Positions 1 through 41,514 of a DNA stretch of 41,514 nucleotides are shown in pieces. The position numbers were made by a program, and so were the translations under genes. Origin of the DNA: an archaeon. Lineage in GTDB: Archaea > Nanobdellota > Nanobdellia > SCGC-AAA011-G17 > GW2011-AR20. The notes beneath the pieces were generated by a model. The model saw nothing but the letters and a program-made list of their open reading frames with translations. It had not been told where the DNA came from and did not search any database. The stretch is from assembly GCA_002687185.1 (NCBI GenBank), contig NYZO01000090.1, positions 1 through 41,514 on the forward strand, written 5' to 3'. How positions within the stretch are numbered: position 1 is the stretch's first letter; each line of letters starts with the position of its first letter.

Positions 1-135
1 AACGGTTCAGTATCATTTTAGTAACCATACGAGAAGTAGTCTACGAACCCGGATTTGGAATTCGTGCTCCTCCCAAGGCTTGATTTATAAATTTGTACAA
101 AATTATAAATAGTATGAAGTAATTGCTAGTCCTTA

Positions 136-744
136 ATGGATAAACAACTTACTAAATTACAAAAAGATACACTCAAAGAAGTCTCAAGCATTGCAGCAAA
201 CGCAGCGTCTACAGCGCTTTCTAAACTTACTGATAGAAGAATCAAGGTCAAACTTAGCAAACTGACCTTAATGCATCCTGATGACATGCCGGTAGAGTAT
301 AAAAAAGAAGAAGATGTAGGAATCCTATTCGGGATAAAAGGAGCAATAAGCGGAAGCATAGTGAGCTTATCCTCTAAAGAATCTGTTTACCTACTTGTTG
401 ATATGATTAAAGGAGAATTGCTCGGTACAACAACAAAACTAACAGAACAAGACAAAGATTTAATAAAAGAAGTAGGAAATATACTGGTCGGAAGCTATCT
501 AACCGCGCTGTCAACAATGACACGTTTAAAGCTCCCAGAATCAACGCCGATCTTGATGGAATCAACAGCGCAAGAGATACTCAAAGAAGCGTCCAGTAAA
601 ATCAAAGGCAGAACAAAACAAATACTGGTAATTGAAAATGACCTTATAGTAGATGAAAGAAAGTTTAAACAAGAACTAATACTAATACTTCTACCGAAAA
701 CACTTGAGCTATTGTTTTCACGGCTGTTTAAATGGATGGAGTAA
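136..744 (+). CDS. CheC/CheX-family protein (CheY-P phosphatase-like fold)
   Basis: 202-aa ORF. The second half carries an exact CheC active-site pattern D-x3-E-x2-N-x22-P (DLIKEVGNILVGSYLTALSTMTRLKLPESTP). The first-half copy is degenerate (DTLKEVSS, N replaced by S, no P at +23). A TATA-like AAATTATAAATAG lies ~30 nt upstream. Confidence 0.55.
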   Translation: MDKQLTKLQKDTLKEVSSIAANAASTALSKLTDRRIKVKLSKLTLMHPDDMPVEYKKEEDVGILFGIKGAISGSIVSLSSKESVYLLVDMIKGELLGTTTKLTEQDKDLIKEVGNILVGSYLTALSTMTRLKLPESTPILMESTAQEILKEASSKIKGRTKQILVIENDLIVDERKFKQELILILLPKTLELLFSRLFKWME

Positions 745-796
745 ACATTAATAGTTACATAAAAAATATAATAGAATTGAATTAATATAATAACTG

Positions 797-1873
797 ATGA
801 CGACAATATATGGTCTCGTAGAAAAGTTTAGCTTTACTCGATATTCAGGTCTTGGTATCAGTGTTAGAGAAGATCATGCGCCTTTAAACGCGATAGTTGG
901 TGATATAAGGGATAGTACAGTTGGCATTGAGTTCACACAACCAGAAGGAAGTATTCAGGTAGGGGATGTAAAACTAATCACACACGACATTTACTTAGAC
1001 CTCCACCATAAATTAAAAGAACATAATGAGATTGTTATCCTTGATGATGAAGAGACTTATAGGGCCTATGCACACTTAATTAACGAACTCCAAGATGACA
1101 AGATCCCCCCGTTAGATAGATTCAAAAAAGCAAAAAAAGCAGGATACCTCTACAAAGCACAAAGAGATGAAATAATCGCAAGAAATGTAAAAGAAAGTAA
1201 ACTCGATCATGCTTTTGTCGGAGCATACCATGCCTATTCACTTCATACACAACACGGATTTAATGATGTTTACATAGAGGGGCCATCAAACTTAGAAGAA
1301 GTAAAACAATCTATTAATTGGGAGATTGCTTTTGCAACAGACGAAAACATTCTAGAAAGCAGTCTTAGAAATATAATTCTTCGTTATGATTTAGTTCGCA
1401 TAGGTGACCTTAGTGGCCAAGTGAGAGAGGAACTAGAAAAAGATAGCAATGAAATTAGAAGCCTTGAGAGATATAATAATTTATTTGAAACAGGACGGCT
1501 TACTAAAACTAATAGAGACCCAGACTTTATAGGAGCCTGGGTACAAGGGACAGTCCCAGCTCAAGGATATTTTGAAATTTATATTGACGAATCATCTGAC
1601 GGAATAGCTAAAGGCATGATAATAGACGGGAACGGCGATGCGACATTTGAAGGATCTTTTCAAGGAGATAGTGTTGAATTCACTAAGATTTATACCGAGC
1701 CATTTATGCAGACTTATCTGCCTGGAGAAATATATTACAGGGGTGAGCGAAAATATAAGTATTATTTTGGACAATTTACATCAGCTGTAAGTCCGCGTCT
1801 AATAGGATCTTTTGCCTTATCTCGTTATGATCCGAAGTCTGGAGCAAGGATACTGAACGCAACAAAGATATAA
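797..1873 (+). CDS. hypothetical protein (358 aa)
   Basis: Long ORF with normal composition, same direction as its neighbours. No motif recognised. Confidence 0.45.
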   Translation: MTTIYGLVEKFSFTRYSGLGISVREDHAPLNAIVGDIRDSTVGIEFTQPEGSIQVGDVKLITHDIYLDLHHKLKEHNEIVILDDEETYRAYAHLINELQDDKIPPLDRFKKAKKAGYLYKAQRDEIIARNVKESKLDHAFVGAYHAYSLHTQHGFNDVYIEGPSNLEEVKQSINWEIAFATDENILESSLRNIILRYDLVRIGDLSGQVREELEKDSNEIRSLERYNNLFETGRLTKTNRDPDFIGAWVQGTVPAQGYFEIYIDESSDGIAKGMIIDGNGDATFEGSFQGDSVEFTKIYTEPFMQTYLPGEIYYRGERKYKYYFGQFTSAVSPRLIGSFALSRYDPKSGARILNATKI

Positions 1874-1973
1874 TAGCAATCTTTGGAACTAGATGATAAG
1901 ATTTAGAAGACTAATTAAGAATAATAAACAATCATCCAACACCCTTAAAAACCAGAAAATACACTTTTATTTC

Positions 1974-3215
1974 ATGCAACCATCTATTGAAATCATGGCA
2001 CCTGCTGGATCGTTTGCGTCAATGAGGGCAGCACTTAACGCTGGATGCGATTCTGTATATTTTGGTGTTGCACAACTTAATATGCGCGCTAGGTCTGCTA
2101 ATAATTTTGTTTTGGATGATCTTGAAAAAATAAGCGAAATTTGTAAGAAAAAAAACGTTAAGACCTATCTAACTGTTAATACGATCTTGTATAATCATGA
2201 CATAAACTTAATGAAAAAGATCTGTGACGAAGCGAAGAAACATCATATAACAGCGATAATCGCAAGCGATGTTGCAGCTATACAATACGCAAACTCGATT
2301 GGTTTGACTGTGCATATTTCAACACAAGCAAATGTTACTAATATTGAAACCGTGAAATTTTATTCTCAATATGCCGATGTGATGGTGCTTGCACGTGAAC
2401 TTACCCTAGACCAAATTAAAGATATTATTTCGCAAGTTAAAAAAGAAAAGATTTTAGGACCTAAAGGCGAGCTCGTACGTATCGAAGTTTTTGCTCACGG
2501 CGCTTTATGTGTTGCAATATCTGGAAAATGTTATATGAGTTTAGCCACAAACCACGCCTCAGCTAATAGAGGTGCTTGTGTTCAAAATTGTCGCAGATCA
2601 TACCGGGTAGTAGACGATGAAACAGGCGAAGAATTAAAAATCGATAACAAATATATAATGTCTCCTAAAGATCTTTGTACTATTCCGTTCTTAGATCAAT
2701 TGTTAGACGTAGGTGTTTCTGTACTTAAAATTGAAGGACGTGGCCGATCGCCTGAATATGTGTCAACTGTAGTTCGAGTCTATAAAGAAGGGGTTGAAGC
2801 ATATCTTAACAAAACCTTTACAAAAGAAAAAACAAAAGAGTGGGTCAAACAACTTGAAACTGTTTATAACAGAGGGTTTTGGCATGGCGGCTATTATATG
2901 GGAAAACAATTAGGTGAGTGGTCAGGAGTTTATGGATCCCAAGCAACGCAACAAAAAGTTTCTTTAGGAAAAGTAAAACATTATTACAAAAAAGCAAAAA
3001 TAGCCGAAGTCATTGTTGAAACTGGAACTGTGGAGGAAAATGAACCGATCTTAGTAATTGGACCTACCACCGGTGTGGTTGAAACAAATGTTTTGAGTAT
3101 ATACAAAGATGAAGTGCCAGTAAAGAAAGCTGAAAAAGGAGACTTAGTGACTGTGCCAATACCAGAAATTGTACGCGAAAATGATCAAGTCTTTAAAGTG
3201 ATCAAAAAAGAATGA
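1974..3215 (+). CDS. peptidase-U32-family protein (collagenase-like; RlhA/TrhP-type family)
   Basis: The U32 signature E-x-F-x2-G-[SA]-[LIVM]-C-x4-G-x-C-x-[LIVM]-S is matched by EVFAHGALCVAISGKCYMS. The family-typical N-terminus is present (IEIMAPAGSFASMRAALNAGCDSVYFG). The ORF is open from 1893, but the family N-terminus fits the ATG at 1974. Confidence 0.8.
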   Translation: MQPSIEIMAPAGSFASMRAALNAGCDSVYFGVAQLNMRARSANNFVLDDLEKISEICKKKNVKTYLTVNTILYNHDINLMKKICDEAKKHHITAIIASDVAAIQYANSIGLTVHISTQANVTNIETVKFYSQYADVMVLARELTLDQIKDIISQVKKEKILGPKGELVRIEVFAHGALCVAISGKCYMSLATNHASANRGACVQNCRRSYRVVDDETGEELKIDNKYIMSPKDLCTIPFLDQLLDVGVSVLKIEGRGRSPEYVSTVVRVYKEGVEAYLNKTFTKEKTKEWVKQLETVYNRGFWHGGYYMGKQLGEWSGVYGSQATQQKVSLGKVKHYYKKAKIAEVIVETGTVEENEPILVIGPTTGVVETNVLSIYKDEVPVKKAEKGDLVTVPIPEIVRENDQVFKVIKKE

Positions 3216-3439
3216 CCAAAATTATGCACGTAAGAGACAAATGTATTGGTTGTAATCTATGCGCGCAACAGTCGCCTGAAAAATGGAAGATGGATGACAA
3301 CGACGGGAAAGCTGATTTAATTAATGGTCGTGATAATAAGGGTGTACAAACACTTGTAATAGCGCCTGATGAGAAACCGCTGCAACAAACTATAGCTAAA
3401 CAATGTCCAGCTAAATGTATACATGTGCTCGAGAACTAA
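3212..3439 (+). CDS. small single-cluster [4Fe-4S] ferredoxin
   Basis: 75 aa with CIGCNLC (C-x2-C-x2-C) plus a distal C-P (QCPAKC). It overlaps the U32 stop codon by 4 nt (ATGA), which implies translational coupling. Confidence 0.6.
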   Translation: MTKIMHVRDKCIGCNLCAQQSPEKWKMDDNDGKADLINGRDNKGVQTLVIAPDEKPLQQTIAKQCPAKCIHVLEN

Positions 3440-3479
3440 CTTTTAATTTGTGTAGCTAACAAAAAAGATGTTAGGATCT

Positions 3480-4157
3480 TTAAAGTATCGATTTGAACAT
3501 TTCTATATTTTTTAAATCTATATCAAACTTCTTCTCCATAAATACACCTTTAAACGAATCAATAAAATCTTTCTTATCCAACAAACTAAGTAAATAAGTA
3601 ATATGTTTTTTCAGGATTTTCTGATCTGTATTTTTCAAATGTTCCTTAATTTCAGCTATATTAATATCCTGACTCAACGCTACGATATCTCTAAAATCTG
3701 TTAGCCTACCGGCTTGTAATTTCATTACAATAAGCAATTCCCTACTCGGTGTCCTTACCCTAATTTCTTTCTCTATCCCTTTAATTGTCTTTTTCGATGA
3801 ACCTTTATCAATCGTATCAAAACTTAATGATGAATCTGTCTGCCTTATACCCATACCACCAATCATTAGGTCAAAACTAACTGTTAATTCGTCCTTTATT
3901 TCATACCTAATAAACTCAGTAGAATAAAGATTATCCAGTTCCTTAGAGATTGTCTTCTTGAATTTTTTTTGTTTCAATATCTCTTCGAATTTCTTTAAGT
4001 CCTCTTTCCGAATTACGATATCAGCATCCACAGAAAATCTGTGCTTATACGCTGAGACAGCATAACCGCCAATAAGTATGAAATCAAGACCGTTATCTAT
4101 GAATAATTGTAACATCTCAAAAATGATGTTTTCTCTTTGGATATATCTATCAAACAT
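3480..4157 (-). CDS. nucleotidyltransferase-fold protein (AbiEii/MNT-like, putative toxin)
   Basis: The pol-beta NTase motif hG[GS]-x9-13-Dh[DE]h is matched by LIGGYAVSAYKHRFSVDADIVI. The gene overlaps its upstream partner by 8 nt. Confidence 0.5.
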   Translation of the reverse strand: MFDRYIQRENIIFEMLQLFIDNGLDFILIGGYAVSAYKHRFSVDADIVIRKEDLKKFEEILKQKKFKKTISKELDNLYSTEFIRYEIKDELTVSFDLMIGGMGIRQTDSSLSFDTIDKGSSKKTIKGIEKEIRVRTPSRELLIVMKLQAGRLTDFRDIVALSQDINIAEIKEHLKNTDQKILKKHITYLLSLLDKKDFIDSFKGVFMEKKFDIDLKNIEMFKSIL

Positions 4158-4791
4158 AATTTATCTCCTTATATTTTATTTTTAACCCTTTACCATACAT
4201 TTCCTGAACCATTTCTAATGCAGGCTGGAAATTGTAGATGTATTTTTTCATGAATTTTATAGTGATGTTTAAACTATCTACAGGATTTCCATCTAAATCA
4301 ACTATACCAAATTCATCTAATATCTCTATATGATAAGATATTCCGTTTTTTCTTCCAATCTTTAAACTTAATTTTTTACAGTATTCCTTAAAGACAGGTA
4401 ATTGATCAGCCTTAACTTTGATGAAAATTGGATAATGACCCTTGAATCTAGCTATATTGTAACCTCCCTTGGTCCAGACAAAAACTGCGTCTGTTTTTGT
4501 AAAACAGTATTTAATCCCAAACAACCGTAATGTAGAATAATGAAAATGTATATCTTCGGAAAATGTTTTTTTAATAAAATCTATCGTATCCTTGTAAAAT
4601 TGATTCTCTTGATTTAATGTTAATCTTACTCTTGAACCTTTAAAGACTCCGATCTTGATCAATCGTGTTATCCATTTGTATGTCCATCCATAGCTCAAAT
4701 GTATTCTCTTAGCTATTGCATTTATTGAGTCCTCATTCCTTGCAGCGATTATTATTTTAATAACATAAGGATTAATAATGTCTGTTTCCAC
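4150..4791 (-). CDS. winged-HTH protein, putative AbiEi-like partner of the NTase
   Basis: The N-terminal segment INAIAKRIHLSYGWTYKWITRLIKIGVFK resembles a wHTH. The 8-nt overlap with the NTase gene implies a two-gene operon. A BRE/TATA (AAAAGGTTTAAATACC) lies ~28 nt upstream. Confidence 0.4.
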   Translation of the reverse strand: METDIINPYVIKIIIAARNEDSINAIAKRIHLSYGWTYKWITRLIKIGVFKGSRVRLTLNQENQFYKDTIDFIKKTFSEDIHFHYSTLRLFGIKYCFTKTDAVFVWTKGGYNIARFKGHYPIFIKVKADQLPVFKEYCKKLSLKIGRKNGISYHIEILDEFGIVDLDGNPVDSLNITIKFMKKYIYNFQPALEMVQEMYGKGLKIKYKEINYV

Positions 4792-4813
4792 AGTTATCAG
4801 TATAGTGATAAGT

Positions 4814-4829
4814 GGTATTTAAACCTTTT
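4814..4829 (-). promoter_or_regulatory. BRE/TATA promoter of the wHTH-NTase pair
   Basis: The minus strand reads AAAAGGTTTAAATACC, centred ~28 nt upstream of the ATG at 4791, consistent with a leaderless or short-leader mRNA. Confidence 0.45.
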
Positions 4830-4955
4830 GATTGGACACACAATGCTATAGATTCTCAGAGAGACCACGTGTTATTAGACCCCCATTCAAAGATAAAAGT
4901 CTACAAAATTACAGAAATTGTTGATCATAATTTGGACAGATCTAATTAACTATAA

Positions 4956-5573
4956 TCAATGCGCACTAATTAGGTGAAAGTCTTTTCTTTCTAAATCAGC
5001 AACATATTTCAGATATTCTTTGTAGGTATTATTAAACGTAACATTCTCAAGCATCGTTTGGTATAACTTATCGTATCCTAGAAACTGCTTTAAACATGAT
5101 ACAATTCTATCGTTTTGAAAAACTGTCAGTCCAAGATCGATAGGACCTTGGATTCGGTGTTGAGTTACTTCTATGAGACGATCATTTGCGTGAGTAAACT
5201 TACCGTAACCAATATCTACTTGATTCCCGTTTGGAAAATTAATATAATGTTTATCTACTTGAGACTCAATATCGGTATAAAACTCTATTAAAAAGTGAGG
5301 TAAGCTGATTGTTGCATCTTTGGGATCAACTAACTCTTGGATCACTAATTCATAAAAGCAACCCTCGCCTGATAACCAATCCATAGTAGCATACGAGAAA
5401 TCTAGGCAAGGATGACGGTAAAAAACTAACTCCTCTTCTAAAATATTTGGCATAGTGCCTTTTCCGAATCGTTTAAGAACTAAATCGTTAGGTAACCAAC
5501 CAAGTTGAATATTTCTATTCAAAAAATCAATGAACTTGTTAGATGGAACCTGGACTTGGTCTTCTGTCATCAA
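4956..5573 (-). CDS. hypothetical protein (205 aa)
   Basis: ORF with normal composition. No motif recognised. Confidence 0.45.
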   Translation of the reverse strand: MMTEDQVQVPSNKFIDFLNRNIQLGWLPNDLVLKRFGKGTMPNILEEELVFYRHPCLDFSYATMDWLSGEGCFYELVIQELVDPKDATISLPHFLIEFYTDIESQVDKHYINFPNGNQVDIGYGKFTHANDRLIEVTQHRIQGPIDLGLTVFQNDRIVSCLKQFLGYDKLYQTMLENVTFNNTYKEYLKYVADLERKDFHLISAH

Positions 5574-5651
5574 CTTGAATAAATAACTAGGTATTAAAAA
5601 AAGTTATGTAACCCAAAGATTTATATTGTTATGTCGTAAAATAGATGATTC

Positions 5652-6164
5652 ATGAAAAGATACATCGCTAAATCAATGATTATGCTAATCATATTTGCAC
5701 TTGTGATCACCCCAATAGTTGCAACCTCACACCAAGAAGAATTACTTGACGAGGACGAAGCGCCAACGCGAGAAGAAATAAAAGCGAAAATAGAAGAAGC
5801 CTCAATTGACGCAGAACTTACAAAAAGGATAAAGTTTATTTTACCCATCACAATGAAACTAACCCTCACAGATAGTGATGAAGAACCGTTTGTATTCGGG
5901 TTGTTTGCAGATGGTCTAACTATAATTGAAAATCCGAAAAAAATAGATCTTGCAATCACTGGCACAACCGAACAAACAATGGATGCGTTCGATGAAGATA
6001 CAGAAGATACAGGAAAAGCGTTAACTACGTTCTCGTTTAAAACACAATCATTTAAAGGAAGTGTGCTAGCTATAGGACTTGAAGCTGCTTATAATACAGT
6101 GTTGATTGAAGACCCAACCTTCTCGCAAAAAGTGCTTAAATGGGTTGTTAATAGATTTGTCTAG
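5652..6164 (+). CDS. hypothetical secreted or membrane-anchored acidic protein
   Basis: N-terminal hydrophobic helix (SMIMLIIFALVITPIVA) followed by an acidic region. Confidence 0.45.
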   Translation: MKRYIAKSMIMLIIFALVITPIVATSHQEELLDEDEAPTREEIKAKIEEASIDAELTKRIKFILPITMKLTLTDSDEEPFVFGLFADGLTIIENPKKIDLAITGTTEQTMDAFDEDTEDTGKALTTFSFKTQSFKGSVLAIGLEAAYNTVLIEDPTFSQKVLKWVVNRFV

Positions 6165-6165
6165 T

Positions 6166-6561
6166 CTATAACTTATATCTATCCGCTAGATTAACCTTTA
6201 ATTTTGATAACACTGGGTTTACTACAGACCTTTTTACGGATTTGACTTTTATTTTGGATACAATCGACTCAACATAAGAGATAATATCTTTAGGATCATC
6301 GTCTTTTGGGATAGCAAAACGAACGCAATTGTCTTTGTCTGTTGCGTTCTCAACCAAGATGTTTCTTCCCTTTTCTAAACAATACTTCCTAATCCTGCCA
6401 CGAAGCATCACGCCAGTAAGCTTAGATGAAGATGTCGTTAATTCGTATAAGTCCCAATAAATTAGAGATGATGACATATAATCAAAAAAAGAAAAAGCTA
6501 TTAATAAAATGACCGGGTTAATATACCATAATAGGTGGTTCTGGATACTCGTCTTTTTCAA
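6166..6561 (-). CDS. hypothetical small membrane-anchored protein
   Basis: N-terminal TM segment (INPVILLIAFSFF). It overlaps the 3' end of the upstream beta-propeller gene by 44 nt, so an internal Met at 6477 is an alternative start. A weak acylphosphatase-like pattern is not supported. Confidence 0.35.
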   Translation of the reverse strand: MKKTSIQNHLLWYINPVILLIAFSFFDYMSSSLIYWDLYELTTSSSKLTGVMLRGRIRKYCLEKGRNILVENATDKDNCVRFAIPKDDDPKDIISYVESIVSKIKVKSVKRSVVNPVLSKLKVNLADRYKL

Positions 6562-8479
6562 ACACTAACGACTTAATCCGGTCCAAAGACGCTAAATCGT
6601 TTAGTTGCAGACGCGCGTTTGATAACGTGTACAACACATCACCAATGTACAAGCTTCGCATGATCGCTCCATCATTATAAAAGTAAAAACCTGCCTTGTC
6701 GTACACATCACTCTCATCAATATGGGTTACTTTCCCTCTTAATTGGAAACCGTTCTTAACAGTTAGATCATATACGTAAGCGCCTTGGAAAACTACATCA
6801 CCATATTGATTGTCACGAGTTTTCTCGCCTTGAATTTCTGCAACAGTAACAGGCAACACCATCAGATTTCGTTCTCTGTCAAACAAAAAAGCTCTATGAT
6901 CGCTTAATACTGGAGAACTAGTCCCACGGTCGCCAATAATTTCTTTGTGTAGTTCAATTGGATTATTTACATCAGACACGTCAAACAAAGCAATCTTTAC
7001 ACCCTGATACCATGCAAAGTCTAAGTTACGTTCTGCAACAAGACTCTCGCTCGCTTCTACAGTGTCTTTTCCAATACCAATTATATGGTTCTCGTCATAG
7101 GGATGCAAATAATCTGAAAATCCAGGGATCTTTAGTTTACCTAATACATGAGGATTTGACGGTTCTGCTAAGTCAATCACAAACAATGGATCAACTTTCT
7201 TAAACGTTACAATATATCCACGCTTGCCCATGAACCTAACTGAGAAAATGCTCTCACCTGGAGCTAAATCTTCTAGACTACCGACAATGTCTAAGTCCTT
7301 ATCAAGTACATAAACATTATTCTTTGATTTTTCTTTCGTACTCCAAGACTCGCCGATAGTAGTTGCAATACGGAAATGGTTATCAAACTCGTCCATTGAA
7401 AACTGGTTTAAAATATGACCTGGAACACTGCCGCGCGACACAAAACTGATTTTACCGTTGTCTAACCCGAATTTAGTGATCATAGTACGCTCAGAGTTAG
7501 GCTCAATGTCACCTTCAATGAACGGGCGCAGTGGCTGGATCCAACCGCCGGGCCAAGAAGTTTGAGCAATGTAGAGCGCCTTGTCTGATGCGTACACGTT
7601 ACTGCCGCTGCCCACAATCGTCTCTTTAACAATAGGTCGCTCCTCATCAGTCATTGAAATAGACGCAATCGTGATAAACTGCTCTGCTTGGATAGGTTCA
7701 ATAAAACCTATGTCAGTGCAAGGTGCAATAGGTCGTAGAGCCTCGTTATAAAGTGAATCGCTAAACTGAGGCACGAATTCATCACACTCAGTTAATGAAT
7801 GAGTAGAATACGAAGGGTACGTGTTCACTACAAAATAAACGTCACTATCAATCTTTCTTGAAGTCAAATAATCGCCTTGGATCTCAACTGTGCGCAATAA
7901 TTTAGGGTCTGACCTGTCAATTATATCATACAATTTAACGGCTGTTGTGCTGCTGTAGTACGGATAAAACATGTTATCATCATCAAAAGCTATTTCGTGT
8001 CGGGGAGAGTTAGGGGTTTGTCGGCCGAACAGTAATAACCGATCATTGTGGATGAACAATTCTTGGGGATGGAAATTTTTAATATCAAAACTAGTTACTA
8101 TCTCTGAATTAGGGTGAGCCTTAGCAATGACTAAATTACCGTTACTTACCATATAAATAAATTTTCCGTCAGTCTTAATAATATCAGCCTCGTCAATGCC
8201 TGCGACTTGAACATTTGTGGTTGAGAAATCAGCTGTGTCATCAGTACTTGCAGATAAAGTTGCGAATTGTCTGTTGCTTGAACTCTCTAAAAATATACCA
8301 CTGCTACCTACATGAGAATTTTCAAATGCGTCTATGAGCGCCTGATCTGACTCGAAACGGACCAGTTGACCATCATCGTCTAAAGGTGTTTCAATAGTGT
8401 GATCTGTGCAGCCGCCTAAAAAAATTACGCCCGCAAACAAGACCATTGTCAACATGAATAGTGTGTGTTTTGATTTCAT
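6518..8479 (-). CDS. secreted beta-propeller-domain lipoprotein (Beta_propel-like family)
   Basis: Signal peptide with lipobox-like FLGGC. The C-terminal region (FVIDLAEPSNPHVLGKLKIPGFSDYLHPYDENHIIGIGKD) resembles, from memory, the archaeal/Firmicute beta-propeller domain family. Confidence 0.6.
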   Translation of the reverse strand: MKSKHTLFMLTMVLFAGVIFLGGCTDHTIETPLDDDGQLVRFESDQALIDAFENSHVGSSGIFLESSSNRQFATLSASTDDTADFSTTNVQVAGIDEADIIKTDGKFIYMVSNGNLVIAKAHPNSEIVTSFDIKNFHPQELFIHNDRLLLFGRQTPNSPRHEIAFDDDNMFYPYYSSTTAVKLYDIIDRSDPKLLRTVEIQGDYLTSRKIDSDVYFVVNTYPSYSTHSLTECDEFVPQFSDSLYNEALRPIAPCTDIGFIEPIQAEQFITIASISMTDEERPIVKETIVGSGSNVYASDKALYIAQTSWPGGWIQPLRPFIEGDIEPNSERTMITKFGLDNGKISFVSRGSVPGHILNQFSMDEFDNHFRIATTIGESWSTKEKSKNNVYVLDKDLDIVGSLEDLAPGESIFSVRFMGKRGYIVTFKKVDPLFVIDLAEPSNPHVLGKLKIPGFSDYLHPYDENHIIGIGKDTVEASESLVAERNLDFAWYQGVKIALFDVSDVNNPIELHKEIIGDRGTSSPVLSDHRAFLFDRERNLMVLPVTVAEIQGEKTRDNQYGDVVFQGAYVYDLTVKNGFQLRGKVTHIDESDVYDKAGFYFYNDGAIMRSLYIGDVLYTLSNARLQLNDLASLDRIKSLVFEKDEYPEPPIMVY

Positions 8480-8520
8480 AAATAATTGTAAAACTTATGT
8501 ATATAAAGGCTTATCGATGA

Positions 8521-9138
8521 CTACGAACTAAGTGGAAGTCTATAGGGGGAAACACGATCAATAAAGTCCATTCTCATTAATTCTTGTCTGACACCTTCCT
8601 CGAGCATCCCTTCTCGGCAATAAACCAGAACAGTGAGATTCTTTTGGTTTTTTCCAAAAGGAGAACCATACAATTTTTGAGTTATATTAAGTCCCCTATT
8701 ACCTACCAGTAACGAATCAATTAAGGACCTTTTTTGTGTGGAAATGGCGTCTTTAGTTAAAACAATCTCATAATGATAACAAGGTACCGGCTCTTCAATA
8801 TCACTCATCGGAGGGAGTACAAAATTTGGATTTAATTCTTGAATGTTATTTACTAGGGGTTTTTTTTGCGCTTCATCAAGCGCTAAGACATCTACAGCCG
8901 CTAAAAATTGTATATATGTAGAACCCCTCATATCAATAACATTCTCCCAATCATAATTCTCAAAACCAGAAATAGCTCGTTGGACAGTATGTTTTGATGT
9001 CAAAGCAGAATGAGAGTAATCCTGAAGGATTGTTGTAGCTAAATCACCCTGTTTGTATCCTGCGTCCTCTCTTAATTTAACAAAATAATTGGTAAGACTT
9101 TTCGTTTGTTCTACAGAATAGTATTTTTTTTTGGGCAT
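8521..9138 (-). CDS. hypothetical protein with possible N-terminal HTH
   Basis: The ORF is open to 9147 and the first ATG is at 9138 (MPKKKYY). The segment GYKQGDLATTILQDYSHSALTSKHTVQRAISG is loosely XRE-like. Confidence 0.4.
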   Translation of the reverse strand: MPKKKYYSVEQTKSLTNYFVKLREDAGYKQGDLATTILQDYSHSALTSKHTVQRAISGFENYDWENVIDMRGSTYIQFLAAVDVLALDEAQKKPLVNNIQELNPNFVLPPMSDIEEPVPCYHYEIVLTKDAISTQKRSLIDSLLVGNRGLNITQKLYGSPFGKNQKNLTVLVYCREGMLEEGVRQELMRMDFIDRVSPYRLPLSS

Positions 9139-9264
9139 ATTAACCAAAGTTGATCGCTATTTCTTAAAGATTATTAAGCTCAAATATACTTTTAATATAG
9201 ATATCGTCAATTATCCGCTTTTTAAACCTGAATCTTTTTAAATCTAGTATAGGCCTTATGTGTT

Positions 9265-11409
9265 ATGTCTCTACAAGTATTAAAACCGTTCGTGCCCGCA
9301 CCGTTTATAGAGTTATTAGGGCAACAATCTATCACAACACTCAGACCAGCGCAAGAAAAAACTATCAAAGCGGGAGTGTTTGAAGGACAAAATATTCTAA
9401 TATGTACACCGACTGCATCAGGTAAAACACTCAGCGCAGTCTTTGGGATACTTCAAGCACTCAAAGACGGTAAAAAAGCAATATACGCTGTGCCGCTTAA
9501 AGCATTAGCGTCAGAAAAATTTGAATCGCTCAAAGGATACCTTAACCCGCTAGGAGCAACTGTTGCAATGACTGTAGGGGACTATGATACCGACGGACAA
9601 TCACTTAGCAAAGCAGATGTTATTGTGTGCTCTAACGAAAAACTAGATTCACTCATACGCCACCACGCGCCATGGCTTAACAATGTATCGTGCCTAATAA
9701 TAGACGAAGTACACTTATTAAACGACGTATCACGCGGACCAACACTTGAAATACTAATAACTATGCTCAAACAACTTGTAAAACCGCTCCAAATTATAGC
9801 ACTATCAGCAACTGTCCAAAACGCGTCAGCTCTTGCAGACTGGCTAGAGGCAGTACTAATAAAAGACGATTGGCGACCAGTAAAACTTTATACAGGCATA
9901 ATGCACGAGAGAACAATCGATTTCTTTGACGATAAAGAACACTTATTCATCAAAGGTGAAGCCCAAGACCCAACCACAAACATAGTTATTGACGCCATCA
10001 AAAATGAGAAACAAACGCTAGTATTCGTAAGCACTAAACGCTCAACGCAAGCACAAGCAAAGAAAATCGCAACAGTTGCAACGACTAAACCTGAAGAACA
10101 ACCAATCCTTGATGAAGCTGCTAAAAAAGTACGAACTGCAGTATCGCCACCCACAACCCAATGCCTAGAACTATCCGGAGTCATTAAACACGGTGTTGCG
10201 TTCCATCACTCAGGATTACACCCAAAACAGCGAACAATCGTTGAAGAATTGTTTAAAAAAAGGCGAATAAAAGCAATATGCGCCACTCCAACCTTGGCGA
10301 TCGGAATAAATATGCCAGCGTTCAGATCGATCGTGCGTGACCTTAAACGATACACTAATTTCGGACTTGATTGGCTGCCGGTGCTTGAAGTACAACAAAT
10401 GTTTGGACGAAGCGGCCGACCAGGGTATGATGAATTCGGAGAAGCTATTTGTTTGGCAGGGACAGAACAACAAAAAGAACAAATCTATAATAAATACCTC
10501 AAAGGCGAACCGGAACCGATACTGTCAAAAATAGCAGTCGAGCCCGTACTTAGAACGTATCTACTCTCATTAATAGCCATCGAATTCATAACAACCAAAA
10601 AAGAGATACTTGCCTTCTTTGGAAAAACGTTCTGGGCGTTCCAATACGGAAACATGGACGAATTAAATCAGAAGATAGAAAAAATGCTAGAACTTTTGTT
10701 AACCTTTAAATTCCTTAAACAAGAAAAAAATAAGTACAGTGCAACAATAATTGGAAAACGAGTTGCAACACTCTACTTAGATCCAGTAACTGCAGACAAA
10801 CTTATCAAAGGACTCAAAAAAGCAGATACTCATACTACCAGCCCGTTTGCAATAATTCAGCTGATAATGCACACGCCTGAAGCTGGACCGCTACCGTCAA
10901 TTAGAAAAACAGACCTATTAGATGACGTGTACGCAGAAGAAACATTGCTTGATCAAGAAGTGTATGATGAGCGATTCTTGCCTTCCATTAAAGCCACAGT
11001 GATCGCTGATGAGTGGATGGATGAAGTGCCTGAACGTGATCTGTTTGAGAGGTACGGGACAGCACCTGGGCTTTTGCACACCATGAGAACGAATACAGAA
11101 TGGCTATTGTATGCGCTCAAAGAGCTTGCTAAACTTACGTCGTACGGTGACTTGAACTTGATTGAGAGAACCAGACAACGAGTCAGATACGGAGTTAAAG
11201 AAGAATTGTTGCCTTTAGTGCGGCTCAAAGGAGTAGGACGGGTTAGAGCTAGAAGACTGTTTATGCGCGGATTCAAAACAAGTGGTGCCATTAGAATTGC
11301 AGATATGAAAATACTTTCAGAATTGATCGGTCGAAGTGTTGCTGTGTCACTTAAAAGGCAATTAGGGGTTAACAAAGTGTATCCAGAGCCTCTATCCACA
11401 AAATCATAA
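9265..11409 (+). CDS. hel308: Ski2-like DNA helicase Hel308/Hjm
   Basis: Helicase motifs: Walker A CTPTASGKT, DEVH box (IIDEVHLL), SAT (LSATVQN) and motif VI QMFGRSGRPG. The 714-aa length and helical C-terminal domains are typical of archaeal Hel308. Confidence 0.85.
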   Translation: MSLQVLKPFVPAPFIELLGQQSITTLRPAQEKTIKAGVFEGQNILICTPTASGKTLSAVFGILQALKDGKKAIYAVPLKALASEKFESLKGYLNPLGATVAMTVGDYDTDGQSLSKADVIVCSNEKLDSLIRHHAPWLNNVSCLIIDEVHLLNDVSRGPTLEILITMLKQLVKPLQIIALSATVQNASALADWLEAVLIKDDWRPVKLYTGIMHERTIDFFDDKEHLFIKGEAQDPTTNIVIDAIKNEKQTLVFVSTKRSTQAQAKKIATVATTKPEEQPILDEAAKKVRTAVSPPTTQCLELSGVIKHGVAFHHSGLHPKQRTIVEELFKKRRIKAICATPTLAIGINMPAFRSIVRDLKRYTNFGLDWLPVLEVQQMFGRSGRPGYDEFGEAICLAGTEQQKEQIYNKYLKGEPEPILSKIAVEPVLRTYLLSLIAIEFITTKKEILAFFGKTFWAFQYGNMDELNQKIEKMLELLLTFKFLKQEKNKYSATIIGKRVATLYLDPVTADKLIKGLKKADTHTTSPFAIIQLIMHTPEAGPLPSIRKTDLLDDVYAEETLLDQEVYDERFLPSIKATVIADEWMDEVPERDLFERYGTAPGLLHTMRTNTEWLLYALKELAKLTSYGDLNLIERTRQRVRYGVKEELLPLVRLKGVGRVRARRLFMRGFKTSGAIRIADMKILSELIGRSVAVSLKRQLGVNKVYPEPLSTKS

Positions 11410-11425
11410 AAAATATTAAGAGATT

Positions 11426-11698
11426 ATGAAACTTATTATTATGAAAAAATTAACACTATACCAACTAGAAACATGCCCGTATTGTATCACTGCACGTGAA
11501 GCCTTGGACGAGAAAGGAATAAAGTACGAAGTAGTGAACGTGCCAGGGCCAAGACCTGATAGAAAAGAAGTAATTGAGATCTCAGGACAAGCTGAAGTGC
11601 CAGTACTTGTAGTTGAGGAAGAAGGTAAAAAACAAGTAATATTTCATGACGAGAAAATTATTGAATATATTAACGAACATCCAGAGTTGAGTAAATAA
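11426..11698 (+). CDS. glutaredoxin-like protein
   Basis: 90 aa with a CPYC active site after a beta strand (LTLYQLETCPYCITAREAL) and a thioredoxin-fold length. Confidence 0.75.
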   Translation: MKLIIMKKLTLYQLETCPYCITAREALDEKGIKYEVVNVPGPRPDRKEVIEISGQAEVPVLVVEEEGKKQVIFHDEKIIEYINEHPELSK

Positions 11699-11704
11699 AC
11701 CGAA

Positions 11705-12697
11705 TTATGAATCGCAAGCTTGACTATTCGTACAATCAGGATCATTACTACAACAAGCAGTTACTTGTGACGGAATTGTCCATTGAGCGCTTTGATAATC
11801 AAGCGGGCAAACGCCGTCGGATACTGTGTCGCAATGTTTGACAACAGCACCAGAACACATCGAAATGCCAGGAGCGTTACAAACCTGACCGCTACAACCT
11901 ACACCGCCAGGGCAACAAACCAACGTATAACAATAACATTTCTCGCCTGATGCACAAACGCCACTTTGACTTTCGTCATCTTCAATATGGTAATAACCAG
12001 CATCGTTACTACAGGTGCCAAGAGGATCAGTACAGCCTGATGGCTGACTCGGAAGGACACTGCAACCACTAATATCGTAATTACCTAAACTGGTGCAGTA
12101 TTCGTCACAAGTCCCAAACGATGGAGGGAGGGTTGTAGTCGTTGTGCCGCCTGGAATAGTTGTTGTAGTACTACCAGGTAACGTAGTCGTAGTCGTTGGA
12201 GGCGGTGGCTGGACAACAGCAGTTGATGGACAAACACCGTCAGGGGTTGTGATACATACATGGATACCGCCAGTGTCAGCTGAAGTGGCCACGATCTTTA
12301 ATCGGTGAGTACCCTCACTTGATGGAAGAGTAATGGTCTCTCCAGAAATCTTTTTGCCCAACTGAATGTCAACGTTTGATCTAACAGCCACTTGGCTTTG
12401 AGCGCCGGTTGGAGCGCTTGTAACGAACACAATCTCGTCACTATTATCATCAACTAACACATATTCTATGCCGCCAGGAAAACGCACATCAATAGTATTT
12501 TGTGAGCCCTCGCCCAAATAATAAATGCTCTCTGCTTGTTTGATGATCTCTTTGCTGATAGCTTGGGTTTGACTCAAGTCTGTTTGATACTCAGAATCGG
12601 TTGTATACACAGTAAAGATTATCATAGTTGGGATCAAAAGTACTAATACAATGCCTACCAAGATTACATATTCAGTCGCAATCTGGCCACGTCTCAT
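11705..12697 (-). CDS. type IV pilin-like protein fused to a Thr/Pro linker and Cys-rich modules (putative pilus adhesin)
   Basis: Class III signal peptide MRRG|QIATEYVILVGIVLVLLI with Glu at +5. Thr/Pro linker at aa 164-192 (12122-12208). 12-Cys module at aa 197-273 (11879-12109). A second Cys motif at aa 281-328 (11714-11857). Confidence 0.75.
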   Translation of the reverse strand: MRRGQIATEYVILVGIVLVLLIPTMIIFTVYTTDSEYQTDLSQTQAISKEIIKQAESIYYLGEGSQNTIDVRFPGGIEYVLVDDNSDEIVFVTSAPTGAQSQVAVRSNVDIQLGKKISGETITLPSSEGTHRLKIVATSADTGGIHVCITTPDGVCPSTAVVQPPPPTTTTTLPGSTTTTIPGGTTTTTLPPSFGTCDEYCTSLGNYDISGCSVLPSQPSGCTDPLGTCSNDAGYYHIEDDESQSGVCASGEKCYCYTLVCCPGGVGCSGQVCNAPGISMCSGAVVKHCDTVSDGVCPLDYQSAQWTIPSQVTACCSNDPDCTNSQACDS

Positions 12698-12700
12698 TAG

Positions 12701-13144
12701 TTATGCCTCGACCGTCCCTGAAATAGTAAAAACAGAAGAGTGATCAAGACTTCCGCCGTCAAGCTTGTAATTAATAGATACAGTACCAGAATAAAAACTG
12801 TCAGCATCTAAGCCAGTAATAGTGCAAGTTATGGTGTCAGTCGGAAATGTGTCCCACCCATTACAGCTTGATGGAACTCCATTAATCTCAATTAAAACTG
12901 TAGGTTCTGGACTTGTTTCAATGCCAGTGCCAGTAATATCAAGCTCAATCTGGTTCGCGCCTGCACTCACCTTCAAATCGTTACACACGAACGGGTCGAT
13001 AAAAGAACACTGAGTCGGGACTGAAACACGACCCTGAGTCAAAAAGAACGCAGCGCCAACACCAATGCCGATCAATAATAAAGCGAACCCGTAAGTTGTT
13101 AAAAATTCTGTTGCCGCTTGACCTTTTCTCATATATTTTGCCAT
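12701..13144 (-). CDS. type IV pilin-like protein (candidate major pilin)
   Basis: Class III signal peptide MAKYMRKG|QAATEFLTTYGFALLLIGIGV with Glu at +5. Small 147-aa beta-rich body. Its start overlaps the upstream stop by 1 nt (TAATG). Confidence 0.75.
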   Translation of the reverse strand: MAKYMRKGQAATEFLTTYGFALLLIGIGVGAAFFLTQGRVSVPTQCSFIDPFVCNDLKVSAGANQIELDITGTGIETSPEPTVLIEINGVPSSCNGWDTFPTDTITCTITGLDADSFYSGTVSINYKLDGGSLDHSSVFTISGTVEA

Positions 13145-14160
13145 TATGTACCCACCCCTTGAAAAAACTTTCCTATAACTTTAATCAAGAAAAAGAATAA
13201 TAAGATAGAAATGCCTGCAAACACAGGGATAGTCTTTAAACCTTCTTTAGCGTTACCTTTGCGTACAGCAGATATGATCAATGACGAAAAAATAGAACTG
13301 ATAAGTAAGATGACAACCACAAACCACTGGAACATATCAGGCGTGATTTGGATAGTGCCTAAACTGAGCGGTAACTGCGATTGGCTTAATGTACTCTCAA
13401 TAGACGCGAAATCAACTTGGGATAATAAATTTTCCATTAAAGTGATCAATTGCAAAGCAACAGCGAACAACAGTGGAGACGCGACCACTGTGCTGAATGC
13501 GATGAAAATAACATAAGTAGTAACACTTGATGAAACTTCTTTGCGCATGATTGAAGATTCCTTGATGTTCCATGCGATCTTGTTCAATAATTCGCCGACA
13601 GCGCCACCAGCCTCAATGCCCTCAACAAGTAATGTAATAGATTTTTTGAGTGTGTCAGAATTGAAACGTTTAGTGAATGAAATTAGTGCCTCCTCAAGGT
13701 CAGAGCCGGTCATGGTCTTTTTGGCTGCGATCTGGATCTCTTGGGCAAGGATGCCAAAACGTGGTCGTACAGCAAACCATAGTGCTTGGTCAATAGTCAA
13801 TCCAGAGTCGACATTAGCAGCAACCAATTGCAAATAGTCAGACAGGACCGATTCGACAGCTACTGTGCGTTTGTGGATGCGCAGAATAATATACGAATAA
13901 AGACCTAAGGCAGCCACAAGAGCCCCACCAACTAAATAGACTAAAAATGACACAAGAAATGATAAAACAATCCCACCACCAGACAGTAAAGCAAGGTTTG
14001 ACTGAGGCAAGGCAATAGACAATATCGTTGCGCCAATACCAAGCAAAAACGTAATAATGACACCAAAAAGCATGATGTCAGCAGCAGTCCTTTGAGTGCC
14101 AGTCTTTTTCATGATCTCATTAAACTTTTTCTCCATGGTCGGCGTGAGCATTATGGCCAT
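13144..14160 (-). CDS. T2SSF-domain pilus platform protein (TadC/EpdK-like half)
   Basis: Polytopic membrane protein with one cytoplasmic T2SSF-like domain (LQLVAANVDSGLTIDQALWFA ... LVEGIEAGGAVGELL). Confidence 0.7.
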   Translation of the reverse strand: MAIMLTPTMEKKFNEIMKKTGTQRTAADIMLFGVIITFLLGIGATILSIALPQSNLALLSGGGIVLSFLVSFLVYLVGGALVAALGLYSYIILRIHKRTVAVESVLSDYLQLVAANVDSGLTIDQALWFAVRPRFGILAQEIQIAAKKTMTGSDLEEALISFTKRFNSDTLKKSITLLVEGIEAGGAVGELLNKIAWNIKESSIMRKEVSSSVTTYVIFIAFSTVVASPLLFAVALQLITLMENLLSQVDFASIESTLSQSQLPLSLGTIQITPDMFQWFVVVILLISSIFSSLIISAVRKGNAKEGLKTIPVFAGISILLFFFLIKVIGKFFQGVGT

Positions 14161-14161
14161 G

Positions 14162-14989
14162 TTAAATACTCACCCCTGGACGAGAACCCTGAATATACAA
14201 CAAGAAAAAAAGCTGAGCGAAACCTACCAGACCAGCAACCACGTACAATAACTTAATATCAAGCGGGATAGTAGACAAAAACATGGACAAGATTAAAATG
14301 ATAACCACACCCAAAGACGGCATAATAACTGTCACCATAAGATAAAACATAACGATAGGGTTTAGCTTGCGACCATAATCGCGCATTTCAACAATCTGCT
14401 CTGCAGTGATTTGTTTGAGGATCGCTTGCAAGGCTTGAGCCATGTCAGCACCAGTAGCTAACGCGTTCATGATCTGCCATAGAAATGTACGGAAATAAGC
14501 AGACGGAGTAGTGTTAATCAAGGTTTCAATGGCTTTGTCGATGGGTGTTCCAAGGCTTACGCGCTTGATCACGCTAGATAGTTCTTTGCTAATCTCACCG
14601 TAACCAGAAGAGGCGTTTGCAATAGCGTTATATAAAGGAACACCAGAAGTTAACTCAATTAAGATATATCTACCCGCAAAGACTACATCAGCGTCGATCT
14701 TTTTTTGCTTAGATTTCATCTTGAACACGGGCTGTTGCAGGAAGTAATTGAAAAATAAAAATGGGGTGAACAAGGTTAAGATTAATACGATGATAATGAA
14801 GATATTGAAGCCGAACCGGATTAAGGCCAATAATAAAACGAAAAATAATAATACACCGCCCATGATGAGAGCGCGCATTAACGATTTTCGAATGAACTCT
14901 TCAGGAGTGTTTTCTATGCCGGCTTGCTGAAGCTGAGCTTTGAAACCAGCTTTTTTGCGAAGCGTTGATCTTACAATTTGTTCTAGCAA
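14162..14989 (-). CDS. T2SSF-domain pilus platform protein (TadB/EpdJ-like half)
   Basis: Polytopic membrane protein with one T2SSF-like domain (LIELTSGVPLYNAIANAS ... IMNALATGADMAQAL). It lies 1 nt from the next gene. Confidence 0.7.
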   Translation of the reverse strand: MLEQIVRSTLRKKAGFKAQLQQAGIENTPEEFIRKSLMRALIMGGVLLFFVLLLALIRFGFNIFIIIVLILTLFTPFLFFNYFLQQPVFKMKSKQKKIDADVVFAGRYILIELTSGVPLYNAIANASSGYGEISKELSSVIKRVSLGTPIDKAIETLINTTPSAYFRTFLWQIMNALATGADMAQALQAILKQITAEQIVEMRDYGRKLNPIVMFYLMVTVIMPSLGVVIILILSMFLSTIPLDIKLLYVVAGLVGFAQLFFLLYIQGSRPGVSI

Positions 14990-14996
14990 TCTTTCA

Positions 14997-16502
14997 TCAC
15001 CTAGGCACGCTTGGTTTTTGTTGGGTTTTTTGAGGATGCTCTTGAGGAGATTTGATTTTGTTTAATAATGCTTTCTTGTTTGCGTAATATGCGGCAATAA
15101 CACGACCAACAGCATCAACTGTGTTAACACGGTTTTTGACCAGCCAATGTAATACTATCTCTTTCTCAGCTAAGTCGTTAGATAATTCAGGCAAACTCAT
15201 GCCGGTGTGCAACGCCAGACGCTTGATTAATGTGTTAGACTGGGCAACAGCGTTGATTTTGTTTGTGCGAGTGTCTAATTTGAATAATACATGAGCTCCA
15301 CCTCTCTCGTCAACCTCTGCAAACTCTAACATTCTACGGATGCCGGTGCGCCTGTTACGGTACATTACTAAAATGCCTGCAATGGCTGGGAGCATTAATA
15401 CAGGAACGTTAATAGGAGGGCTTGTTAAACGTGTGATCAGCTCAGCAGTATTATCAGCGTGCACTGTCGCATAAACTGCGTGACCTGTGTGGATAGACTC
15501 AAAGAGTACTTGAGCTTCACGCTCGCGACGGATCTCGCCAACAACAATACGGTCAGGGCGCATTCTTAGAGAGTTAATCATTAAGTCCAGCATGGAAACC
15601 TCGCCCTTGCCTTCAGTGTTTGGGAAACGCACGACCATAGGAACCCAATGAAGAAATTTAGGCAAACGCAATTCTAGGGTGTCCTCAATTGAGATGATTC
15701 GTTGGTTAGGCGGGAAGAAACCTGAAATTGCATTCAATGCGCTTGTCTTACCAGACGCGGTACCGCCGCTAACTAAAAGAGACATCTCGTATTGGCATGC
15801 CATCCAGACCAAAGCTGCAAGCGGCAGTGAAATAGTGCCCTCACTCAAGAAATCAACAATTGTCCAAGGCTTTGACGCGAACTTACGCAGAGTGATTGTG
15901 TTACCGCGCTTTGAAATTGGTGAAATAGTAGCATTAACACGGTCGCCGGTCTCTAGGTGCGCGTCCATAAGCGGCTTGAGAACAGTTATAGCACGACCAA
16001 CTTGTCGGCCGATCAAATTTGAATAATGACGAATTTGAGCCTCGTCTTTTAATTGGATATTAGTTTTGAGCCAACCGTGCTTGTGATGATAGACCCAAAT
16101 TGGCTCGGCAGCGTTATTGATCGCGATCTCTTCTAAATTACTATCGTCAAGTAAAATCTCTACCTTGCCCATGCCTAAGCTTTTTTGGATTAGATATGTC
16201 TTGAAAAAACTAGCAGCGCTAGGAGATACCGTTGGAAAGAATTGTGAAATTTTGATCTTGACCTGGGACTCGAACTTCTCTCTGATACGGTCCTTTTTTT
16301 TCGGGTCGGTCAAATCAGCCATGTCTAAATTGACTTCATCGACTAATAAATCTTTGATCTTGTTGAGAATAAGCTCAGTGTTCGGACTTAAATTTGGGAT
16401 GGATAATTCGTATACACGGACGAACTCGTCAGGCTTGGTCCTAATACGAACATAAATGGGAATGTTCTCTGAATAAAACTTGTAAGATTCAATGGCCACC
16501 AT
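14997..16502 (-). CDS. type IV pilus/secretion ATPase (FlaI/TadA/VirB11, GspE family)
   Basis: Walker A GGTASGKTS, Walker B/Asp box RPDRIVVGEIR, His box HTGHAVYATVHA, and an N-terminal ITLRKF-type motif. Confidence 0.85.
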   Translation of the reverse strand: MVAIESYKFYSENIPIYVRIRTKPDEFVRVYELSIPNLSPNTELILNKIKDLLVDEVNLDMADLTDPKKKDRIREKFESQVKIKISQFFPTVSPSAASFFKTYLIQKSLGMGKVEILLDDSNLEEIAINNAAEPIWVYHHKHGWLKTNIQLKDEAQIRHYSNLIGRQVGRAITVLKPLMDAHLETGDRVNATISPISKRGNTITLRKFASKPWTIVDFLSEGTISLPLAALVWMACQYEMSLLVSGGTASGKTSALNAISGFFPPNQRIISIEDTLELRLPKFLHWVPMVVRFPNTEGKGEVSMLDLMINSLRMRPDRIVVGEIRREREAQVLFESIHTGHAVYATVHADNTAELITRLTSPPINVPVLMLPAIAGILVMYRNRRTGIRRMLEFAEVDERGGAHVLFKLDTRTNKINAVAQSNTLIKRLALHTGMSLPELSNDLAEKEIVLHWLVKNRVNTVDAVGRVIAAYYANKKALLNKIKSPQEHPQKTQQKPSVPR

Positions 16503-16508
16503 CTTTTT

Positions 16509-17093
16509 TTAATGAGCATGCAGGTTGCCCATATAGCTTGCGATTTTTTGCAGGTTATTTTCGAATGCTTTGGTTTGGGACTCAATCTTTTTAAATCTTT
16601 CTCTCAAACGTACGAAATGGCGATACTTCTCTTTGTTAACCTCGAACTGTTTTAAATCAACGAGGAGTTTGAACGTTTGTTCTTCAAGCAATGTTTTCTG
16701 GTCTAAGATGATCGCGAGCGGTTTTGCAAGACGTTTCTTCTTACGCGGTCTCAGATCCAAATACTCTTTTTTTAACCATAATAAAAATTCGCGCTTGGCT
16801 TTGATGTCTTTGATGGTAGCTTGTGCTTTGATCAATAGAATATCACGCTCCTTTTCCATGTCTTCTTTGCTTTTCTTTAGATGTTTTATACGATTGGGAT
16901 CGGAAATAGTAAGATAAGGCGTAGAAAACTTATAATCTATCTGGAAAATCTTTGCCTCTTCTAAGAAAACTGCCCACTCGTGCACGATTGCTACTGGTAG
17001 GTTTAATTGTTTAGCAGCCTCGTCGATTGAGATGCGTTTTTCATTCTTAACAATATTAATGAACGTATCAACAGCAGTCTTAATCTCTTCCAT
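16509..17093 (-). CDS. wHTH plus coiled-coil accessory protein of the pilus locus
   Basis: HTH-like N-terminus (ISIDEAAKQLNLPVAIVHEWAVFLEE) followed by a Lys/Glu-rich coiled coil. It ends 6 nt upstream of the ATPase gene and has its own BRE/TATA. Confidence 0.5.
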   Translation of the reverse strand: MEEIKTAVDTFINIVKNEKRISIDEAAKQLNLPVAIVHEWAVFLEEAKIFQIDYKFSTPYLTISDPNRIKHLKKSKEDMEKERDILLIKAQATIKDIKAKREFLLWLKKEYLDLRPRKKKRLAKPLAIILDQKTLLEEQTFKLLVDLKQFEVNKEKYRHFVRLRERFKKIESQTKAFENNLQKIASYMGNLHAH

Positions 17094-17114
17094 AGTGATG
17101 ATTACGGTCAGATG

Positions 17115-17128
17115 ATTATTAAATCTTT
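17115..17128 (-). promoter_or_regulatory. internal BRE/TATA promoter (accessory-ATPase-platform-pilin sub-operon)
   Basis: The minus strand reads AAAGATTTAATAAT, centred ~26 nt upstream of the ATG at 17093. Confidence 0.45.
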
Positions 17129-17155
17129 GGTGTTACTTGTAAGTCGTCGTTGATG

Positions 17156-18694
17156 TCAGGTCTGGCACTCAATTTTGTTAATTTTCAGACCGTTACCAGC
17201 GCCGGTTGCATAATTGTCATCAGAATCTGTCTCGAAAGTGATGATCTTTGGATCATAGATATTCGGATTAAGTGTTGCGGTCAATTCACCATTATCTTTT
17301 CCGCTAATACTTTGTCCACCAACTATGCTAAAGACGTCTTTATTTAATTCAGTATCTATAATATACGTAAACTTAATCGTGTTTGTGCCTATTGGACATG
17401 TACAAGCAGTTGAACAACCCAAACCATCAATGTAATCATTGTGCCAGACATTGACACCTAAACCACCGTTTACACCATCCACTAAGCTCGGACATGAAAA
17501 AGCTGGACAGCTAGGAGGAGGAGGCGCAGGACTACAATCGCAACAAGTACGAGATAGAGGACTTTCTCGACAAAAGTCTGGTTGAGGAATGGTATAACTG
17601 CTATCTACACCGTATGAACAGTAACTAGTACAAGATTGGCTCGTACAAGAATATCCGCCATTACAACCCACATCAATACCACAAGAACAAGTACTTAAAC
17701 CGTATTGTCCAGCCAAGCCTGAGTCAAACCGGAAATTAGTTTCAGACCCGCTAGGATTGCATAAAGGTTCACTGCTAATGCTTACAACACAATCGTCGTC
17801 GTCTGCACTCACACCACCGTAATATTGCCAATCGAGTAATCGGTACTTTTGACTGTTACCACCAACATGGCCAGGTAGTAATGGGCGCTCTATGCCTAAA
17901 CTACTTGAACCAGGGCTTGGTTTGAACCTGTCAAGATAACTCCGGCCGCCGTTGCGCTCAACAAACTCTTGGTCGTTTGCAACGCTTGTATAATCAGTAG
18001 GTGAATTTGGAAACGATGATGCTTGGATAATCTTTAATTCACCACCGTTACGCAAAAGTATCGGATCTTGTGCAAAGTCAATTAAGCTAACGCGTGGAGT
18101 GATAGAGAACGTTCGGTCAAGGTCGATTTTTGGGTCTTGGGTAGACAATTCTAAACGGACACTAAACGGTTGACCGTCTGGCTGCTGTACAATAACTGAC
18201 CATGCATCGTCTTGAGTTATTTTGAGATCTGAGTCATCGAGGTTTTTTAAAGGTCCTCCTGAAGCAACACCCGTTAAGGTGATTTCGGTGCTGTCAAGGC
18301 CGGATTTTCCAGATAATGATTCAAACGAGGCTATTTGTTCTGCGATAGTGAAATCGTCCATGAACGAGTTTGTCACGCCGCCAGATCCGTCGATGCTGCC
18401 GTAGATCATAAGATTTGAGATCGCAGTTGGCGGATCGTTAAATGCAGAATTAGTATTGTCTTGTTTTAACTCGTCTTGCATGGCTACTAAAGCCTGTTTT
18501 AATGATAACTTCATAATGTCAACAATAAACGCGTCTTCAATATTACTACCAAAATCGGTCAAAGTAGTAACCCGAATCTGGTCAACAGTGATCTCGGTTT
18601 TTGTGTCTCTTATCTGATACGTTAAAAATAAAGCTAATAAAATCAAGACCAAACCAGCGGTCATAATAGTGAAGAAAAAACCGCGCCTATTCAT
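17156..18694 (-). CDS. large pilin-like protein with a Cys-rich region
   Basis: Class III-like N-terminus MNRRG|FFFTIMTAGLVLILLALFL. Cys-rich segment at aa 302-433 (17396-17791) containing CCDCSPAPPPPSCPAFSCP. Its start overlaps the upstream stop by 8 nt. Confidence 0.65.
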   Translation of the reverse strand: MNRRGFFFTIMTAGLVLILLALFLTYQIRDTKTEITVDQIRVTTLTDFGSNIEDAFIVDIMKLSLKQALVAMQDELKQDNTNSAFNDPPTAISNLMIYGSIDGSGGVTNSFMDDFTIAEQIASFESLSGKSGLDSTEITLTGVASGGPLKNLDDSDLKITQDDAWSVIVQQPDGQPFSVRLELSTQDPKIDLDRTFSITPRVSLIDFAQDPILLRNGGELKIIQASSFPNSPTDYTSVANDQEFVERNGGRSYLDRFKPSPGSSSLGIERPLLPGHVGGNSQKYRLLDWQYYGGVSADDDDCVVSISSEPLCNPSGSETNFRFDSGLAGQYGLSTCSCGIDVGCNGGYSCTSQSCTSYCSYGVDSSYTIPQPDFCRESPLSRTCCDCSPAPPPPSCPAFSCPSLVDGVNGGLGVNVWHNDYIDGLGCSTACTCPIGTNTIKFTYIIDTELNKDVFSIVGGQSISGKDNGELTATLNPNIYDPKIITFETDSDDNYATGAGNGLKINKIECQT

Positions 18695-20663
18695 TCAAAC
18701 CAACCTCGACGCCGATAATACTAGGATCCTGAATAGATGGCGCTGGTAGCGTTGTTGTTGTAGTGGTGGTGGTTGTAGTCGTAGTAGTAGAAGTTGTGGT
18801 AGTTGTGCCGCCAGGTAACGTAGTAGTTGTGGTCCCCCCACCGCCTGTTGCACAAGCGCTACCATCAGCTGTGCAGATATTGTCTGGACAACAAGTGAGT
18901 TCAATACAACGGCAAGTTCCGGCGGCGCAAGTGCCCCCTAGAGCATCAAATATTGTTCCTTCGCCGGCGTTTGGCAAACAAGAAGTGAACGATTCCATGC
19001 AGAACATGTCCGAAGGAGTGACTTGGCAGGTCGATAAATAAGTAGGATCAAGATCAGTACAATACTCCTGACAAGATACCCCTGGAGGTATTCCTGGAGG
19101 TGGTGGAGTACATTCATTACCATCACAAGGGCCGAAATTACAACAACTGACCATGCCACAATAACAACTTTCGCCCAAGATTGGACAACTACCACCGCCG
19201 AACTGGTAATGAATCTCGCCTGAGCCAGAACACTCTAGCGGTATTGAATCTGAACAAATACTGGCAGGCAAACTCGAACCGCATATGGATTCAGTCGTGC
19301 CGAAGATGTCATTACACGAAGTAGCGCAATCATCAATTTCAGGGATAGTTGTTGTGGTCGTGGTTGTTGTAGTTGTAGTGGTGGTAGTTGTAGTCGTTGT
19401 AGTAGTAGTTGTAGTTGTGGTTGGAGGAGTAGTGTCACAAGAAACGCCGTCAGCTGTACAAAGATTTTCTGTACAACAAGATATGTCAATACAATAACAA
19501 GATTCGCCAGGGTTGCAGGTGCCGCCGCTGCCTGAAATGATTAAACCTTCACCGGCGTTAGGTAAACAAGAAGTGAACGATTCTATGCAAAAATCAGTTA
19601 CTGGTGTGGTTGAGCATGACGGAAGGTAATTAGGATCAAGGCCTGTACAATATTGTGAGCAAGTAGGTACTATAGGCGGCGGTATAGGAACAGAACAATC
19701 AATTCCGTTTGGATCACACTGATTGGTATCACAACAAGTTACAGTGCCACAATAACATGATTCTCCAGGGTCGCATGTGCCGCCGCCGGGTTGGTAGCGT
19801 ATCTCACCAGTGCTGGTAGCAGGGCACTCAGAAGGTATTGATTCAGAACAAATATCGCCAGGCTGGCTTAATTCACACCTTGGTTGTGTTGAGCCGAATA
19901 CGTCGCTGCAGACCGTAGCACAATCATCAGCAGGGATCGTAGTCGTAGTAGTCGTTGTAGTAGTAGTAGTAGTGGTTGTAGTAGTAGTGGTGGTAGTCGT
20001 AGTAGTGGGAGTCGAGCCGCATGCAGTACCGTCAACAGAACAAAGATTTTCTGAGCAACAACCTAAATTTACACACAAACAAAACTCGCCAGGGTCACAA
20101 AGATCAGCACCCCCTGGCACATAATTTAGGACGCCTGCATTTGGACTGCACAAATCAGTGAAGCAACTGTCCGGACGGGTTGCATCATCCCAACAGCCAC
20201 CGCCGAAATAGGTATTTGCAACGCAATCAGCTTGGCAGGTTGGTGAAGGCACGGTTGTAGTGGTGGTAGTCGTTGTAGTAGTTGTGGTAGTTGTTGTGGT
20301 TGTAGTCGTTGTAGTAGTAGGAGGAATAGTCGTTGTTGTGGTTGGTTCTATAGTGGTTGTTGTCGTTGGAGGGATAGTCGTAGTAGTGGTGGTCGTAGTT
20401 GTAGTAGTCGTGGTAGTGGTCGTAGTAGTTGTGGTGGGGGGAGGACAAGAATCACATTGAGGATCGCAACACTCGCCGTCGCTAGGACAACTCACCTTAT
20501 TTCCATAATCGCTTGGACAGACCGCGTCAACATCACCGCAAGTATAAGTTATAGTAGAACAAAAAGTAATATACGGACACGCTGCGTTAACTGTTTCTAG
20601 ACCAATAGAAAGAAAGAATACTAAAGAAATAATAATTATAATATATTTTACCCTGTTCATCAA
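18687..20663 (-). CDS. secreted mosaic Cys-module/poly-Thr surface protein (putative adhesin)
   Basis: Sec-type signal peptide (cleavage near VNA|A). N-terminal 9-Cys domain (aa 28-76). Five 12-Cys modules (aa 143-219, 248-334, 335-414, 446-530, 531-610) separated by poly-Thr tracts. No C-terminal TM anchor. Confidence 0.8.
   Translation of the reverse strand: MMNRVKYIIIIISLVFFLSIGLETVNAACPYITFCSTITYTCGDVDAVCPSDYGNKVSCPSDGECCDPQCDSCPPPTTTTTTTTTTTTTTTTTTTTIPPTTTTTIEPTTTTTIPPTTTTTTTTTTTTTTTTTTTTTTVPSPTCQADCVANTYFGGGCWDDATRPDSCFTDLCSPNAGVLNYVPGGADLCDPGEFCLCVNLGCCSENLCSVDGTACGSTPTTTTTTTTTTTTTTTTTTTTTTTIPADDCATVCSDVFGSTQPRCELSQPGDICSESIPSECPATSTGEIRYQPGGGTCDPGESCYCGTVTCCDTNQCDPNGIDCSVPIPPPIVPTCSQYCTGLDPNYLPSCSTTPVTDFCIESFTSCLPNAGEGLIISGSGGTCNPGESCYCIDISCCTENLCTADGVSCDTTPPTTTTTTTTTTTTTTTTTTTTTTTTTIPEIDDCATSCNDIFGTTESICGSSLPASICSDSIPLECSGSGEIHYQFGGGSCPILGESCYCGMVSCCNFGPCDGNECTPPPPGIPPGVSCQEYCTDLDPTYLSTCQVTPSDMFCMESFTSCLPNAGEGTIFDALGGTCAAGTCRCIELTCCPDNICTADGSACATGGGGTTTTTLPGGTTTTTSTTTTTTTTTTTTTLPAPSIQDPSIIGVEVGLNE
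18750..18833 (-). repeat. C-terminal Thr-rich tract (T5-LPGG-T5-S-T13)
   Basis: Read from the ORF translation, aa 611-638. Confidence 0.85.
18834..19922 (-). repeat. tandem duplication of a two-module unit (period ~590 nt) inside the 658-aa gene
   Basis: Modules 2+3 (19422-19922) and modules 4+5 (18834-19328) are collinear: CATVCSDVFG.../CSQYCTGLDPNY... versus CATSCNDIFG.../CQEYCTDLDPTY.... An identical 20-mer, AAACAAGAAGTGAACGATTC, occurs at 18976-18995 and 19564-19583. Confidence 0.8.
19347..19421 (-). repeat. poly-Thr coding tract (25 consecutive Thr codons)
   Basis: Codon-by-codon reading places it between CDTTPP and IPEIDD. ACN codons are mixed. Confidence 0.9.
19938..20006 (-). repeat. 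poly-Thr coding tract (23 consecutive Thr codons)
   Basis: Codon-by-codon reading places it between CGSTP and IPADD. ACC, ACT, ACA and ACG codons are mixed. Confidence 0.9.
20253..20435 (-). repeat. Thr/Pro-rich spacer coding tract (61 codons: ~T20-IPP-T5-IEP-T5-IPP-~T22)
   Basis: Run of mixed ACN codons read codon by codon on the minus strand. It produces a poly-Val pseudo-ORF on the plus strand. Confidence 0.9.
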
Positions 20664-20701
20664 CTGCGCCCTCTTTTTGTCTATAAGAACGTGCAGTCTG
20701 A

Positions 20702-20718
20702 GAATTTATATAAAGCTT
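20702..20718 (-). promoter_or_regulatory. internal BRE/TATA promoter of the 658-aa gene
   Basis: The minus strand reads AAAGCTTTATATAAATT ~44 nt upstream of the ATG at 20663. A GAGGG Shine-Dalgarno-like element lies ~10 nt upstream of the ATG. Confidence 0.5.
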
Positions 20719-20744
20719 TTGCTCATTTTTCCTTGATACAGAAT

Positions 20745-21215
20745 TTATCCTTGCTGAACACTGACGCCAGATTGAATCCTGCGTGACACAACAACAATGC
20801 GCGAATCAGTGGTTGCGACTGAGTTGTCGAGGTTCATCTTGAGTGAATATTGTTTAGTATACAACCCTTCTACAAGCTGTCTTTTCATACAATCTATCCT
20901 AGTGAGTTCCTCTCCATCACAGGTTATTGTTAGTGTGCCGAATTCGTCATCGTAAACACGCATCTGCTCAATCACCGTTAAATCAGTGTCAAGATCGCTA
21001 AACTGAGAGTCAGTAATGAAAGGATAATAACCCTCATCTTGTTTAAGCTCTTCAATCCTTACGTTTGAAAGTACATCCAAAGTATCAGTTGCTAAATATT
21101 GTAATTGAGTTAGAGGAGGTGAATTAATATAAAATAAATGGACCAATAAAACCACTAACGTAAACAATACTAAAGCTAGAATCGCGTCCAGTGTGAAAAA
21201 ATAGCCGCGTTTCAT
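20745..21215 (-). CDS. pilin-like protein (minor pilin candidate)
   Basis: Class III-like N-terminus MKRG|YFFTLDAILALVLFTLVVLLV. 156 aa. Confidence 0.6.
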   Translation of the reverse strand: MKRGYFFTLDAILALVLFTLVVLLVHLFYINSPPLTQLQYLATDTLDVLSNVRIEELKQDEGYYPFITDSQFSDLDTDLTVIEQMRVYDDEFGTLTITCDGEELTRIDCMKRQLVEGLYTKQYSLKMNLDNSVATTDSRIVVVSRRIQSGVSVQQG

Positions 21216-21216
21216 A

Positions 21217-21819
21217 TTATTCGGTCCAGACCAACACAGTCATCCTCAATATTCTATCATACGTGTCATCAACAAACACTAAACGGTTGAACTCAATTAT
21301 TTGTTTGATCTCTTTGTTTTGGACGCGTGTTTCAATCTCGTCTCTAACCTCTGTGACCGTGGTCCAACCGCCATCATCGTTGTCGACATGTAATTTTCCA
21401 GCGCCTGTGTGTCCTGGTGCCGGATAAATAATCGATCTATCATTAAGATAAACATAAAAATGTTTGTTAGTGCCAAGTCGAAGCTGGGCTTTTGCGTAAT
21501 TCTGATCAGTTAACGTGCCGTCGCCTAACTTACGTAACTTATCCAGATTAAAACGTTTATTACCGTCTGTTAAGCCGAGTTGTTTTACCGATGGATCGTC
21601 CCACCACTCACTATGGGTATTCCAATCCGTTGGCTCTCCAACAGCGATCAAATTTTGACTGATCTCTTGAGCTTCAATTAGTAACCCTTCAGTTAAGTTC
21701 TTAGTTTGTGTCATGCCAATCACTGTTTTTACGAAAATGAGCGAAATAATACTAATTATTATGATCGCCATGATAAAGTCCATGTACCAAAATTGACCAC
21801 GCTTTTTAATCGGTTTCAT
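21217..21819 (-). CDS. pilin-like protein (minor pilin candidate)
   Basis: Class III-like N-terminus MKPIKKRG|QFWYMDFIMAIIIISIISLIF. 200 aa. It overlaps the upstream gene by 4 nt. Confidence 0.6.
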   Translation of the reverse strand: MKPIKKRGQFWYMDFIMAIIIISIISLIFVKTVIGMTQTKNLTEGLLIEAQEISQNLIAVGEPTDWNTHSEWWDDPSVKQLGLTDGNKRFNLDKLRKLGDGTLTDQNYAKAQLRLGTNKHFYVYLNDRSIIYPAPGHTGAGKLHVDNDDGGWTTVTEVRDEIETRVQNKEIKQIIEFNRLVFVDDTYDRILRMTVLVWTE

Positions 21820-22250
21820 AGTGATGATTGTACACTCACAGTTATATCTCCGTTTATGTCTTTATTAATTTTGATGAAACGGTTTTGTGGAGTTATGTCG
21901 ATATCCAATGGAGTGTTAGATATTTCTATAGGCAAAAGCTTTGCAGAGGTGGACGGTTGACCTAAAATATTGGTCTGTACAGCGATCTCACGAGCGCCAA
22001 ATTGCAAAGAATACTCTTCTCCTGCAATGTCTGGGGGTAAGCTAAAAACACGCTCGTATTCAGGCCTTACACGGCCGGCTAACGATAACTCAGTTTTTAC
22101 TTTTAAAGCAATGTCTTCAGCACTGAACGTTTTACGTGCGCTGACAACATCGCGCGTATAAATAAATTCGATAGTGATAAAACCGATCAATAATATCATG
22201 GCAAGAGAAACCAGTAAAATTAATTCAATGGAAACCTGGCCGCGTCTCAT
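21816..22250 (-). CDS. pilin-like protein (minor pilin candidate)
   Basis: Class III signal peptide MRRG|QVSIELILLVSLAMILLIGF with the QxSxE pattern and Glu at +5. 144 aa. First gene of the locus. Confidence 0.7.
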   Translation of the reverse strand: MRRGQVSIELILLVSLAMILLIGFITIEFIYTRDVVSARKTFSAEDIALKVKTELSLAGRVRPEYERVFSLPPDIAGEEYSLQFGAREIAVQTNILGQPSTSAKLLPIEISNTPLDIDITPQNRFIKINKDINGDITVSVQSSL

Positions 22251-22273
22251 AATGACAATAAATAGGCCGCTTG

Positions 22274-22287
22274 TTCTTAAAAGCTTT
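22274..22287 (-). promoter_or_regulatory. BRE/TATA promoter of the pilus locus
   Basis: The minus strand reads AAAGCTTTTAAGAA, centred ~28 nt upstream of the ATG at 22250. Confidence 0.45.
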
Positions 22288-22346
22288 GTTCATTACTTTA
22301 TTGTAGCAAAGAAATATTTATTAACAGTTGATTGTTTTCCTAGACT

Positions 22347-23042
22347 ATGGCGAAAAAATCACTCCTGTTTGACACAAGCACAGTCATAAGTTTAGTTACC
22401 AATAATATGCTTTGGGTGTTGCCAGAACTTAAAAAAAAGTTTGATGGACGGTTTTTAGTTGCGCCTGCAGTATACCAAGAGATGATTAAAGTGCCGATGA
22501 ACTCAAGAAAATATAAATTTGAAGCTATGGTAGTTTGTGAATATATCCATCATGGACATATCAAAGTTTGTGATAACATTAAATTAGAACCTAAAACTGA
22601 TGCTATGATGAGTCTTACAAATTCTATCTACAAGATCAAAGAACGAAACCTTAACCTGTTCCATAGAGGGGAGATGGATACAGTTGTGCTTGCAATGGCC
22701 TTAGGCAATAGCGCGATTGCAACAGACGAGAGGTCAACTAGGATGCTTATAGAAGATCCTAAACGGCTTGCTAAAATACTGTCAATGAAACTGCATGCTA
22801 AAGTTAAAATACAAAAAGATAAACTCAAACAGTTCAGAGAAAAGGTTGGGAAAATGCAAGTACTACGCTCAACTGAGATTGGGATGCTTGCAATTGAACA
22901 CGGGTTGCTTGATGAGTTCTATGCACATCACACTAAACAAGACGTAGTTGATGCGGTTTTGTGGGGGCTTAAAACTCGCGGCTGTGCGATAAGTGGTGAA
23001 GAAATAGATGGGTATATTCAGCTGGCGTCGAAAAAAACTTAA
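22347..23042 (+). CDS. PIN-like domain protein with a C-terminal extension
   Basis: Acidic residues are spaced as in PIN domains: LLFDTS (Asp near the N-terminus), YQEM, GEMDTVVLAMAL and IATDERS. Weak call, by eye only. Confidence 0.4.
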   Translation: MAKKSLLFDTSTVISLVTNNMLWVLPELKKKFDGRFLVAPAVYQEMIKVPMNSRKYKFEAMVVCEYIHHGHIKVCDNIKLEPKTDAMMSLTNSIYKIKERNLNLFHRGEMDTVVLAMALGNSAIATDERSTRMLIEDPKRLAKILSMKLHAKVKIQKDKLKQFREKVGKMQVLRSTEIGMLAIEHGLLDEFYAHHTKQDVVDAVLWGLKTRGCAISGEEIDGYIQLASKKT

Positions 23043-23066
23043 ATGTCTAAGAGTCTTGAGGCTGGA

Positions 23067-23753
23067 TCATACACTTCTTCTTAACACTTCTAGCTTATAT
23101 TCAAAATTTCTTTTTTGATTTTCTTGTAGTAGGTATTCTCTATGTACTAACCGTTCAGGCAGATCCATCCTATTATAATAGACTAATTCATTGCTAGCTT
23201 CAGGATCAAGAGTGTCGATTGCTTGTTTCCAAGAAGATAAGATTTTTGTTGCTTGTGGACACGTCATCTTACAAGGAGTGAAACTTGGAGGCCGATAATC
23301 AAATATTTCAGGATAAGATCCATAAGTTCTAATTTGAGCGTCTAATTCCCGACCGAAAGTGTAACATAATTTGATCTGACCATTTTGTATAGCTAGAACT
23401 TGTTCAGGAGTTATATCTTTGGCGTATTCTTCAGTACAACACTTAGGATAACCTAGCAGCCAACCCTCAATCTTATCGAAATCGTTTGAATTAGCGTTAT
23501 CAGGGAGAGCCAAAAATCTTCTGTGCTGTTCCTGTAAATCTTTTTGTCTTGCGACTACGACCATAGGATCTAAAAGATATTTACCTGTCTCTAATTCATG
23601 TCCCAACCCAGTTTTTTCGAGAATGTCCATAAAAGAAGTCCAATTCCCGCGAATAACCGTGCCCCTTTTCAACCCTTCTATAACCAAAAGGAGCTGGGCC
23701 CTGCAGACTCCATCTAATGACTTCCAATCTTCACTTTGATATAAATTACTCAT
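23067..23753 (-). CDS. hypothetical protein with Cys motifs (GYPKCCTEEY ... FTPCKMTCP)
   Basis: 228-aa ORF. A GGTTTAAATACC TATA element lies ~26 nt upstream. Family not recognised with confidence. Confidence 0.45.
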   Translation of the reverse strand: MSNLYQSEDWKSLDGVCRAQLLLVIEGLKRGTVIRGNWTSFMDILEKTGLGHELETGKYLLDPMVVVARQKDLQEQHRRFLALPDNANSNDFDKIEGWLLGYPKCCTEEYAKDITPEQVLAIQNGQIKLCYTFGRELDAQIRTYGSYPEIFDYRPPSFTPCKMTCPQATKILSSWKQAIDTLDPEASNELVYYNRMDLPERLVHREYLLQENQKRNFEYKLEVLRRSV

Positions 23754-23772
23754 GAAAATAACATATATTAGA

Positions 23773-23784
23773 GGTATTTAAACC
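23773..23784 (-). promoter_or_regulatory. TATA box
   Basis: The minus strand reads GGTTTAAATACC, centred ~26 nt upstream of the ATG at 23753. The same 12-mer occurs in the promoter at 4814-4829. Confidence 0.4.
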
Positions 23785-23838
23785 TACTTATTGCGACTAC
23801 TTGAGAGAGACTAAGAGATGAGATTTTTATAAGGAAGA

Positions 23839-25038
23839 TTATTTACTCGTTAGAATTTCGACAATATCACCATGCTTTAGAGGATGAGTCTTTCCCACAG
23901 TTCGTTTTGATTTTACGTCCATAGCTTTGATGAATTTCTCACCCAAATCAGAGTGGATAGTATACGCAAAGTCTAATGCAGTGGAACCTTTAGGAAGTAA
24001 AAAACAATCCGGTAAAACATTGCCTTTGGAATCTTCTAGTTTACTCATGCCGCCTGGAAAAATTGCCATATATTCTAAAAATTCAAAGACAGATTTGTTT
24101 AACGCTTCTTGGACGCCAGTTGACTTGTATTTATCAAGATACTTAGTAATATTATCTAACGCTTTATCTTGTTCGGGATTCAATGCGTCCGAGTTAGTGA
24201 TGGAAAACTTATCGTCGCCGGGTACGTAATCAATGATCTCTTTTTTTGCTGCTAACTTCAATGCTAATTCACTTTCTGCGCTACATGGGATGATTAATTT
24301 ATTTGGATAAGTCTTTTGTAATAGTTTAAGATTCTTCTCACTTGTTAGTTGGTCCATTTTGTTAGCAACAATAATCATCGGTTTTGAAAGTTGACGCAAA
24401 GTTTTGCAAAACGATTTTAATTCCTCTTCTTTCCATGAACGTACGTCTTCTGTATTAACCTTTGATTCCTTTAACGCTTGTTGGACTTGGTCTTCAGTTA
24501 TTTTTAGACCAGAAAATTGTTTGAAAATAGCCTTTCGAACGTCATCTTTTTCTGCTGCAATGCGCTTTGACAGATCACCCCATACTTTCTGGAAAATATC
24601 ATAAAACCATAGATCAAGCTCTTCTTCTAAAAATTCAATATCTTTAGTTACATCGTGGCTACCATCTTCTACTTGTTCGCCTTTCTCGTTAGTTGAGCCT
24701 GATACATCGATAATATGCAGTAATACGTCAGCTGAAGCTAAGTCCGATAAAAACTGATTGCCCAAACCTTTACCCTCGTGTGCGCCAGGGACTAAGCCGG
24801 CAACGTCTAATAATTCAATAGGTACAAAACGCTCGCCGTCCAAACAATAACCTTCACGAGGATTACATTTTTTGTTGTATATATTCTCTGCAGGACACTT
24901 TACTCTAACGTAACCCATAGCGTGGTTTGGCTTAATAGTTGTGAACGGGTGAGACGCAATATCAACCTCTGCGAGCGTTGCAGCCTTGAAAAAAGCGCTC
25001 TTGCCAACAGACGGTTTGCCAGTTATTCCGATTAACAT
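23839..25038 (-). CDS. OBG-class GTPase of the YchF/OLA1-DRG type with a TGS-like C-terminus
   Basis: G1 GKPSVGKS, G2 HPFTTI, G3 DVAGLV, G4 NKMD, and a C-terminal HGDIVEIL (TGS-like). Confidence 0.75.
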   Translation of the reverse strand: MLIGITGKPSVGKSAFFKAATLAEVDIASHPFTTIKPNHAMGYVRVKCPAENIYNKKCNPREGYCLDGERFVPIELLDVAGLVPGAHEGKGLGNQFLSDLASADVLLHIIDVSGSTNEKGEQVEDGSHDVTKDIEFLEEELDLWFYDIFQKVWGDLSKRIAAEKDDVRKAIFKQFSGLKITEDQVQQALKESKVNTEDVRSWKEEELKSFCKTLRQLSKPMIIVANKMDQLTSEKNLKLLQKTYPNKLIIPCSAESELALKLAAKKEIIDYVPGDDKFSITNSDALNPEQDKALDNITKYLDKYKSTGVQEALNKSVFEFLEYMAIFPGGMSKLEDSKGNVLPDCFLLPKGSTALDFAYTIHSDLGEKFIKAMDVKSKRTVGKTHPLKHGDIVEILTSK

Positions 25039-25054
25039 GTATGATTCTTAAAAG

Positions 25055-25070
25055 AAAAAGGTTTATAAAA
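25055..25070 (+). promoter_or_regulatory. BRE/TATA upstream of tRNA-Ile (possibly shared with the divergent GTPase gene)
   Basis: AAAAAGGTTTATAAAA, centred ~31 nt upstream of the tRNA 5' end at 25097 and ~28 nt from the GTPase ATG on the other strand. Confidence 0.4.
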
Positions 25071-25096
25071 TGTTTTTGTTCGTATAATATTAGTAT

Positions 25097-25239
25097 GGGC
25101 CCGTAGCTCAGCCTGGTTTAGAGCACTGAGGTTTTGTTTTACGACTAAATCGTGTAGGTCTTATATGACGGTCGTCGCTGCAAGCGGCGGGCATGTCTAA
25201 GCCAGCCAGAGGTCAGGGGTTCAAATCCCTTTGGGCCCA
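25097..25239 (+). tRNA. tRNA-Ile(UAU) with two introns (exons 25097-25128, 25158-25165, 25204-25239)
   Basis: Hand-folded. Acceptor GGGCCCG/TGGGCCC, D arm GCTC/GAGC, T arm AGGGG-TTCAAAT-CCCTT, discriminator A. Removing 25129-25157 (29 nt, position 29/30) and 25166-25203 (38 nt, position 37/38) gives a 76-nt tRNA. Its anticodon arm is CTGGT-CTTATAA-GCCAG. Both introns sit in helix-bulge-helix-bulge-helix motifs. Confidence 0.75.
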
Positions 25240-25248
25240 AACTAAAAT

Positions 25249-25323
25249 GCCCCTGTGGTGTAGTCCGGTCAATCATTCGGCCCTTTCGAGGCTGGGACCC
25301 GGGTTCGAATCCCGGCGGGGGCA
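25249..25323 (+). tRNA. tRNA-Glu(UUC)
   Basis: 75 nt. Acceptor GCCCCTG/CGGGGGC, anticodon arm CGGCC-CTTTCGA-GGCTG, T arm CCGGG-TTCGAAT-CCCGG. The GTGGTGTAGTCCGG...AATCAT D region is typical of archaeal tRNA-Glu. Confidence 0.9.
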
Positions 25324-25498
25324 GATTTTTAAGAAATTATAGATGAAGTATCTGAAAAGAGAACCAAAAGACTAAATTAGAATTATTAGAATGTCATGGC
25401 AAAAAACAATACCTCACTATGAAAAAAGTTACACTATCAGTACAGATCGCTTCCCGGTTGATTTTTCGAGCTTCCCTTTTCGTCACTATCAATGAAGA

Positions 25499-28400
25499 TC
25501 AATTCTCCTTAAAAACCGGGCCTCCAGGATATCTACTAGGTCCTTTAAACGAACCATCTTCTTCAAATTCGTGGGGAACTGGAGTCAGAGATTCCTCAGG
25601 GGCAATAATACCCTTTGATGCAGCTTGTGGCCATAATTTTCGCCCGGCGTCAGCAAAATCTTCGCCACATTCTGGAGATGCACCTAGACAGGTTTGAAAG
25701 TAAACTTTTCCACCAGGTTTTAGCATTGATCCAAATCCTGCTTGCCTAAACACCCCGGAAAAATCACGCGGAAATACCTGCTTCTCTTCACCCAAAGCTT
25801 TTCCTTGAGCAGGATCCCCTGTCCCAAACGCCATCGATAATTTTTCAGGTTCACCTTCTGGATAGCCTCCATGAGCATTGAAAATGATTGTATCTGCTGG
25901 ATATTTCGCCTCTTGACCATCCCATCCTGTAACTTCTTGCATGAACGTGATTATTTCTTGTTTTGTACTCAGATCATCATACACAACACGGTTTGAACCA
26001 AGTACTGAACTATGTGAATCTATTTCAGAAATTTCTGGATACATTAGATCCTCCATTTGTTGTTGGCCAACAGGCGTTGCGAACGCATCATTATAATCAA
26101 AATCAGGACCTACCACGATTACAAAATCACGATCATCATTACCAATACCTTCCGCATTTACGTTTTTATTATTTTCAACTAATTCTTGTAAAAGCTCAGT
26201 CGTTTTAAATCTGGATACATGGCTAATCCTCTCATTTTTGATTGCATTATGTATTATACTAACCTTATCTGCAATTTCTGGATCCGAAGAGTGCTTAGCG
26301 GTTTCTAGATCATGTAATACATCAAAATCACGAAAATCTTGTTGATTATAAAGCCCACCTATAACATAAAGACCGATATCTTCGAGTTCAGCATCTCCTA
26401 GGTTCGCTATTGCAGTATCTAATGCAGGCTGACCAAAATTCGCAAGAACTTCTAGACCATTCCTTCTCGTTAGTTCATTACCAACATCCATTGCATTAGC
26501 TAGTGGAGGAATAACTTCGTCGTGTGGCAATTTTGTCAGCGCGGTTATGGCTTCTGCTATAACAAACGGCCCTTTATTATCTAAATCTTTAATGATTACA
26601 CTTATCGTATTTGGATTATCAGCCCCGTAATCTCCAAGAAGATGTATTGATACTCGACGAAGATTATGTTCATTGCGAGGGTCAGTTAGTGAATTAATTA
26701 AGCTCTGCACTACTTCTTCTTTATTTTCTCCTTGTAAATGCCTTTCCAAGCTACTAATTATTTCCCCTCGTGATTGTTCATTGTATTCACGGTCAAGATG
26801 ATAAATCAATGTGGTAATCACACTGATGTCATTTAGTCCACCAAGATATTTTATAGCAGAAACCCTTAGCGCTACGTGATCACTTTTTAGCGCACTAACT
26901 ATCGCCCATTTTGCTTCATTCCCACCTATCTTACTCAGTGTATCAAATGCCCTAAATCGTACATTTCCATTAGGACTAGTTAAAAATTCCTTAAACCTTT
27001 GTATAGATTCAAAGTCCTCGAGCTCTCCAAGAGCAAATATTGCATTCGCTTGAACCGATGTCTCTTTATCATCCAATGCCTCTCTCAAAAAAATTAAAGC
27101 TTCCTGTTTTTTTAGTTGACCCAAAGAACGTGCTGCCTCGCTTCGAACAAATGTATCTTCATCTTTCAACATTCCGATCAAAGGTCCGACAACCCTAGGG
27201 TCATCAATCTCGCCAAAAGTTGCAGCAATCACCCGTCTCACATTAGGATGTGTATCCTCTTTTAGTTGATTTAACATAGGTACTATAGCCACCTCACCCA
27301 TTTCTACTAACAGTTCCTCTGCTACTAACCTCGCAAAATTATATTTTGAAGCTCGTAATAACAAGTGGACAATAGTCTGTTTTTCACCATCAGTTGTAGT
27401 TGGATCATAAGCAACATCCACAAGATTATCTAGCCCAACAGACAACCGATTTATTCTTTCTTCTGATAATCCATTTTGATCAAGTTCATCCAAAATTTGA
27501 ATAATTGTTTTATAAGTATCTGCATGAAATTCCCAGCTATGTACTTCTCTTTGAGCTGCATCGATAACATTTTCAGTTTCAGAAGTAGGACCTCCTCCAC
27601 TAGACGATTGCTCAGCATCACTTGAGGATTCATCTTCTATATATGATTCCATTTCATCTCCAGGAATCGCACCAAAAAATGCAGAAAGAAACATCCCCAT
27701 CCAACCCATCCCCATATTTTGTGCAGATAGCCCTGACACTTCCTCAATAGGTTTAAATGATCCGGTTTGTTGCGACGATGGTCTAAATAACGGCCTATAA
27801 GCACCCAATTCCGCCTCAGAAGTTTCCCATTCTTTTCTTACATCATATGTTTTCTTGGATTTCCCAGCTGGCAGAATATTCGATTTTATCTCTGCTGATA
27901 GATCATTAATCGTTCGACGCCTCCCCATTACAGGTTCGGCAGGAGCAAGATCAGAATTCTTCAGATTCCCCCTCATTTGATCAAAAGGCATATATTTTTT
28001 ATGACCTGGCCTCTTTGGATCATCCACTGCGAACCCGTACTCCCTCTTTGATCGCGGTTTATCTCTGGTTTCTGGATCAAGCATAATTTGCCTTCGAACA
28101 TCGTTGCCATTTTCGTCTCTTATCCAAACGTAAATGCTCGTCCCACCAACAATTTCCCCTCCTATTTTTCTATCACCACTTAACACTACCCCATCATGCT
28201 TGAGCGCGTCTTCTCCGTTCATTGAAAGCAAATTACCATTCCTTAAATCAAACAGCCATTCAGCATTCCATGATTGTCTACTTCCTTTACGAATAACACG
28301 AACGAGATTGCTTTTCCCATACGCATAATCTTCAGATAATTCGAGGTCTGTAACTATACCATCAATGGGTAATACATCTACATTTTTGGTTCGGGTTTTC

Positions 28401-29266
28401 AACCATCCTGAAAAAAAAGCACTCAAAACACCATTCTTTTTCGTAGTAGTAAATAAAATTTTGTCTTCTATCGTAGTCCAGTGTGTAAGTCTATCTTGGC
28501 GAATATGAGCTTTAGAATCAATAATTATTTCTACAGTTTCTACTACTGGTTTATTATAATCTTTGTTTAGTAGTCCACCATGCCCTTCCCGATATGTTCG
28601 TTGCTCAATCAGTTTTTGCGGTAATTTATTTGAACCAAAATCACCATAGGCAGAATCTCCGTACGCATTGTCTGTTCCAATAGGCTCATGTATATATGTA
28701 GAAGCCACAGACACCAGATTATCGTTTAGCCTCGCTCCAGGAACAAGTGTTAAAATACCAGCAACATTTTGCTCACACTCCGCTGTGTTACATCTCGTCC
28801 GAGTAAAGATTATTTTCTTCATGACCCTGTCTTGTTCATCTAGATATCTAAATTCAATCTTCTTTGACATATACTTCCCACCATATTTCCAAGAAACACT
28901 ATCAAAGATTGACCAAAGAGGCAGGTTTAGATCCACAGCAATTAATCGACTCGAGTCGTACACGTTCCATCCAGGTGTCCCAGCAATCGGGGGATTAAGC
29001 GCCTTAGGTTCCACTGGCCTTTCTCTTAGTCCAAAGATAACTTCTAGGATGCCATAACCAGTAAGATCTACTTTATTAGCCGAATTCAACACAGGCTCTG
29101 TAACATCCACCCAAATATCTGAGAACAGTTCAAACATAAGTGCAATAGGCGAATTTCTATTAGTTATATTTTTTTTAACTTGAGATTCAGCACTTACAGT
29201 TATAAGAGAGAGTATTAAAAACACACATAGCAGAGAGCTGAAAATGGTTTTAACCTTAGACTTCAT
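25499..29266 (-). CDS. large secreted protein: N-terminal unknown region, HEAT/PBS-lyase-like repeats, C-terminal clan-CD-like cysteine peptidase domain
   Basis: Signal peptide MKSKVKTIFSSLLCVFLILSLITVSA. HEAT-like repeats (DPRVVGPLIGMLKDEDTFVRSEAARSLGQL and others) at roughly 26400-27330. The C-terminus has hydrophobic strand+HG (TIIFNAHGG, His codon 25871-25873) and hydrophobic strand+QxC (KVYFQTCLG, Cys codon 25688-25690). Confidence 0.6.
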   Translation of the reverse strand: MKSKVKTIFSSLLCVFLILSLITVSAESQVKKNITNRNSPIALMFELFSDIWVDVTEPVLNSANKVDLTGYGILEVIFGLRERPVEPKALNPPIAGTPGWNVYDSSRLIAVDLNLPLWSIFDSVSWKYGGKYMSKKIEFRYLDEQDRVMKKIIFTRTRCNTAECEQNVAGILTLVPGARLNDNLVSVASTYIHEPIGTDNAYGDSAYGDFGSNKLPQKLIEQRTYREGHGGLLNKDYNKPVVETVEIIIDSKAHIRQDRLTHWTTIEDKILFTTTKKNGVLSAFFSGWLKTRTKNVDVLPIDGIVTDLELSEDYAYGKSNLVRVIRKGSRQSWNAEWLFDLRNGNLLSMNGEDALKHDGVVLSGDRKIGGEIVGGTSIYVWIRDENGNDVRRQIMLDPETRDKPRSKREYGFAVDDPKRPGHKKYMPFDQMRGNLKNSDLAPAEPVMGRRRTINDLSAEIKSNILPAGKSKKTYDVRKEWETSEAELGAYRPLFRPSSQQTGSFKPIEEVSGLSAQNMGMGWMGMFLSAFFGAIPGDEMESYIEDESSSDAEQSSSGGGPTSETENVIDAAQREVHSWEFHADTYKTIIQILDELDQNGLSEERINRLSVGLDNLVDVAYDPTTTDGEKQTIVHLLLRASKYNFARLVAEELLVEMGEVAIVPMLNQLKEDTHPNVRRVIAATFGEIDDPRVVGPLIGMLKDEDTFVRSEAARSLGQLKKQEALIFLREALDDKETSVQANAIFALGELEDFESIQRFKEFLTSPNGNVRFRAFDTLSKIGGNEAKWAIVSALKSDHVALRVSAIKYLGGLNDISVITTLIYHLDREYNEQSRGEIISSLERHLQGENKEEVVQSLINSLTDPRNEHNLRRVSIHLLGDYGADNPNTISVIIKDLDNKGPFVIAEAITALTKLPHDEVIPPLANAMDVGNELTRRNGLEVLANFGQPALDTAIANLGDAELEDIGLYVIGGLYNQQDFRDFDVLHDLETAKHSSDPEIADKVSIIHNAIKNERISHVSRFKTTELLQELVENNKNVNAEGIGNDDRDFVIVVGPDFDYNDAFATPVGQQQMEDLMYPEISEIDSHSSVLGSNRVVYDDLSTKQEIITFMQEVTGWDGQEAKYPADTIIFNAHGGYPEGEPEKLSMAFGTGDPAQGKALGEEKQVFPRDFSGVFRQAGFGSMLKPGGKVYFQTCLGASPECGEDFADAGRKLWPQAASKGIIAPEESLTPVPHEFEEDGSFKGPSRYPGGPVFKEN

Positions 29267-29515
29267 TAATAAAATCTTTTGTCTGGTATTATATAATCCT
29301 TACTAACTACCCTTTGGTAAAGTAAAACTAAAGGCAGTATAAGTCATAATTTTCGACCAAGTCTATATTCTGAGAAGTACACTTTAGAGCGTAAGAATTA
29401 GGAATTATTTAGGGCCTTGACTCTAATGGTTTTATAAAATCCTTAGTTTTGCCCCCATTCTTTTCGTAGAGATCTGCTGCTCTCAAGTAGTAAGATGATT
29501 ATTTATACTTTAAAC

Positions 29516-29592
29516 CGTGTACTTACCGTAACAAAAAGCGAAGTAGCGTGGGGATCCGACATCGAGTTGCAACCTCCGGCGGGGGCATCCCT
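29516..29592 (+). repeat. 77-nt repeat R1; its 3' part is a degenerate copy of the tRNA-Glu 3' end
   Basis: The core CGTGTACTTACCGTAACAAA (29516-29535) matches R2 at 19/20 positions. 29576-29587 (CCGGCGGGGGCA) is identical to tRNA-Glu 25312-25323. The flanking GAGTTGCAACCT resembles the T arm GGGTTCGAATC. A T5 run follows. Confidence 0.7.
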
Positions 29593-29644
29593 ATTTTTAG
29601 AGGCGATTGACCAAAATTACGGAAAAATCGTCAATTTTTTATAG

Positions 29645-29660
29645 AAAGCTATATAAATTT
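29645..29660 (+). promoter_or_regulatory. BRE/TATA promoter
   Basis: AAAGCTATATAAATTT, centred ~27 nt upstream of the ATG at 29680. Confidence 0.5.
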
Positions 29661-29679
29661 ACAAACTTAAAAAGATAAC

Positions 29680-29853
29680 ATGTTGAAAAATTCTGAACGC
29701 TTTTTTAAGGTATATTCTACCCTACCTATTGAAGAAAGAAAAAATCCCATTATTGTTATAAATAATGAGCCAATTAGTTGGCAACTTGCCCATGAAGAGG
29801 TCAATAACCAGACAAAACGAGGAGAAAAAATCATCAAATTATTAATAGAGTAG
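29680..29853 (+). CDS. small hypothetical protein (57 aa), paralogous to the N-terminal part of the next gene
   Basis: Translated by hand: MLKNSERFFKVYSTLPIEERKNPIIVINNEPISWQLAHEEVNNQTKRGEKIIKLLIE. It is below the ORF-track length cutoff. It shares the pattern EVN-x2-T-x2-G-x-KII with aa ~40-55 of the 170-aa protein. A consensus promoter lies directly upstream. Confidence 0.45.
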   Translation: MLKNSERFFKVYSTLPIEERKNPIIVINNEPISWQLAHEEVNNQTKRGEKIIKLLIE

Positions 29854-29861
29854 GAAATAAT

Positions 29862-30374
29862 ATGAAAAACGAAAATTTAATTAAAAAAATTGTCATTGAA
29901 AGAATTAAAAATATGTCTTCAAATGTAAAAATAGCTTTAGGATCTAAAGGAGAATTTTTAGGCAAAAATGAGTTGCTAAATGAAGTAAATCATGATACAA
30001 TAATTGGGAAAAAAATAATTCAAATTCAACTAAATTATCTTCAAGCACTAAAGGAAGGAACAATATGTAACAAAGGAAACTTAAAGAAACAAATAATTAA
30101 AGAAGAAATGTTTGGAGTTTATTTAGGCAATTTTCCAGCACAAGTATGTAGTGCTTGTAGCGAATCATTTACTGATTCAAAGACAACAAAAAAGATTGAA
30201 GAAATAGCAAAGAAAAAAGGAATATGGGGTCTTGGAGTGAAAACAAAAATTACTAGAACAGGTAACAGCCTTGCTATAAGAATTCCGAAAAAAATTGCCG
30301 ATTACTTAAAACTTAAAGAAGGTAAAGAGGCTTATGTCCATCCAGATGCAGGTAGATTAGTAGTAGAATCTTAA
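29862..30374 (+). CDS. AbrB/SpoVT(MazE)-domain protein (C-terminal), antitoxin/regulator-like
   Basis: The C-terminal TRTGNSLAIRIPKKIADYLKLKEGKEAYVHP is a typical swapped-hairpin AbrB/SpoVT motif. The gene starts 8 nt after the previous stop codon. Confidence 0.6.
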   Translation: MKNENLIKKIVIERIKNMSSNVKIALGSKGEFLGKNELLNEVNHDTIIGKKIIQIQLNYLQALKEGTICNKGNLKKQIIKEEMFGVYLGNFPAQVCSACSESFTDSKTTKKIEEIAKKKGIWGLGVKTKITRTGNSLAIRIPKKIADYLKLKEGKEAYVHPDAGRLVVES

Positions 30375-30418
30375 GATGACCACCTATAAGGGATAATATG
30401 ATAATTTAGACTCTGAAT

Positions 30419-30495
30419 CGTATACTTACCGTAACAAACTGAGAAAAAACGTAGAGTTTTGCACCACGAGTCCAGCGTTCGGTGGAGGCAACCCT
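30419..30495 (+). repeat. 77-nt repeat R2 (paralogue of R1)
   Basis: ~64% ungapped identity to R1 over 77 nt (49/77, counted by hand). The 19/20 core is at 30419-30438, and GGTGGAGGCAACCCT corresponds to GGCGGGGGCATCCCT in R1. Confidence 0.65.
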
Positions 30496-30590
30496 CTCAA
30501 ATTCTAAAGCGCCTATAGATTCTAAAATCCAAGAAAAAATACAAATTAAAGACAGTATTCACCGGATATTAACCTCGCCTTTAAGATAGG

Positions 30591-30603
30591 AAAGCTTAAA
30601 TAG
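30591..30603 (+). promoter_or_regulatory. BRE/TATA promoter
   Basis: AAAGCTTAAATAG, centred ~28 nt upstream of the ATG at 30626. Confidence 0.5.
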
Positions 30604-30620
30604 TTATAACGTGTTATAAC
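30603..30620 (+). promoter_or_regulatory. tandem palindromic 8-mers GTTATAAC-GT-GTTATAAC (candidate operator)
   Basis: Two copies of the self-complementary GTTATAAC (30603-30610 and 30613-30620) lie between the TATA box and the ATG of an AbrB-domain gene. Confidence 0.4.
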
Positions 30621-30625
30621 ACAAT

Positions 30626-31408
30626 ATGCAATTAATAAAAAGAACTATCAAAGTAGGAAATTCAGCAGGAGTACTATTACCCAAACAATACCTTAATTCG
30701 CAAGTGAAAATAACGTTAGAACCGCTAAACATAGAGCGAGATGTAATAGATATATTAATCAAAAAAAAGTTACTCAAAGAAGTCATCGGAGTATATTTAG
30801 TAGGAAGTTATGCAAGAGGTGAACAAACAATAGAAAGTGACGTAGATATACTGGTGATTACAACACATACAGATAAAACAATCAATAAAGAGCCATACGA
30901 CCTAACCTGTGTATCAAAGAAAGAACTAGAAAGACAACTAAAACAAAACGCGCTGCCAATGATTCCAATGATTAAAGAAGCTAAACCAATAATAAATAAA
31001 GAGCTCATTAAACAGTATATCCACTCACCATTAACAAAGAAAAATCTCAAATGGCACCTAGATACAACATTGTCCGTAATACAATTTATAGAAGAAGACC
31101 AAAAAATAGCTTCAAAACTTAAAGAAACCAAAACAAGTGATAGAATTGCTTATTCACTAATACTTCGACTTAGAACAATGCATATCATCGATCGTCTTAG
31201 AAAAAATAAATCCTACACTAAAAAAGAGTTTCTTAAATTTGTTCGTAAAATTTCTGGATCCCTTGAAGCATACCAAGGATATGTCCGATCAAAATCAAAA
31301 AAAAAATCAAAAAAGACCCTACCAATTAATGAAGCCAAAAAAATTGTACAGTACCTAAAAAAAGAAGTAACCAGCATAAGAAAATGGCTAAAAGAGAAAA
31401 AAGGTTGA
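30626..31408 (+). CDS. AbrB-domain / MNT-type nucleotidyltransferase fusion with a helical C-terminal (possibly HEPN-like) domain
   Basis: N-terminal IKVGNSAGVLLPKQYL (AbrB/SpoVT). NTase motif LVGSYARGEQTIESDVDILVIT (GS-x10-DxD). The C-terminal helical region contains an R-x4-H match (RLRTMH). Confidence 0.6.
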   Translation: MQLIKRTIKVGNSAGVLLPKQYLNSQVKITLEPLNIERDVIDILIKKKLLKEVIGVYLVGSYARGEQTIESDVDILVITTHTDKTINKEPYDLTCVSKKELERQLKQNALPMIPMIKEAKPIINKELIKQYIHSPLTKKNLKWHLDTTLSVIQFIEEDQKIASKLKETKTSDRIAYSLILRLRTMHIIDRLRKNKSYTKKEFLKFVRKISGSLEAYQGYVRSKSKKKSKKTLPINEAKKIVQYLKKEVTSIRKWLKEKKG

Positions 31409-31587
31409 AAAAACAGTATGAAGGATTACTTAAACAAATAGAAAAACATAAACAAAAAATAAAAACTTACAAAGGATATAAAGATACAACACACAATTAT
31501 TGGTTAAAAGAGATTGAAGTGTTTGAAAAAATAGCGAAAGAACGTAGCAAATTACTGAAAAAACTGAGGAAAAAGAAAAAATCTTAA
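31384..31587 (+). CDS. small Lys-rich coiled-coil protein
   Basis: 67-aa ORF that overlaps the previous gene by 25 nt. Highly basic. Coding status uncertain. Confidence 0.3.
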   Translation: MAKREKRLKKQYEGLLKQIEKHKQKIKTYKGYKDTTHNYWLKEIEVFEKIAKERSKLLKKLRKKKKS

Positions 31588-31589
31588 AA

Positions 31590-32000
31590 TCAATCAATAA
31601 ACGTCTCTTGACGCTGCCAATCACAAACTTCACGTCTAACCTGACCATTATACCAGACCTCAAAACGTAACGGATCATCAGTTGTTTGAGCTAACTTTAA
31701 CCTGCACACGTCCTCGTCCTCTTGAGACAAGTCACCAATTACTATATCAGGATCAATAAAAAGATCATGATCAAGTGCAACACATTTTACGTCTTTTAAA
31801 TCCTCGTTTGCACTGATGAAAATATTGGCCGAATTGTCAGTGCACTCAGACCAAGTTGAGATTGGAGACGGTCCGAAATTGTTAAAGAAAAAAAGACTGT
31901 TCATAGTAAAAGTCAGCACAGAAAGACCCAATACTAGACAAAACACAATGATTAAAAAATCTTTCATTTTTGATAGAGGATACATGACTACATCCGGCAA
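31590..32000 (-). CDS. small secreted or membrane-anchored hypothetical protein
   Basis: N-terminal hydrophobic segment (FLIIVFCLVLGLSVLTF). The start could instead be the Met at 31967. Confidence 0.4.
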   Translation of the reverse strand: MPDVVMYPLSKMKDFLIIVFCLVLGLSVLTFTMNSLFFFNNFGPSPISTWSECTDNSANIFISANEDLKDVKCVALDHDLFIDPDIVIGDLSQEDEDVCRLKLAQTTDDPLRFEVWYNGQVRREVCDWQRQETFID

Positions 32001-32117
32001 ATACAGAAATTAATAAAACCGTGGAACCATTAGTCTAGACACAACATATAAACTAACTAAAACGTACAAAGTTTTTTATACAAGCACGCCACTAATAAAG
32101 TAAAAGAGGTAGGTGAT

Positions 32118-33146
32118 ATGGCTTCTAAGAAAAAAGTGCGAGTGGCAATTAACGGAGTTGGTAGAATTGGACGAGCAATACTGCGTGCAGGATACAATGA
32201 TCCAAAAATAGAATTTGTAGCAATAAATACCTTATCAGACGTTGAGATTAATTCGCACCTGCTCCAATTCGATTCAGTATACGGTCGATTCCCAGCGCAA
32301 GTCAAAGCTGAGAAAGAATATCTAGTAATTAACGGACATAAAATACGTTTCCTAAATGAAGCAAACCCGGCTAAATTACCGTGGAAGAAACTAAAAATCG
32401 ACGTTGTAATGGAGTGCACTGGCGCGTTCTGTGATAGACGAGGGTCACAAAAACATTTACAAGCAGGCGCTAAAAAAGTGTTACTATCAGCGCCATGCAA
32501 AGGGGAACCGTTCGATTTTAGGGTTGTAAAAGGAGTAAATGATCAAGACTATAATCAAAAAGAACATCACCTAATAGCAAACCAATCATGCACAACAAAC
32601 TGTCTTGCGCCAATCGTTAAAGTGCTAAACGACGCGTTTGAAATAACTAAAGGGTTCATGACCACAGTGCATGCCTATACTGCAGACCAAAATCTGCATG
32701 ACGGACCGCACAAAGATCTAAGACGCGCTCGGGCTGCTGCAATAAACATGCTGCCAACAACAACTGGCGCAAGCAAAGCAGTAGCTGAAATTATACCAGA
32801 ACTTAAAGGGTTACTACACGGGATAGCGATTAGAGTCCCAGTAGCAGTTGGCTCAATTGTTGCGTTCACAGCAGAAGTCAAAGCGCAGACTACAAAAGAC
32901 GGGATCAACCAACTGTTCAAACAAACAGCGAACAAAAAACTCAAAGGGATCCTTGAATATACAGAACTGCCACTAGTTTCAACAGACATAATAGGAAATA
33001 GACACTCTACAATATTTGACGCGAGCTGTACAGACGTGATAAACGCAAACAATGACTGTCTAATAAAAGTGCTCGCATGGTATGATAACGAGTTTGGATA
33101 CGCTTGTCGAATGGTTGAGATGGCCAAACAAATAATGAACTCATAA
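32118..33146 (+). CDS. gap: glyceraldehyde-3-phosphate dehydrogenase, type I (bacterial/eukaryotic type)
   Basis: NAD-binding motif INGVGRIGR, active site SCTTNCLAP, and C-terminal WYDNEFGY. Confidence 0.9.
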   Translation: MASKKKVRVAINGVGRIGRAILRAGYNDPKIEFVAINTLSDVEINSHLLQFDSVYGRFPAQVKAEKEYLVINGHKIRFLNEANPAKLPWKKLKIDVVMECTGAFCDRRGSQKHLQAGAKKVLLSAPCKGEPFDFRVVKGVNDQDYNQKEHHLIANQSCTTNCLAPIVKVLNDAFEITKGFMTTVHAYTADQNLHDGPHKDLRRARAAAINMLPTTTGASKAVAEIIPELKGLLHGIAIRVPVAVGSIVAFTAEVKAQTTKDGINQLFKQTANKKLKGILEYTELPLVSTDIIGNRHSTIFDASCTDVINANNDCLIKVLAWYDNEFGYACRMVEMAKQIMNS

Positions 33147-33147
33147 A

Positions 33148-35394
33148 ATGATCCCGCTAAAAACAATTGACGATTATACACTCACTGGTAAAAAGATATT
33201 AGTTAGGATCGACTTAAACACTACACTAATAAAAGGAAAACCAACCGTGTCTGAGAGATTTATAGCGCATGCACACACTATTGAAAAGCTAGTTAAAGCA
33301 AATGCTGCAGTAGTTCTAATCGCACACCAAGGAAGGCCAAAACAACGCGACTGTATCTCGCTAAAAAATCATTTTAAACTTCTTAGAAATTGTCTTGGGC
33401 CAACAAACAGATCAAAATTTAAATTTATTGATGATACGATAGGGGCCAAAGCAATAGACGCAATATGTCACGTGCGGCCAAGAGAGATGATATTACTTGA
33501 AAATGTACGGTTTGTCAATGATGAAACTAAATATAAACAAGGACAGAAAAATAAACTCGTAGAAACACTTGCCCCTTTGTTTGATTATTATGTGAACGAT
33601 TCTTTCTCTAATTCTCATAGAGAGCACGCGTCAATGGTCGGGTTTGCCAAACAACTAACAAGTATAGCTGGGCCGGTACTATTATGTGAATATAATGTCC
33701 TTTGTAGAGTTTTAAGTAAAGAAATGCCAAGGCCATATTATATGGTGCTGGGCGGGGCGAAGCTTGATGAAACTATTAGTTTAGCTGAAGAAGTATTGGA
33801 GAACGAGTGTGTTGATAAAATACTTACAGCCGGACTGTTCGGTGAGTTGTGCATGATAGCTAAAGGCGCGCCAATAAAATTGAAAAACCTACTATACAAA
33901 GGAAAATCGCCTTTAACATACCTACCAAGAGTTAAACGACTGCTCAAACAACATCGGAGTAAGATTGTAACGCCTGTAGATGCTGCTTTTAAGAAAAGCG
34001 AAAAAAGGATTGAAATTAGGATTAACGCATTGCCGGCTAATGGACGGTTCTTGGATATAGGCATGCGTACAATCGCTTTGTATACCAAACTACTCAACCA
34101 TGCAACAACAGTTTTTTTTAAAGGGCCGCTAGGAGTGACTGAACAACCTTGTTTCCAAAAAGGTACGCGAAATATCTATAAGGTTATTGCGCAACGGCCG
34201 AAAAGTATAGGAGGAGGCGGTGATACATTAAGTGCAATATCACGGCTTAGGATTCGGAGCTCTCGATTCTCGTATCTTAGCCTTGCAGGAGGCGCTATGG
34301 AAGAGTTCTTAGTTGGGAAAAAATTACCAGGGATACAAGCATTACAATTGAATCAGAAGAAGAGCGTTCCAAAAATAAACCCGCTAAAACATAACCAATG
34401 TACACCAAAAAACGGGTTTGATATTATTACTTGCGGCTCAGGACTTGTGGATGTTTTCTTAGAGACCGGCCAATCAAGCGTTAAGATCAAAAAAGGGCAC
34501 GCATCAAACTGTTATATTACGTTCCCTGTAGGTGAAAAATTAGTTATGCAAGACAGACACGTTGATATTGGAGGCGGGGGTACGAATACAGCAGTTGCTT
34601 TCTCAAGATTAGGACTTAAGGTAGGCTACCTAGGCTGTTTGGGAAAAGATCAAAACGGGAAGAAAATACTTAAATTACTCAATAAAGAACGAATAACATT
34701 TTTAGGTACATTAAGTGACAAACCGACCGGCTATTCAGTTATATTAGATACTAAAGAAAAGGATAGGACGATCCTAACCTACCGTGGTGCAAGTAACTGG
34801 CTAAACTTCAAAGATATTAATACTAAAAAACTTAAGACGCAATGGATTTATTTCTCAGGGATGCTTGGACAATCACACCAAACACAAAAGCGCCTTGCTG
34901 TGTGGGTAGAAAAACAAGGCTATAAACTAGCGTTTAATCCGAGCAGGTACCAGTGTCAACAAAATCTACGGTCACTTCGGCCAATACTAAAACATACGAC
35001 AGTATTAATACTCAATAAAACTGAAGCGCAAATATTATCAGGACAAAAAAAAATAAAAAGTATCTTCAGAGCACTGCATGCCAGAGGGCCAGACATAATA
35101 ACTGTTACTGATGGTGCTCGTAAAATTTATTGTTCTGATGGATACCATATCTATAAACTTATTCCCAATAAAACGCGAATTGTGGAGAATACTGGGGCGG
35201 GGGATGCGTTCGGAGCAGGGTTTGTTGCAGGGTTTATTATGTCAGGTGATATCGGCTTGGCATTACGGTTAGGGCTTATCGAGAGCAAAGCAGTGTTGAG
35301 CGCGTTCGGTGCTAAAAATGATCTGCAAAAATTGTCCAAAGCTAAAAATCTCTTAGAACAAAGTCGATTGATCGTGAAAAAGGAGTTATGGTAG
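33148..35394 (+). CDS. pgk: phosphoglycerate kinase fused in frame to a PfkB-family sugar kinase
   Basis: PGK motifs (AHQGRP, NDSFSNSHREHAS, GGGGDT, C-terminal FLVGKKLPGIQAL) span up to about nt 34350. After a ~20-aa linker comes a PfkB domain from about 34417: GGGGTNTAVAFSRLG and NTGAGDAFGAGFVAG. No stop codon or frameshift lies between the two domains. Confidence 0.8.
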   Translation: MIPLKTIDDYTLTGKKILVRIDLNTTLIKGKPTVSERFIAHAHTIEKLVKANAAVVLIAHQGRPKQRDCISLKNHFKLLRNCLGPTNRSKFKFIDDTIGAKAIDAICHVRPREMILLENVRFVNDETKYKQGQKNKLVETLAPLFDYYVNDSFSNSHREHASMVGFAKQLTSIAGPVLLCEYNVLCRVLSKEMPRPYYMVLGGAKLDETISLAEEVLENECVDKILTAGLFGELCMIAKGAPIKLKNLLYKGKSPLTYLPRVKRLLKQHRSKIVTPVDAAFKKSEKRIEIRINALPANGRFLDIGMRTIALYTKLLNHATTVFFKGPLGVTEQPCFQKGTRNIYKVIAQRPKSIGGGGDTLSAISRLRIRSSRFSYLSLAGGAMEEFLVGKKLPGIQALQLNQKKSVPKINPLKHNQCTPKNGFDIITCGSGLVDVFLETGQSSVKIKKGHASNCYITFPVGEKLVMQDRHVDIGGGGTNTAVAFSRLGLKVGYLGCLGKDQNGKKILKLLNKERITFLGTLSDKPTGYSVILDTKEKDRTILTYRGASNWLNFKDINTKKLKTQWIYFSGMLGQSHQTQKRLAVWVEKQGYKLAFNPSRYQCQQNLRSLRPILKHTTVLILNKTEAQILSGQKKIKSIFRALHARGPDIITVTDGARKIYCSDGYHIYKLIPNKTRIVENTGAGDAFGAGFVAGFIMSGDIGLALRLGLIESKAVLSAFGAKNDLQKLSKAKNLLEQSRLIVKKELW

Positions 35395-35395
35395 G

Positions 35396-36256
35396 ATGGC
35401 CTACGCAGTAGGGCTTGATATAGGCGGGACAACCATTCGAGGAGTGGTCACAAATAAACAGGGGAAGGTGATAGGTTCGACTAAACTAAGAACTGGAAAA
35501 ACTAAGAAAATTGTTTTAGAAAATATTAAAGAAATATTAGACGGGTTGTTAACAGTATCTGATAAGAAAAAGATAAAACGTGTCGGGGTTGGGTTCGCAG
35601 GGTTTGCTGATGAAAATGGAAAAGTAATCTTTAGTCCGAACACGCCGATTGTTGGATGTAACCTTAAGCAATTTGTTAGGAAATGGACAAAAAAACTTGT
35701 CGTAGTTGAGAATGATGCTAATTGTTTTGTGGTAGCTGAACACGCTTTTGGTGCTGGACGCGGGTATGAAAATATAGTAGGGATCGTTATCGGGACTGGA
35801 ATAGGTGGAGGGATCATAGTAAATAATAAATTATACACAGGTCTAAATAACAGTGCAGGAGAAGTTGGGCATACGTTTGTTGGACCAGATAATAACACAA
35901 AAGATGTTGAATATTACGCCTCAGGAAGACAGTTGATTAAACGATATAAACTATTAGGCGGGAAACTAAAAGATCCTAGATTAAATGATCTTAAAATATC
36001 AAAAGAACGAATCGCAAAAAAAGTATATCAGGAGAGTTACAGTTTATGGGCAAGAATTTGCGCGAATGTTATAATGACACTGAACCCGCAGGTAGTAATT
36101 ATCGGAGGAGGTGTGGCTAATGATATCGATTTCCCTCTACTTCGGAAAGAAACAAAAAGACTTGTAATACAACCGTTAGCTAAAAATACTAAGATTAGTT
36201 CAGCAAAGTTAGGTGAATTAAGTGGTGCAATCGGTGCTGCTAGACTAAGTCTTTGA
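35396..36256 (+). CDS. ROK-family sugar kinase (glucokinase-like)
   Basis: GLDIGGTTIRG (ATP-binding motif), ENDANCFVVAEHAFGAG, GTGIGGGII. It starts 1 nt after the pgk-pfkB stop codon. Confidence 0.8.
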   Translation: MAYAVGLDIGGTTIRGVVTNKQGKVIGSTKLRTGKTKKIVLENIKEILDGLLTVSDKKKIKRVGVGFAGFADENGKVIFSPNTPIVGCNLKQFVRKWTKKLVVVENDANCFVVAEHAFGAGRGYENIVGIVIGTGIGGGIIVNNKLYTGLNNSAGEVGHTFVGPDNNTKDVEYYASGRQLIKRYKLLGGKLKDPRLNDLKISKERIAKKVYQESYSLWARICANVIMTLNPQVVIIGGGVANDIDFPLLRKETKRLVIQPLAKNTKISSAKLGELSGAIGAARLSL

Positions 36257-36325
36257 AAAATAGATTCCATTATTCATTGACAAATCACGATAATACTTAT
36301 AAACAATAATTATATTAACAAAAGA

Positions 36326-36784
36326 ATGGCTGAAGAGGAAACCAAAGGGATGAAAAATCATCTTTACGTAATATTTCGAATTATTGTAGGACTCTTATTC
36401 TTTATGCACGGTTCACAAAAGTTATTCGGATGGTTTGGAAGCAGTAGCCCAACACCGCTTGTTAGTTTAATGGGTGTAGTCGGAATTATTGAGATTGTTG
36501 CAGGGATAGCGATTGCATTTGGGATTTTAACACGATTGGCAGCTTTTGGAGGTTTAGTAGTAATGATTGGAGCTTACACAACAGCACATTTGCCAAAAGG
36601 ACTTTGGCCGTACCAAAATGGTGGAGAACTTGCATTGATGTATTTAGCAGCGTTCTTAGTACTTTTAGCATACGGGAGCAATGGATACACTATTAGGGAT
36701 TTTTTAAAAGAAAAACCTAAACCAGTGCCAAGCCAGCCAACACAACCAATAGAAACCACAACACAAGAACCTGCCACGAATTGA
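36326..36784 (+). CDS. DoxX-family membrane protein
   Basis: Four predicted TM helices and an HGSQKLFGWFG motif. Confidence 0.6.
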   Translation: MAEEETKGMKNHLYVIFRIIVGLLFFMHGSQKLFGWFGSSSPTPLVSLMGVVGIIEIVAGIAIAFGILTRLAAFGGLVVMIGAYTTAHLPKGLWPYQNGGELALMYLAAFLVLLAYGSNGYTIRDFLKEKPKPVPSQPTQPIETTTQEPATN

Positions 36785-36859
36785 TTTTAATTAGATAATT
36801 CTTTTCCGCAAAATTTCCTAAAAGTATATAAGGGTGCAATATACTAAACAACAGACACA

Positions 36860-37501
36860 ATGGAGCTTAAAAATGAGTTATTAACCTTCTGGCAGAAACA
36901 CTACCAGTTCCAAGAAAGAGAATTACAAGCTTTTGGAAATGTTGACCGAGCACACTTTGTGACAAAAGAGTTTCAAGATCGTGCATATGAGGATACACCC
37001 CTACCATTACTAAGAGGGAAAACGATATCACAACCAACAACAGTAATGATCATGACCTCAGCACTAGAACTAAAACCAGGAGACTCAGTATTCGAAGTAG
37101 GCACAGGATCTGCATACCAAGCAGCGATAATCGGTACAATCATTGGGAAGACCGGACAAGTATATACAACAGAAGTCATTCCAGAACTAATACAATTAGC
37201 ACATAAAAATCTAAAAAAAGCAAACATAAACAATATCAACGTCTTAGAAGAGGAAGGGTCAAAAGGAATACCAGAAAAAGCACCTTTTGATAAAATTATC
37301 ATTACAGCAGCATGTAGACAGTTTCCACTGCCGCTCATGGATCAATTAAAAGAAGGAGGGATAATGGTCGGACCAGTCGGGAACAGACACCTGCAACAAA
37401 TGACCAAAGCACGAAAACATGCAGACGGAACATTCTCGTTCGAAATTATCGGACCTTTTTTATTTACGCCAATGTATGGAAAGTATGGGTTTGAAATATA
37501 G
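36860..37501 (+). CDS. pcm: protein-L-isoaspartate O-methyltransferase
   Basis: TISQPTTVMIMTSAL and the SAM motif VFEVGTGSAYQAAII. 213 aa. Confidence 0.85.
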   Translation: MELKNELLTFWQKHYQFQERELQAFGNVDRAHFVTKEFQDRAYEDTPLPLLRGKTISQPTTVMIMTSALELKPGDSVFEVGTGSAYQAAIIGTIIGKTGQVYTTEVIPELIQLAHKNLKKANINNINVLEEEGSKGIPEKAPFDKIIITAACRQFPLPLMDQLKEGGIMVGPVGNRHLQQMTKARKHADGTFSFEIIGPFLFTPMYGKYGFEI

Positions 37502-37701
37502 ACTACAAAGAATCGTTTGATTAAGTGGGATAATCTAGTAAAATAGTTCGACGATAAAAATAAAGTTTTGAGCTAATTCTGGAAGTGCTCACACGTTGTA
37601 CGCTGAGTGCTCATCCTCTATTGATTAATCAATCACTGAGATATTAAACTCGTTCTTGAAAACGTCGAATATAAGATAATAGATCATAAAATAAAACGTA
37701 A

Positions 37702-37908
37702 CTAATGACGATAAGGCAACGGACGTTTAATGTTTAGAGGTAATAAGCCTTCTAACAATTCACGCTTGGCAATAGTTACAGGATTAAACTTGATCTTCTT
37801 CAAATCTTTAGGCGATAATTTCAAGATTAGAGGTGCACCCATAGCTAACTGTAGAGCGCGAGCGCCAATGACTCTCGCTTTCTCGTATTTAGTGTATTTA
37901 GGGTTCAT
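37702..37908 (-). CDS. rpoK: DNA-directed RNA polymerase subunit K (Rpo6)
   Basis: TKYEKARVIGARALQLAMGAP is the hallmark Rpo6/omega motif. 68 aa. It overlaps rrp42 by 4 nt. Confidence 0.85.
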   Translation of the reverse strand: MNPKYTKYEKARVIGARALQLAMGAPLILKLSPKDLKKIKFNPVTIAKRELLEGLLPLNIKRPLPYRH

Positions 37909-38669
37909 TTAAGTGCCTTTTTTAACTCTTCAACTTGGGTATACGCAAGATCAATAGCCTTCTCAACCTCGGGCAAGCTTAAGCCGTCAGCGCCGCCCTT
38001 TTGCATAGCGCAAATCCGGTCACCCTTAATTGCGATACTCAATCGTGCAGAAACCGCTTCCTCTTCAGCAGAGATCGGGTCAACAATAAATTCGTCGCCA
38101 AGCTTGTGGATTGTCATCAGGATAGGCGCTTCTTTGTCTAAAGGTAGCTTTTTAGCAGTCAACTCACCGTATTGTACCTTATCATCTTTAATTACAGGCA
38201 CTTTTGCGTCACGCAATGCAGCAATTGCGCCTAAAGCTGCCGCGTCAAACAAGTTTCCTTCGTCGTTGATAGAATAAATATCGATTAAAACCATCCAGAT
38301 TTTCTCGCCTTTCTTGACACATAATTTCTTGAAATCTAGATAATGACTCTCGCGGATGCCGCGGTCAACGATACGGGCAAGCTCAGTTGCCTGGATGCCG
38401 GGCGGGCCAGACTCAAAATTAGGGTTGCTTAATGGGATCAATTCTGCAGTCACAATAATTGTGCCCTCGTCAGGTGAATCCGGATACGGGGTGCCTAACT
38501 CCATCTTAACGCCAACATTAACCTCAGTATTGCCGATCTTTACACGAGCGCTACCCTCAGCCTTTTTACTAATACCAGTCTCTATTGTGATCGGTTCTCT
38601 GTACGTACTCAAACCACGACCGTCCATGCGCTTTTTGTCCTTGATGAGACCTAATAAATATTCTTTCAT
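37905..38669 (-). CDS. rrp42: exosome complex subunit Rrp42 (RNase PH-like, inactive)
   Basis: RMDGRGLSTYREPITIETG...AEGSARVKIGNTEV, and its position after rrp41. Confidence 0.85.
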   Translation of the reverse strand: MKEYLLGLIKDKKRMDGRGLSTYREPITIETGISKKAEGSARVKIGNTEVNVGVKMELGTPYPDSPDEGTIIVTAELIPLSNPNFESGPPGIQATELARIVDRGIRESHYLDFKKLCVKKGEKIWMVLIDIYSINDEGNLFDAAALGAIAALRDAKVPVIKDDKVQYGELTAKKLPLDKEAPILMTIHKLGDEFIVDPISAEEEAVSARLSIAIKGDRICAMQKGGADGLSLPEVEKAIDLAYTQVEELKKALK

Positions 38670-39367
38670 TTTTTCTCCTTGAAACTGTCACGTAATGTTT
38701 TTTGCATCAAAGTATAAATTTCATCGCAACCTTTCTTTGCTAACACTAACGCTTCTTTGAGCTCGTCTTTTGAAATATCGCCGTCTAATTGTAGTAGTGT
38801 GTATTCGCCGTTGCGCGGAGTCATAGCAACAGGGATGTCAGTCGCACCTTCAGCATGATCCTCTTCTTCTTTGGTTAAATCCATAACAACTTTGTCGCCT
38901 GCTTTGCCGACAGAGATTGCAACAACTAAATCTTTCATAGGGATGCCTGCGTCAGCTAATGCGAGCGATGCTGCACAAATGCCAGCACAGCGAGTGCCAG
39001 CGTTAGCTTGTGGGATTGTAATAAATACGTCAATTACAGTATTAGGATATTTGCTTAAATCAAGCACCGGCTCGATAGATTTTCCGGTCACGTGTGATAT
39101 CTCCATGGAACGTCTGCTTGAGCCTGGACGCTTGCGCTCACTTACAGAGAAACTTACCATATCATAATCACAACGCAAAACTCCTTTGTCAGGCTTGCGC
39201 AAGAATCGCGGGTGTAATTCGCGTGGTCCATGGACTGCAGCAATAGCAATAGTATCGCCGATTTGGAACCGGGCGCTGCCTTTGGCGCGGCTAATGATGC
39301 CTACCTCAGCACTCATCTTTCGAATCTCTTCAAAGCCTCTGCCGTCGAACCGTTTTGTGTATGCCAT
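38666..39367 (-). CDS. rrp41: exosome complex exonuclease Rrp41 (RNase PH-like)
   Basis: RFDGRGFEEIRKM...AKGSARFQIGDT...VHGPRE. It overlaps neighbouring genes at both ends. Confidence 0.85.
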   Translation of the reverse strand: MAYTKRFDGRGFEEIRKMSAEVGIISRAKGSARFQIGDTIAIAAVHGPRELHPRFLRKPDKGVLRCDYDMVSFSVSERKRPGSSRRSMEISHVTGKSIEPVLDLSKYPNTVIDVFITIPQANAGTRCAGICAASLALADAGIPMKDLVVAISVGKAGDKVVMDLTKEEEDHAEGATDIPVAMTPRNGEYTLLQLDGDISKDELKEALVLAKKGCDEIYTLMQKTLRDSFKEKK

Positions 39368-40041
39368 TATTCTAAAAATTTCTCCATGTGTTCTGTTAAG
39401 CCTTCATTGTGGCCTTCAGCCTCGATCTTTCGAATAGCTTGGTCTGCCTTTAACTCGTCTTCAGCAGTCTCGCCCTTGATCCAAGCCTTTCCGTTTTGAC
39501 CGACCACGATTTGGCATTTAGTTTTTTCTTTGATCATTGAGATCATGCTACCTTGCTTGCCGATAATCCTTGGTATCTTTGTAGGGTCTACATCGATCAA
39601 TCGACCAGGAGGTAGTTTACGTAAACCTTGGCCGTTCATGCTCAAGTCCACTGCCTTTAGCCGGATCACGTTAGTAATAGTTGCGAAAATGATATCGTTG
39701 AAATTATAATAGCGAGCCAAATCAGCGCCACGCTCAATGAACTCTTTAGTAGCCTCTTTCATGGACAAGTTAGCAGGGTATGCAATGCCAATATCAACTT
39801 GCCAACCGCCAAAACCGATCTCTTCAATAGTGCCAATCACAACATCGCCAGCTTTTGGTAAATAAGGACCGCGAAGAGGTACAACGTTAATCAGTCGACC
39901 TTCAATTCGAAGAAGACCTAAAACTGTTGCTATAATACTTTCGCCTTCGCGAAAAGTGCCTTTAGCAGGCAAATAATCCATCCCTTCAGCTATGACTTGG
40001 CCGGGGATTACTATGCGATCTTTGGTAATTATTGTTCCCAT
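39367..40041 (-). CDS. rrp4: exosome RNA-binding subunit Rrp4 (S1 + KH)
   Basis: S1 region GDVVIGTIEEIGFGGWQVDIG and KH region IPRIIGKQGSMISMIKEKT. First gene of the rrp4-rrp41-rrp42 operon. Confidence 0.85.
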   Translation of the reverse strand: MGTIITKDRIVIPGQVIAEGMDYLPAKGTFREGESIIATVLGLLRIEGRLINVVPLRGPYLPKAGDVVIGTIEEIGFGGWQVDIGIAYPANLSMKEATKEFIERGADLARYYNFNDIIFATITNVIRLKAVDLSMNGQGLRKLPPGRLIDVDPTKIPRIIGKQGSMISMIKEKTKCQIVVGQNGKAWIKGETAEDELKADQAIRKIEAEGHNEGLTEHMEKFLE

Positions 40042-40151
40042 TGTTGTTTTCTAAAATTGACTTAATTTTTTTCTCGTCTAAAAGTGTCTAACCAGAGTTA
40101 GTTTATAAAGTTTTTTATTGCCGGAAATATTAATCGAATAAGGCTAATTAA

Positions 40152-40225
40152 CGGGCCTGCCAGGATTCGAACCTGGGTTTAGTGGTCCGAAGCCACTCGT
40201 CCTATCCAGACTAGACTACAGGCCC
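40152..40225 (-). tRNA. tRNA-Arg(UCG)
   Basis: The reverse complement folds as GGGCCTG-TA-GTCT...GGAC-G-AGTGG-CTTCGGA-CCACT-AAAC-CCAGG-TTCGAAT-CCTGG-CAGGCCC-G. 74 nt, no intron. Confidence 0.9.
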
Positions 40226-40341
40226 ATAGACATGAAAGCTGATTTTAATGTTCTTAAGGATTACGGTTGTGGACCATTTTAGACTCATAGATATCTCAGT
40301 TTCCCCAAAGAAATATAAATCTAGACAAATAAACAAGTTAC

Positions 40342-41196
40342 ATGTTCGCGTTTTATGGTCTGGTTGGACTCACACTAATAATCCTTTCATACCTATTCTC
40401 TTATGTATTTGCACACCCGTCTATGCATCACCTTAACTTCCCGTTTGAGCTAGGATACTGGCTCTTCTTTGATGCGATTGAAATGTCTCTTTATGGCACG
40501 TCAATACTGCAAAAAATAAAGAATAAATGGAGATTAGGATTATATCTGTTGTTTGCTGGAGCTCTAATAGGATTAGTGTTAGATTTCTTCGGAGTCTATA
40601 TATCAAAAGTCTGGCAATATCCGGTAATAAATACACCGTTTGAATTACTTATGCTCTATATAGATTGGGGGCTTGTTATATTGATGGTATACAGCTCATA
40701 TCGCGTGTTTTTGTATCTTGCTAAAGAACTAGTTGGACGTGTTGGGATAAAACTTGCGTCTAAACGTGTGGAAAAAAGGATCTATCCAGTACTTGGGATC
40801 ATAAGCGTAATACTGTTAATTGTGCCGTTCGTTTTTCAATTGTTTTTCTCTACTGAATCTATAAGCATAATATCGATTGGTGCAGTGTTTCTTGGGCTGT
40901 GGTTCTTAGCCGAGTATGTAGAATATCAAAGGATGGAGCGGAGTTTGCTTAAAGATATATTGGACGGATATTGGACGCCTCTAATTGCGATCGTTGCTGG
41001 GTCTGTTGTTTTAGGGTTAGTTTGGGAGACTATGAACCTGCCTGTAAAGGCTTGGATCTATACCAATATACCGTTGTCGAATGTGCAAATTCTTGGAGTG
41101 CCGCTGCTAATAATTATAGGATGGCCGGCTTTGTTTGTAATATATCTGTCAAGCTATAGAGCATTGTTTAAAGGACGAGACGTAATCTGGAAGTAG
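40342..41196 (+). CDS. polytopic membrane protein of unknown function
   Basis: About 8 hydrophobic segments with an internal two-fold similarity (LDFFGVYISKVWQYP and WETMNLPVKAWIYTNIP). A TATA-like AAATATAAATC lies ~28 nt upstream. Confidence 0.5.
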   Translation: MFAFYGLVGLTLIILSYLFSYVFAHPSMHHLNFPFELGYWLFFDAIEMSLYGTSILQKIKNKWRLGLYLLFAGALIGLVLDFFGVYISKVWQYPVINTPFELLMLYIDWGLVILMVYSSYRVFLYLAKELVGRVGIKLASKRVEKRIYPVLGIISVILLIVPFVFQLFFSTESISIISIGAVFLGLWFLAEYVEYQRMERSLLKDILDGYWTPLIAIVAGSVVLGLVWETMNLPVKAWIYTNIPLSNVQILGVPLLIIIGWPALFVIYLSSYRALFKGRDVIWK

Positions 41197-41215
41197 ATTT
41201 AACTCAAACCATGAT

Positions 41216-41514
41216 TTAAAATTCAAAAGAGATTAAATATTGTAATGGATTTTCTTCTCTTTGTGCAAACGGTATTAATGTTTCCAAATCACTACTTCCT
41301 TTTTGTTCTTCAAATAAAGGACGATATTCCTTTTTTAGATGTTCTTTTTTAACTCGGAATTGAAACGAAAAACGATCAACTAAATCTGTCGTAGTTATAA
41401 CAAAATCTTTGGCCAATAACATGGAATCGTCTTTGAACTTATTTTCTGTTTGTCCATTAAGATATCTACTTAGGATATCTTCATCATCAATATATGTTTC
41501 TAATGCCTTTACAA
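41216..41514 (-). CDS. hypothetical protein, 5'-truncated by the window edge
   Basis: The reading frame stays open upstream of the listed Met (41422) to the window end (…VKALETYIDDEDILSRYLNGQTENKFKDDSMLLAKDF…). Confidence 0.4.
   Translation of the reverse strand, partial: VKALETYIDDEDILSRYLNGQTENKFKDDSMLLAKDFVITTTDLVDRFSFQFRVKKEHLKKEYRPLFEEQKGSSDLETLIPFAQREENPLQYLISFEF

Follow-up and report, generated by a model that had tools for sequence, protein, structure and literature searches.

What is built by eleven adjoining genes, all on the minus strand at positions 11705-22250 of the window (the whole 41,514-nucleotide stretch of archaeal DNA that was analysed), and what does it carry to the cell surface? 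The ORF check of the window bore out this gene set as the first-pass annotation had drawn it. Each of the 11 reading frames is intact, and the genes are tightly coupled. Six of their products have class III (prepilin) N-termini; the other five are a T2SSE ATPase, two platform proteins with a single T2SSF domain each, a winged-helix/coiled-coil protein and a mosaic protein that is rich in Cys and Thr and secreted via Sec. The reading that we favour, at a probability of roughly 0.6, is a non-archaellum type IV pilus with a lineage-specific set of pilin-displayed adhesins, whose adhesive role we infer; we call it Epd-like because of its two PilC paralogues and its +1 Gln/+5 Glu signals (PMC4371748).

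Gene arrangement and assembly motor

The intergenic distances from g1 to g11 are -4, +1, +81, -8, +62, +6, +7, +1, -1 and +3 nt. Packing by overlaps of 1-8 nt, as first described, therefore holds for three of the ten junctions (4, 8 and 1 nt), while five are spacers of 1-7 nt; the two larger gaps stood. Both gaps carry the AAAG(C/A)TTT(A/T)-type BRE/TATA-like element claimed for them, AAAGCTTTATATA in the g3-g4 gap (20707..20719, minus strand, 59 nt upstream of the g4 ATG) and AAAGATTTAATAA in the g5-g6 gap (17116..17128, minus strand, 35 nt upstream of the g6 start), and another, AAAGCTTTTAAG, lies 37 nt upstream of the g1 start (22276..22287, minus strand). Similar AAAG-N-TTTA elements stand at -37 of two unrelated genes in the window, so that those of the locus look like the promoter consensus of this genome.

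The 501-aa assembly ATPase g7 (14997..16502, minus strand) matches Pfam T2SSE (1.5e-34) and keeps three motifs intact: Walker A at residue 246 (GGTASGKTS), Walker B at 318 (RIVVGEIR) and the His box at 338. The half-size platform proteins g8 (275 aa; 14162..14989, minus strand) and g9 (338 aa; 13144..14160, minus strand) have one T2SSF domain apiece (6.9e-16 and 3.5e-13), correspond to the N-terminal and C-terminal halves of FlaJ/PilC, and match the respective halves of the NCBIfam FlaJ model. These HMM searches, proposed with the first-pass annotation, agree with its FlaI/TadA-type ATPase and two half-size T2SSF genes; its comparison of the split platform to EpdJ/EpdK is likewise matched by the two PilC paralogues of the Epd system (PMC4371748).

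The archaellum (FlaB, FlaF/G/H/I/J) has an ATPase and platform of the same superfamily, and FlaI is the best NCBIfam model for g7, yet it scores 260 against an equivalog cut-off of 550. We ruled an archaellum out on this score, on the presence of two half-size platform proteins instead of one FlaJ, and on the lack of any FlaF, FlaG, FlaH or archaellin match; no archaellum accessory protein was matched by any locus protein in Pfam and NCBIfam (Pfam only for g11). The nearest structure to g7 is the non-archaellum archaeal GspE 2OAP (239 bits, 1.1e-69), ahead of FlaI (182 bits), again in keeping with the earlier view of a pilus and not a motility organelle.

We compared the locus with those of 80 related Woesearchaeota/Nanoarchaeota genomes, which are DPANN archaea, as the earlier description of a small-genome archaeal source and its proposed DPANN comparison would have it. 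The ATPases of these loci are 51-62% identical to g7, and g8 and g9 have counterparts in 75/80 and 72/80. The order of pilins A-B-C-D-E, coiled-coil protein, ATPase, two TadC-like genes and pilin F recurs in many of the 80, and since this synteny is kept across dozens of genomes, the cluster is no chance arrangement. The pilus machine itself is a standard, widely conserved DPANN locus and, to judge from the account of such loci by Hamm et al. 2024, already published (PMC11291902).

A homologue of g6 (194 aa; 16509..17093, minus strand), whose N-terminal winged helix is combined with a coiled coil, sits immediately upstream of the ATPase in 68/80 loci. The winged-helix assignment made at first pass gains support at the level of the family, in which 9/13 members match HTH_24 and the best PDB profile match is LrpA. 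Neither a signal peptide nor a TM segment is predicted in g6, and because of its winged helix and this lack of an export signal it is probably cytoplasmic. Going by the published locus descriptions, g6 is probably the 'CCP' of the DPANN pilus-like loci (PMC11291902).

Six pilin families

The six pilin-like N-termini all read [KR][KR]G followed by Q, Y or F and a single hydrophobic segment, as had been noticed at first pass, and Glu is found at +5 in exactly the three pilins then counted: g1 (RRG/QVSIE; slash, cut site), g10 (RKG/QAATE) and g11 (RRG/QIATE), a signal that fits EppA-processed Epd pilins (PMC4371748). Several results count against the pilus reading. Glu at +5 is absent from g2, g3 and g5, and +1 is aromatic in g3 and g5; the Pfam Class_IIIsignal model, suggested earlier as a check of these N-termini, reaches its gathering threshold of 23.7 bits for no pilin (17.7 for g1, 22.3 for g11, the others silent); and an A24 prepilin peptidase was found neither within the 41-kb window nor beside the relatives' loci. 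If a pilus is made, the prepilins would be inserted in the membrane, and an EppA/PibD-type peptidase whose gene lies elsewhere would cut them after [KR]G.

The six proteins define six families whose order is conserved in related genomes, and none of these families has a significant sequence match to characterised pilins. The family B minor pilin g1 (144 aa; 21816..22250, minus strand; signal MRRG/QVSIE) has one N-terminal TM segment, homologues in the same position in 40/80 loci and sub-threshold Pfam matches to Class_IIIsignal and DUF7266; a relative's C-family pilin matches DUF7287, also below threshold, and we take both DUFs to be haloarchaeal pilin-like families. The family C minor pilin g2 (200 aa; 21217..21819, minus strand; signal KKRG/QFWYMD) belongs to a family with a KAQxW[YF]TDF motif in 41 loci. 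The family E pilin g5 (512 aa; 17156..18694, minus strand; signal NRRG/FFFT) matches 22 relatives of ~325 aa over residues 1-270, followed by a ~220-aa Cys-rich C-terminal extension that has no match among those relatives and is specific to the window.

The family F pilin g10 (12701..13144, minus strand; signal RKG/QAATE; four Cys) is the probable major pilin. Its ORF is real at the 147 aa first given, though public gene calls start at Met5 (143 aa). Family F comprises at least 4392 clusters and often has 1-3 copies following the platform genes. The AlphaFold model of g10 (pLDDT 83) has a 31-residue N-terminal helix and a beta-sandwich, whose Foldseek matches are generic Ig-like folds (CopC) and no solved archaeal pilins, which also counts against the pilus reading. 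Two other marine metagenome contigs carry identical copies of g10 and g11, which speaks for the integrity of the locus; as no variation between population samples was seen in them, there is also no sign of host-driven diversification, which counts against the favoured reading. In the favoured pilus, the ATPase-platform motor would polymerise g10, and the minor pilins g11 (A), g1 (B), g2 (C), g3 (D) and g5 (E) would prime assembly and occupy the tip, as do bacterial GspH-K or TadE/F/G.

Half the pilin-like set is large or atypical (aromatic +1, no +5 Glu), which would also suit a bindosome- or pseudopilus-like display or secretion device that makes no long adhesive filament, anchors g11 and g5 via their class III signals and releases or positions g4 as cargo. 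Archaeal type IV pilus machines do build non-filament surface structures, g4 is Sec-exported and unanchored, and a match to the NCBIfam BasE bindosome model reaches 150 bits. We nevertheless think such a device improbable, as this score is far under the cut-off of 1000, a small, highly conserved and often multi-copy family F pilin is typical of a major filament subunit, and a single-membrane cell needs no piston to release a Sec-exported protein.

The family D pilin g3 (20745..21215, minus strand; signal MKRG/YFFTLD) is shortened to 156 aa in a family with a median length of 921 aa and a DxSGSM MIDAS motif in 26/41 members; vWA scores above the Pfam threshold in the D pilins of three relatives (L019, L049 and L038). 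It lacks the vWA insert, its alignment to short D forms covers residues 1-150 only, the conserved C-terminal strand of the family is missing from it, and it may be non-functional. In addition, no A gene stands in its canonical place upstream of g1, the A-type pilin being g11 at the other end, and g6 has about half the usual length of its family. Taken as decay, the D truncation and the relocation of the A pilin would mean that the pilus is no longer assembled and that the Cys-rich genes are recent, functionally unrelated insertions. This appears very improbable to us: relatives that are otherwise complete also have short D forms (172-182 aa) and, in L029, a short g6 (188 aa), three independent assemblies show no change in g10 and g11, and neither the 11 coupled frames nor the ATPase motifs are damaged.

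A cysteine/threonine-rich module on pilin and secreted protein

Domain dissection and module alignment resolved g4 (18687..20660, minus strand) into a Sec signal peptide (cut after VNA), a small Cys motif and five ~78-aa, 12-Cys modules with poly-Thr linkers between them. The 658-aa ORF first reported is real, with ATG at 20660 as the more likely start (657 aa). No membrane anchor was found in g4, nor any match in Pfam, NCBIfam or PHROGs, nor a homologue in the 80 related loci. A sixth module, with the 12 Cys conserved throughout the alignment, lies in g11 (330 aa; 11705..12697, minus strand), the only A-type pilin of the locus. Its family-A pilin domain (12209-12697) shares 42% identity with the A pilin of L002 (E 2e-20) and is followed by a poly-Thr/Pro linker (12131-12208), the module (11888-12130) and a small Cys motif (11708-11887).

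Among 1.84 billion representative proteins, one credible relative of the module was found outside the window (P0003), 52-61% identical in the module part and fused to an F-type pilin (pilin part E 7e-8). By sequence, then, the module occurs almost nowhere else, and its fusion to a pilin arose twice independently, on A-type g11 and F-type P0003. The module has no Pfam, PDB-sequence or Foldseek match, and AlphaFold was confident in 1/5 models; the Cys/Thr-rich set, which the first-pass annotation could place in no known family, has thus stayed unplaced across Pfam, NCBIfam, PHROGs, PDB-sequence and Foldseek searches. Specific to the window, as far as gene comparison goes, are the D pilin shortened to 156 aa and the module itself, with five copies in a secreted protein and one on the A-type pilin.

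In many relatives the D pilin with its inserted vWA would be the likely adhesin; here, where D is only a stump, adhesion would instead run through the lineage-specific module, probably disulfide-knotted and held outward by poly-Thr stalks that are probably O-glycosylated. As g11 is the only A-type pilin, its module would be built into the pilus. A second, different Cys-rich extension would be borne by g5, and g4, predicted to be translationally coupled to g5, would join the pilus or the cell surface, probably non-covalently. What the pilus binds may be a host cell, a particle or a glycan, and the cell-cell attachment proposed at first pass is a candidate role.

The tie of g4 to the pilus consists of shared modules and gene position, no other being detectable, which counts against the association. 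The machinery might be real and g4 an unrelated cell-surface or S-layer-type glycoprotein, its Cys/Thr-rich segments serving as structural spacers or as protease/redox armour and not as adhesins. Archaeal pilus loci often host S-layer-like passenger proteins (PMC4858521), a promoter-like element of its own precedes g4, whose signal is of the Sec and not the class III type, family and fold searches detected no binding function for the module, and relatives have other, unrelated Cys-rich secreted proteins near F pilins (e.g. L055). We consider this unlikely, although the least so of the alternatives, since the module is covalently fused to pilins twice, in g11 and P0003, g4 sits between pilin genes with an 8-nt overlap with g5, and it lacks the C-terminal membrane anchor expected for an S-layer protein.

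Comparison with known systems

The closest systems are the cluster-2 DPANN type IV pilus-like loci of Hamm et al. 2024, reported for Woesearchaeota, Pacearchaeota, Nanoarchaeota and others, in which CpaF-like ATPase and TadC-like genes adjoin a coiled-coil protein; this core is shared by the present locus and 68-80 of the 80 related ones. In the locus descriptions of that paper, filament proteins (FlaF, PilA) are annotated for locus 1 only and the coiled-coil protein is read as resembling a viral attachment fibre (PMC11291902). Set against this description, the present locus differs in its six resolved pilin families, in a coiled-coil protein that bears a winged helix at its N-terminus, lacks an export signal and is probably cytoplasmic, and in its Cys/Thr-rich modules.

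Euryarchaeal clade-2 pili (Haloferax PilB3/PilB4-type), to which clade nanoarchaeal ATPases also belong, share an ATPase/TadC module, often with two tadC genes, and a set of minor pilins with one major pilin family (Makarova et al. 2016, PMC4858521), a census older than the Woesearchaeota genomes; the matches to DUF7266 (g1) and DUF7287 (a relative's C-family pilin) are further likenesses, all sub-threshold. The bacterial Tad/Flp pilus resembles the locus in its split platform, its CpaF-related ATPase (152 bits from g7 to CpaF structures) and its several pseudopilin-like minor subunits, one of them vWA-bearing (TadG there, the D family in relatives; PMC4858521), but g7 scores 182 against the TadA NCBIfam cut-off of 373, signals and pilins are archaeal here, and the locus yielded no match to TadZ, secretin RcpA or a Flp-type pilin. 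The Methanococcus maripaludis Epd pilus (EpdA-E, EpdJ/EpdK, EpdL, EppA) likewise co-encodes one assembly ATPase with two PilC paralogues, and its pilins, cut at [KR][GA]/Q, have Gln at +1 and Glu at +5 (PMC4371748), a pattern that the signals of g1, g10 and g11 fit exactly; it differs in that 3/6 pilins here lack the full EppA-type signal and no EppA lies within the window.

Without the vWA-bearing large pilin common among its relatives, this marine Woesearchaeota-like DPANN archaeon has a pilin-fused Cys/Thr-rich module instead. Adding a functional module to a pilin so that the filament displays it is an established bacterial strategy, exemplified by Streptococcus sanguinis PilB-vWA and PilC-lectin, in a survey keyed on the IPR012902 pilin motif whose main text leaves archaea unmentioned (Raynaud et al. 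2021, PMC8179133). Pilins that carry other modules recur among the relatives, and g11, P0003, L038:14330-15649 and the vWA-bearing D family fit this pattern. The module described here differs in matching no known family or fold, in being joined to its pilin by a poly-Thr linker, and in recurring in a separate, Sec-secreted protein in multiple copies.

Locus layout and assembly machine

An ORF listing of the window returned the eleven co-directional minus-strand genes at 11705-22250 (g1 to g11 in transcription order) that the first-pass annotation had described, with minor corrections on start codons: the start of g4 is probably the ATG at 20660, and g10 begins at Met5 in public gene calls. Successive spacings from g1 to g11 are -4, +1, +81, -8, +62, +6, +7, +1, -1 and +3 nt, so that three gene pairs truly overlap, five are separated by only a few nucleotides and two by longer gaps. 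Sequence inspection located an AAAG(C/A)TTT(A/T)-type element on the minus strand in both gaps (20707-20719 between g3 and g4, 17116-17128 between g5 and g6) and upstream of g1 (22276-22287). Two unrelated genes of the window are likewise preceded, at a distance of 37 nt, by AAAG-N-TTTA elements of similar sequence; the element is therefore probably the BRE/TATA consensus of the organism, and transcription of the cluster may proceed in three units (g1-g3, g4-g5 and g6-g11). At the far end of the operon, a 90-aa glutaredoxin gene (11426-11698, plus strand) converges on the pilus genes 6 nt from the g11 stop, an arrangement that is repeated in two other metagenome contigs.

The predicted assembly machine comprises the ATPase g7 and the platform proteins g8 and g9, and Pfam bore out the T2SSE and T2SSF domains that had been called for them. 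The ATPase (501 aa) carries the T2SSE domain (PF00437, 1.5e-34), with Walker A, Walker B and His box at residues 246, 318 and 338, and matches the structure 2OAP at 1.1e-69. When structures were ranked by best hit only, this archaeal GspE (239 bits), a non-archaellum enzyme from Archaeoglobus, came before Sulfolobus FlaI (182 bits) and CpaF (152 bits). One T2SSF domain (PF00482) is present in each of g8 (275 aa, 6.9e-16, four predicted transmembrane segments) and g9 (338 aa, 3.5e-13, six segments), and since g8 spans positions 2-172 and g9 positions 263-463 of the 465-position FlaJ model of NCBIfam, the two proteins correspond to the two halves of a normal platform. An ATPase with intact motifs, a polytopic platform and class III-type subunits, all features of type IV filaments, are thus present in the locus. 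An archaellum, which the first-pass annotation had already argued against, was ruled out by three observations: g7 scored 260 bits against the FlaI equivalog of NCBIfam, under its cut-off of 550, the platform is split, and Pfam and NCBIfam scans of the locus gave no archaellin, FlaF, FlaG or FlaH. The curated threshold for TadA, the ATPase of the bacterial Tad pilus, was likewise not reached (TIGR03819, 182 bits, cut-off 373), nor was that of the BasE model (150, cut-off 1000), and general Pfam/NCBIfam scans of the locus gave no match to TadZ, RcpA or the Flp pilin.

The six pilin-like proteins (g1, g2, g3, g5, g10 and g11) each have a basic leader of 3-8 residues that closes with [KR][KR]G; the next residue is Q, Y or F, and a single hydrophobic segment comes after it. 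Three of them (g1, g10 and g11) have Glu at +5. Direct reading of the sequence therefore upheld the earlier description of these N-termini in full, and the motifs are conserved within each pilin family in related genomes. Elsewhere in the window, hydrophobic N-termini occur only in a protein with a Sec-type signal (5652-6164) and in a polytopic membrane protein, both lacking [KR]G. The Pfam Class_IIIsignal model stayed below threshold for g1 and g11 and matched none of the 71 members tested of the family to which g10 belongs.

These features recall the Epd pilus of Methanococcus maripaludis, in which EpdL acts together with a pair of PilC paralogues (EpdJ and EpdK, both essential), comparable to TadB and TadC in bacteria, and in which pilins are cleaved at [KR][GA]|Q, the +1 Gln and +5 Glu being needed by the dedicated peptidase EppA (PMC4371748). 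In our locus, two PilC paralogues (g8 and g9) directly follow the single ATPase gene, and the Epd signal is exact in g1, g10 and g11, partial in g2 (+1 Gln only) and absent from g3 and g5, so that half of the pilin set carries both residues. Makarova et al. (PMC4858521) place nanoarchaeal ATPases in euryarchaeal clade 2 and note that a pair of tadC genes is frequent in clades 1 and 2. The ATPase scores, the Epd-type signals and the paired PilC/tadC genes thus support, at the level of sequence, the proposed reading of the locus as an Epd-like, adhesion-type pilus distinct from the archaellum, in which the adhesive role is what we infer. The machine is not of a new kind.

A separately encoded prepilin peptidase, away from the pilus locus, is usual in archaea. 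Pfam gave no match to an A24 prepilin peptidase (PibD/FlaK/EppA) among the ORFs of the window, and a GxGD motif is missing from the one polytopic protein left without an assignment (40342-41196). A crude screen of 80 related loci for multiple transmembrane segments and GxGD returned five tentative candidates, none obviously A24-like.

Several other genes of the window deserve mention in their own right. A CheC/CheX-like phosphatase domain protein (136-744, plus strand), followed by a 358-aa protein that has no family match (797-1873, plus strand), hints at motility or chemotaxis genes elsewhere in the genome. A glycolytic string on the plus strand (32118-36256) encodes GAPDH, a 748-aa protein in which phosphoglycerate kinase is unusually fused to a pfkB-family sugar kinase, and a ROK-family kinase. 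At 3480-4791 (minus strand), the gene for an AbiEii-type nucleotidyltransferase toxin overlaps with the 213-aa gene upstream of it, for which no family was matched, and the two are probably a type IV toxin-antitoxin pair. Finally, a 1255-aa HEAT-repeat protein (25499-29266, minus strand), large for a small-genome archaeon, is encoded where the GC skew is strongly negative.

Pilin families across related loci

With the ATPase as query, a scan in which each GTDB species was represented by a single genome retrieved 80 loci whose ATPases are 51-62% identical to g7. By label, about half are Woesearchaeota, Nanoarchaeota or other DPANN, and most of the others are TPA_asm MAGs titled 'uncultured Methanosarcinales archaeon'. 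A phmmer survey of the eleven window proteins against all ORFs of these loci yielded the comparison across DPANN MAGs that the first-pass annotation had proposed and revealed a conserved order: pilins A-B-C-D-E, a g6-like protein, the ATPase, two TadC-like genes and the F pilin. Matches were found to g7 in all 80 loci, g8 in 75, g9 in 72, g6 in 68, g10 in 50 and the A-E pilins in 22-42, counts that are lower bounds as many contigs stop inside the cluster. The window sequence itself recurs on two short ENA metagenome contigs at 99.2-99.9% identity, one of them annotated as marine metagenome; the source assemblies are ERZ11848503 and ERR594345/ERZ909154. The machine is an ordinary, previously reported pilus cluster of this archaeal group.

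In the relatives, family A is a pilin of ~139 aa resembling the N-domain of g11, family B is g1-like (about 130 aa), family C is g2-like with the motif KAQxW[YF]TDF, family D is g3-like with the motif KKGxFFTxDA and a median length of 921 aa (up to 1635 aa), and family E is g5-like (about 325 aa). Family F, to which g10 belongs, consists of ~158-aa pilins in one to three copies with the almost invariant N-terminus KxQAAMEFLMTYGWAI; in the public collection it accounts for 4392 protein clusters or more, of which a few are named 'UPF0333 family' and almost all others 'hypothetical protein'. The AlphaFold model of g10 (71 family members, pLDDT 83) places a helix at residues 3-33 before an eight-strand sandwich, a predicted shape consistent with a pilin though not decisive; Foldseek searches with this model returned generic Ig-like folds, with no solved archaeal pilin among the top 50. 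As a small protein from the most conserved and often multi-copy family, g10 would be the major subunit, and the A-E pilins would form a priming or tip complex.

A coiled-coil protein that has no signal peptide or transmembrane segment lies directly upstream of the ATPase gene in the window (g6, 16509-17093), at L008:8708-9850 and in 67 other loci. Members of the g6 family have a winged-helix N-domain (HTH_24 match in 9 of 13, best E 3.4e-6), their best PDB profile match is LrpA, and they carry no export signal. Hamm et al. 2024 (PMC11291902) pictured such proteins as virus-fibre-like surface proteins, yet the winged-helix domain and the missing export signal make a role as cytoplasmic regulator or scaffold the more likely one, and the viral-attachment-like (sigma-1-like) reading of DPANN coiled-coil proteins (CCPs) may need a second look.

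The predicted adhesin end and the 12-Cys module

The D proteins of relatives differ from g3. A MIDAS-type DxSGSM motif lies near residue 400 in 26 of 41 of them, vWA domains exceed Pfam thresholds in the D pilins of L019, L049 and L038, and the sequence VPSLWGPxxxEVRVWQ forms the C-terminal strand of 38 of 40 full-length D proteins, short forms of 172-182 aa included. As this shared strand ends nearly all D proteins, the variable part is best described as an insert inside the pilin. Relatives of 600-1635 aa accommodate big inserts between the N-terminal pilin segment and this strand (L057:2682-7526, L019:4549-7371, L049:3797-7531, L038:2572-7479 and others), including vWA with the MIDAS motif and MAM/galactose-binding-like segments, an insertion architecture that recalls GspK. 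By comparison, g3 (156 aa) aligns to family D over residues 1-150 only and has neither vWA nor the family C-terminal strand, which is not encoded in any frame of the 81-nt gap that follows. The window thus departs from the family norm of a large D pilin with vWA insert and C-terminal strand, the vWA being lost, and g3 may be non-functional. We also considered a split pilin, in which the C-terminal tail of the secreted protein g4 (..DPSIIGVEVGLNE) would be the displaced D strand and would dock g4 on g3 by strand complementation; an HMM of 40 D tails, run in a six-frame search of the window, missed g4 and so lent the idea no support.

Downstream of g3 and its gap, g4 encodes, behind its own promoter-like element, a Sec-secreted 657-aa protein. 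Its signal peptide, with the cleavage site after VNA, is followed by a small Cys motif and by five ~78-residue modules, each with 12 conserved cysteines, between which run poly-Thr tracts of 25-64 residues. The protein has no anchor by transmembrane prediction, no match in Pfam, NCBIfam or PHROGs and no counterpart in the 80 related loci. The same 12-Cys module is found on a pilin: g11, the sole A-type pilin of the window and relocated to the operon end, consists of an A-family pilin domain (E 2e-20), a poly-Thr/Pro linker and one 12-Cys module, a part that likewise drew no match in Pfam or PHROGs. A possible second small Cys motif (P.I[ST].CS...C..V.D.VCP.DY ... CC..DP.C) occurs at the N-terminus of g4 (20445-20582, minus strand) and the C-terminus of g11 (11708-11887, minus strand); the pairwise comparison (g4 27-72 versus g11 271-330, '..D.VCP.DY..') gave E 0.002 over 26 residues only, leaving this motif tentative. 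The E pilin g5 has an extra Cys-rich tail of ~220 residues that is unique to the window. Kinship of this tail to the g4 modules is unproven, the BLAST matches being compositional and obtained without composition correction. Both g11 (pilin plus 12-Cys module) and g5 (E pilin plus extension) are modular pilins.

Family libraries, PDB sequence profiles and Foldseek agree with the initial impression that the 12-Cys module belongs to no known family. A word-indexed search of 5.8 billion proteins gave no homologue, and of the three matches from an exhaustive HMMER search of 1.84 billion representatives only P0003 is genuine, the other two being artefacts of PPC-like and NHL-like repeats. Pattern scans of metagenome sequences and a viral scan returned nothing; the alignment itself proved too variable to be scanned as a pattern. 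Encoded on a 658-bp metagenome contig, P0003 is a fragment of 219 residues in which a poly-Thr linker connects an F-type pilin domain (E 7e-8 against g10) with a 12-Cys module 52-61% identical to the g4 copies (E 5e-17). As the carrier is F-type in P0003 and A-type in g11, the module has been grafted onto two different pilin carriers. AlphaFold produced one confident model of the module (pLDDT 90, a helix plus four strands) and four at 46-73, Foldseek gave no match against the PDB (best E = 2), and no PDB sequence profile matched. Judged from these searches, the module appears near-orphan and lineage-specific. Neither g10 nor g11 differs between the window and two other population contigs, and the poly-Thr tracts are encoded by a mixture of ACN codons, not by pure slippage repeats; given invariance in three population samples and tracts that are not slippage-prone, there is no sign of an arms race.

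Other extensions occupy comparable positions in relatives. At the operon position occupied by g11, L038 encodes an A-type pilin (14330-15649) whose Cys-rich extension is unrelated and contains DNDGIDNDCDG. L070 and L072 have B pilins bearing Ig-like extensions, and in L055 a 474-aa Cys-rich protein (17749-19173) with CGN..E..E.CDG-type repeats adjoins an F pilin. These comparisons show an adhesin end, as predicted from sequence, that is modular: many relatives have vWA, some carry extensions that are Ig-like or Cys-rich in another way, and the window has the orphan 12-Cys module. With six probable disulfides and probably glycosylated Thr stalks, the module would act as an adhesin in place of vWA, and g4 would associate with the pilus. 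The possible loss of function in g3, the invariance of g10 and g11 and the stable Thr tracts speak against this picture. A bolder reading, which we consider speculative and rather unlikely as a whole, is that the module represents a new adhesin domain, knotted by disulfides and restricted to this lineage, which marine Woesearchaeota would move from one pilin carrier to another (A-type here, F-type in P0003) and also secrete in a multi-copy form docking on the pilus, an exchangeable, pilus-borne host-recognition cassette replacing an ancestral vWA tip adhesin.

Comparison with known systems

Little is understood of how DPANN archaea locate their hosts and stay attached to them, a task for which pili are commonly suspected. 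Two pilus systems and an archaellum, with a proposed role in host attachment, were reported for Nanoarchaeota (Jarett et al. 2018, PMC6142677), and Hamm et al. 2024 (PMC11291902) report that two type IV pilus-like loci, with a CpaF-like ATPase, TadC and coiled-coil proteins, are conserved in cluster-2 DPANN, Woesearchaeota among them. Owing to these two studies, the locus type is already known and the attachment hypothesis is standard. A groundwater preprint (10.1101/2020.05.14.094862) told CPR and DPANN cells apart by pili, on the premise that DPANN have no type IV pilus genes; the complete pilus cluster is present in four NC_groundwater Woesearchaeota MAGs (L008, L009, L014 and L021) that apparently stem from that very project.

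The new content is the resolved six-family pilin architecture, the modular adhesin end and one lineage-specific orphan module displayed on pilins. A single complete six-pilin type IV architecture is common to many Woesearchaeota and Nanoarchaeota genomes, in which the pilins are almost all 'hypothetical' and outside Pfam, and the family signatures can be used to re-annotate DPANN genomes. The Cys, vWA and Ig-like adhesin modules are concrete candidate specificity determinants for binding studies. The window has the order of minor pilins, wHTH/coiled-coil protein, ATPase, two TadC proteins and F pilin that marks the conserved Woesearchaeota/Nanoarchaeota pilus locus, grouped here with the DPANN CCP locus of PMC11291902. 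The 'modular pilin' strategy, defined for bacteria (PMC8179133), is found here in DPANN archaea.

Follow-up and report, generated by a model that had tools for sequence, protein, structure and literature searches.

How does a cysteine-rich domain come to lie both on a pilin and on a freely secreted protein of the same pilus operon, and what might it do there? The question is raised by a 330-aa protein whose ORF (11705..12697) is the last gene of a type IV pilus operon in the window, the whole 41,514-nt stretch of archaeal DNA analysed here. Its gene begins 3 nt after that of a 147-aa pilin, and all features described below are on the minus strand. The initial annotation regarded this protein as a bona fide pilin fused to Cys modules of a 658-aa secreted protein, and took the fusion as a case of domain shuffling. 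An identical protein is found on 7 marine metagenome contigs.

Cysteine-rich parts of the pilin and of the secreted protein

Four parts can be distinguished in the 330-aa protein. The pilin module, residues 1-152 (12242..12697), has the class III signal MRRG↓QIATEY (the arrow marks cleavage; Glu at +5), a hydrophobic helix and a β-rich globular part. Residues 153-194 (12116..12241) are the junction PDGVCPSTAVVQ, whose Cys156 is probably stapled to Cys148, and then a linker with PPPP/TTTTT/LPG; the linker stretch PPPPTTTTTLPGSTTTTIPGGTTTTTLPP noted earlier is present. These are followed by a 12-Cys module (residues 195-275; 11873..12115) and by a 7-Cys tail (residues 276-330; 11708..11872) with the pattern C-x7-C-x7-CPLDY...CC-x5-C-x5-C. 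The interval to which the initial annotation assigned the Cys-rich parts, 11714-12109, is exact, as it translates to CDEYC...NSQAC, residues 197-328 of the ORF.

The 658-aa protein (18687..20663) has a Sec-type signal, a 9-Cys N-domain (residues 28-75; 20439..20582), five 12-Cys modules with poly-Thr linkers between them and no membrane anchor. No Pfam family matched it at E ≤ 0.1, and β-propeller, DUF2341 and vWA domains are absent from it. Its ORF shares a reading frame with that of a 156-aa pilin-like protein, and the protein has its own signal peptide. Five module matches of 70-99 bits each were found in the ORF. Module 1 spans residues 141-217 (20013..20243) and module 4 residues 444-520 (19104..19334). 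Module 2 (residues 246-325; 19689..19928), of type A, is 57% identical to module 4, and module 3 (residues 333-411; 19431..19667), of type B, is 59% identical to module 5 (residues 529-606; 18846..19079). Module 5 is the closest to the pilin module, with 38% identity, and module 3 is among the closest.

The 12-Cys module of the pilin, over residues 197-273, is collinear with all five modules of the 658-aa protein (12 of 12 Cys). Its Cys spacings are 4,11,10,7,19,6,2,5,1,6,5, and those of the five modules are 4,10-11,9-10,5-8,15-17,5-7,2,5,1,5,5-7. Pairwise identities between the pilin module and the five are 24-38%, with 7-17 identities at non-Cys positions. Since Cys, Thr, Gly and Ser are abundant in both proteins, the resemblance could in principle be compositional, a product of chance or low complexity, and two of the three significant database matches of the module profile were indeed spurious repeat proteins. 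A profile alignment had been set beforehand as the check on whether the Cys spacing is significant beyond compositional bias. An HMM trained on nothing but the 658-aa protein's own five modules gave the pilin module 25.8 bits, whereas 2000 composition-preserving shuffles scored -9.8 on average (sd 3.3) with a maximum of 9.1. The true score is thus ~11 sd above the shuffles. The collinearity of all 12 Cys, the conserved non-Cys positions in the module alignment (e.g., GE[SK]CYC and AG) and the retention of the pattern in two independent homologs, P0003 and P0004, also argue against compositional resemblance, which was rejected for the module by the shuffle test and which we find hardly credible.

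Two Cys motifs had been proposed to be common to the pilin and the secreted protein. The module stood up to this test; for the second motif, which links the pilin tail to the N-domain of the secreted protein, the signal exceeds chance by a narrow margin. The Smith-Waterman score of this pair was 61, compared with 32.9 ± 6.3 for shuffles, and 2 of 3000 shuffles reached 61. An HMM of two tails (from the window and from P0004) gave the N-domain 4.3 bits, compared with -7.5 ± 2.8 for shuffles, of which 4 of 5000 reached the score; the N-domain was not recovered by this HMM when the whole 658-aa ORF was scanned. The likeness consists mainly of C-x6/7-C-P-x-D-Y and CC-x-DP-x-C. We therefore grade the tail/N-domain similarity as marginal, apparently exceeding chance at about 1 in 1000 shuffles (p ~1e-3). 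Because the tail has 7 Cys and the N-domain has 9, the Cys totals of the mature proteins are odd, 21 in the 330-aa pilin and 69 in the 658-aa protein.

These features raise the tentative possibility that the tail or the module of the pilin is a receptor for the 658-aa protein, tethering a long multi-module glycoprotein to the pilus. Like domains might pair, or the odd cysteines might form an intermolecular disulfide; both variants are compatible, as an added step, with our preferred reading of the 330-aa protein as a modular pilin (see below). Docking of this kind would agree with the motifs that tail and N-domain share above chance, with the odd Cys totals and the 7 Cys of the tail in both the window protein and P0004, with the location of the two genes in one operon and with the precedents of CofJ/CofB and TcpF/TcpB. 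However, the similarity of tail and N-domain is at the level of ~1e-3 and was missed in the whole-ORF scan, and an odd Cys count is equally explained by one free or buried thiol.

The pilin part and its operon

The class III signal with Glu at +5 reported by the initial annotation is present: the protein begins with MRRG↓QIATEYVILVGIVLVLLIPTMIIF, with cleavage before Gln. The Pfam model Class_IIIsignal (PF04021) matched it at 22.3 bits (E 1.2e-4), slightly below the cut-off of 23.7, and matched 7 of 12 members of the pilin's family at E < 0.01. Gln at +1 and Glu at +5 are invariant in the alignment of this family. An AF2 model of the full-length protein, of low confidence (mean pLDDT 62, pTM 0.37), has a helix at residues 5-61 and strands at residues 66-150, and its linker residues 159-190 have pLDDT below 50. 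In this model and in one of the 12-Cys module, both of low to moderate confidence (pLDDT 62 and 73), the predicted secondary structure is that of a pilin-like part, then a disordered linker, then a separate small α/β module. No significant pilin match was obtained by Foldseek with the full-length model or by comparison of the pilin-family profile with PDB (best pilin E 1.8).

Among 80 related type IV pilus loci of Woesearchaeota, 43 encode a ~140-aa protein with a class III signal that is the ortholog of the first ~152 residues. These orthologs are ~135-185 aa long and end at the fusion point (~residue 152), and none of the 43 carries the module. The C-terminal extension, a Thr/Pro linker with one 12-Cys module and the 7-Cys tail, begins where they stop. 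The term bona fide pilin is well supported: the N-terminal 152 residues represent a pilin family that is conserved across the type IV pilus operons of Woesearchaeota. The family is single-copy, and in the 43 loci its gene is accompanied by four further pilin-like genes, two TadC genes and a pilin present in multiple copies. In relatives it heads a five-gene pilin-like cluster upstream of the pilus ATPase; in the window lineage the gene has been shifted to the 3' end of the operon.

The first operon gene in the window encodes a 144-aa pilin-like protein (MRRG↓QVSIE; 21816..22250). It is followed by genes for a 200-aa pilin-like protein (KKRG↓QFWYMD; 21217..21819), which has 43 homologs in related loci, and for the 156-aa pilin-like protein (20745..21215), a short form of a family whose members are 650-1650 aa long in most relatives. 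A vWA domain was found in 3 of the 4 large homologs scanned. In two of the closest relatives as judged by ATPase identity (L007 and L045), short homologs of the 156-aa protein directly adjoin the homolog of the 512-aa protein. In the window the 658-aa gene has been inserted after the 156-aa pilin-like gene and before the 512-aa one, a slot that in most relatives is taken by the long C-terminal part of a pilin-like protein. We rejected the idea that the 658-aa protein continues the 156-aa gene by read-through, because two in-frame stops and a TATA-like element lie between them and the 658-aa protein has a signal peptide of its own; this candidate BRE/TATA-like element of an archaeal promoter, AAAAGCTTTATATAAA (20705..20720), was picked by eye ~45 nt upstream of the 658-aa gene start.

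The 512-aa pilin-like protein (MNRRG↓FFF...; 17156..18694) matches orthologs of ~315-390 aa over residues 1-300, and its residues ~300-512 (17159-17797) are a lineage-specific extension with 18 Cys. We asked whether this region is one more copy of the 12-Cys module or of the tail and rejected the idea, as its scores fall inside the shuffle range. Next come a 194-aa conserved accessory protein (16509..17093; orthologs ~385 aa), just upstream of the ATPase, and the FlaI/TadA-like assembly ATPase itself (14997..16502; Pfam T2SSE 119.7 bits; NCBIfam FlaI 260 bits, below cut-off). Two TadC/FlaJ-like platform proteins (14162-14989 and 13144-14160; Pfam T2SSF 58.8 and 50 bits) and the 147-aa pilin (MRKG↓QAATE; 12701..13144) precede the modular pilin. 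The 147-aa pilin is a candidate major pilin; its family lies downstream of TadC in relatives and is multi-copy, with 78 homologs in 80 loci, 1-3 per locus. The T2SSE ATPase and both T2SSF genes thus lie in one same-strand gene string with the modular pilin, and this arrangement recurs in the 80 related loci. No prepilin peptidase gene was found within the 41.5-kb window.

Archaea use class III signals on non-pilus proteins as well; in the Sulfolobus bindosome, such signals are carried by substrate-binding proteins. By this precedent the signal of the 330-aa protein might serve only for export and membrane anchoring, and the module would then work at the envelope rather than on a filament. The signal match slightly under the Pfam cut-off and a sub-threshold match of the ATPase to the bindosome protein BasE would agree with such a role. 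However, the BasE score is 149.7 bits against a cut-off of 1000, the ATPase scores higher on FlaI and TadA, no substrate-binding domain was detected with Pfam, and the N-terminal family occurs in a pilus-type locus layout in 43 related loci. With the BasE model below cut-off and no substrate-binding protein domain, the locus does not fall among the Sulfolobus Bas systems, and we consider a role outside the filament very unlikely.

The module in other lineages

A homolog search using the 330-aa query with its linker removed found P0004, a syntenic ortholog from another lineage, encoded on truncated contigs, that has the same four parts (pilin, linker, 12-Cys module and 7-Cys tail). The full 330-aa query gave 0 matches from 8000 candidates, its poly-Thr words having probably saturated the index. 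P0004 is 33% (BLASTP) to 42% (MAFFT) identical to the 330-aa pilin, and the ATPases of the two loci are 75% identical. The second half of the module together with the tail matched at BLASTP E 9e-8; the linker of P0004 is Pro-rich and at the matching place, and its tail is conserved with 7 Cys. Conservation of this architecture argues for selection on the whole fusion.

P0003, from another marine archaeon, consists of a pilin of the 147-aa family (E 7e-8), a Thr linker and the module. Identity of this module to modules 2 and 4 in the 658-aa protein is 52-61%, and its carrier belongs to a pilin family unrelated to the pilin part of the 330-aa protein. P0003 was the one true match besides the window in an exhaustive HMMER search of 1.84 billion representative proteins with the module profile; two other significant matches (P0001 and P0002) were rejected as unrelated repeat proteins. 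A word-index search with the seven-module alignment gave nothing at E ≤ 0.01. A metagenome scan with the type-A module alignment gave no match, and one with the pilin alignment recovered solely another contig of the P0004 organism. When the module and tail HMMs were applied to the six-frame ORFs from all 80 related loci and from the entire window, zero further copies were found. The module family is therefore known from three lineages only, all metagenomic.

Because the full architecture recurs in P0004 and a different pilin family has the module in P0003, domain shuffling is well supported. The module occurs on two pilin families and on a non-pilin, Sec-type secreted protein, and the fusion is conserved in a second lineage.

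The module belongs to no Pfam or NCBIfam family, whether taken from the 658-aa protein or from the pilin C-terminus. A PDB profile search gave 0 matches at E ≤ 10, and Foldseek of a module model against PDB gave a best E of 1.1 with TM 0.22. In this model a CxxxC motif lies in a predicted helix (3-10) and a CxC motif in a predicted strand (59-67). The combination recalls what we take, as a lead only, to be a defensin-like CSαβ motif; Foldseek with the module model recovered no defensin or toxin structure. The 12-Cys module of ~80 residues is a previously undescribed Cys-rich domain outside the families of Pfam, NCBIfam and PDB. It and its 7-Cys companion are defined here as new domains, and the former is a small disulfide-locked domain, with no described relatives, that has been shuffled among two families of pilins and one secreted protein.

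Proposed role and relation to known systems

The 330-aa protein has what defines a modular pilin, namely a pilin module and an extra domain that occurs outside pilins too. We consider it fairly probable that an uncultured marine DPANN archaeon, Woesearchaeota-like, uses it as a modular type IV pilin to present a new effector domain rich in disulfides, which is probably an adhesin. Its pilin part would be cleaved by a prepilin peptidase and then built into the filament, most likely at the tip together with other low-copy pilin-like proteins, as minor pilins of bacteria would suggest. Module and tail, both locked by disulfides, would therefore be held off the filament by a flexible, probably O-glycosylated stalk. 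They may form the adhesive binding end of the pilus, for example in attachment to a host cell or particle, and the 658-aa protein may be a multivalent version of the effector that is released or docked to the pilus. In the models of Makarova et al. (PMC4858521) archaeal minor pilins are placed at the base, which counts against a tip location. Because we found in the module no ligand-binding signature and no known fold or family (Pfam, NCBIfam, PDB, Foldseek), the word adhesin rests on context. Both roles offered by the initial annotation, display of the module on the pilus as an adhesin and interaction of the modules with each other, are plausible, with indirect support from the vWA-bearing pilin-like proteins that relatives encode where the 658-aa gene lies. 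An attached life on other cells is assumed for DPANN archaea, and the locus is a testable candidate for which pilus parts they use for binding.

The extension could instead have a structural role. The extended pilin might be frequent, or module-bearing pilins might lie along the shaft, and a glycosylated, protease-resistant brush or matrix would then protect or stiffen the pilus or the cell surface with no specific binding. Poly-Thr stretches, which are typical of O-glycosylation regions in archaeal surface proteins, would suit such a coat. The 512-aa protein, a third protein of this locus, has likewise gained a Cys-rich extension, and P0003 carries the module on the multi-copy 147-aa family, likely the major pilin. 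A flexible linker also leaves room for a position in the filament body (Raynaud et al., PMC8179133). We nevertheless judge a coat unlikely, since the carrier family of the 330-aa protein is single-copy and lies within a cluster of low-copy pilin-like genes, vWA adhesion-type domains occupy the neighbouring slot in relatives, and a mere spacer would need no five tandem copies on a separate secreted protein.

Secreted partners of minor pilins are known from bacteria. In enterotoxigenic E. coli, secreted CofJ uses its N-terminal segment to bind CofB, a minor pilin at the tip, on the C-terminal domain of the latter, and TcpF and TcpB of Vibrio cholerae behave similarly. The locus resembles these systems in having a putative minor pilin whose C-terminal domains are attached by a linker, and a secreted protein of another kind from the same operon. 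Unlike them, it has no sequence or fold relationship to their components, and docking is speculative here, drawn from a marginal motif similarity. It is quite unlikely, if conceivable, that tail and N-domain are a dedicated coupling pair, perhaps through their unpaired cysteines. The pilus end would then bear a ~650-residue, glycosylated five-module string, bound covalently or tightly, as a host-catching "fishing line". This would have taken the place of the relatives' vWA adhesin in evolution, and a glutaredoxin gene nearby would have been inherited along with the Cys-rich set.

Modular pilins have been described in Streptococcus sanguinis, where PilB joins a pilin to a vWA domain and PilC to a lectin (Raynaud et al. 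2021, PMC8179133, where CofB is also mentioned). Like PilB and PilC, the 330-aa protein has an N-terminal pilin module of ordinary size and a C-terminal functional module attached by a linker, and its gene is in the pilus operon. As in the bacterial proteins, the extra module is not pilus-specific but is found in non-pilin proteins, and display at the tip is proposed. Unlike them, the 330-aa protein is archaeal, with an archaeal-type class III signal and FlaI/TadC machinery; its linker is a long Thr/Pro-rich stretch, where the bacterial proteins have a short loop; and its putative effector is an undescribed 12-Cys domain with a second, 7-Cys domain. The modular pilin principle, established in bacteria, would thus extend to archaea. 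Effector modules are also common to modular pilins and the non-pilin tip adhesin PilY1/PilC (PMC8179133). The 330-aa/658-aa pair is similar in having one effector module on a pilin and on a non-pilin protein, but the 658-aa protein has none of the carrier domains (β-propeller, DUF2341 or vWA) by Pfam.

Euryarchaeal pilus loci contain at least 5 minor pilins and large adhesins (Makarova et al. 2016, PMC4858521). Our locus is like these Epd-type loci in its ATPase, two TadC-like genes, at least 5 low-copy class-III-signal proteins, a separate family for the major pilin and large proteins that are secreted or adhesin-like. The adhesin-like component carries DUF2341 there, whereas here it is a novel Cys module that is also fused to a pilin. 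A further comparison is offered by the giant vWA-bearing pilin-like proteins of other Woesearchaeota loci, which are encoded in the same operon and in the same slot, flanked by genes of the 200-aa and 512-aa families, and in which a class III-type N-terminus precedes an extensive extracellular part that includes an adhesion-type domain. In the window, by contrast, that gene is reduced to the 156-aa pilin part, followed by a separate Sec-exported Cys-module protein, and another pilin of the set bears the Cys module. Within a lineage, one pilus system thus appears to have had its effector end exchanged, where related genomes have vWA adhesion domains.

A pilin with a lineage-specific Cys-rich end

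The 330-aa ORF (window 11705-12697, minus strand) begins with MRRG|QIATEYVILVGIVLVLLIPTMIIF, a class III signal with Gln at +1 and Glu at +5, on which the Pfam Class_IIIsignal model scored 22.3 bits (E = 1.2e-4), slightly below its 23.7 cut-off. After the linker, PPPPTTTTTLPGSTTTTIPGGTTTTTLPP, 12 Cys residues are found at residues 197-273 and another 7 at residues 281-328. Residues 197-328 correspond to window 11714-12109 on the minus strand, exactly as initially annotated. AF2 models of low confidence contain a helix at residues 5-61, strands at 66-150, a disordered stretch at 159-190 and a separate small alpha/beta module, and are consistent with a layout of pilin part, linker and module. 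The identical pilin is present on seven marine metagenome contigs, Tara Oceans assemblies among them.

We compared the locus with 80 loci in GTDB genomes, found with the pilus ATPase (51-62% identity), of which many carry a Woesearchaeota or Nanoarchaeota label. These matches place the window in an uncultured marine DPANN archaeon that has no close reference genome. Residues 1-166 have 43 clear orthologs in these loci, one per locus, each about 135-185 aa long and almost always encoded at the head of a conserved gene string. These orthologs in pilus loci bear out the initial annotation of the carrier as a bona fide pilin, and a bindosome-like protein that is no filament subunit appears highly improbable. 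The 14 orthologs aligned contain 0-2 Cys (none in 11) and stop at the …HVCITT of the window protein (residue ~152). Judged from this alignment, everything beyond it, the putative Cys148-Cys156 staple, linker, module and tail, is a lineage-specific addition; a profile scan found the module or the tail in none of the 80 loci. The architecture is nearly certainly that of a modular pilin.

A glutaredoxin gene (window 11426-11698, plus strand; CPYC motif, Pfam Glutaredoxin 56.3 bits) is found on the opposite strand 6 nt from the 3' end of the pilin gene. Its product has no signal peptide, so that any part in disulfide formation would be tentative. In the second module-bearing lineage (L087), a glutaredoxin gene (4817-5050) is likewise on the opposite strand near the 3' end of the pilin gene, with an 89-aa gene in between. 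Within 10 kb on either side of the ATPase, no glutaredoxin homolog was found in the 80 module-less loci. Shared ancestry could explain the association with the modular pilin in both lineages.

Homology of the module and of the tail

The 12-Cys module of the pilin and the five modules of the 658-aa protein, a secreted protein of the same operon, have the common spacing C-x3-C-x(9,10)-C-x(8,9)-C-x(4,7)-C-x(14,18)-C-x(4,6)-C-x-C-x4-CC-x(4,5)-C-x(4,6)-C, together with non-Cys positions such as AG and GE[SK]CYC. Scored with a profile of the five 658-aa modules alone, the pilin module reached 25.8 bits, as compared to a mean of -9.8 (sd 3.3) and a maximum of 9.1 for 2000 composition-preserving shuffles. 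The homology is thus real and the modules are collinear as proposed; a resemblance produced by Cys-rich composition is ruled out by this margin, and we reject that explanation for the module. The module has no family match in Pfam or NCBIfam and no PDB match by sequence or by fold (Foldseek). Its predicted helix holds CxxxC and one predicted strand CxC, which recall the cysteine-stabilised alpha/beta motif; because Foldseek gave no support, this reading stays a lead.

The 7-Cys tail of the pilin had been said to parallel the 9-Cys N-domain of the 658-aa protein. The Smith-Waterman score of this pair was 61 vs. 32.9 +/- 6.3 for shuffles (2 of 3000 reached 61), and a two-sequence tail profile scored the N-domain at 4.3 bits vs. 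-7.5 +/- 2.8 (4 of 5000 shuffles reached this score), but the resemblance was lost when the whole 658-aa ORF was scanned. The parallel is probably real, at the level of sequence, but marginal. That the 658-aa protein docks to the pilin tail, an idea which could be combined with our main model, seems unlikely.

The 658-aa protein and the pilus locus

The 658-aa ORF (window 18687-20663, minus strand) starts with what reads by eye as a Sec-type signal (…SIGLETVNA|ACPY), followed by the N-domain and then five modules with poly-Thr runs between them; there is no C-terminal anchor. A two-module unit of about 585-590 nt is duplicated in the gene (modules 2+3 and 4+5). The C-terminal linker (18793-18830) and the pilin linker (12132-12204) have the peptide motif TTTTTLPG[GS]TTTT in common and are 76% identical in DNA over 38 nt; the module may have carried linker sequence along with it. 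An independent Tara scaffold (L001) aligned to the window over 13.65 kb at 99.8% identity, and 23 of the 24 differences, including a 6-nt indel, fall in an 84-bp patch at the end of module 2 (19632-19715). The change from CDPNGIDCSVPIPPP to CNGNVCDDPPPIP, the latter like the end of module 4, has one of three sources: gene conversion among the modules, a single loop that varies between strains, or an assembly chimera of the repeats.

Read along the minus strand, the genes of the locus encode, in order (aa), 144, 200, 156, 658, 512, 194, ATPase, TadC, TadC, 147 and 330, where the 144-, 200-, 156- and 512-aa proteins are pilin-like, the 147- and 330-aa proteins are pilins and the 194-aa protein is accessory. 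Six proteins have class-III-type N-termini. The usual string in the relatives is 330N-type (orthologs of the pilin part), 144-, 200-, 156-, 512- and 194-type, ATPase, TadC, TadC and one to three 147-type genes. The 658-aa gene, which has its own TATA-like element and is separated from the 156-aa gene by two in-frame stops, is inserted between the 156- and 512-aa genes; a short 156-type gene directly adjoins the 512-type gene in L007 and L045, two of the nearest relatives as judged by ATPase identity (59% and 58%). The 512-aa protein carries a Cys-rich C-terminal extension (17159-17797, residues ~300-512; 18 Cys, motifs such as CSCGIDVGCNGGYSCTSQSCTSYC and CCDCSPAPPPPSC) that is absent from its ~315-390-aa orthologs and, by score comparison, unrelated to the module or the tail. 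This lineage thus rebuilt the non-core extracellular parts of its pilus set around disulfide-rich domains, as seen in the 330-, 658- and 512-aa proteins. The accessory protein upstream of the ATPase (16509-17093, minus strand) is 194 aa long, whereas almost every related locus encodes one of ~380-410 aa; it may be truncated or split in the window lineage.

The family of the 156-aa protein, itself a short form, reaches 650-1650 aa in most related loci. Three of four large members scanned contain von Willebrand A (vWA) domains: VWA_2 at 30.7 bits (L025, 4543-7368), VWA at 35.7 bits (L055, 3770-7528) and VWA_2 at a sub-threshold 22.9 bits (L063, 2616-7523); the fourth (L049, 640 aa) had no Pfam match. 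The large homologs have a conserved C-terminus, …VPYLWGP..EVRVWQ. The vWA-bearing homologs are modular pilin-like proteins of the vWA type, the archaeal equivalents of PilY1 and of modular pilins with vWA.

Elsewhere in the window, Rfam called a 143-nt tRNA (25097-25239, plus strand; 42 bits) directly upstream of tRNA-Glu (25248-25324), where ARAGORN reported none; it is probably an intron-containing archaeal tRNA. One 748-aa ORF (33148-35394, plus strand) encodes both phosphoglycerate kinase (residues 7-391; Pfam PGK, 314.5 bits) and, fused to it, a carbohydrate kinase of the PfkB family (residues 466-727; 130.4 bits). It is preceded with a 1-nt overlap by a 342-aa ORF, a putative GAPDH read by eye.

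Spread of the module and comparison with modular pilins

Searching with the pilin without its linker identified an ortholog, P0004 (334 aa, 129 bits; 33% identical according to BLASTP and 42% when aligned with MAFFT), with the whole fused architecture: a pilin domain bearing the HVCITT..CPST junction, a linker that is Pro-rich rather than Thr-rich, a 12-Cys module (Cys spacing 4,9,14,6,21,5,2,5,1,6,7) and a 7-Cys tail containing CPLDF…CCQEDPNC. Its locus is syntenic with the window (identity 75% for ATPase, 63% and 56% for TadC, 57% for the 140-aa pilin) and includes a convergent glutaredoxin gene. When 1.84 billion representative proteins were searched exhaustively with the module profile, a single other true match emerged, P0003. 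This marine metagenome fragment has an N-part of the 147-aa pilin family (E = 7e-8), and its Thr linker leads into a module that shares 52-61% identity with modules 2 and 4. It comes from a 658-bp contig (CEPX01299783), and the 147-aa family is the likely major pilin family; if P0003 is a shaft subunit, the module can decorate the filament body too. Of the two module subtypes, A comprises modules 2 and 4 and the P0003 module, and B comprises modules 3 and 5 and the module of the window pilin. Two different pilin families and one non-pilin protein therefore carry the module, in both subtypes, which directly supports the domain shuffling between pilin and secreted protein claimed initially. The module was transferred repeatedly between carriers, the fusion was kept in a second lineage, and the distribution is narrow. 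The initial interpretation stands in its pilin carrier, module homology and shuffling; its second shared motif does so only marginally.

We postulate that the filament takes up the pilin part, most likely alongside the other low-copy pilin-like proteins, that a flexible, probably glycosylated stalk would hold module and tail outward to bind a target, and that the 658-aa protein would be a multivalent form of the same effector, secreted or pilus-docked. This overall reading is reasonably probable. For the module itself, a putative adhesive function is about evenly balanced, and a non-specific coat or structural role is rather improbable.

New here is a modular pilin of archaeal origin that bears a novel Cys-rich effector domain, of putative function, which it has in common with a secreted operon partner, and DPANN attachment biology gains a concrete candidate domain. 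The modular-pilin principle is already established in bacteria, where such pilins are widespread and probably tip-exposed, and where their effector modules also occur in the non-pilin tip adhesin PilY1/PilC (Raynaud et al. 2021, PMC8179133). Five or more minor pilins, together with large adhesin-like proteins, have been described in euryarchaeal pilus loci (Makarova et al. 2016, PMC4858521), and the window locus has the same overall layout. The architecture of the 330-aa protein fits the published definition of a modular pilin (PMC8179133), and, similar to PilY1/PilC and the bacterial modular pilins, the 330-aa pilin and the non-pilin 658-aa protein have one module in common.

Follow-up and report, generated by a model that had tools for sequence, protein, structure and literature searches.

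A protein with five 12-cysteine modules on poly-threonine stalks, most likely a lineage-specific pilus-associated adhesin of a marine archaeon

A 658-residue protein with a Sec-type signal peptide and five copies of a 12-Cys module is encoded within a type IV pilus-like operon on a 41,514-nucleotide stretch of archaeal DNA (GCA_002687185.1 NYZO01000090.1:1-41514), hereafter the window. The protein (the target) is most likely a lineage-specific pilus-associated adhesin, because its gene occupies the place that, in related archaea, is taken by the adhesive insert of a minor pilin. With moderate confidence, it is considered an adhesin passenger, split off, disulfide-knotted and probably O-glycosylated, that belongs to the type IV pilus-like filament of a marine Woesearchaeota-like DPANN archaeon; its disulfides, glycosylation, fold, anchoring and binding to a host or particle surface are what we infer. 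Overall, the target is of a known type, that of modular pilins or pilus adhesins, with an orphan domain as its building block, and, as judged by sequence comparison, the 12-Cys domain is almost without known relatives beyond this operon.

Table 1. Features of the target gene and of the surrounding pilus operon. Positions are counted from the first letter of the window.
Feature	Position	Strand	Remarks
p144, pilin-like, class III signal	21816-22250	(-)	
p200, pilin-like, class III signal	21217-21819	(-)	
p156, minor pilin, class III signal (MKRG/YFFT)	20745-21215	(-)	Same reading frame as target
TATA-box-like (archaeal) motif TTTATATA	20707-20714	(-)	44-51 nt 5′ of TTG; consensus match only
Shine-Dalgarno-like GAGGG	20669-20673	(-)	6-10 nt 5′ of TTG, 9-13 nt 5′ of ATG; read from sequence
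Target CDS	18687-20663	(-)	658 aa from TTG, 657 aa from adjacent ATG at 20660; stop 18687-18689
Sec-type signal peptide, aa 1-27	20583-20663	(-)	MMNRVK, YIIIIISLVFFLSIGL, ETVNA/A; read from sequence
9-Cys N-terminal cap domain, aa 28-76	20436-20582	(-)	Kin to C-terminal Cys domain of p330
Stalk 1, 61-aa Thr/Pro/Ile tract, aa 77-137	20253-20435	(-)	
Module M1, 12 Cys, aa 139-217	20013-20249	(-)	
Stalk 2, T23, aa 220-242	19938-20006	(-)	Mixed Thr codons
Module M2 (A-type), aa 244-325	19689-19934	(-)	
Module M3 (B-type), aa 331-411	19431-19673	(-)	Short Pro-rich linker to M2
Stalk 3, T25, aa 415-439	19347-19421	(-)	
Module M4 (A-type), aa 442-520	19104-19340	(-)	55% identity to M2
Module M5 (B-type), aa 527-606	18846-19085	(-)	57% identity to M3
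Gly/Thr-rich terminal stalk, aa 607-638	18750-18845	(-)	
C-terminal tail LPAPSIQDPSIIGVEVGLNE	18690-18749	(-)	Last codons overlap p512 start
p512, pilin-like (MNRRG/FFFT)	17156-18694	(-)	
p194	16509-17093	(-)	
FlaI/VirB11-family ATPase	14997-16502	(-)	
T2SSF/TadC-like platform genes, two	13144-14160 and 14162-14989	(-)	
p147 pilin	12701-13144	(-)	
Pilus core genes p147 to p194, whole block	12701-17093	(-)	
p330, modular pilin	11705-12697	(-)	Class III signal + pilin domain, T/P linker, 12-Cys module, cap-like Cys domain
p330 12-Cys module, aa 196-273	11879-12112	(-)	
p330 cap-like Cys domain, aa 274-330	11708-11878	(-)	

An earlier note on this sequence had described the open reading frame with its five modules, and both were confirmed almost to the residue. 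Its estimate of about 69 Cys proved exact (69 residues, 10.5%), and the Thr excess it reported amounts to 168 residues (25.5%). Across the remaining 33 ORFs of the window, the means are 0.83% for Cys and 6.2% for Thr; the target exceeds them 13-fold and 4-fold, respectively. On two near-identical Tara contigs, the gene was called as a 655-aa product from the ATG at 20660.

The proposed Sec-type signal is supported by its n/h/c layout, and the 9-Cys N-domain is present, with a local score of 65 against the C-terminal Cys domain of p330 (shuffles, 34.5 ± 6.7; 0 of 2000 reached 65). The nine Cys of the N-domain span aa 29-73, and those of M1 to M5 span aa 143-215, 248-323, 335-409, 446-518 and 531-604, respectively. 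Cys residues in all five modules are spaced by 3, 9/10, 8/9, 4-7, 14-16, 4-6, 1, 4, 0, 4 and 4-6 residues, exactly within the ranges previously given. The T23, T25 and 61-aa T/P spacers and the T-rich tail were all found, and Thr runs of T20, T22, T23, T25 and T13 form dense tracts in an exported protein. Separation of the modules by poly-Thr, as claimed, holds between M1 and M2 and between M3 and M4 but not between M2 and M3 or M4 and M5, where the connection is a Pro-rich linker of 11-12 residues. The tandem duplication, (A-B)x2, described as having a period of about 590 nt, has one of 198 aa (594 nt) and pairs M2 with M4 and M3 with M5 (identities in Table 1), all other module pairs being 29-39% identical. 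Neither a transmembrane helix nor a sorting signal was seen in the target when read directly, in line with the earlier description; its tail LPAPSIQDPSIIGVEVGLNE contains no hydrophobic helix and no PGF motif of the kind used by PGF-CTERM/archaeosortase anchors.

The physical link to pilus genes is supported by the neighboring ATPase (T2SSE, E = 1.5e-34; FlaI model, 260 bits), the two platform genes (T2SSF, E = 7e-16 and 3.5e-13) and the pilins; six genes, all on the same strand, carry class III signals of the form [KR]G/hydrophobic. With its secretion ATPase, two platform genes and multiple pilins, the operon resembles archaeal TFF "system 1" (Epd-like), as judged on gene content. Peptidase A24 (prepilin peptidase, EpdA/FlaK/PibD family) had no match among the ORFs scanned. 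The pilin-like p512 bears a C-terminal extension of ~200 aa with 18 Cys, which is missing in relatives of about 300-326 aa. If p512 starts at MNRRG/FFF, a start supported because its homologues carry class III signals, the reported 8-nt overlap with the target stop is real (18687-18694, ATGAATAG); it implies co-transcription and possibly translational coupling of the two genes, not the co-translation that had been proposed.

About 160 Woesearchaeota pilus loci share the operon order, and comparison with these showed the target gene to have been inserted between the genes of the minor pilins p156 and p512. None of the loci contained the target gene, which is therefore not needed for pilus function in general. 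Absence from, or disruption in, close relatives with intact pilus loci had been named beforehand as evidence against the proposal. Absence was observed, but in loci of remote relatives (ATPase identity 62% or less), and it thus indicates lineage specificity, not dispensability.

In these relatives, no gene separates the p156-like from the p512-like ORF, the stop of the former overlapping the ATG of the latter. The p156 homologue is a single ORF: its pilin module may be followed by an insert of 760-1870 aa, and it closes with a conserved tail of 15-20 aa. The terminal tail ..LWGPxIxEVRVWQ-stop is shared by 37 p156-like ORFs of 181-2024 aa (pattern ..P[SYT]L[WLF]GPxIxE[VI]R[VI]W[QEND]-stop, overlapping the ATG of the next gene). 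When six giant forms were compared, residues 1-165 of the short form corresponded to their N-terminus and the last 15-20 aa to their extreme C-terminus; VWA matches were obtained in all four giant forms scanned (two above the Pfam cut-off), two of which also weakly matched a MAM-like domain. The p156 of the window aligns with the family up to this slot and ends just before the conserved tail, while the target takes up the slot with an ORF of its own, in the same frame after two stop codons and with the same overlap junction with p512. Between p156 and the target lie 81 nt with both in-frame TAA stops and the TATA-like motif, which occurs five times in the window (4.4 expected), i.e., no more often than by chance.

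The target tail lies at the position of the p156-family tail, with the overlap of the p512 start. Among 4045 ORF tails, its gapped pairwise score ranked within the highest 1% (shuffle fraction 0.0065; about p = 0.01); with a profile of the 37 family tails, it was not ranked and its score was not significant. The tail is possibly a diverged remnant of ..PSLWGPxIxEVRVWQ-stop, and, since the invariant W, G, R and W have been lost, it may persist as a relic solely because the p512 start overlaps it.

The 12-Cys module resembles small disulfide-rich domains (EGF, granulin, hevein/CBM18, CBM1, knottins, defensins) in being ~75 aa long, with 12 Cys and CC and C-x-C motifs, but has no sequence match to any of them. 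The target had no match in Pfam or NCBIfam, including to beta-propeller, VWA, DUF2341 or Ig-fold domains; profile searches of the modules against the PDB at E up to 10 gave 0 matches, and no significant profile match was obtained to EGF, granulin, hevein/CBM18, CBM1, TIL, defensin or keratin-associated families. The only hmmscan matches of all seven modules (E up to 10) were Defensin-like (E = 0.012, one module of the seven) and Thiaminase-1 (E = 0.21). Structure prediction, as had been suggested, gave no dependable fold: for the single module, pLDDT was 66 in one of five models and 37-43 in the other four, and for the di-module it was 37; Foldseek returned nothing below E = 4. These Pfam, NCBIfam, PDB sequence and Foldseek negatives uphold the view that the module belongs to no named domain, and a match to a characterized family, which was to have counted against the earlier note, was not found.

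When 1.84 billion representative proteins were searched exhaustively with a profile, one true relative emerged, P0004 (MAF36648.1), in which a p147-type pilin with a class III signal is followed by a T linker, an A-B di-module and one more domain. The sixth module said to lie in the window was located in p330. Outside the target, the module was found on two class-III-signal pilins only, p330 and P0004, attached through Thr-rich linkers. P0013 is a p147-type pilin with a different Cys domain on three poly-Thr stalks written in the same "...TTTIP" idiom; class III signals are present in P0011, P0012 and P0013.

In the modular type IV pilins of Streptococcus sanguinis, PilB is a pilin with a vWA domain and PilC a pilin with a lectin domain (PMC8179133, whose survey covers bacteria). 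Grafting of a module onto a minor pilin for display on the filament is an exact fit to p330, P0004 and P0013, and, like PilB with its vWA, the p156-family giants of relatives have VWA matches. The target differs in having no pilin module, no class III signal and no [KR]-[GA] prepilin site; the slot holds an ORF of its own whose product is Sec-exported, what is grafted is an orphan 12-Cys module in five copies on poly-Thr stalks, and the host is archaeal (DPANN). The topology of GspK-type minor pseudopilins, in which a domain is inserted into the pilin beta-sheet (discussed in PMC8179133), recurs in the p156 family (pilin module, large insert, short conserved C-terminal segment), whereas here the insert is a separate gene. 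Archaeal T4P/TFF loci also encode PilY-like/DUF2341 "large adhesin-like proteins" (PMC4858521; bioRxiv 10.64898/2026.04.22.720090). The target resembles these and the PilY1/PilC tip adhesins as a large Sec-exported non-pilin protein within a minor-pilin operon, presumably displayed on the pilus for adhesion. Its build is wholly different, with Cys knots and mucin-like stalks in place of a C-terminal beta-propeller and/or vWA, VWA matches occurring only in the p156 giants of relatives.

On the preferred reading, an ancestral p156-type single ORF would have split into a truncated pilin, p156, and a separate passenger ORF that acquired a putative promoter, ribosome-binding site and Sec signal. 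The passenger would be co-transcribed with the minor pilins, probably translationally coupled to p512, and exported by Sec as an extracellular fiber, in which a small Cys-rich cap and five disulfide-knotted beads (one single, then two A-B pairs) are spaced out by extended, probably O-glycosylated poly-Thr stalks. Because it has no class III signal, it cannot itself polymerize into the filament; docking of the C-terminal tail onto p156, lipidation of Cys29 or release are candidate fates. In p330 the cap is the C-terminal (distal) domain, in the target the N-terminal one, which fits a C-terminally attached target. A two-piece tip adhesin, in which the Sec passenger re-attaches to p156 with its tail supplying the missing last pilin strand and the cap recognizes the host, is a distinctly doubtful elaboration. 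The cap would then stand some tens of nanometers off the filament, where it would serve an episymbiotic marine DPANN archaeon in recognizing its host; if true, such an adhesin would be the first of type IV pili to work by strand complementation, and its disulfide-rich fold would be new.

The alternative that survives best, although unlikely, is a pilus-independent surface-coat or matrix glycoprotein, mucin-like, Sec-secreted and retained at the envelope, that landed in the pilus operon. S-layer-like proteins are often encoded in archaeal T4P loci (PMC4858521), the signal is Sec and not class III, and no docking element is demonstrable, the tail profile test being negative. Retention could occur through Cys29, two residues past the signal, where NAA/C after the h-region is a possible non-canonical lipobox; however, its -3 residue is Asn, which is not hydrophobic. 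Further against a coat protein, the module is elsewhere found only on pilins, the insertion is exactly at the minor-pilin passenger slot with complementary truncation of p156, and the stop/start overlap with p512 is retained.

If the beads were CBM- or lectin-like modules on glycosylated linkers, the cell would be tethered to polysaccharide particles or algal exopolymers rather than to a host, a reading that differs from the preferred one in ligand only. Cys-rich modules on Thr/Pro linkers are the classic CBM-glycoside hydrolase layout (PMC3490864). The source is marine, and aromatic and Gly positions persist across the modules (CYC, Y-x-P-G-G-G), but no CBM, hevein or lectin family was matched by the modules even at E up to 10, and the operon contains no catalytic partner. 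DPANN archaea are, moreover, generally regarded as cell-associated symbionts, and carbohydrate binding is considered quite improbable.

That the gene is a decaying remnant, the non-functional downstream part of a p156-family ORF broken by two in-frame stops, is highly improbable. The shared frame, the two TAA codons, the diverged tail and the absence of the exact protein from a 15-billion-protein collection would agree with decay; the coding sequence does not. All 12 Cys are retained across module copies only 29-57% identical, with saturated synonymous sites (pS 0.62-0.95) and pN of 0.21-0.28, which places the pattern beyond chance. Where computable, dN/dS is 0.12-0.24; purifying selection acts on the modules. 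Because the Thr tracts are written in mixed codons, selection at the protein level is suggested there as well. The new N-terminus bears a well-formed signal peptide, no frameshifts occur across 1.97 kb of repeat-rich sequence, and three independent Tara assemblies carry the gene without differences outside one short segment. A metal-binding (metallothionein- or zinc-knuckle-like) protein or secreted defensin-like toxin, suggested by the Cys content and the single, non-significant Defensin-like match, is scarcely credible given export to an oxic marine setting, the even 12 Cys per module with knottin-like CC and C-x-C spacing, the lack of a His or Asp ligand pattern, and a 658-aa beads-on-stalks layout unlike that of a toxin.

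Haloarchaeal S-layer glycoproteins bear a Thr-rich O-glycosylated stretch (see PMC6098224), to which the Thr tracts of the exported target are comparable; the O-glycosylation enzymes of archaea are poorly defined. Long, near-pure Thr tracts between exported folded modules also recall mucins and the fungal and bacterial CBM linkers (PMC3490864), those of the target being purer and longer than usual (T20-T25) and their glycosylation putative. Circumstantially in favor of O-glycosylation, a PMT_2 GT-C glycosyltransferase gene (30.6 bits; cut-off, 26.1) and GT2/GT4 genes lie within 10 kb of P0004.

The operon that holds the secreted-protein gene analyzed here (the target) runs on one strand in the order p144, p200 and p156 (pilus genes named by product length in amino acids, all three with class III signals), target, p512, p194, an ATPase of the FlaI/VirB11 family, two T2SSF platform genes and, at the end, p147 and p330, which again carry class III signals. 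Such a layout agrees with what has been published on the archaeal 'system 1' T4P/TFF loci of methanogens and DPANN, in which a pair of platform genes is accompanied by many pilins (PMC4858521; bioRxiv 10.64898/2026.04.22.720090). No other sequence found exceeded 62% identity to the ATPase, whose best matches were nearly all Woesearchaeota or GTDB Nanoarchaeota MAGs. Tara Oceans metagenomes contained identical copies of the locus. The window also carries a Hel308-type helicase domain 4, a YGR210-like GTPase, exosome subunits and an apparently intron-containing tRNA, and is archaeal as judged from these sequences. Coordinates are collected in the table.

Features of the target locus, its window and the contigs compared with it
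Feature	Location	Strand	Remarks
Target	18687-20663	-	
Modules M1-M5 of target	residues 143-215, 248-323, 335-409, 446-518, 531-604		12 Cys each
Thr tracts of target	residues 77-137, 220-242, 415-439, 607-638		61 aa (T/P/I); T23; T25; C-terminal tract
Module 2 end, differing segment	~19689-19720	-	differs from L002/L003
p156-target spacer			81 nt; two in-frame TAA; TTTATATA box 44-51 nt upstream of start; GAGGG
p512	17156-18694	-	directly after target; class III signal MNRRG|FFF
p330	11705-12697	-	class III signal and pilin domain; T/P linker; 12-Cys module (aa 196-273); 7-Cys tail domain
Glutaredoxin-fold ORF	~11426-11698	+	90 aa; mapped from L002 12381-12653
CheC/CheX-like protein	136-744	+	
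Rfam tRNA match	25097-25239	+	143 nt; 42 bits
HEAT-repeat protein	25499-29266	-	1255 aa
Phosphoglycerate kinase-PfkB fusion	33148-35394	+	748 aa; kinase domains at aa 7-391 and 466-727
Giant p156-family minor pilins	L061 2682-7526; L107 3015-7421; L134 2577-7430; L105 1275-7346; others		many Woesearchaeota; 900-2024 aa
P0013	L167 1328-3550		p147-type pilin
PMT_2 gene	L165 16327-18051	-	~5 kb from P0004
Listed beside PMT_2 gene	L165 6906-7838; 19590-21424		

The target ORF was as the earlier note had described it and spans 658 codons if read from the TTG; near-identical Tara Oceans contigs start at the ATG codon directly after it. Its N-terminus (MMNRVK, YIIIIISLVFFLSIGL, ETVNA|A) reads as the claimed Sec-type signal, and nine Cys were counted within residues 29-73, the proposed N-domain (here the cap). 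The estimate of about 69 Cys with Thr far above normal was borne out by counts of 69 Cys (10.5%) and 168 Thr (25.5%), compared with means of 0.83% and 6.2% for the window's remaining 33 ORFs. All five modules fall exactly inside the Cys spacing ranges proposed for them. Poly-Thr spacers had been placed between all modules; this holds except for M2-M3 and M4-M5, which are linked by short Pro-rich stretches instead. The suggested tandem duplication of ~590-nt period was recovered with a period of 594 nt: M2 and M4 (A-type) are 55% identical and M3 and M5 (B-type) 57%, other pairs reaching 29-39%, and the target is thus composed of M1 followed by two A-B di-modules. Both the target (69) and p330 (21) have an odd number of Cys, which leaves at least one per protein unable to enter an intramolecular disulfide.

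The genes flanking the target are conserved in related Woesearchaeota pilus loci. In these relatives a p156-like gene is followed directly by a p512-like gene, the ATG of which overlaps the p156-like stop codon. All 37 p156-like ORFs compared (181-2024 aa) end in P[SYT]LWGPxIxEVRVWQ. When six giant forms were aligned with short forms, residues 1-165 of the short form aligned at the N-terminus and its last 15-20 residues at the extreme C-terminus, from which the family was read as a pilin module, a variable insert and a conserved tail. The giant insert sits between the 150-aa pilin module and the invariant LWGPxIxEVRVWQ tail, which overlaps the next start codon. Four giant forms were scanned; all matched VWA, two of them above Pfam's cut-off, and two also gave a weak MAM-like match. 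The p156 of the window matches the short forms through SRRIQSGVSVQQG, which is the exact insert point, and then ends, lacking the tail. The target follows in the same frame, and its C-terminus is APSIQDPSIIGVEVGLNE before the stop, the last codons overlapping the p512 ATG as in relatives. A profile of 37 p156-family tails did not pick out the target tail; its gapped pairwise score against the family tail placed it among the highest 1% of 4045 ORF tails (shuffle fraction 0.0065). The target tail resembles the family tail only weakly, and descent from it is a plausible hypothesis. We conclude that the target, as a separate Sec-exported ORF, now fills the slot in which p156-family modular minor pilins carry their passenger. 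This apparent split into a truncated p156 and a separate target is the most interesting feature of the locus. The slot is empty in some lineages, holds an insert of up to ~1870 aa in others and here is served by a separate gene, and so shows how fast the adhesive part of archaeal pili is re-tooled.

The sixth module that the earlier note had counted in the window lies within p330; it scored 18 bits against a profile built without it and 80 bits against one that included it. The terminal small Cys domain of p330 is related to the target cap (local score 65, against 34.5 ± 6.7 for shuffles, 0 of 2000 of which reached it). A glutaredoxin-fold ORF adjoins this Cys-rich pilin and is convergent to the end of the operon. 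The neighboring pilin p512 bears a C-terminal extension of ~200 aa with 18 Cys, which homologues of ~300-326 aa lack; this extension was rejected as a relative of either the module or the cap (z = 0.2 and z = -0.4). The public 502-aa start of p512 (P0009) drops the class III signal and probably truncates the protein.

With the five-module profile, an exhaustive hmmsearch through 1.84 billion representative proteins returned three matches, of which one was true (P0001); the other two, P0002 (CCCH zinc-finger repeats) and P0003 (NHL-type repeats), were judged spurious on inspection. P0001 represents part of a longer protein, P0004 (MAF36648.1, 479 aa, 'archaeon'), which is a pilin of the p147 type (N-domain against window p147, E = 7e-8) and bears a class III signal. 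In P0004 the pilin part leads through a Thr linker into a single A-B di-module, followed by T6 and another domain of 130 aa; the pilin part of P0001 was rejected as a p330 orthologue, its match being p147. The module is thus known from three proteins (target, p330 and P0004), two of which are true modular pilins. The gene directly downstream of P0004 encodes a secreted protein of 610 aa that matches Peptidase_M64. Unrelated C-terminal modules occur on other p147-type archaeal pilins (P0011, P0012 and P0013). P0013 has three poly-Thr/Pro stalks of 28-66 residues with the TTTIP idiom of the target, two copies of a different Cys-containing domain (~130 aa each) and a third domain, with 21.9% Thr. 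The design of pilin, poly-Thr stalk and bead is therefore not unique to the window locus; the 12-Cys bead is.

As the earlier note had held, no named domain could be assigned: Pfam and NCBIfam scans of the full target and of each module, and a PDB sequence profile search with the module, were without match. AlphaFold2 models were unusable for one module (6 rows; pLDDT 66 for the best of five models and 37-43 for the rest) and for the di-module (3 rows; pLDDT 37), and Foldseek against the PDB returned BACE1 noise alone (E > 4). Neither module nor poly-Thr tract was found in ~160 other Woesearchaeota pilus loci (2.1 Mb total). Scans of JGI metagenome contigs and IMG/VR with the back-translated di-module, the 7-module alignment being too divergent as a query, gave no relatives. 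A word-indexed protein search with both queries also gave none; this is a weak negative, as P0001 and P0004 are in that collection and were missed although the query alignment held an exact substring of them. The exact target sequence is not in the collection. The module domain is new and extremely rare, in a kind of system (pilus-presented adhesin or modular pilin) that is already known.

Paralogous target modules differ at 0.21-0.28 non-synonymous and 0.62-0.95 (saturated) synonymous changes per site, with dN/dS of 0.12-0.24 where computable and all Cys kept. Slippage alone is an unlikely origin of the poly-Thr tracts, since the four Thr codons are mixed (ACT 75, ACA 41, ACC 33, ACG 19 in the target) and tract lengths are equal on three independent assemblies. 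The sole protein-level difference between the window and Tara contigs L002/L003 is at the end of module 2, which reads CDPNGIDCSVPIPPPIVPT in the window and CNGNVCDDPPPIPPVPT in L002/L003; the Tara segment shares its C-x4-C spacing with the other A-type modules, which points to recombination among the repeats, or to an assembly chimera inside them.

The passenger would probably form a fibre tens of nanometres long, by our own estimate from ~140 stalk residues and six small domains. Its poly-Thr stalks would be extended if O-glycosylated. Near P0004 are a PMT_2 gene (dolichyl-phosphate-mannose protein mannosyltransferase-like, GT-C) and several flanking GT2/GT4 genes, which are circumstantial signs of O-glycosylation. 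The beads are presumably disulfide-stabilized, which would fit an oxic marine setting. In p330 the cap sits distally and in the target at the N-terminus, which fits C-terminal attachment of the target; its tail possibly docks onto the truncated p156. Alternatively, the target might be lipidated at Cys29 (with a non-canonical NAA|C box) or released. The adhesin-like reading of the earlier note is strengthened by the operon and slot context, which makes the target a candidate adhesin.

An attached life on other cells is presumed for DPANN archaea, and to our knowledge almost none of their attachment molecules is known; the target locus is a concrete candidate for one. How a type IV filament holds a non-pilin passenger is a question that the apparent gene split puts in clean, testable form. 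The 12-Cys module with its poly-Thr stalk offers a compact display scaffold that is probably very stable. Practical impact is limited, because the organism is uncultured and the module family tiny.

Elsewhere in the window, phosphoglycerate kinase is fused to a PfkB-family sugar kinase in one ORF, closely flanked by GAPDH upstream and a ROK kinase downstream. The Rfam tRNA match, which adjoins tRNA-Glu and was missed by ARAGORN, is probably an intron-containing archaeal tRNA. The CheC/CheX-like and HEAT-repeat proteins are both unexpected in a small DPANN genome.
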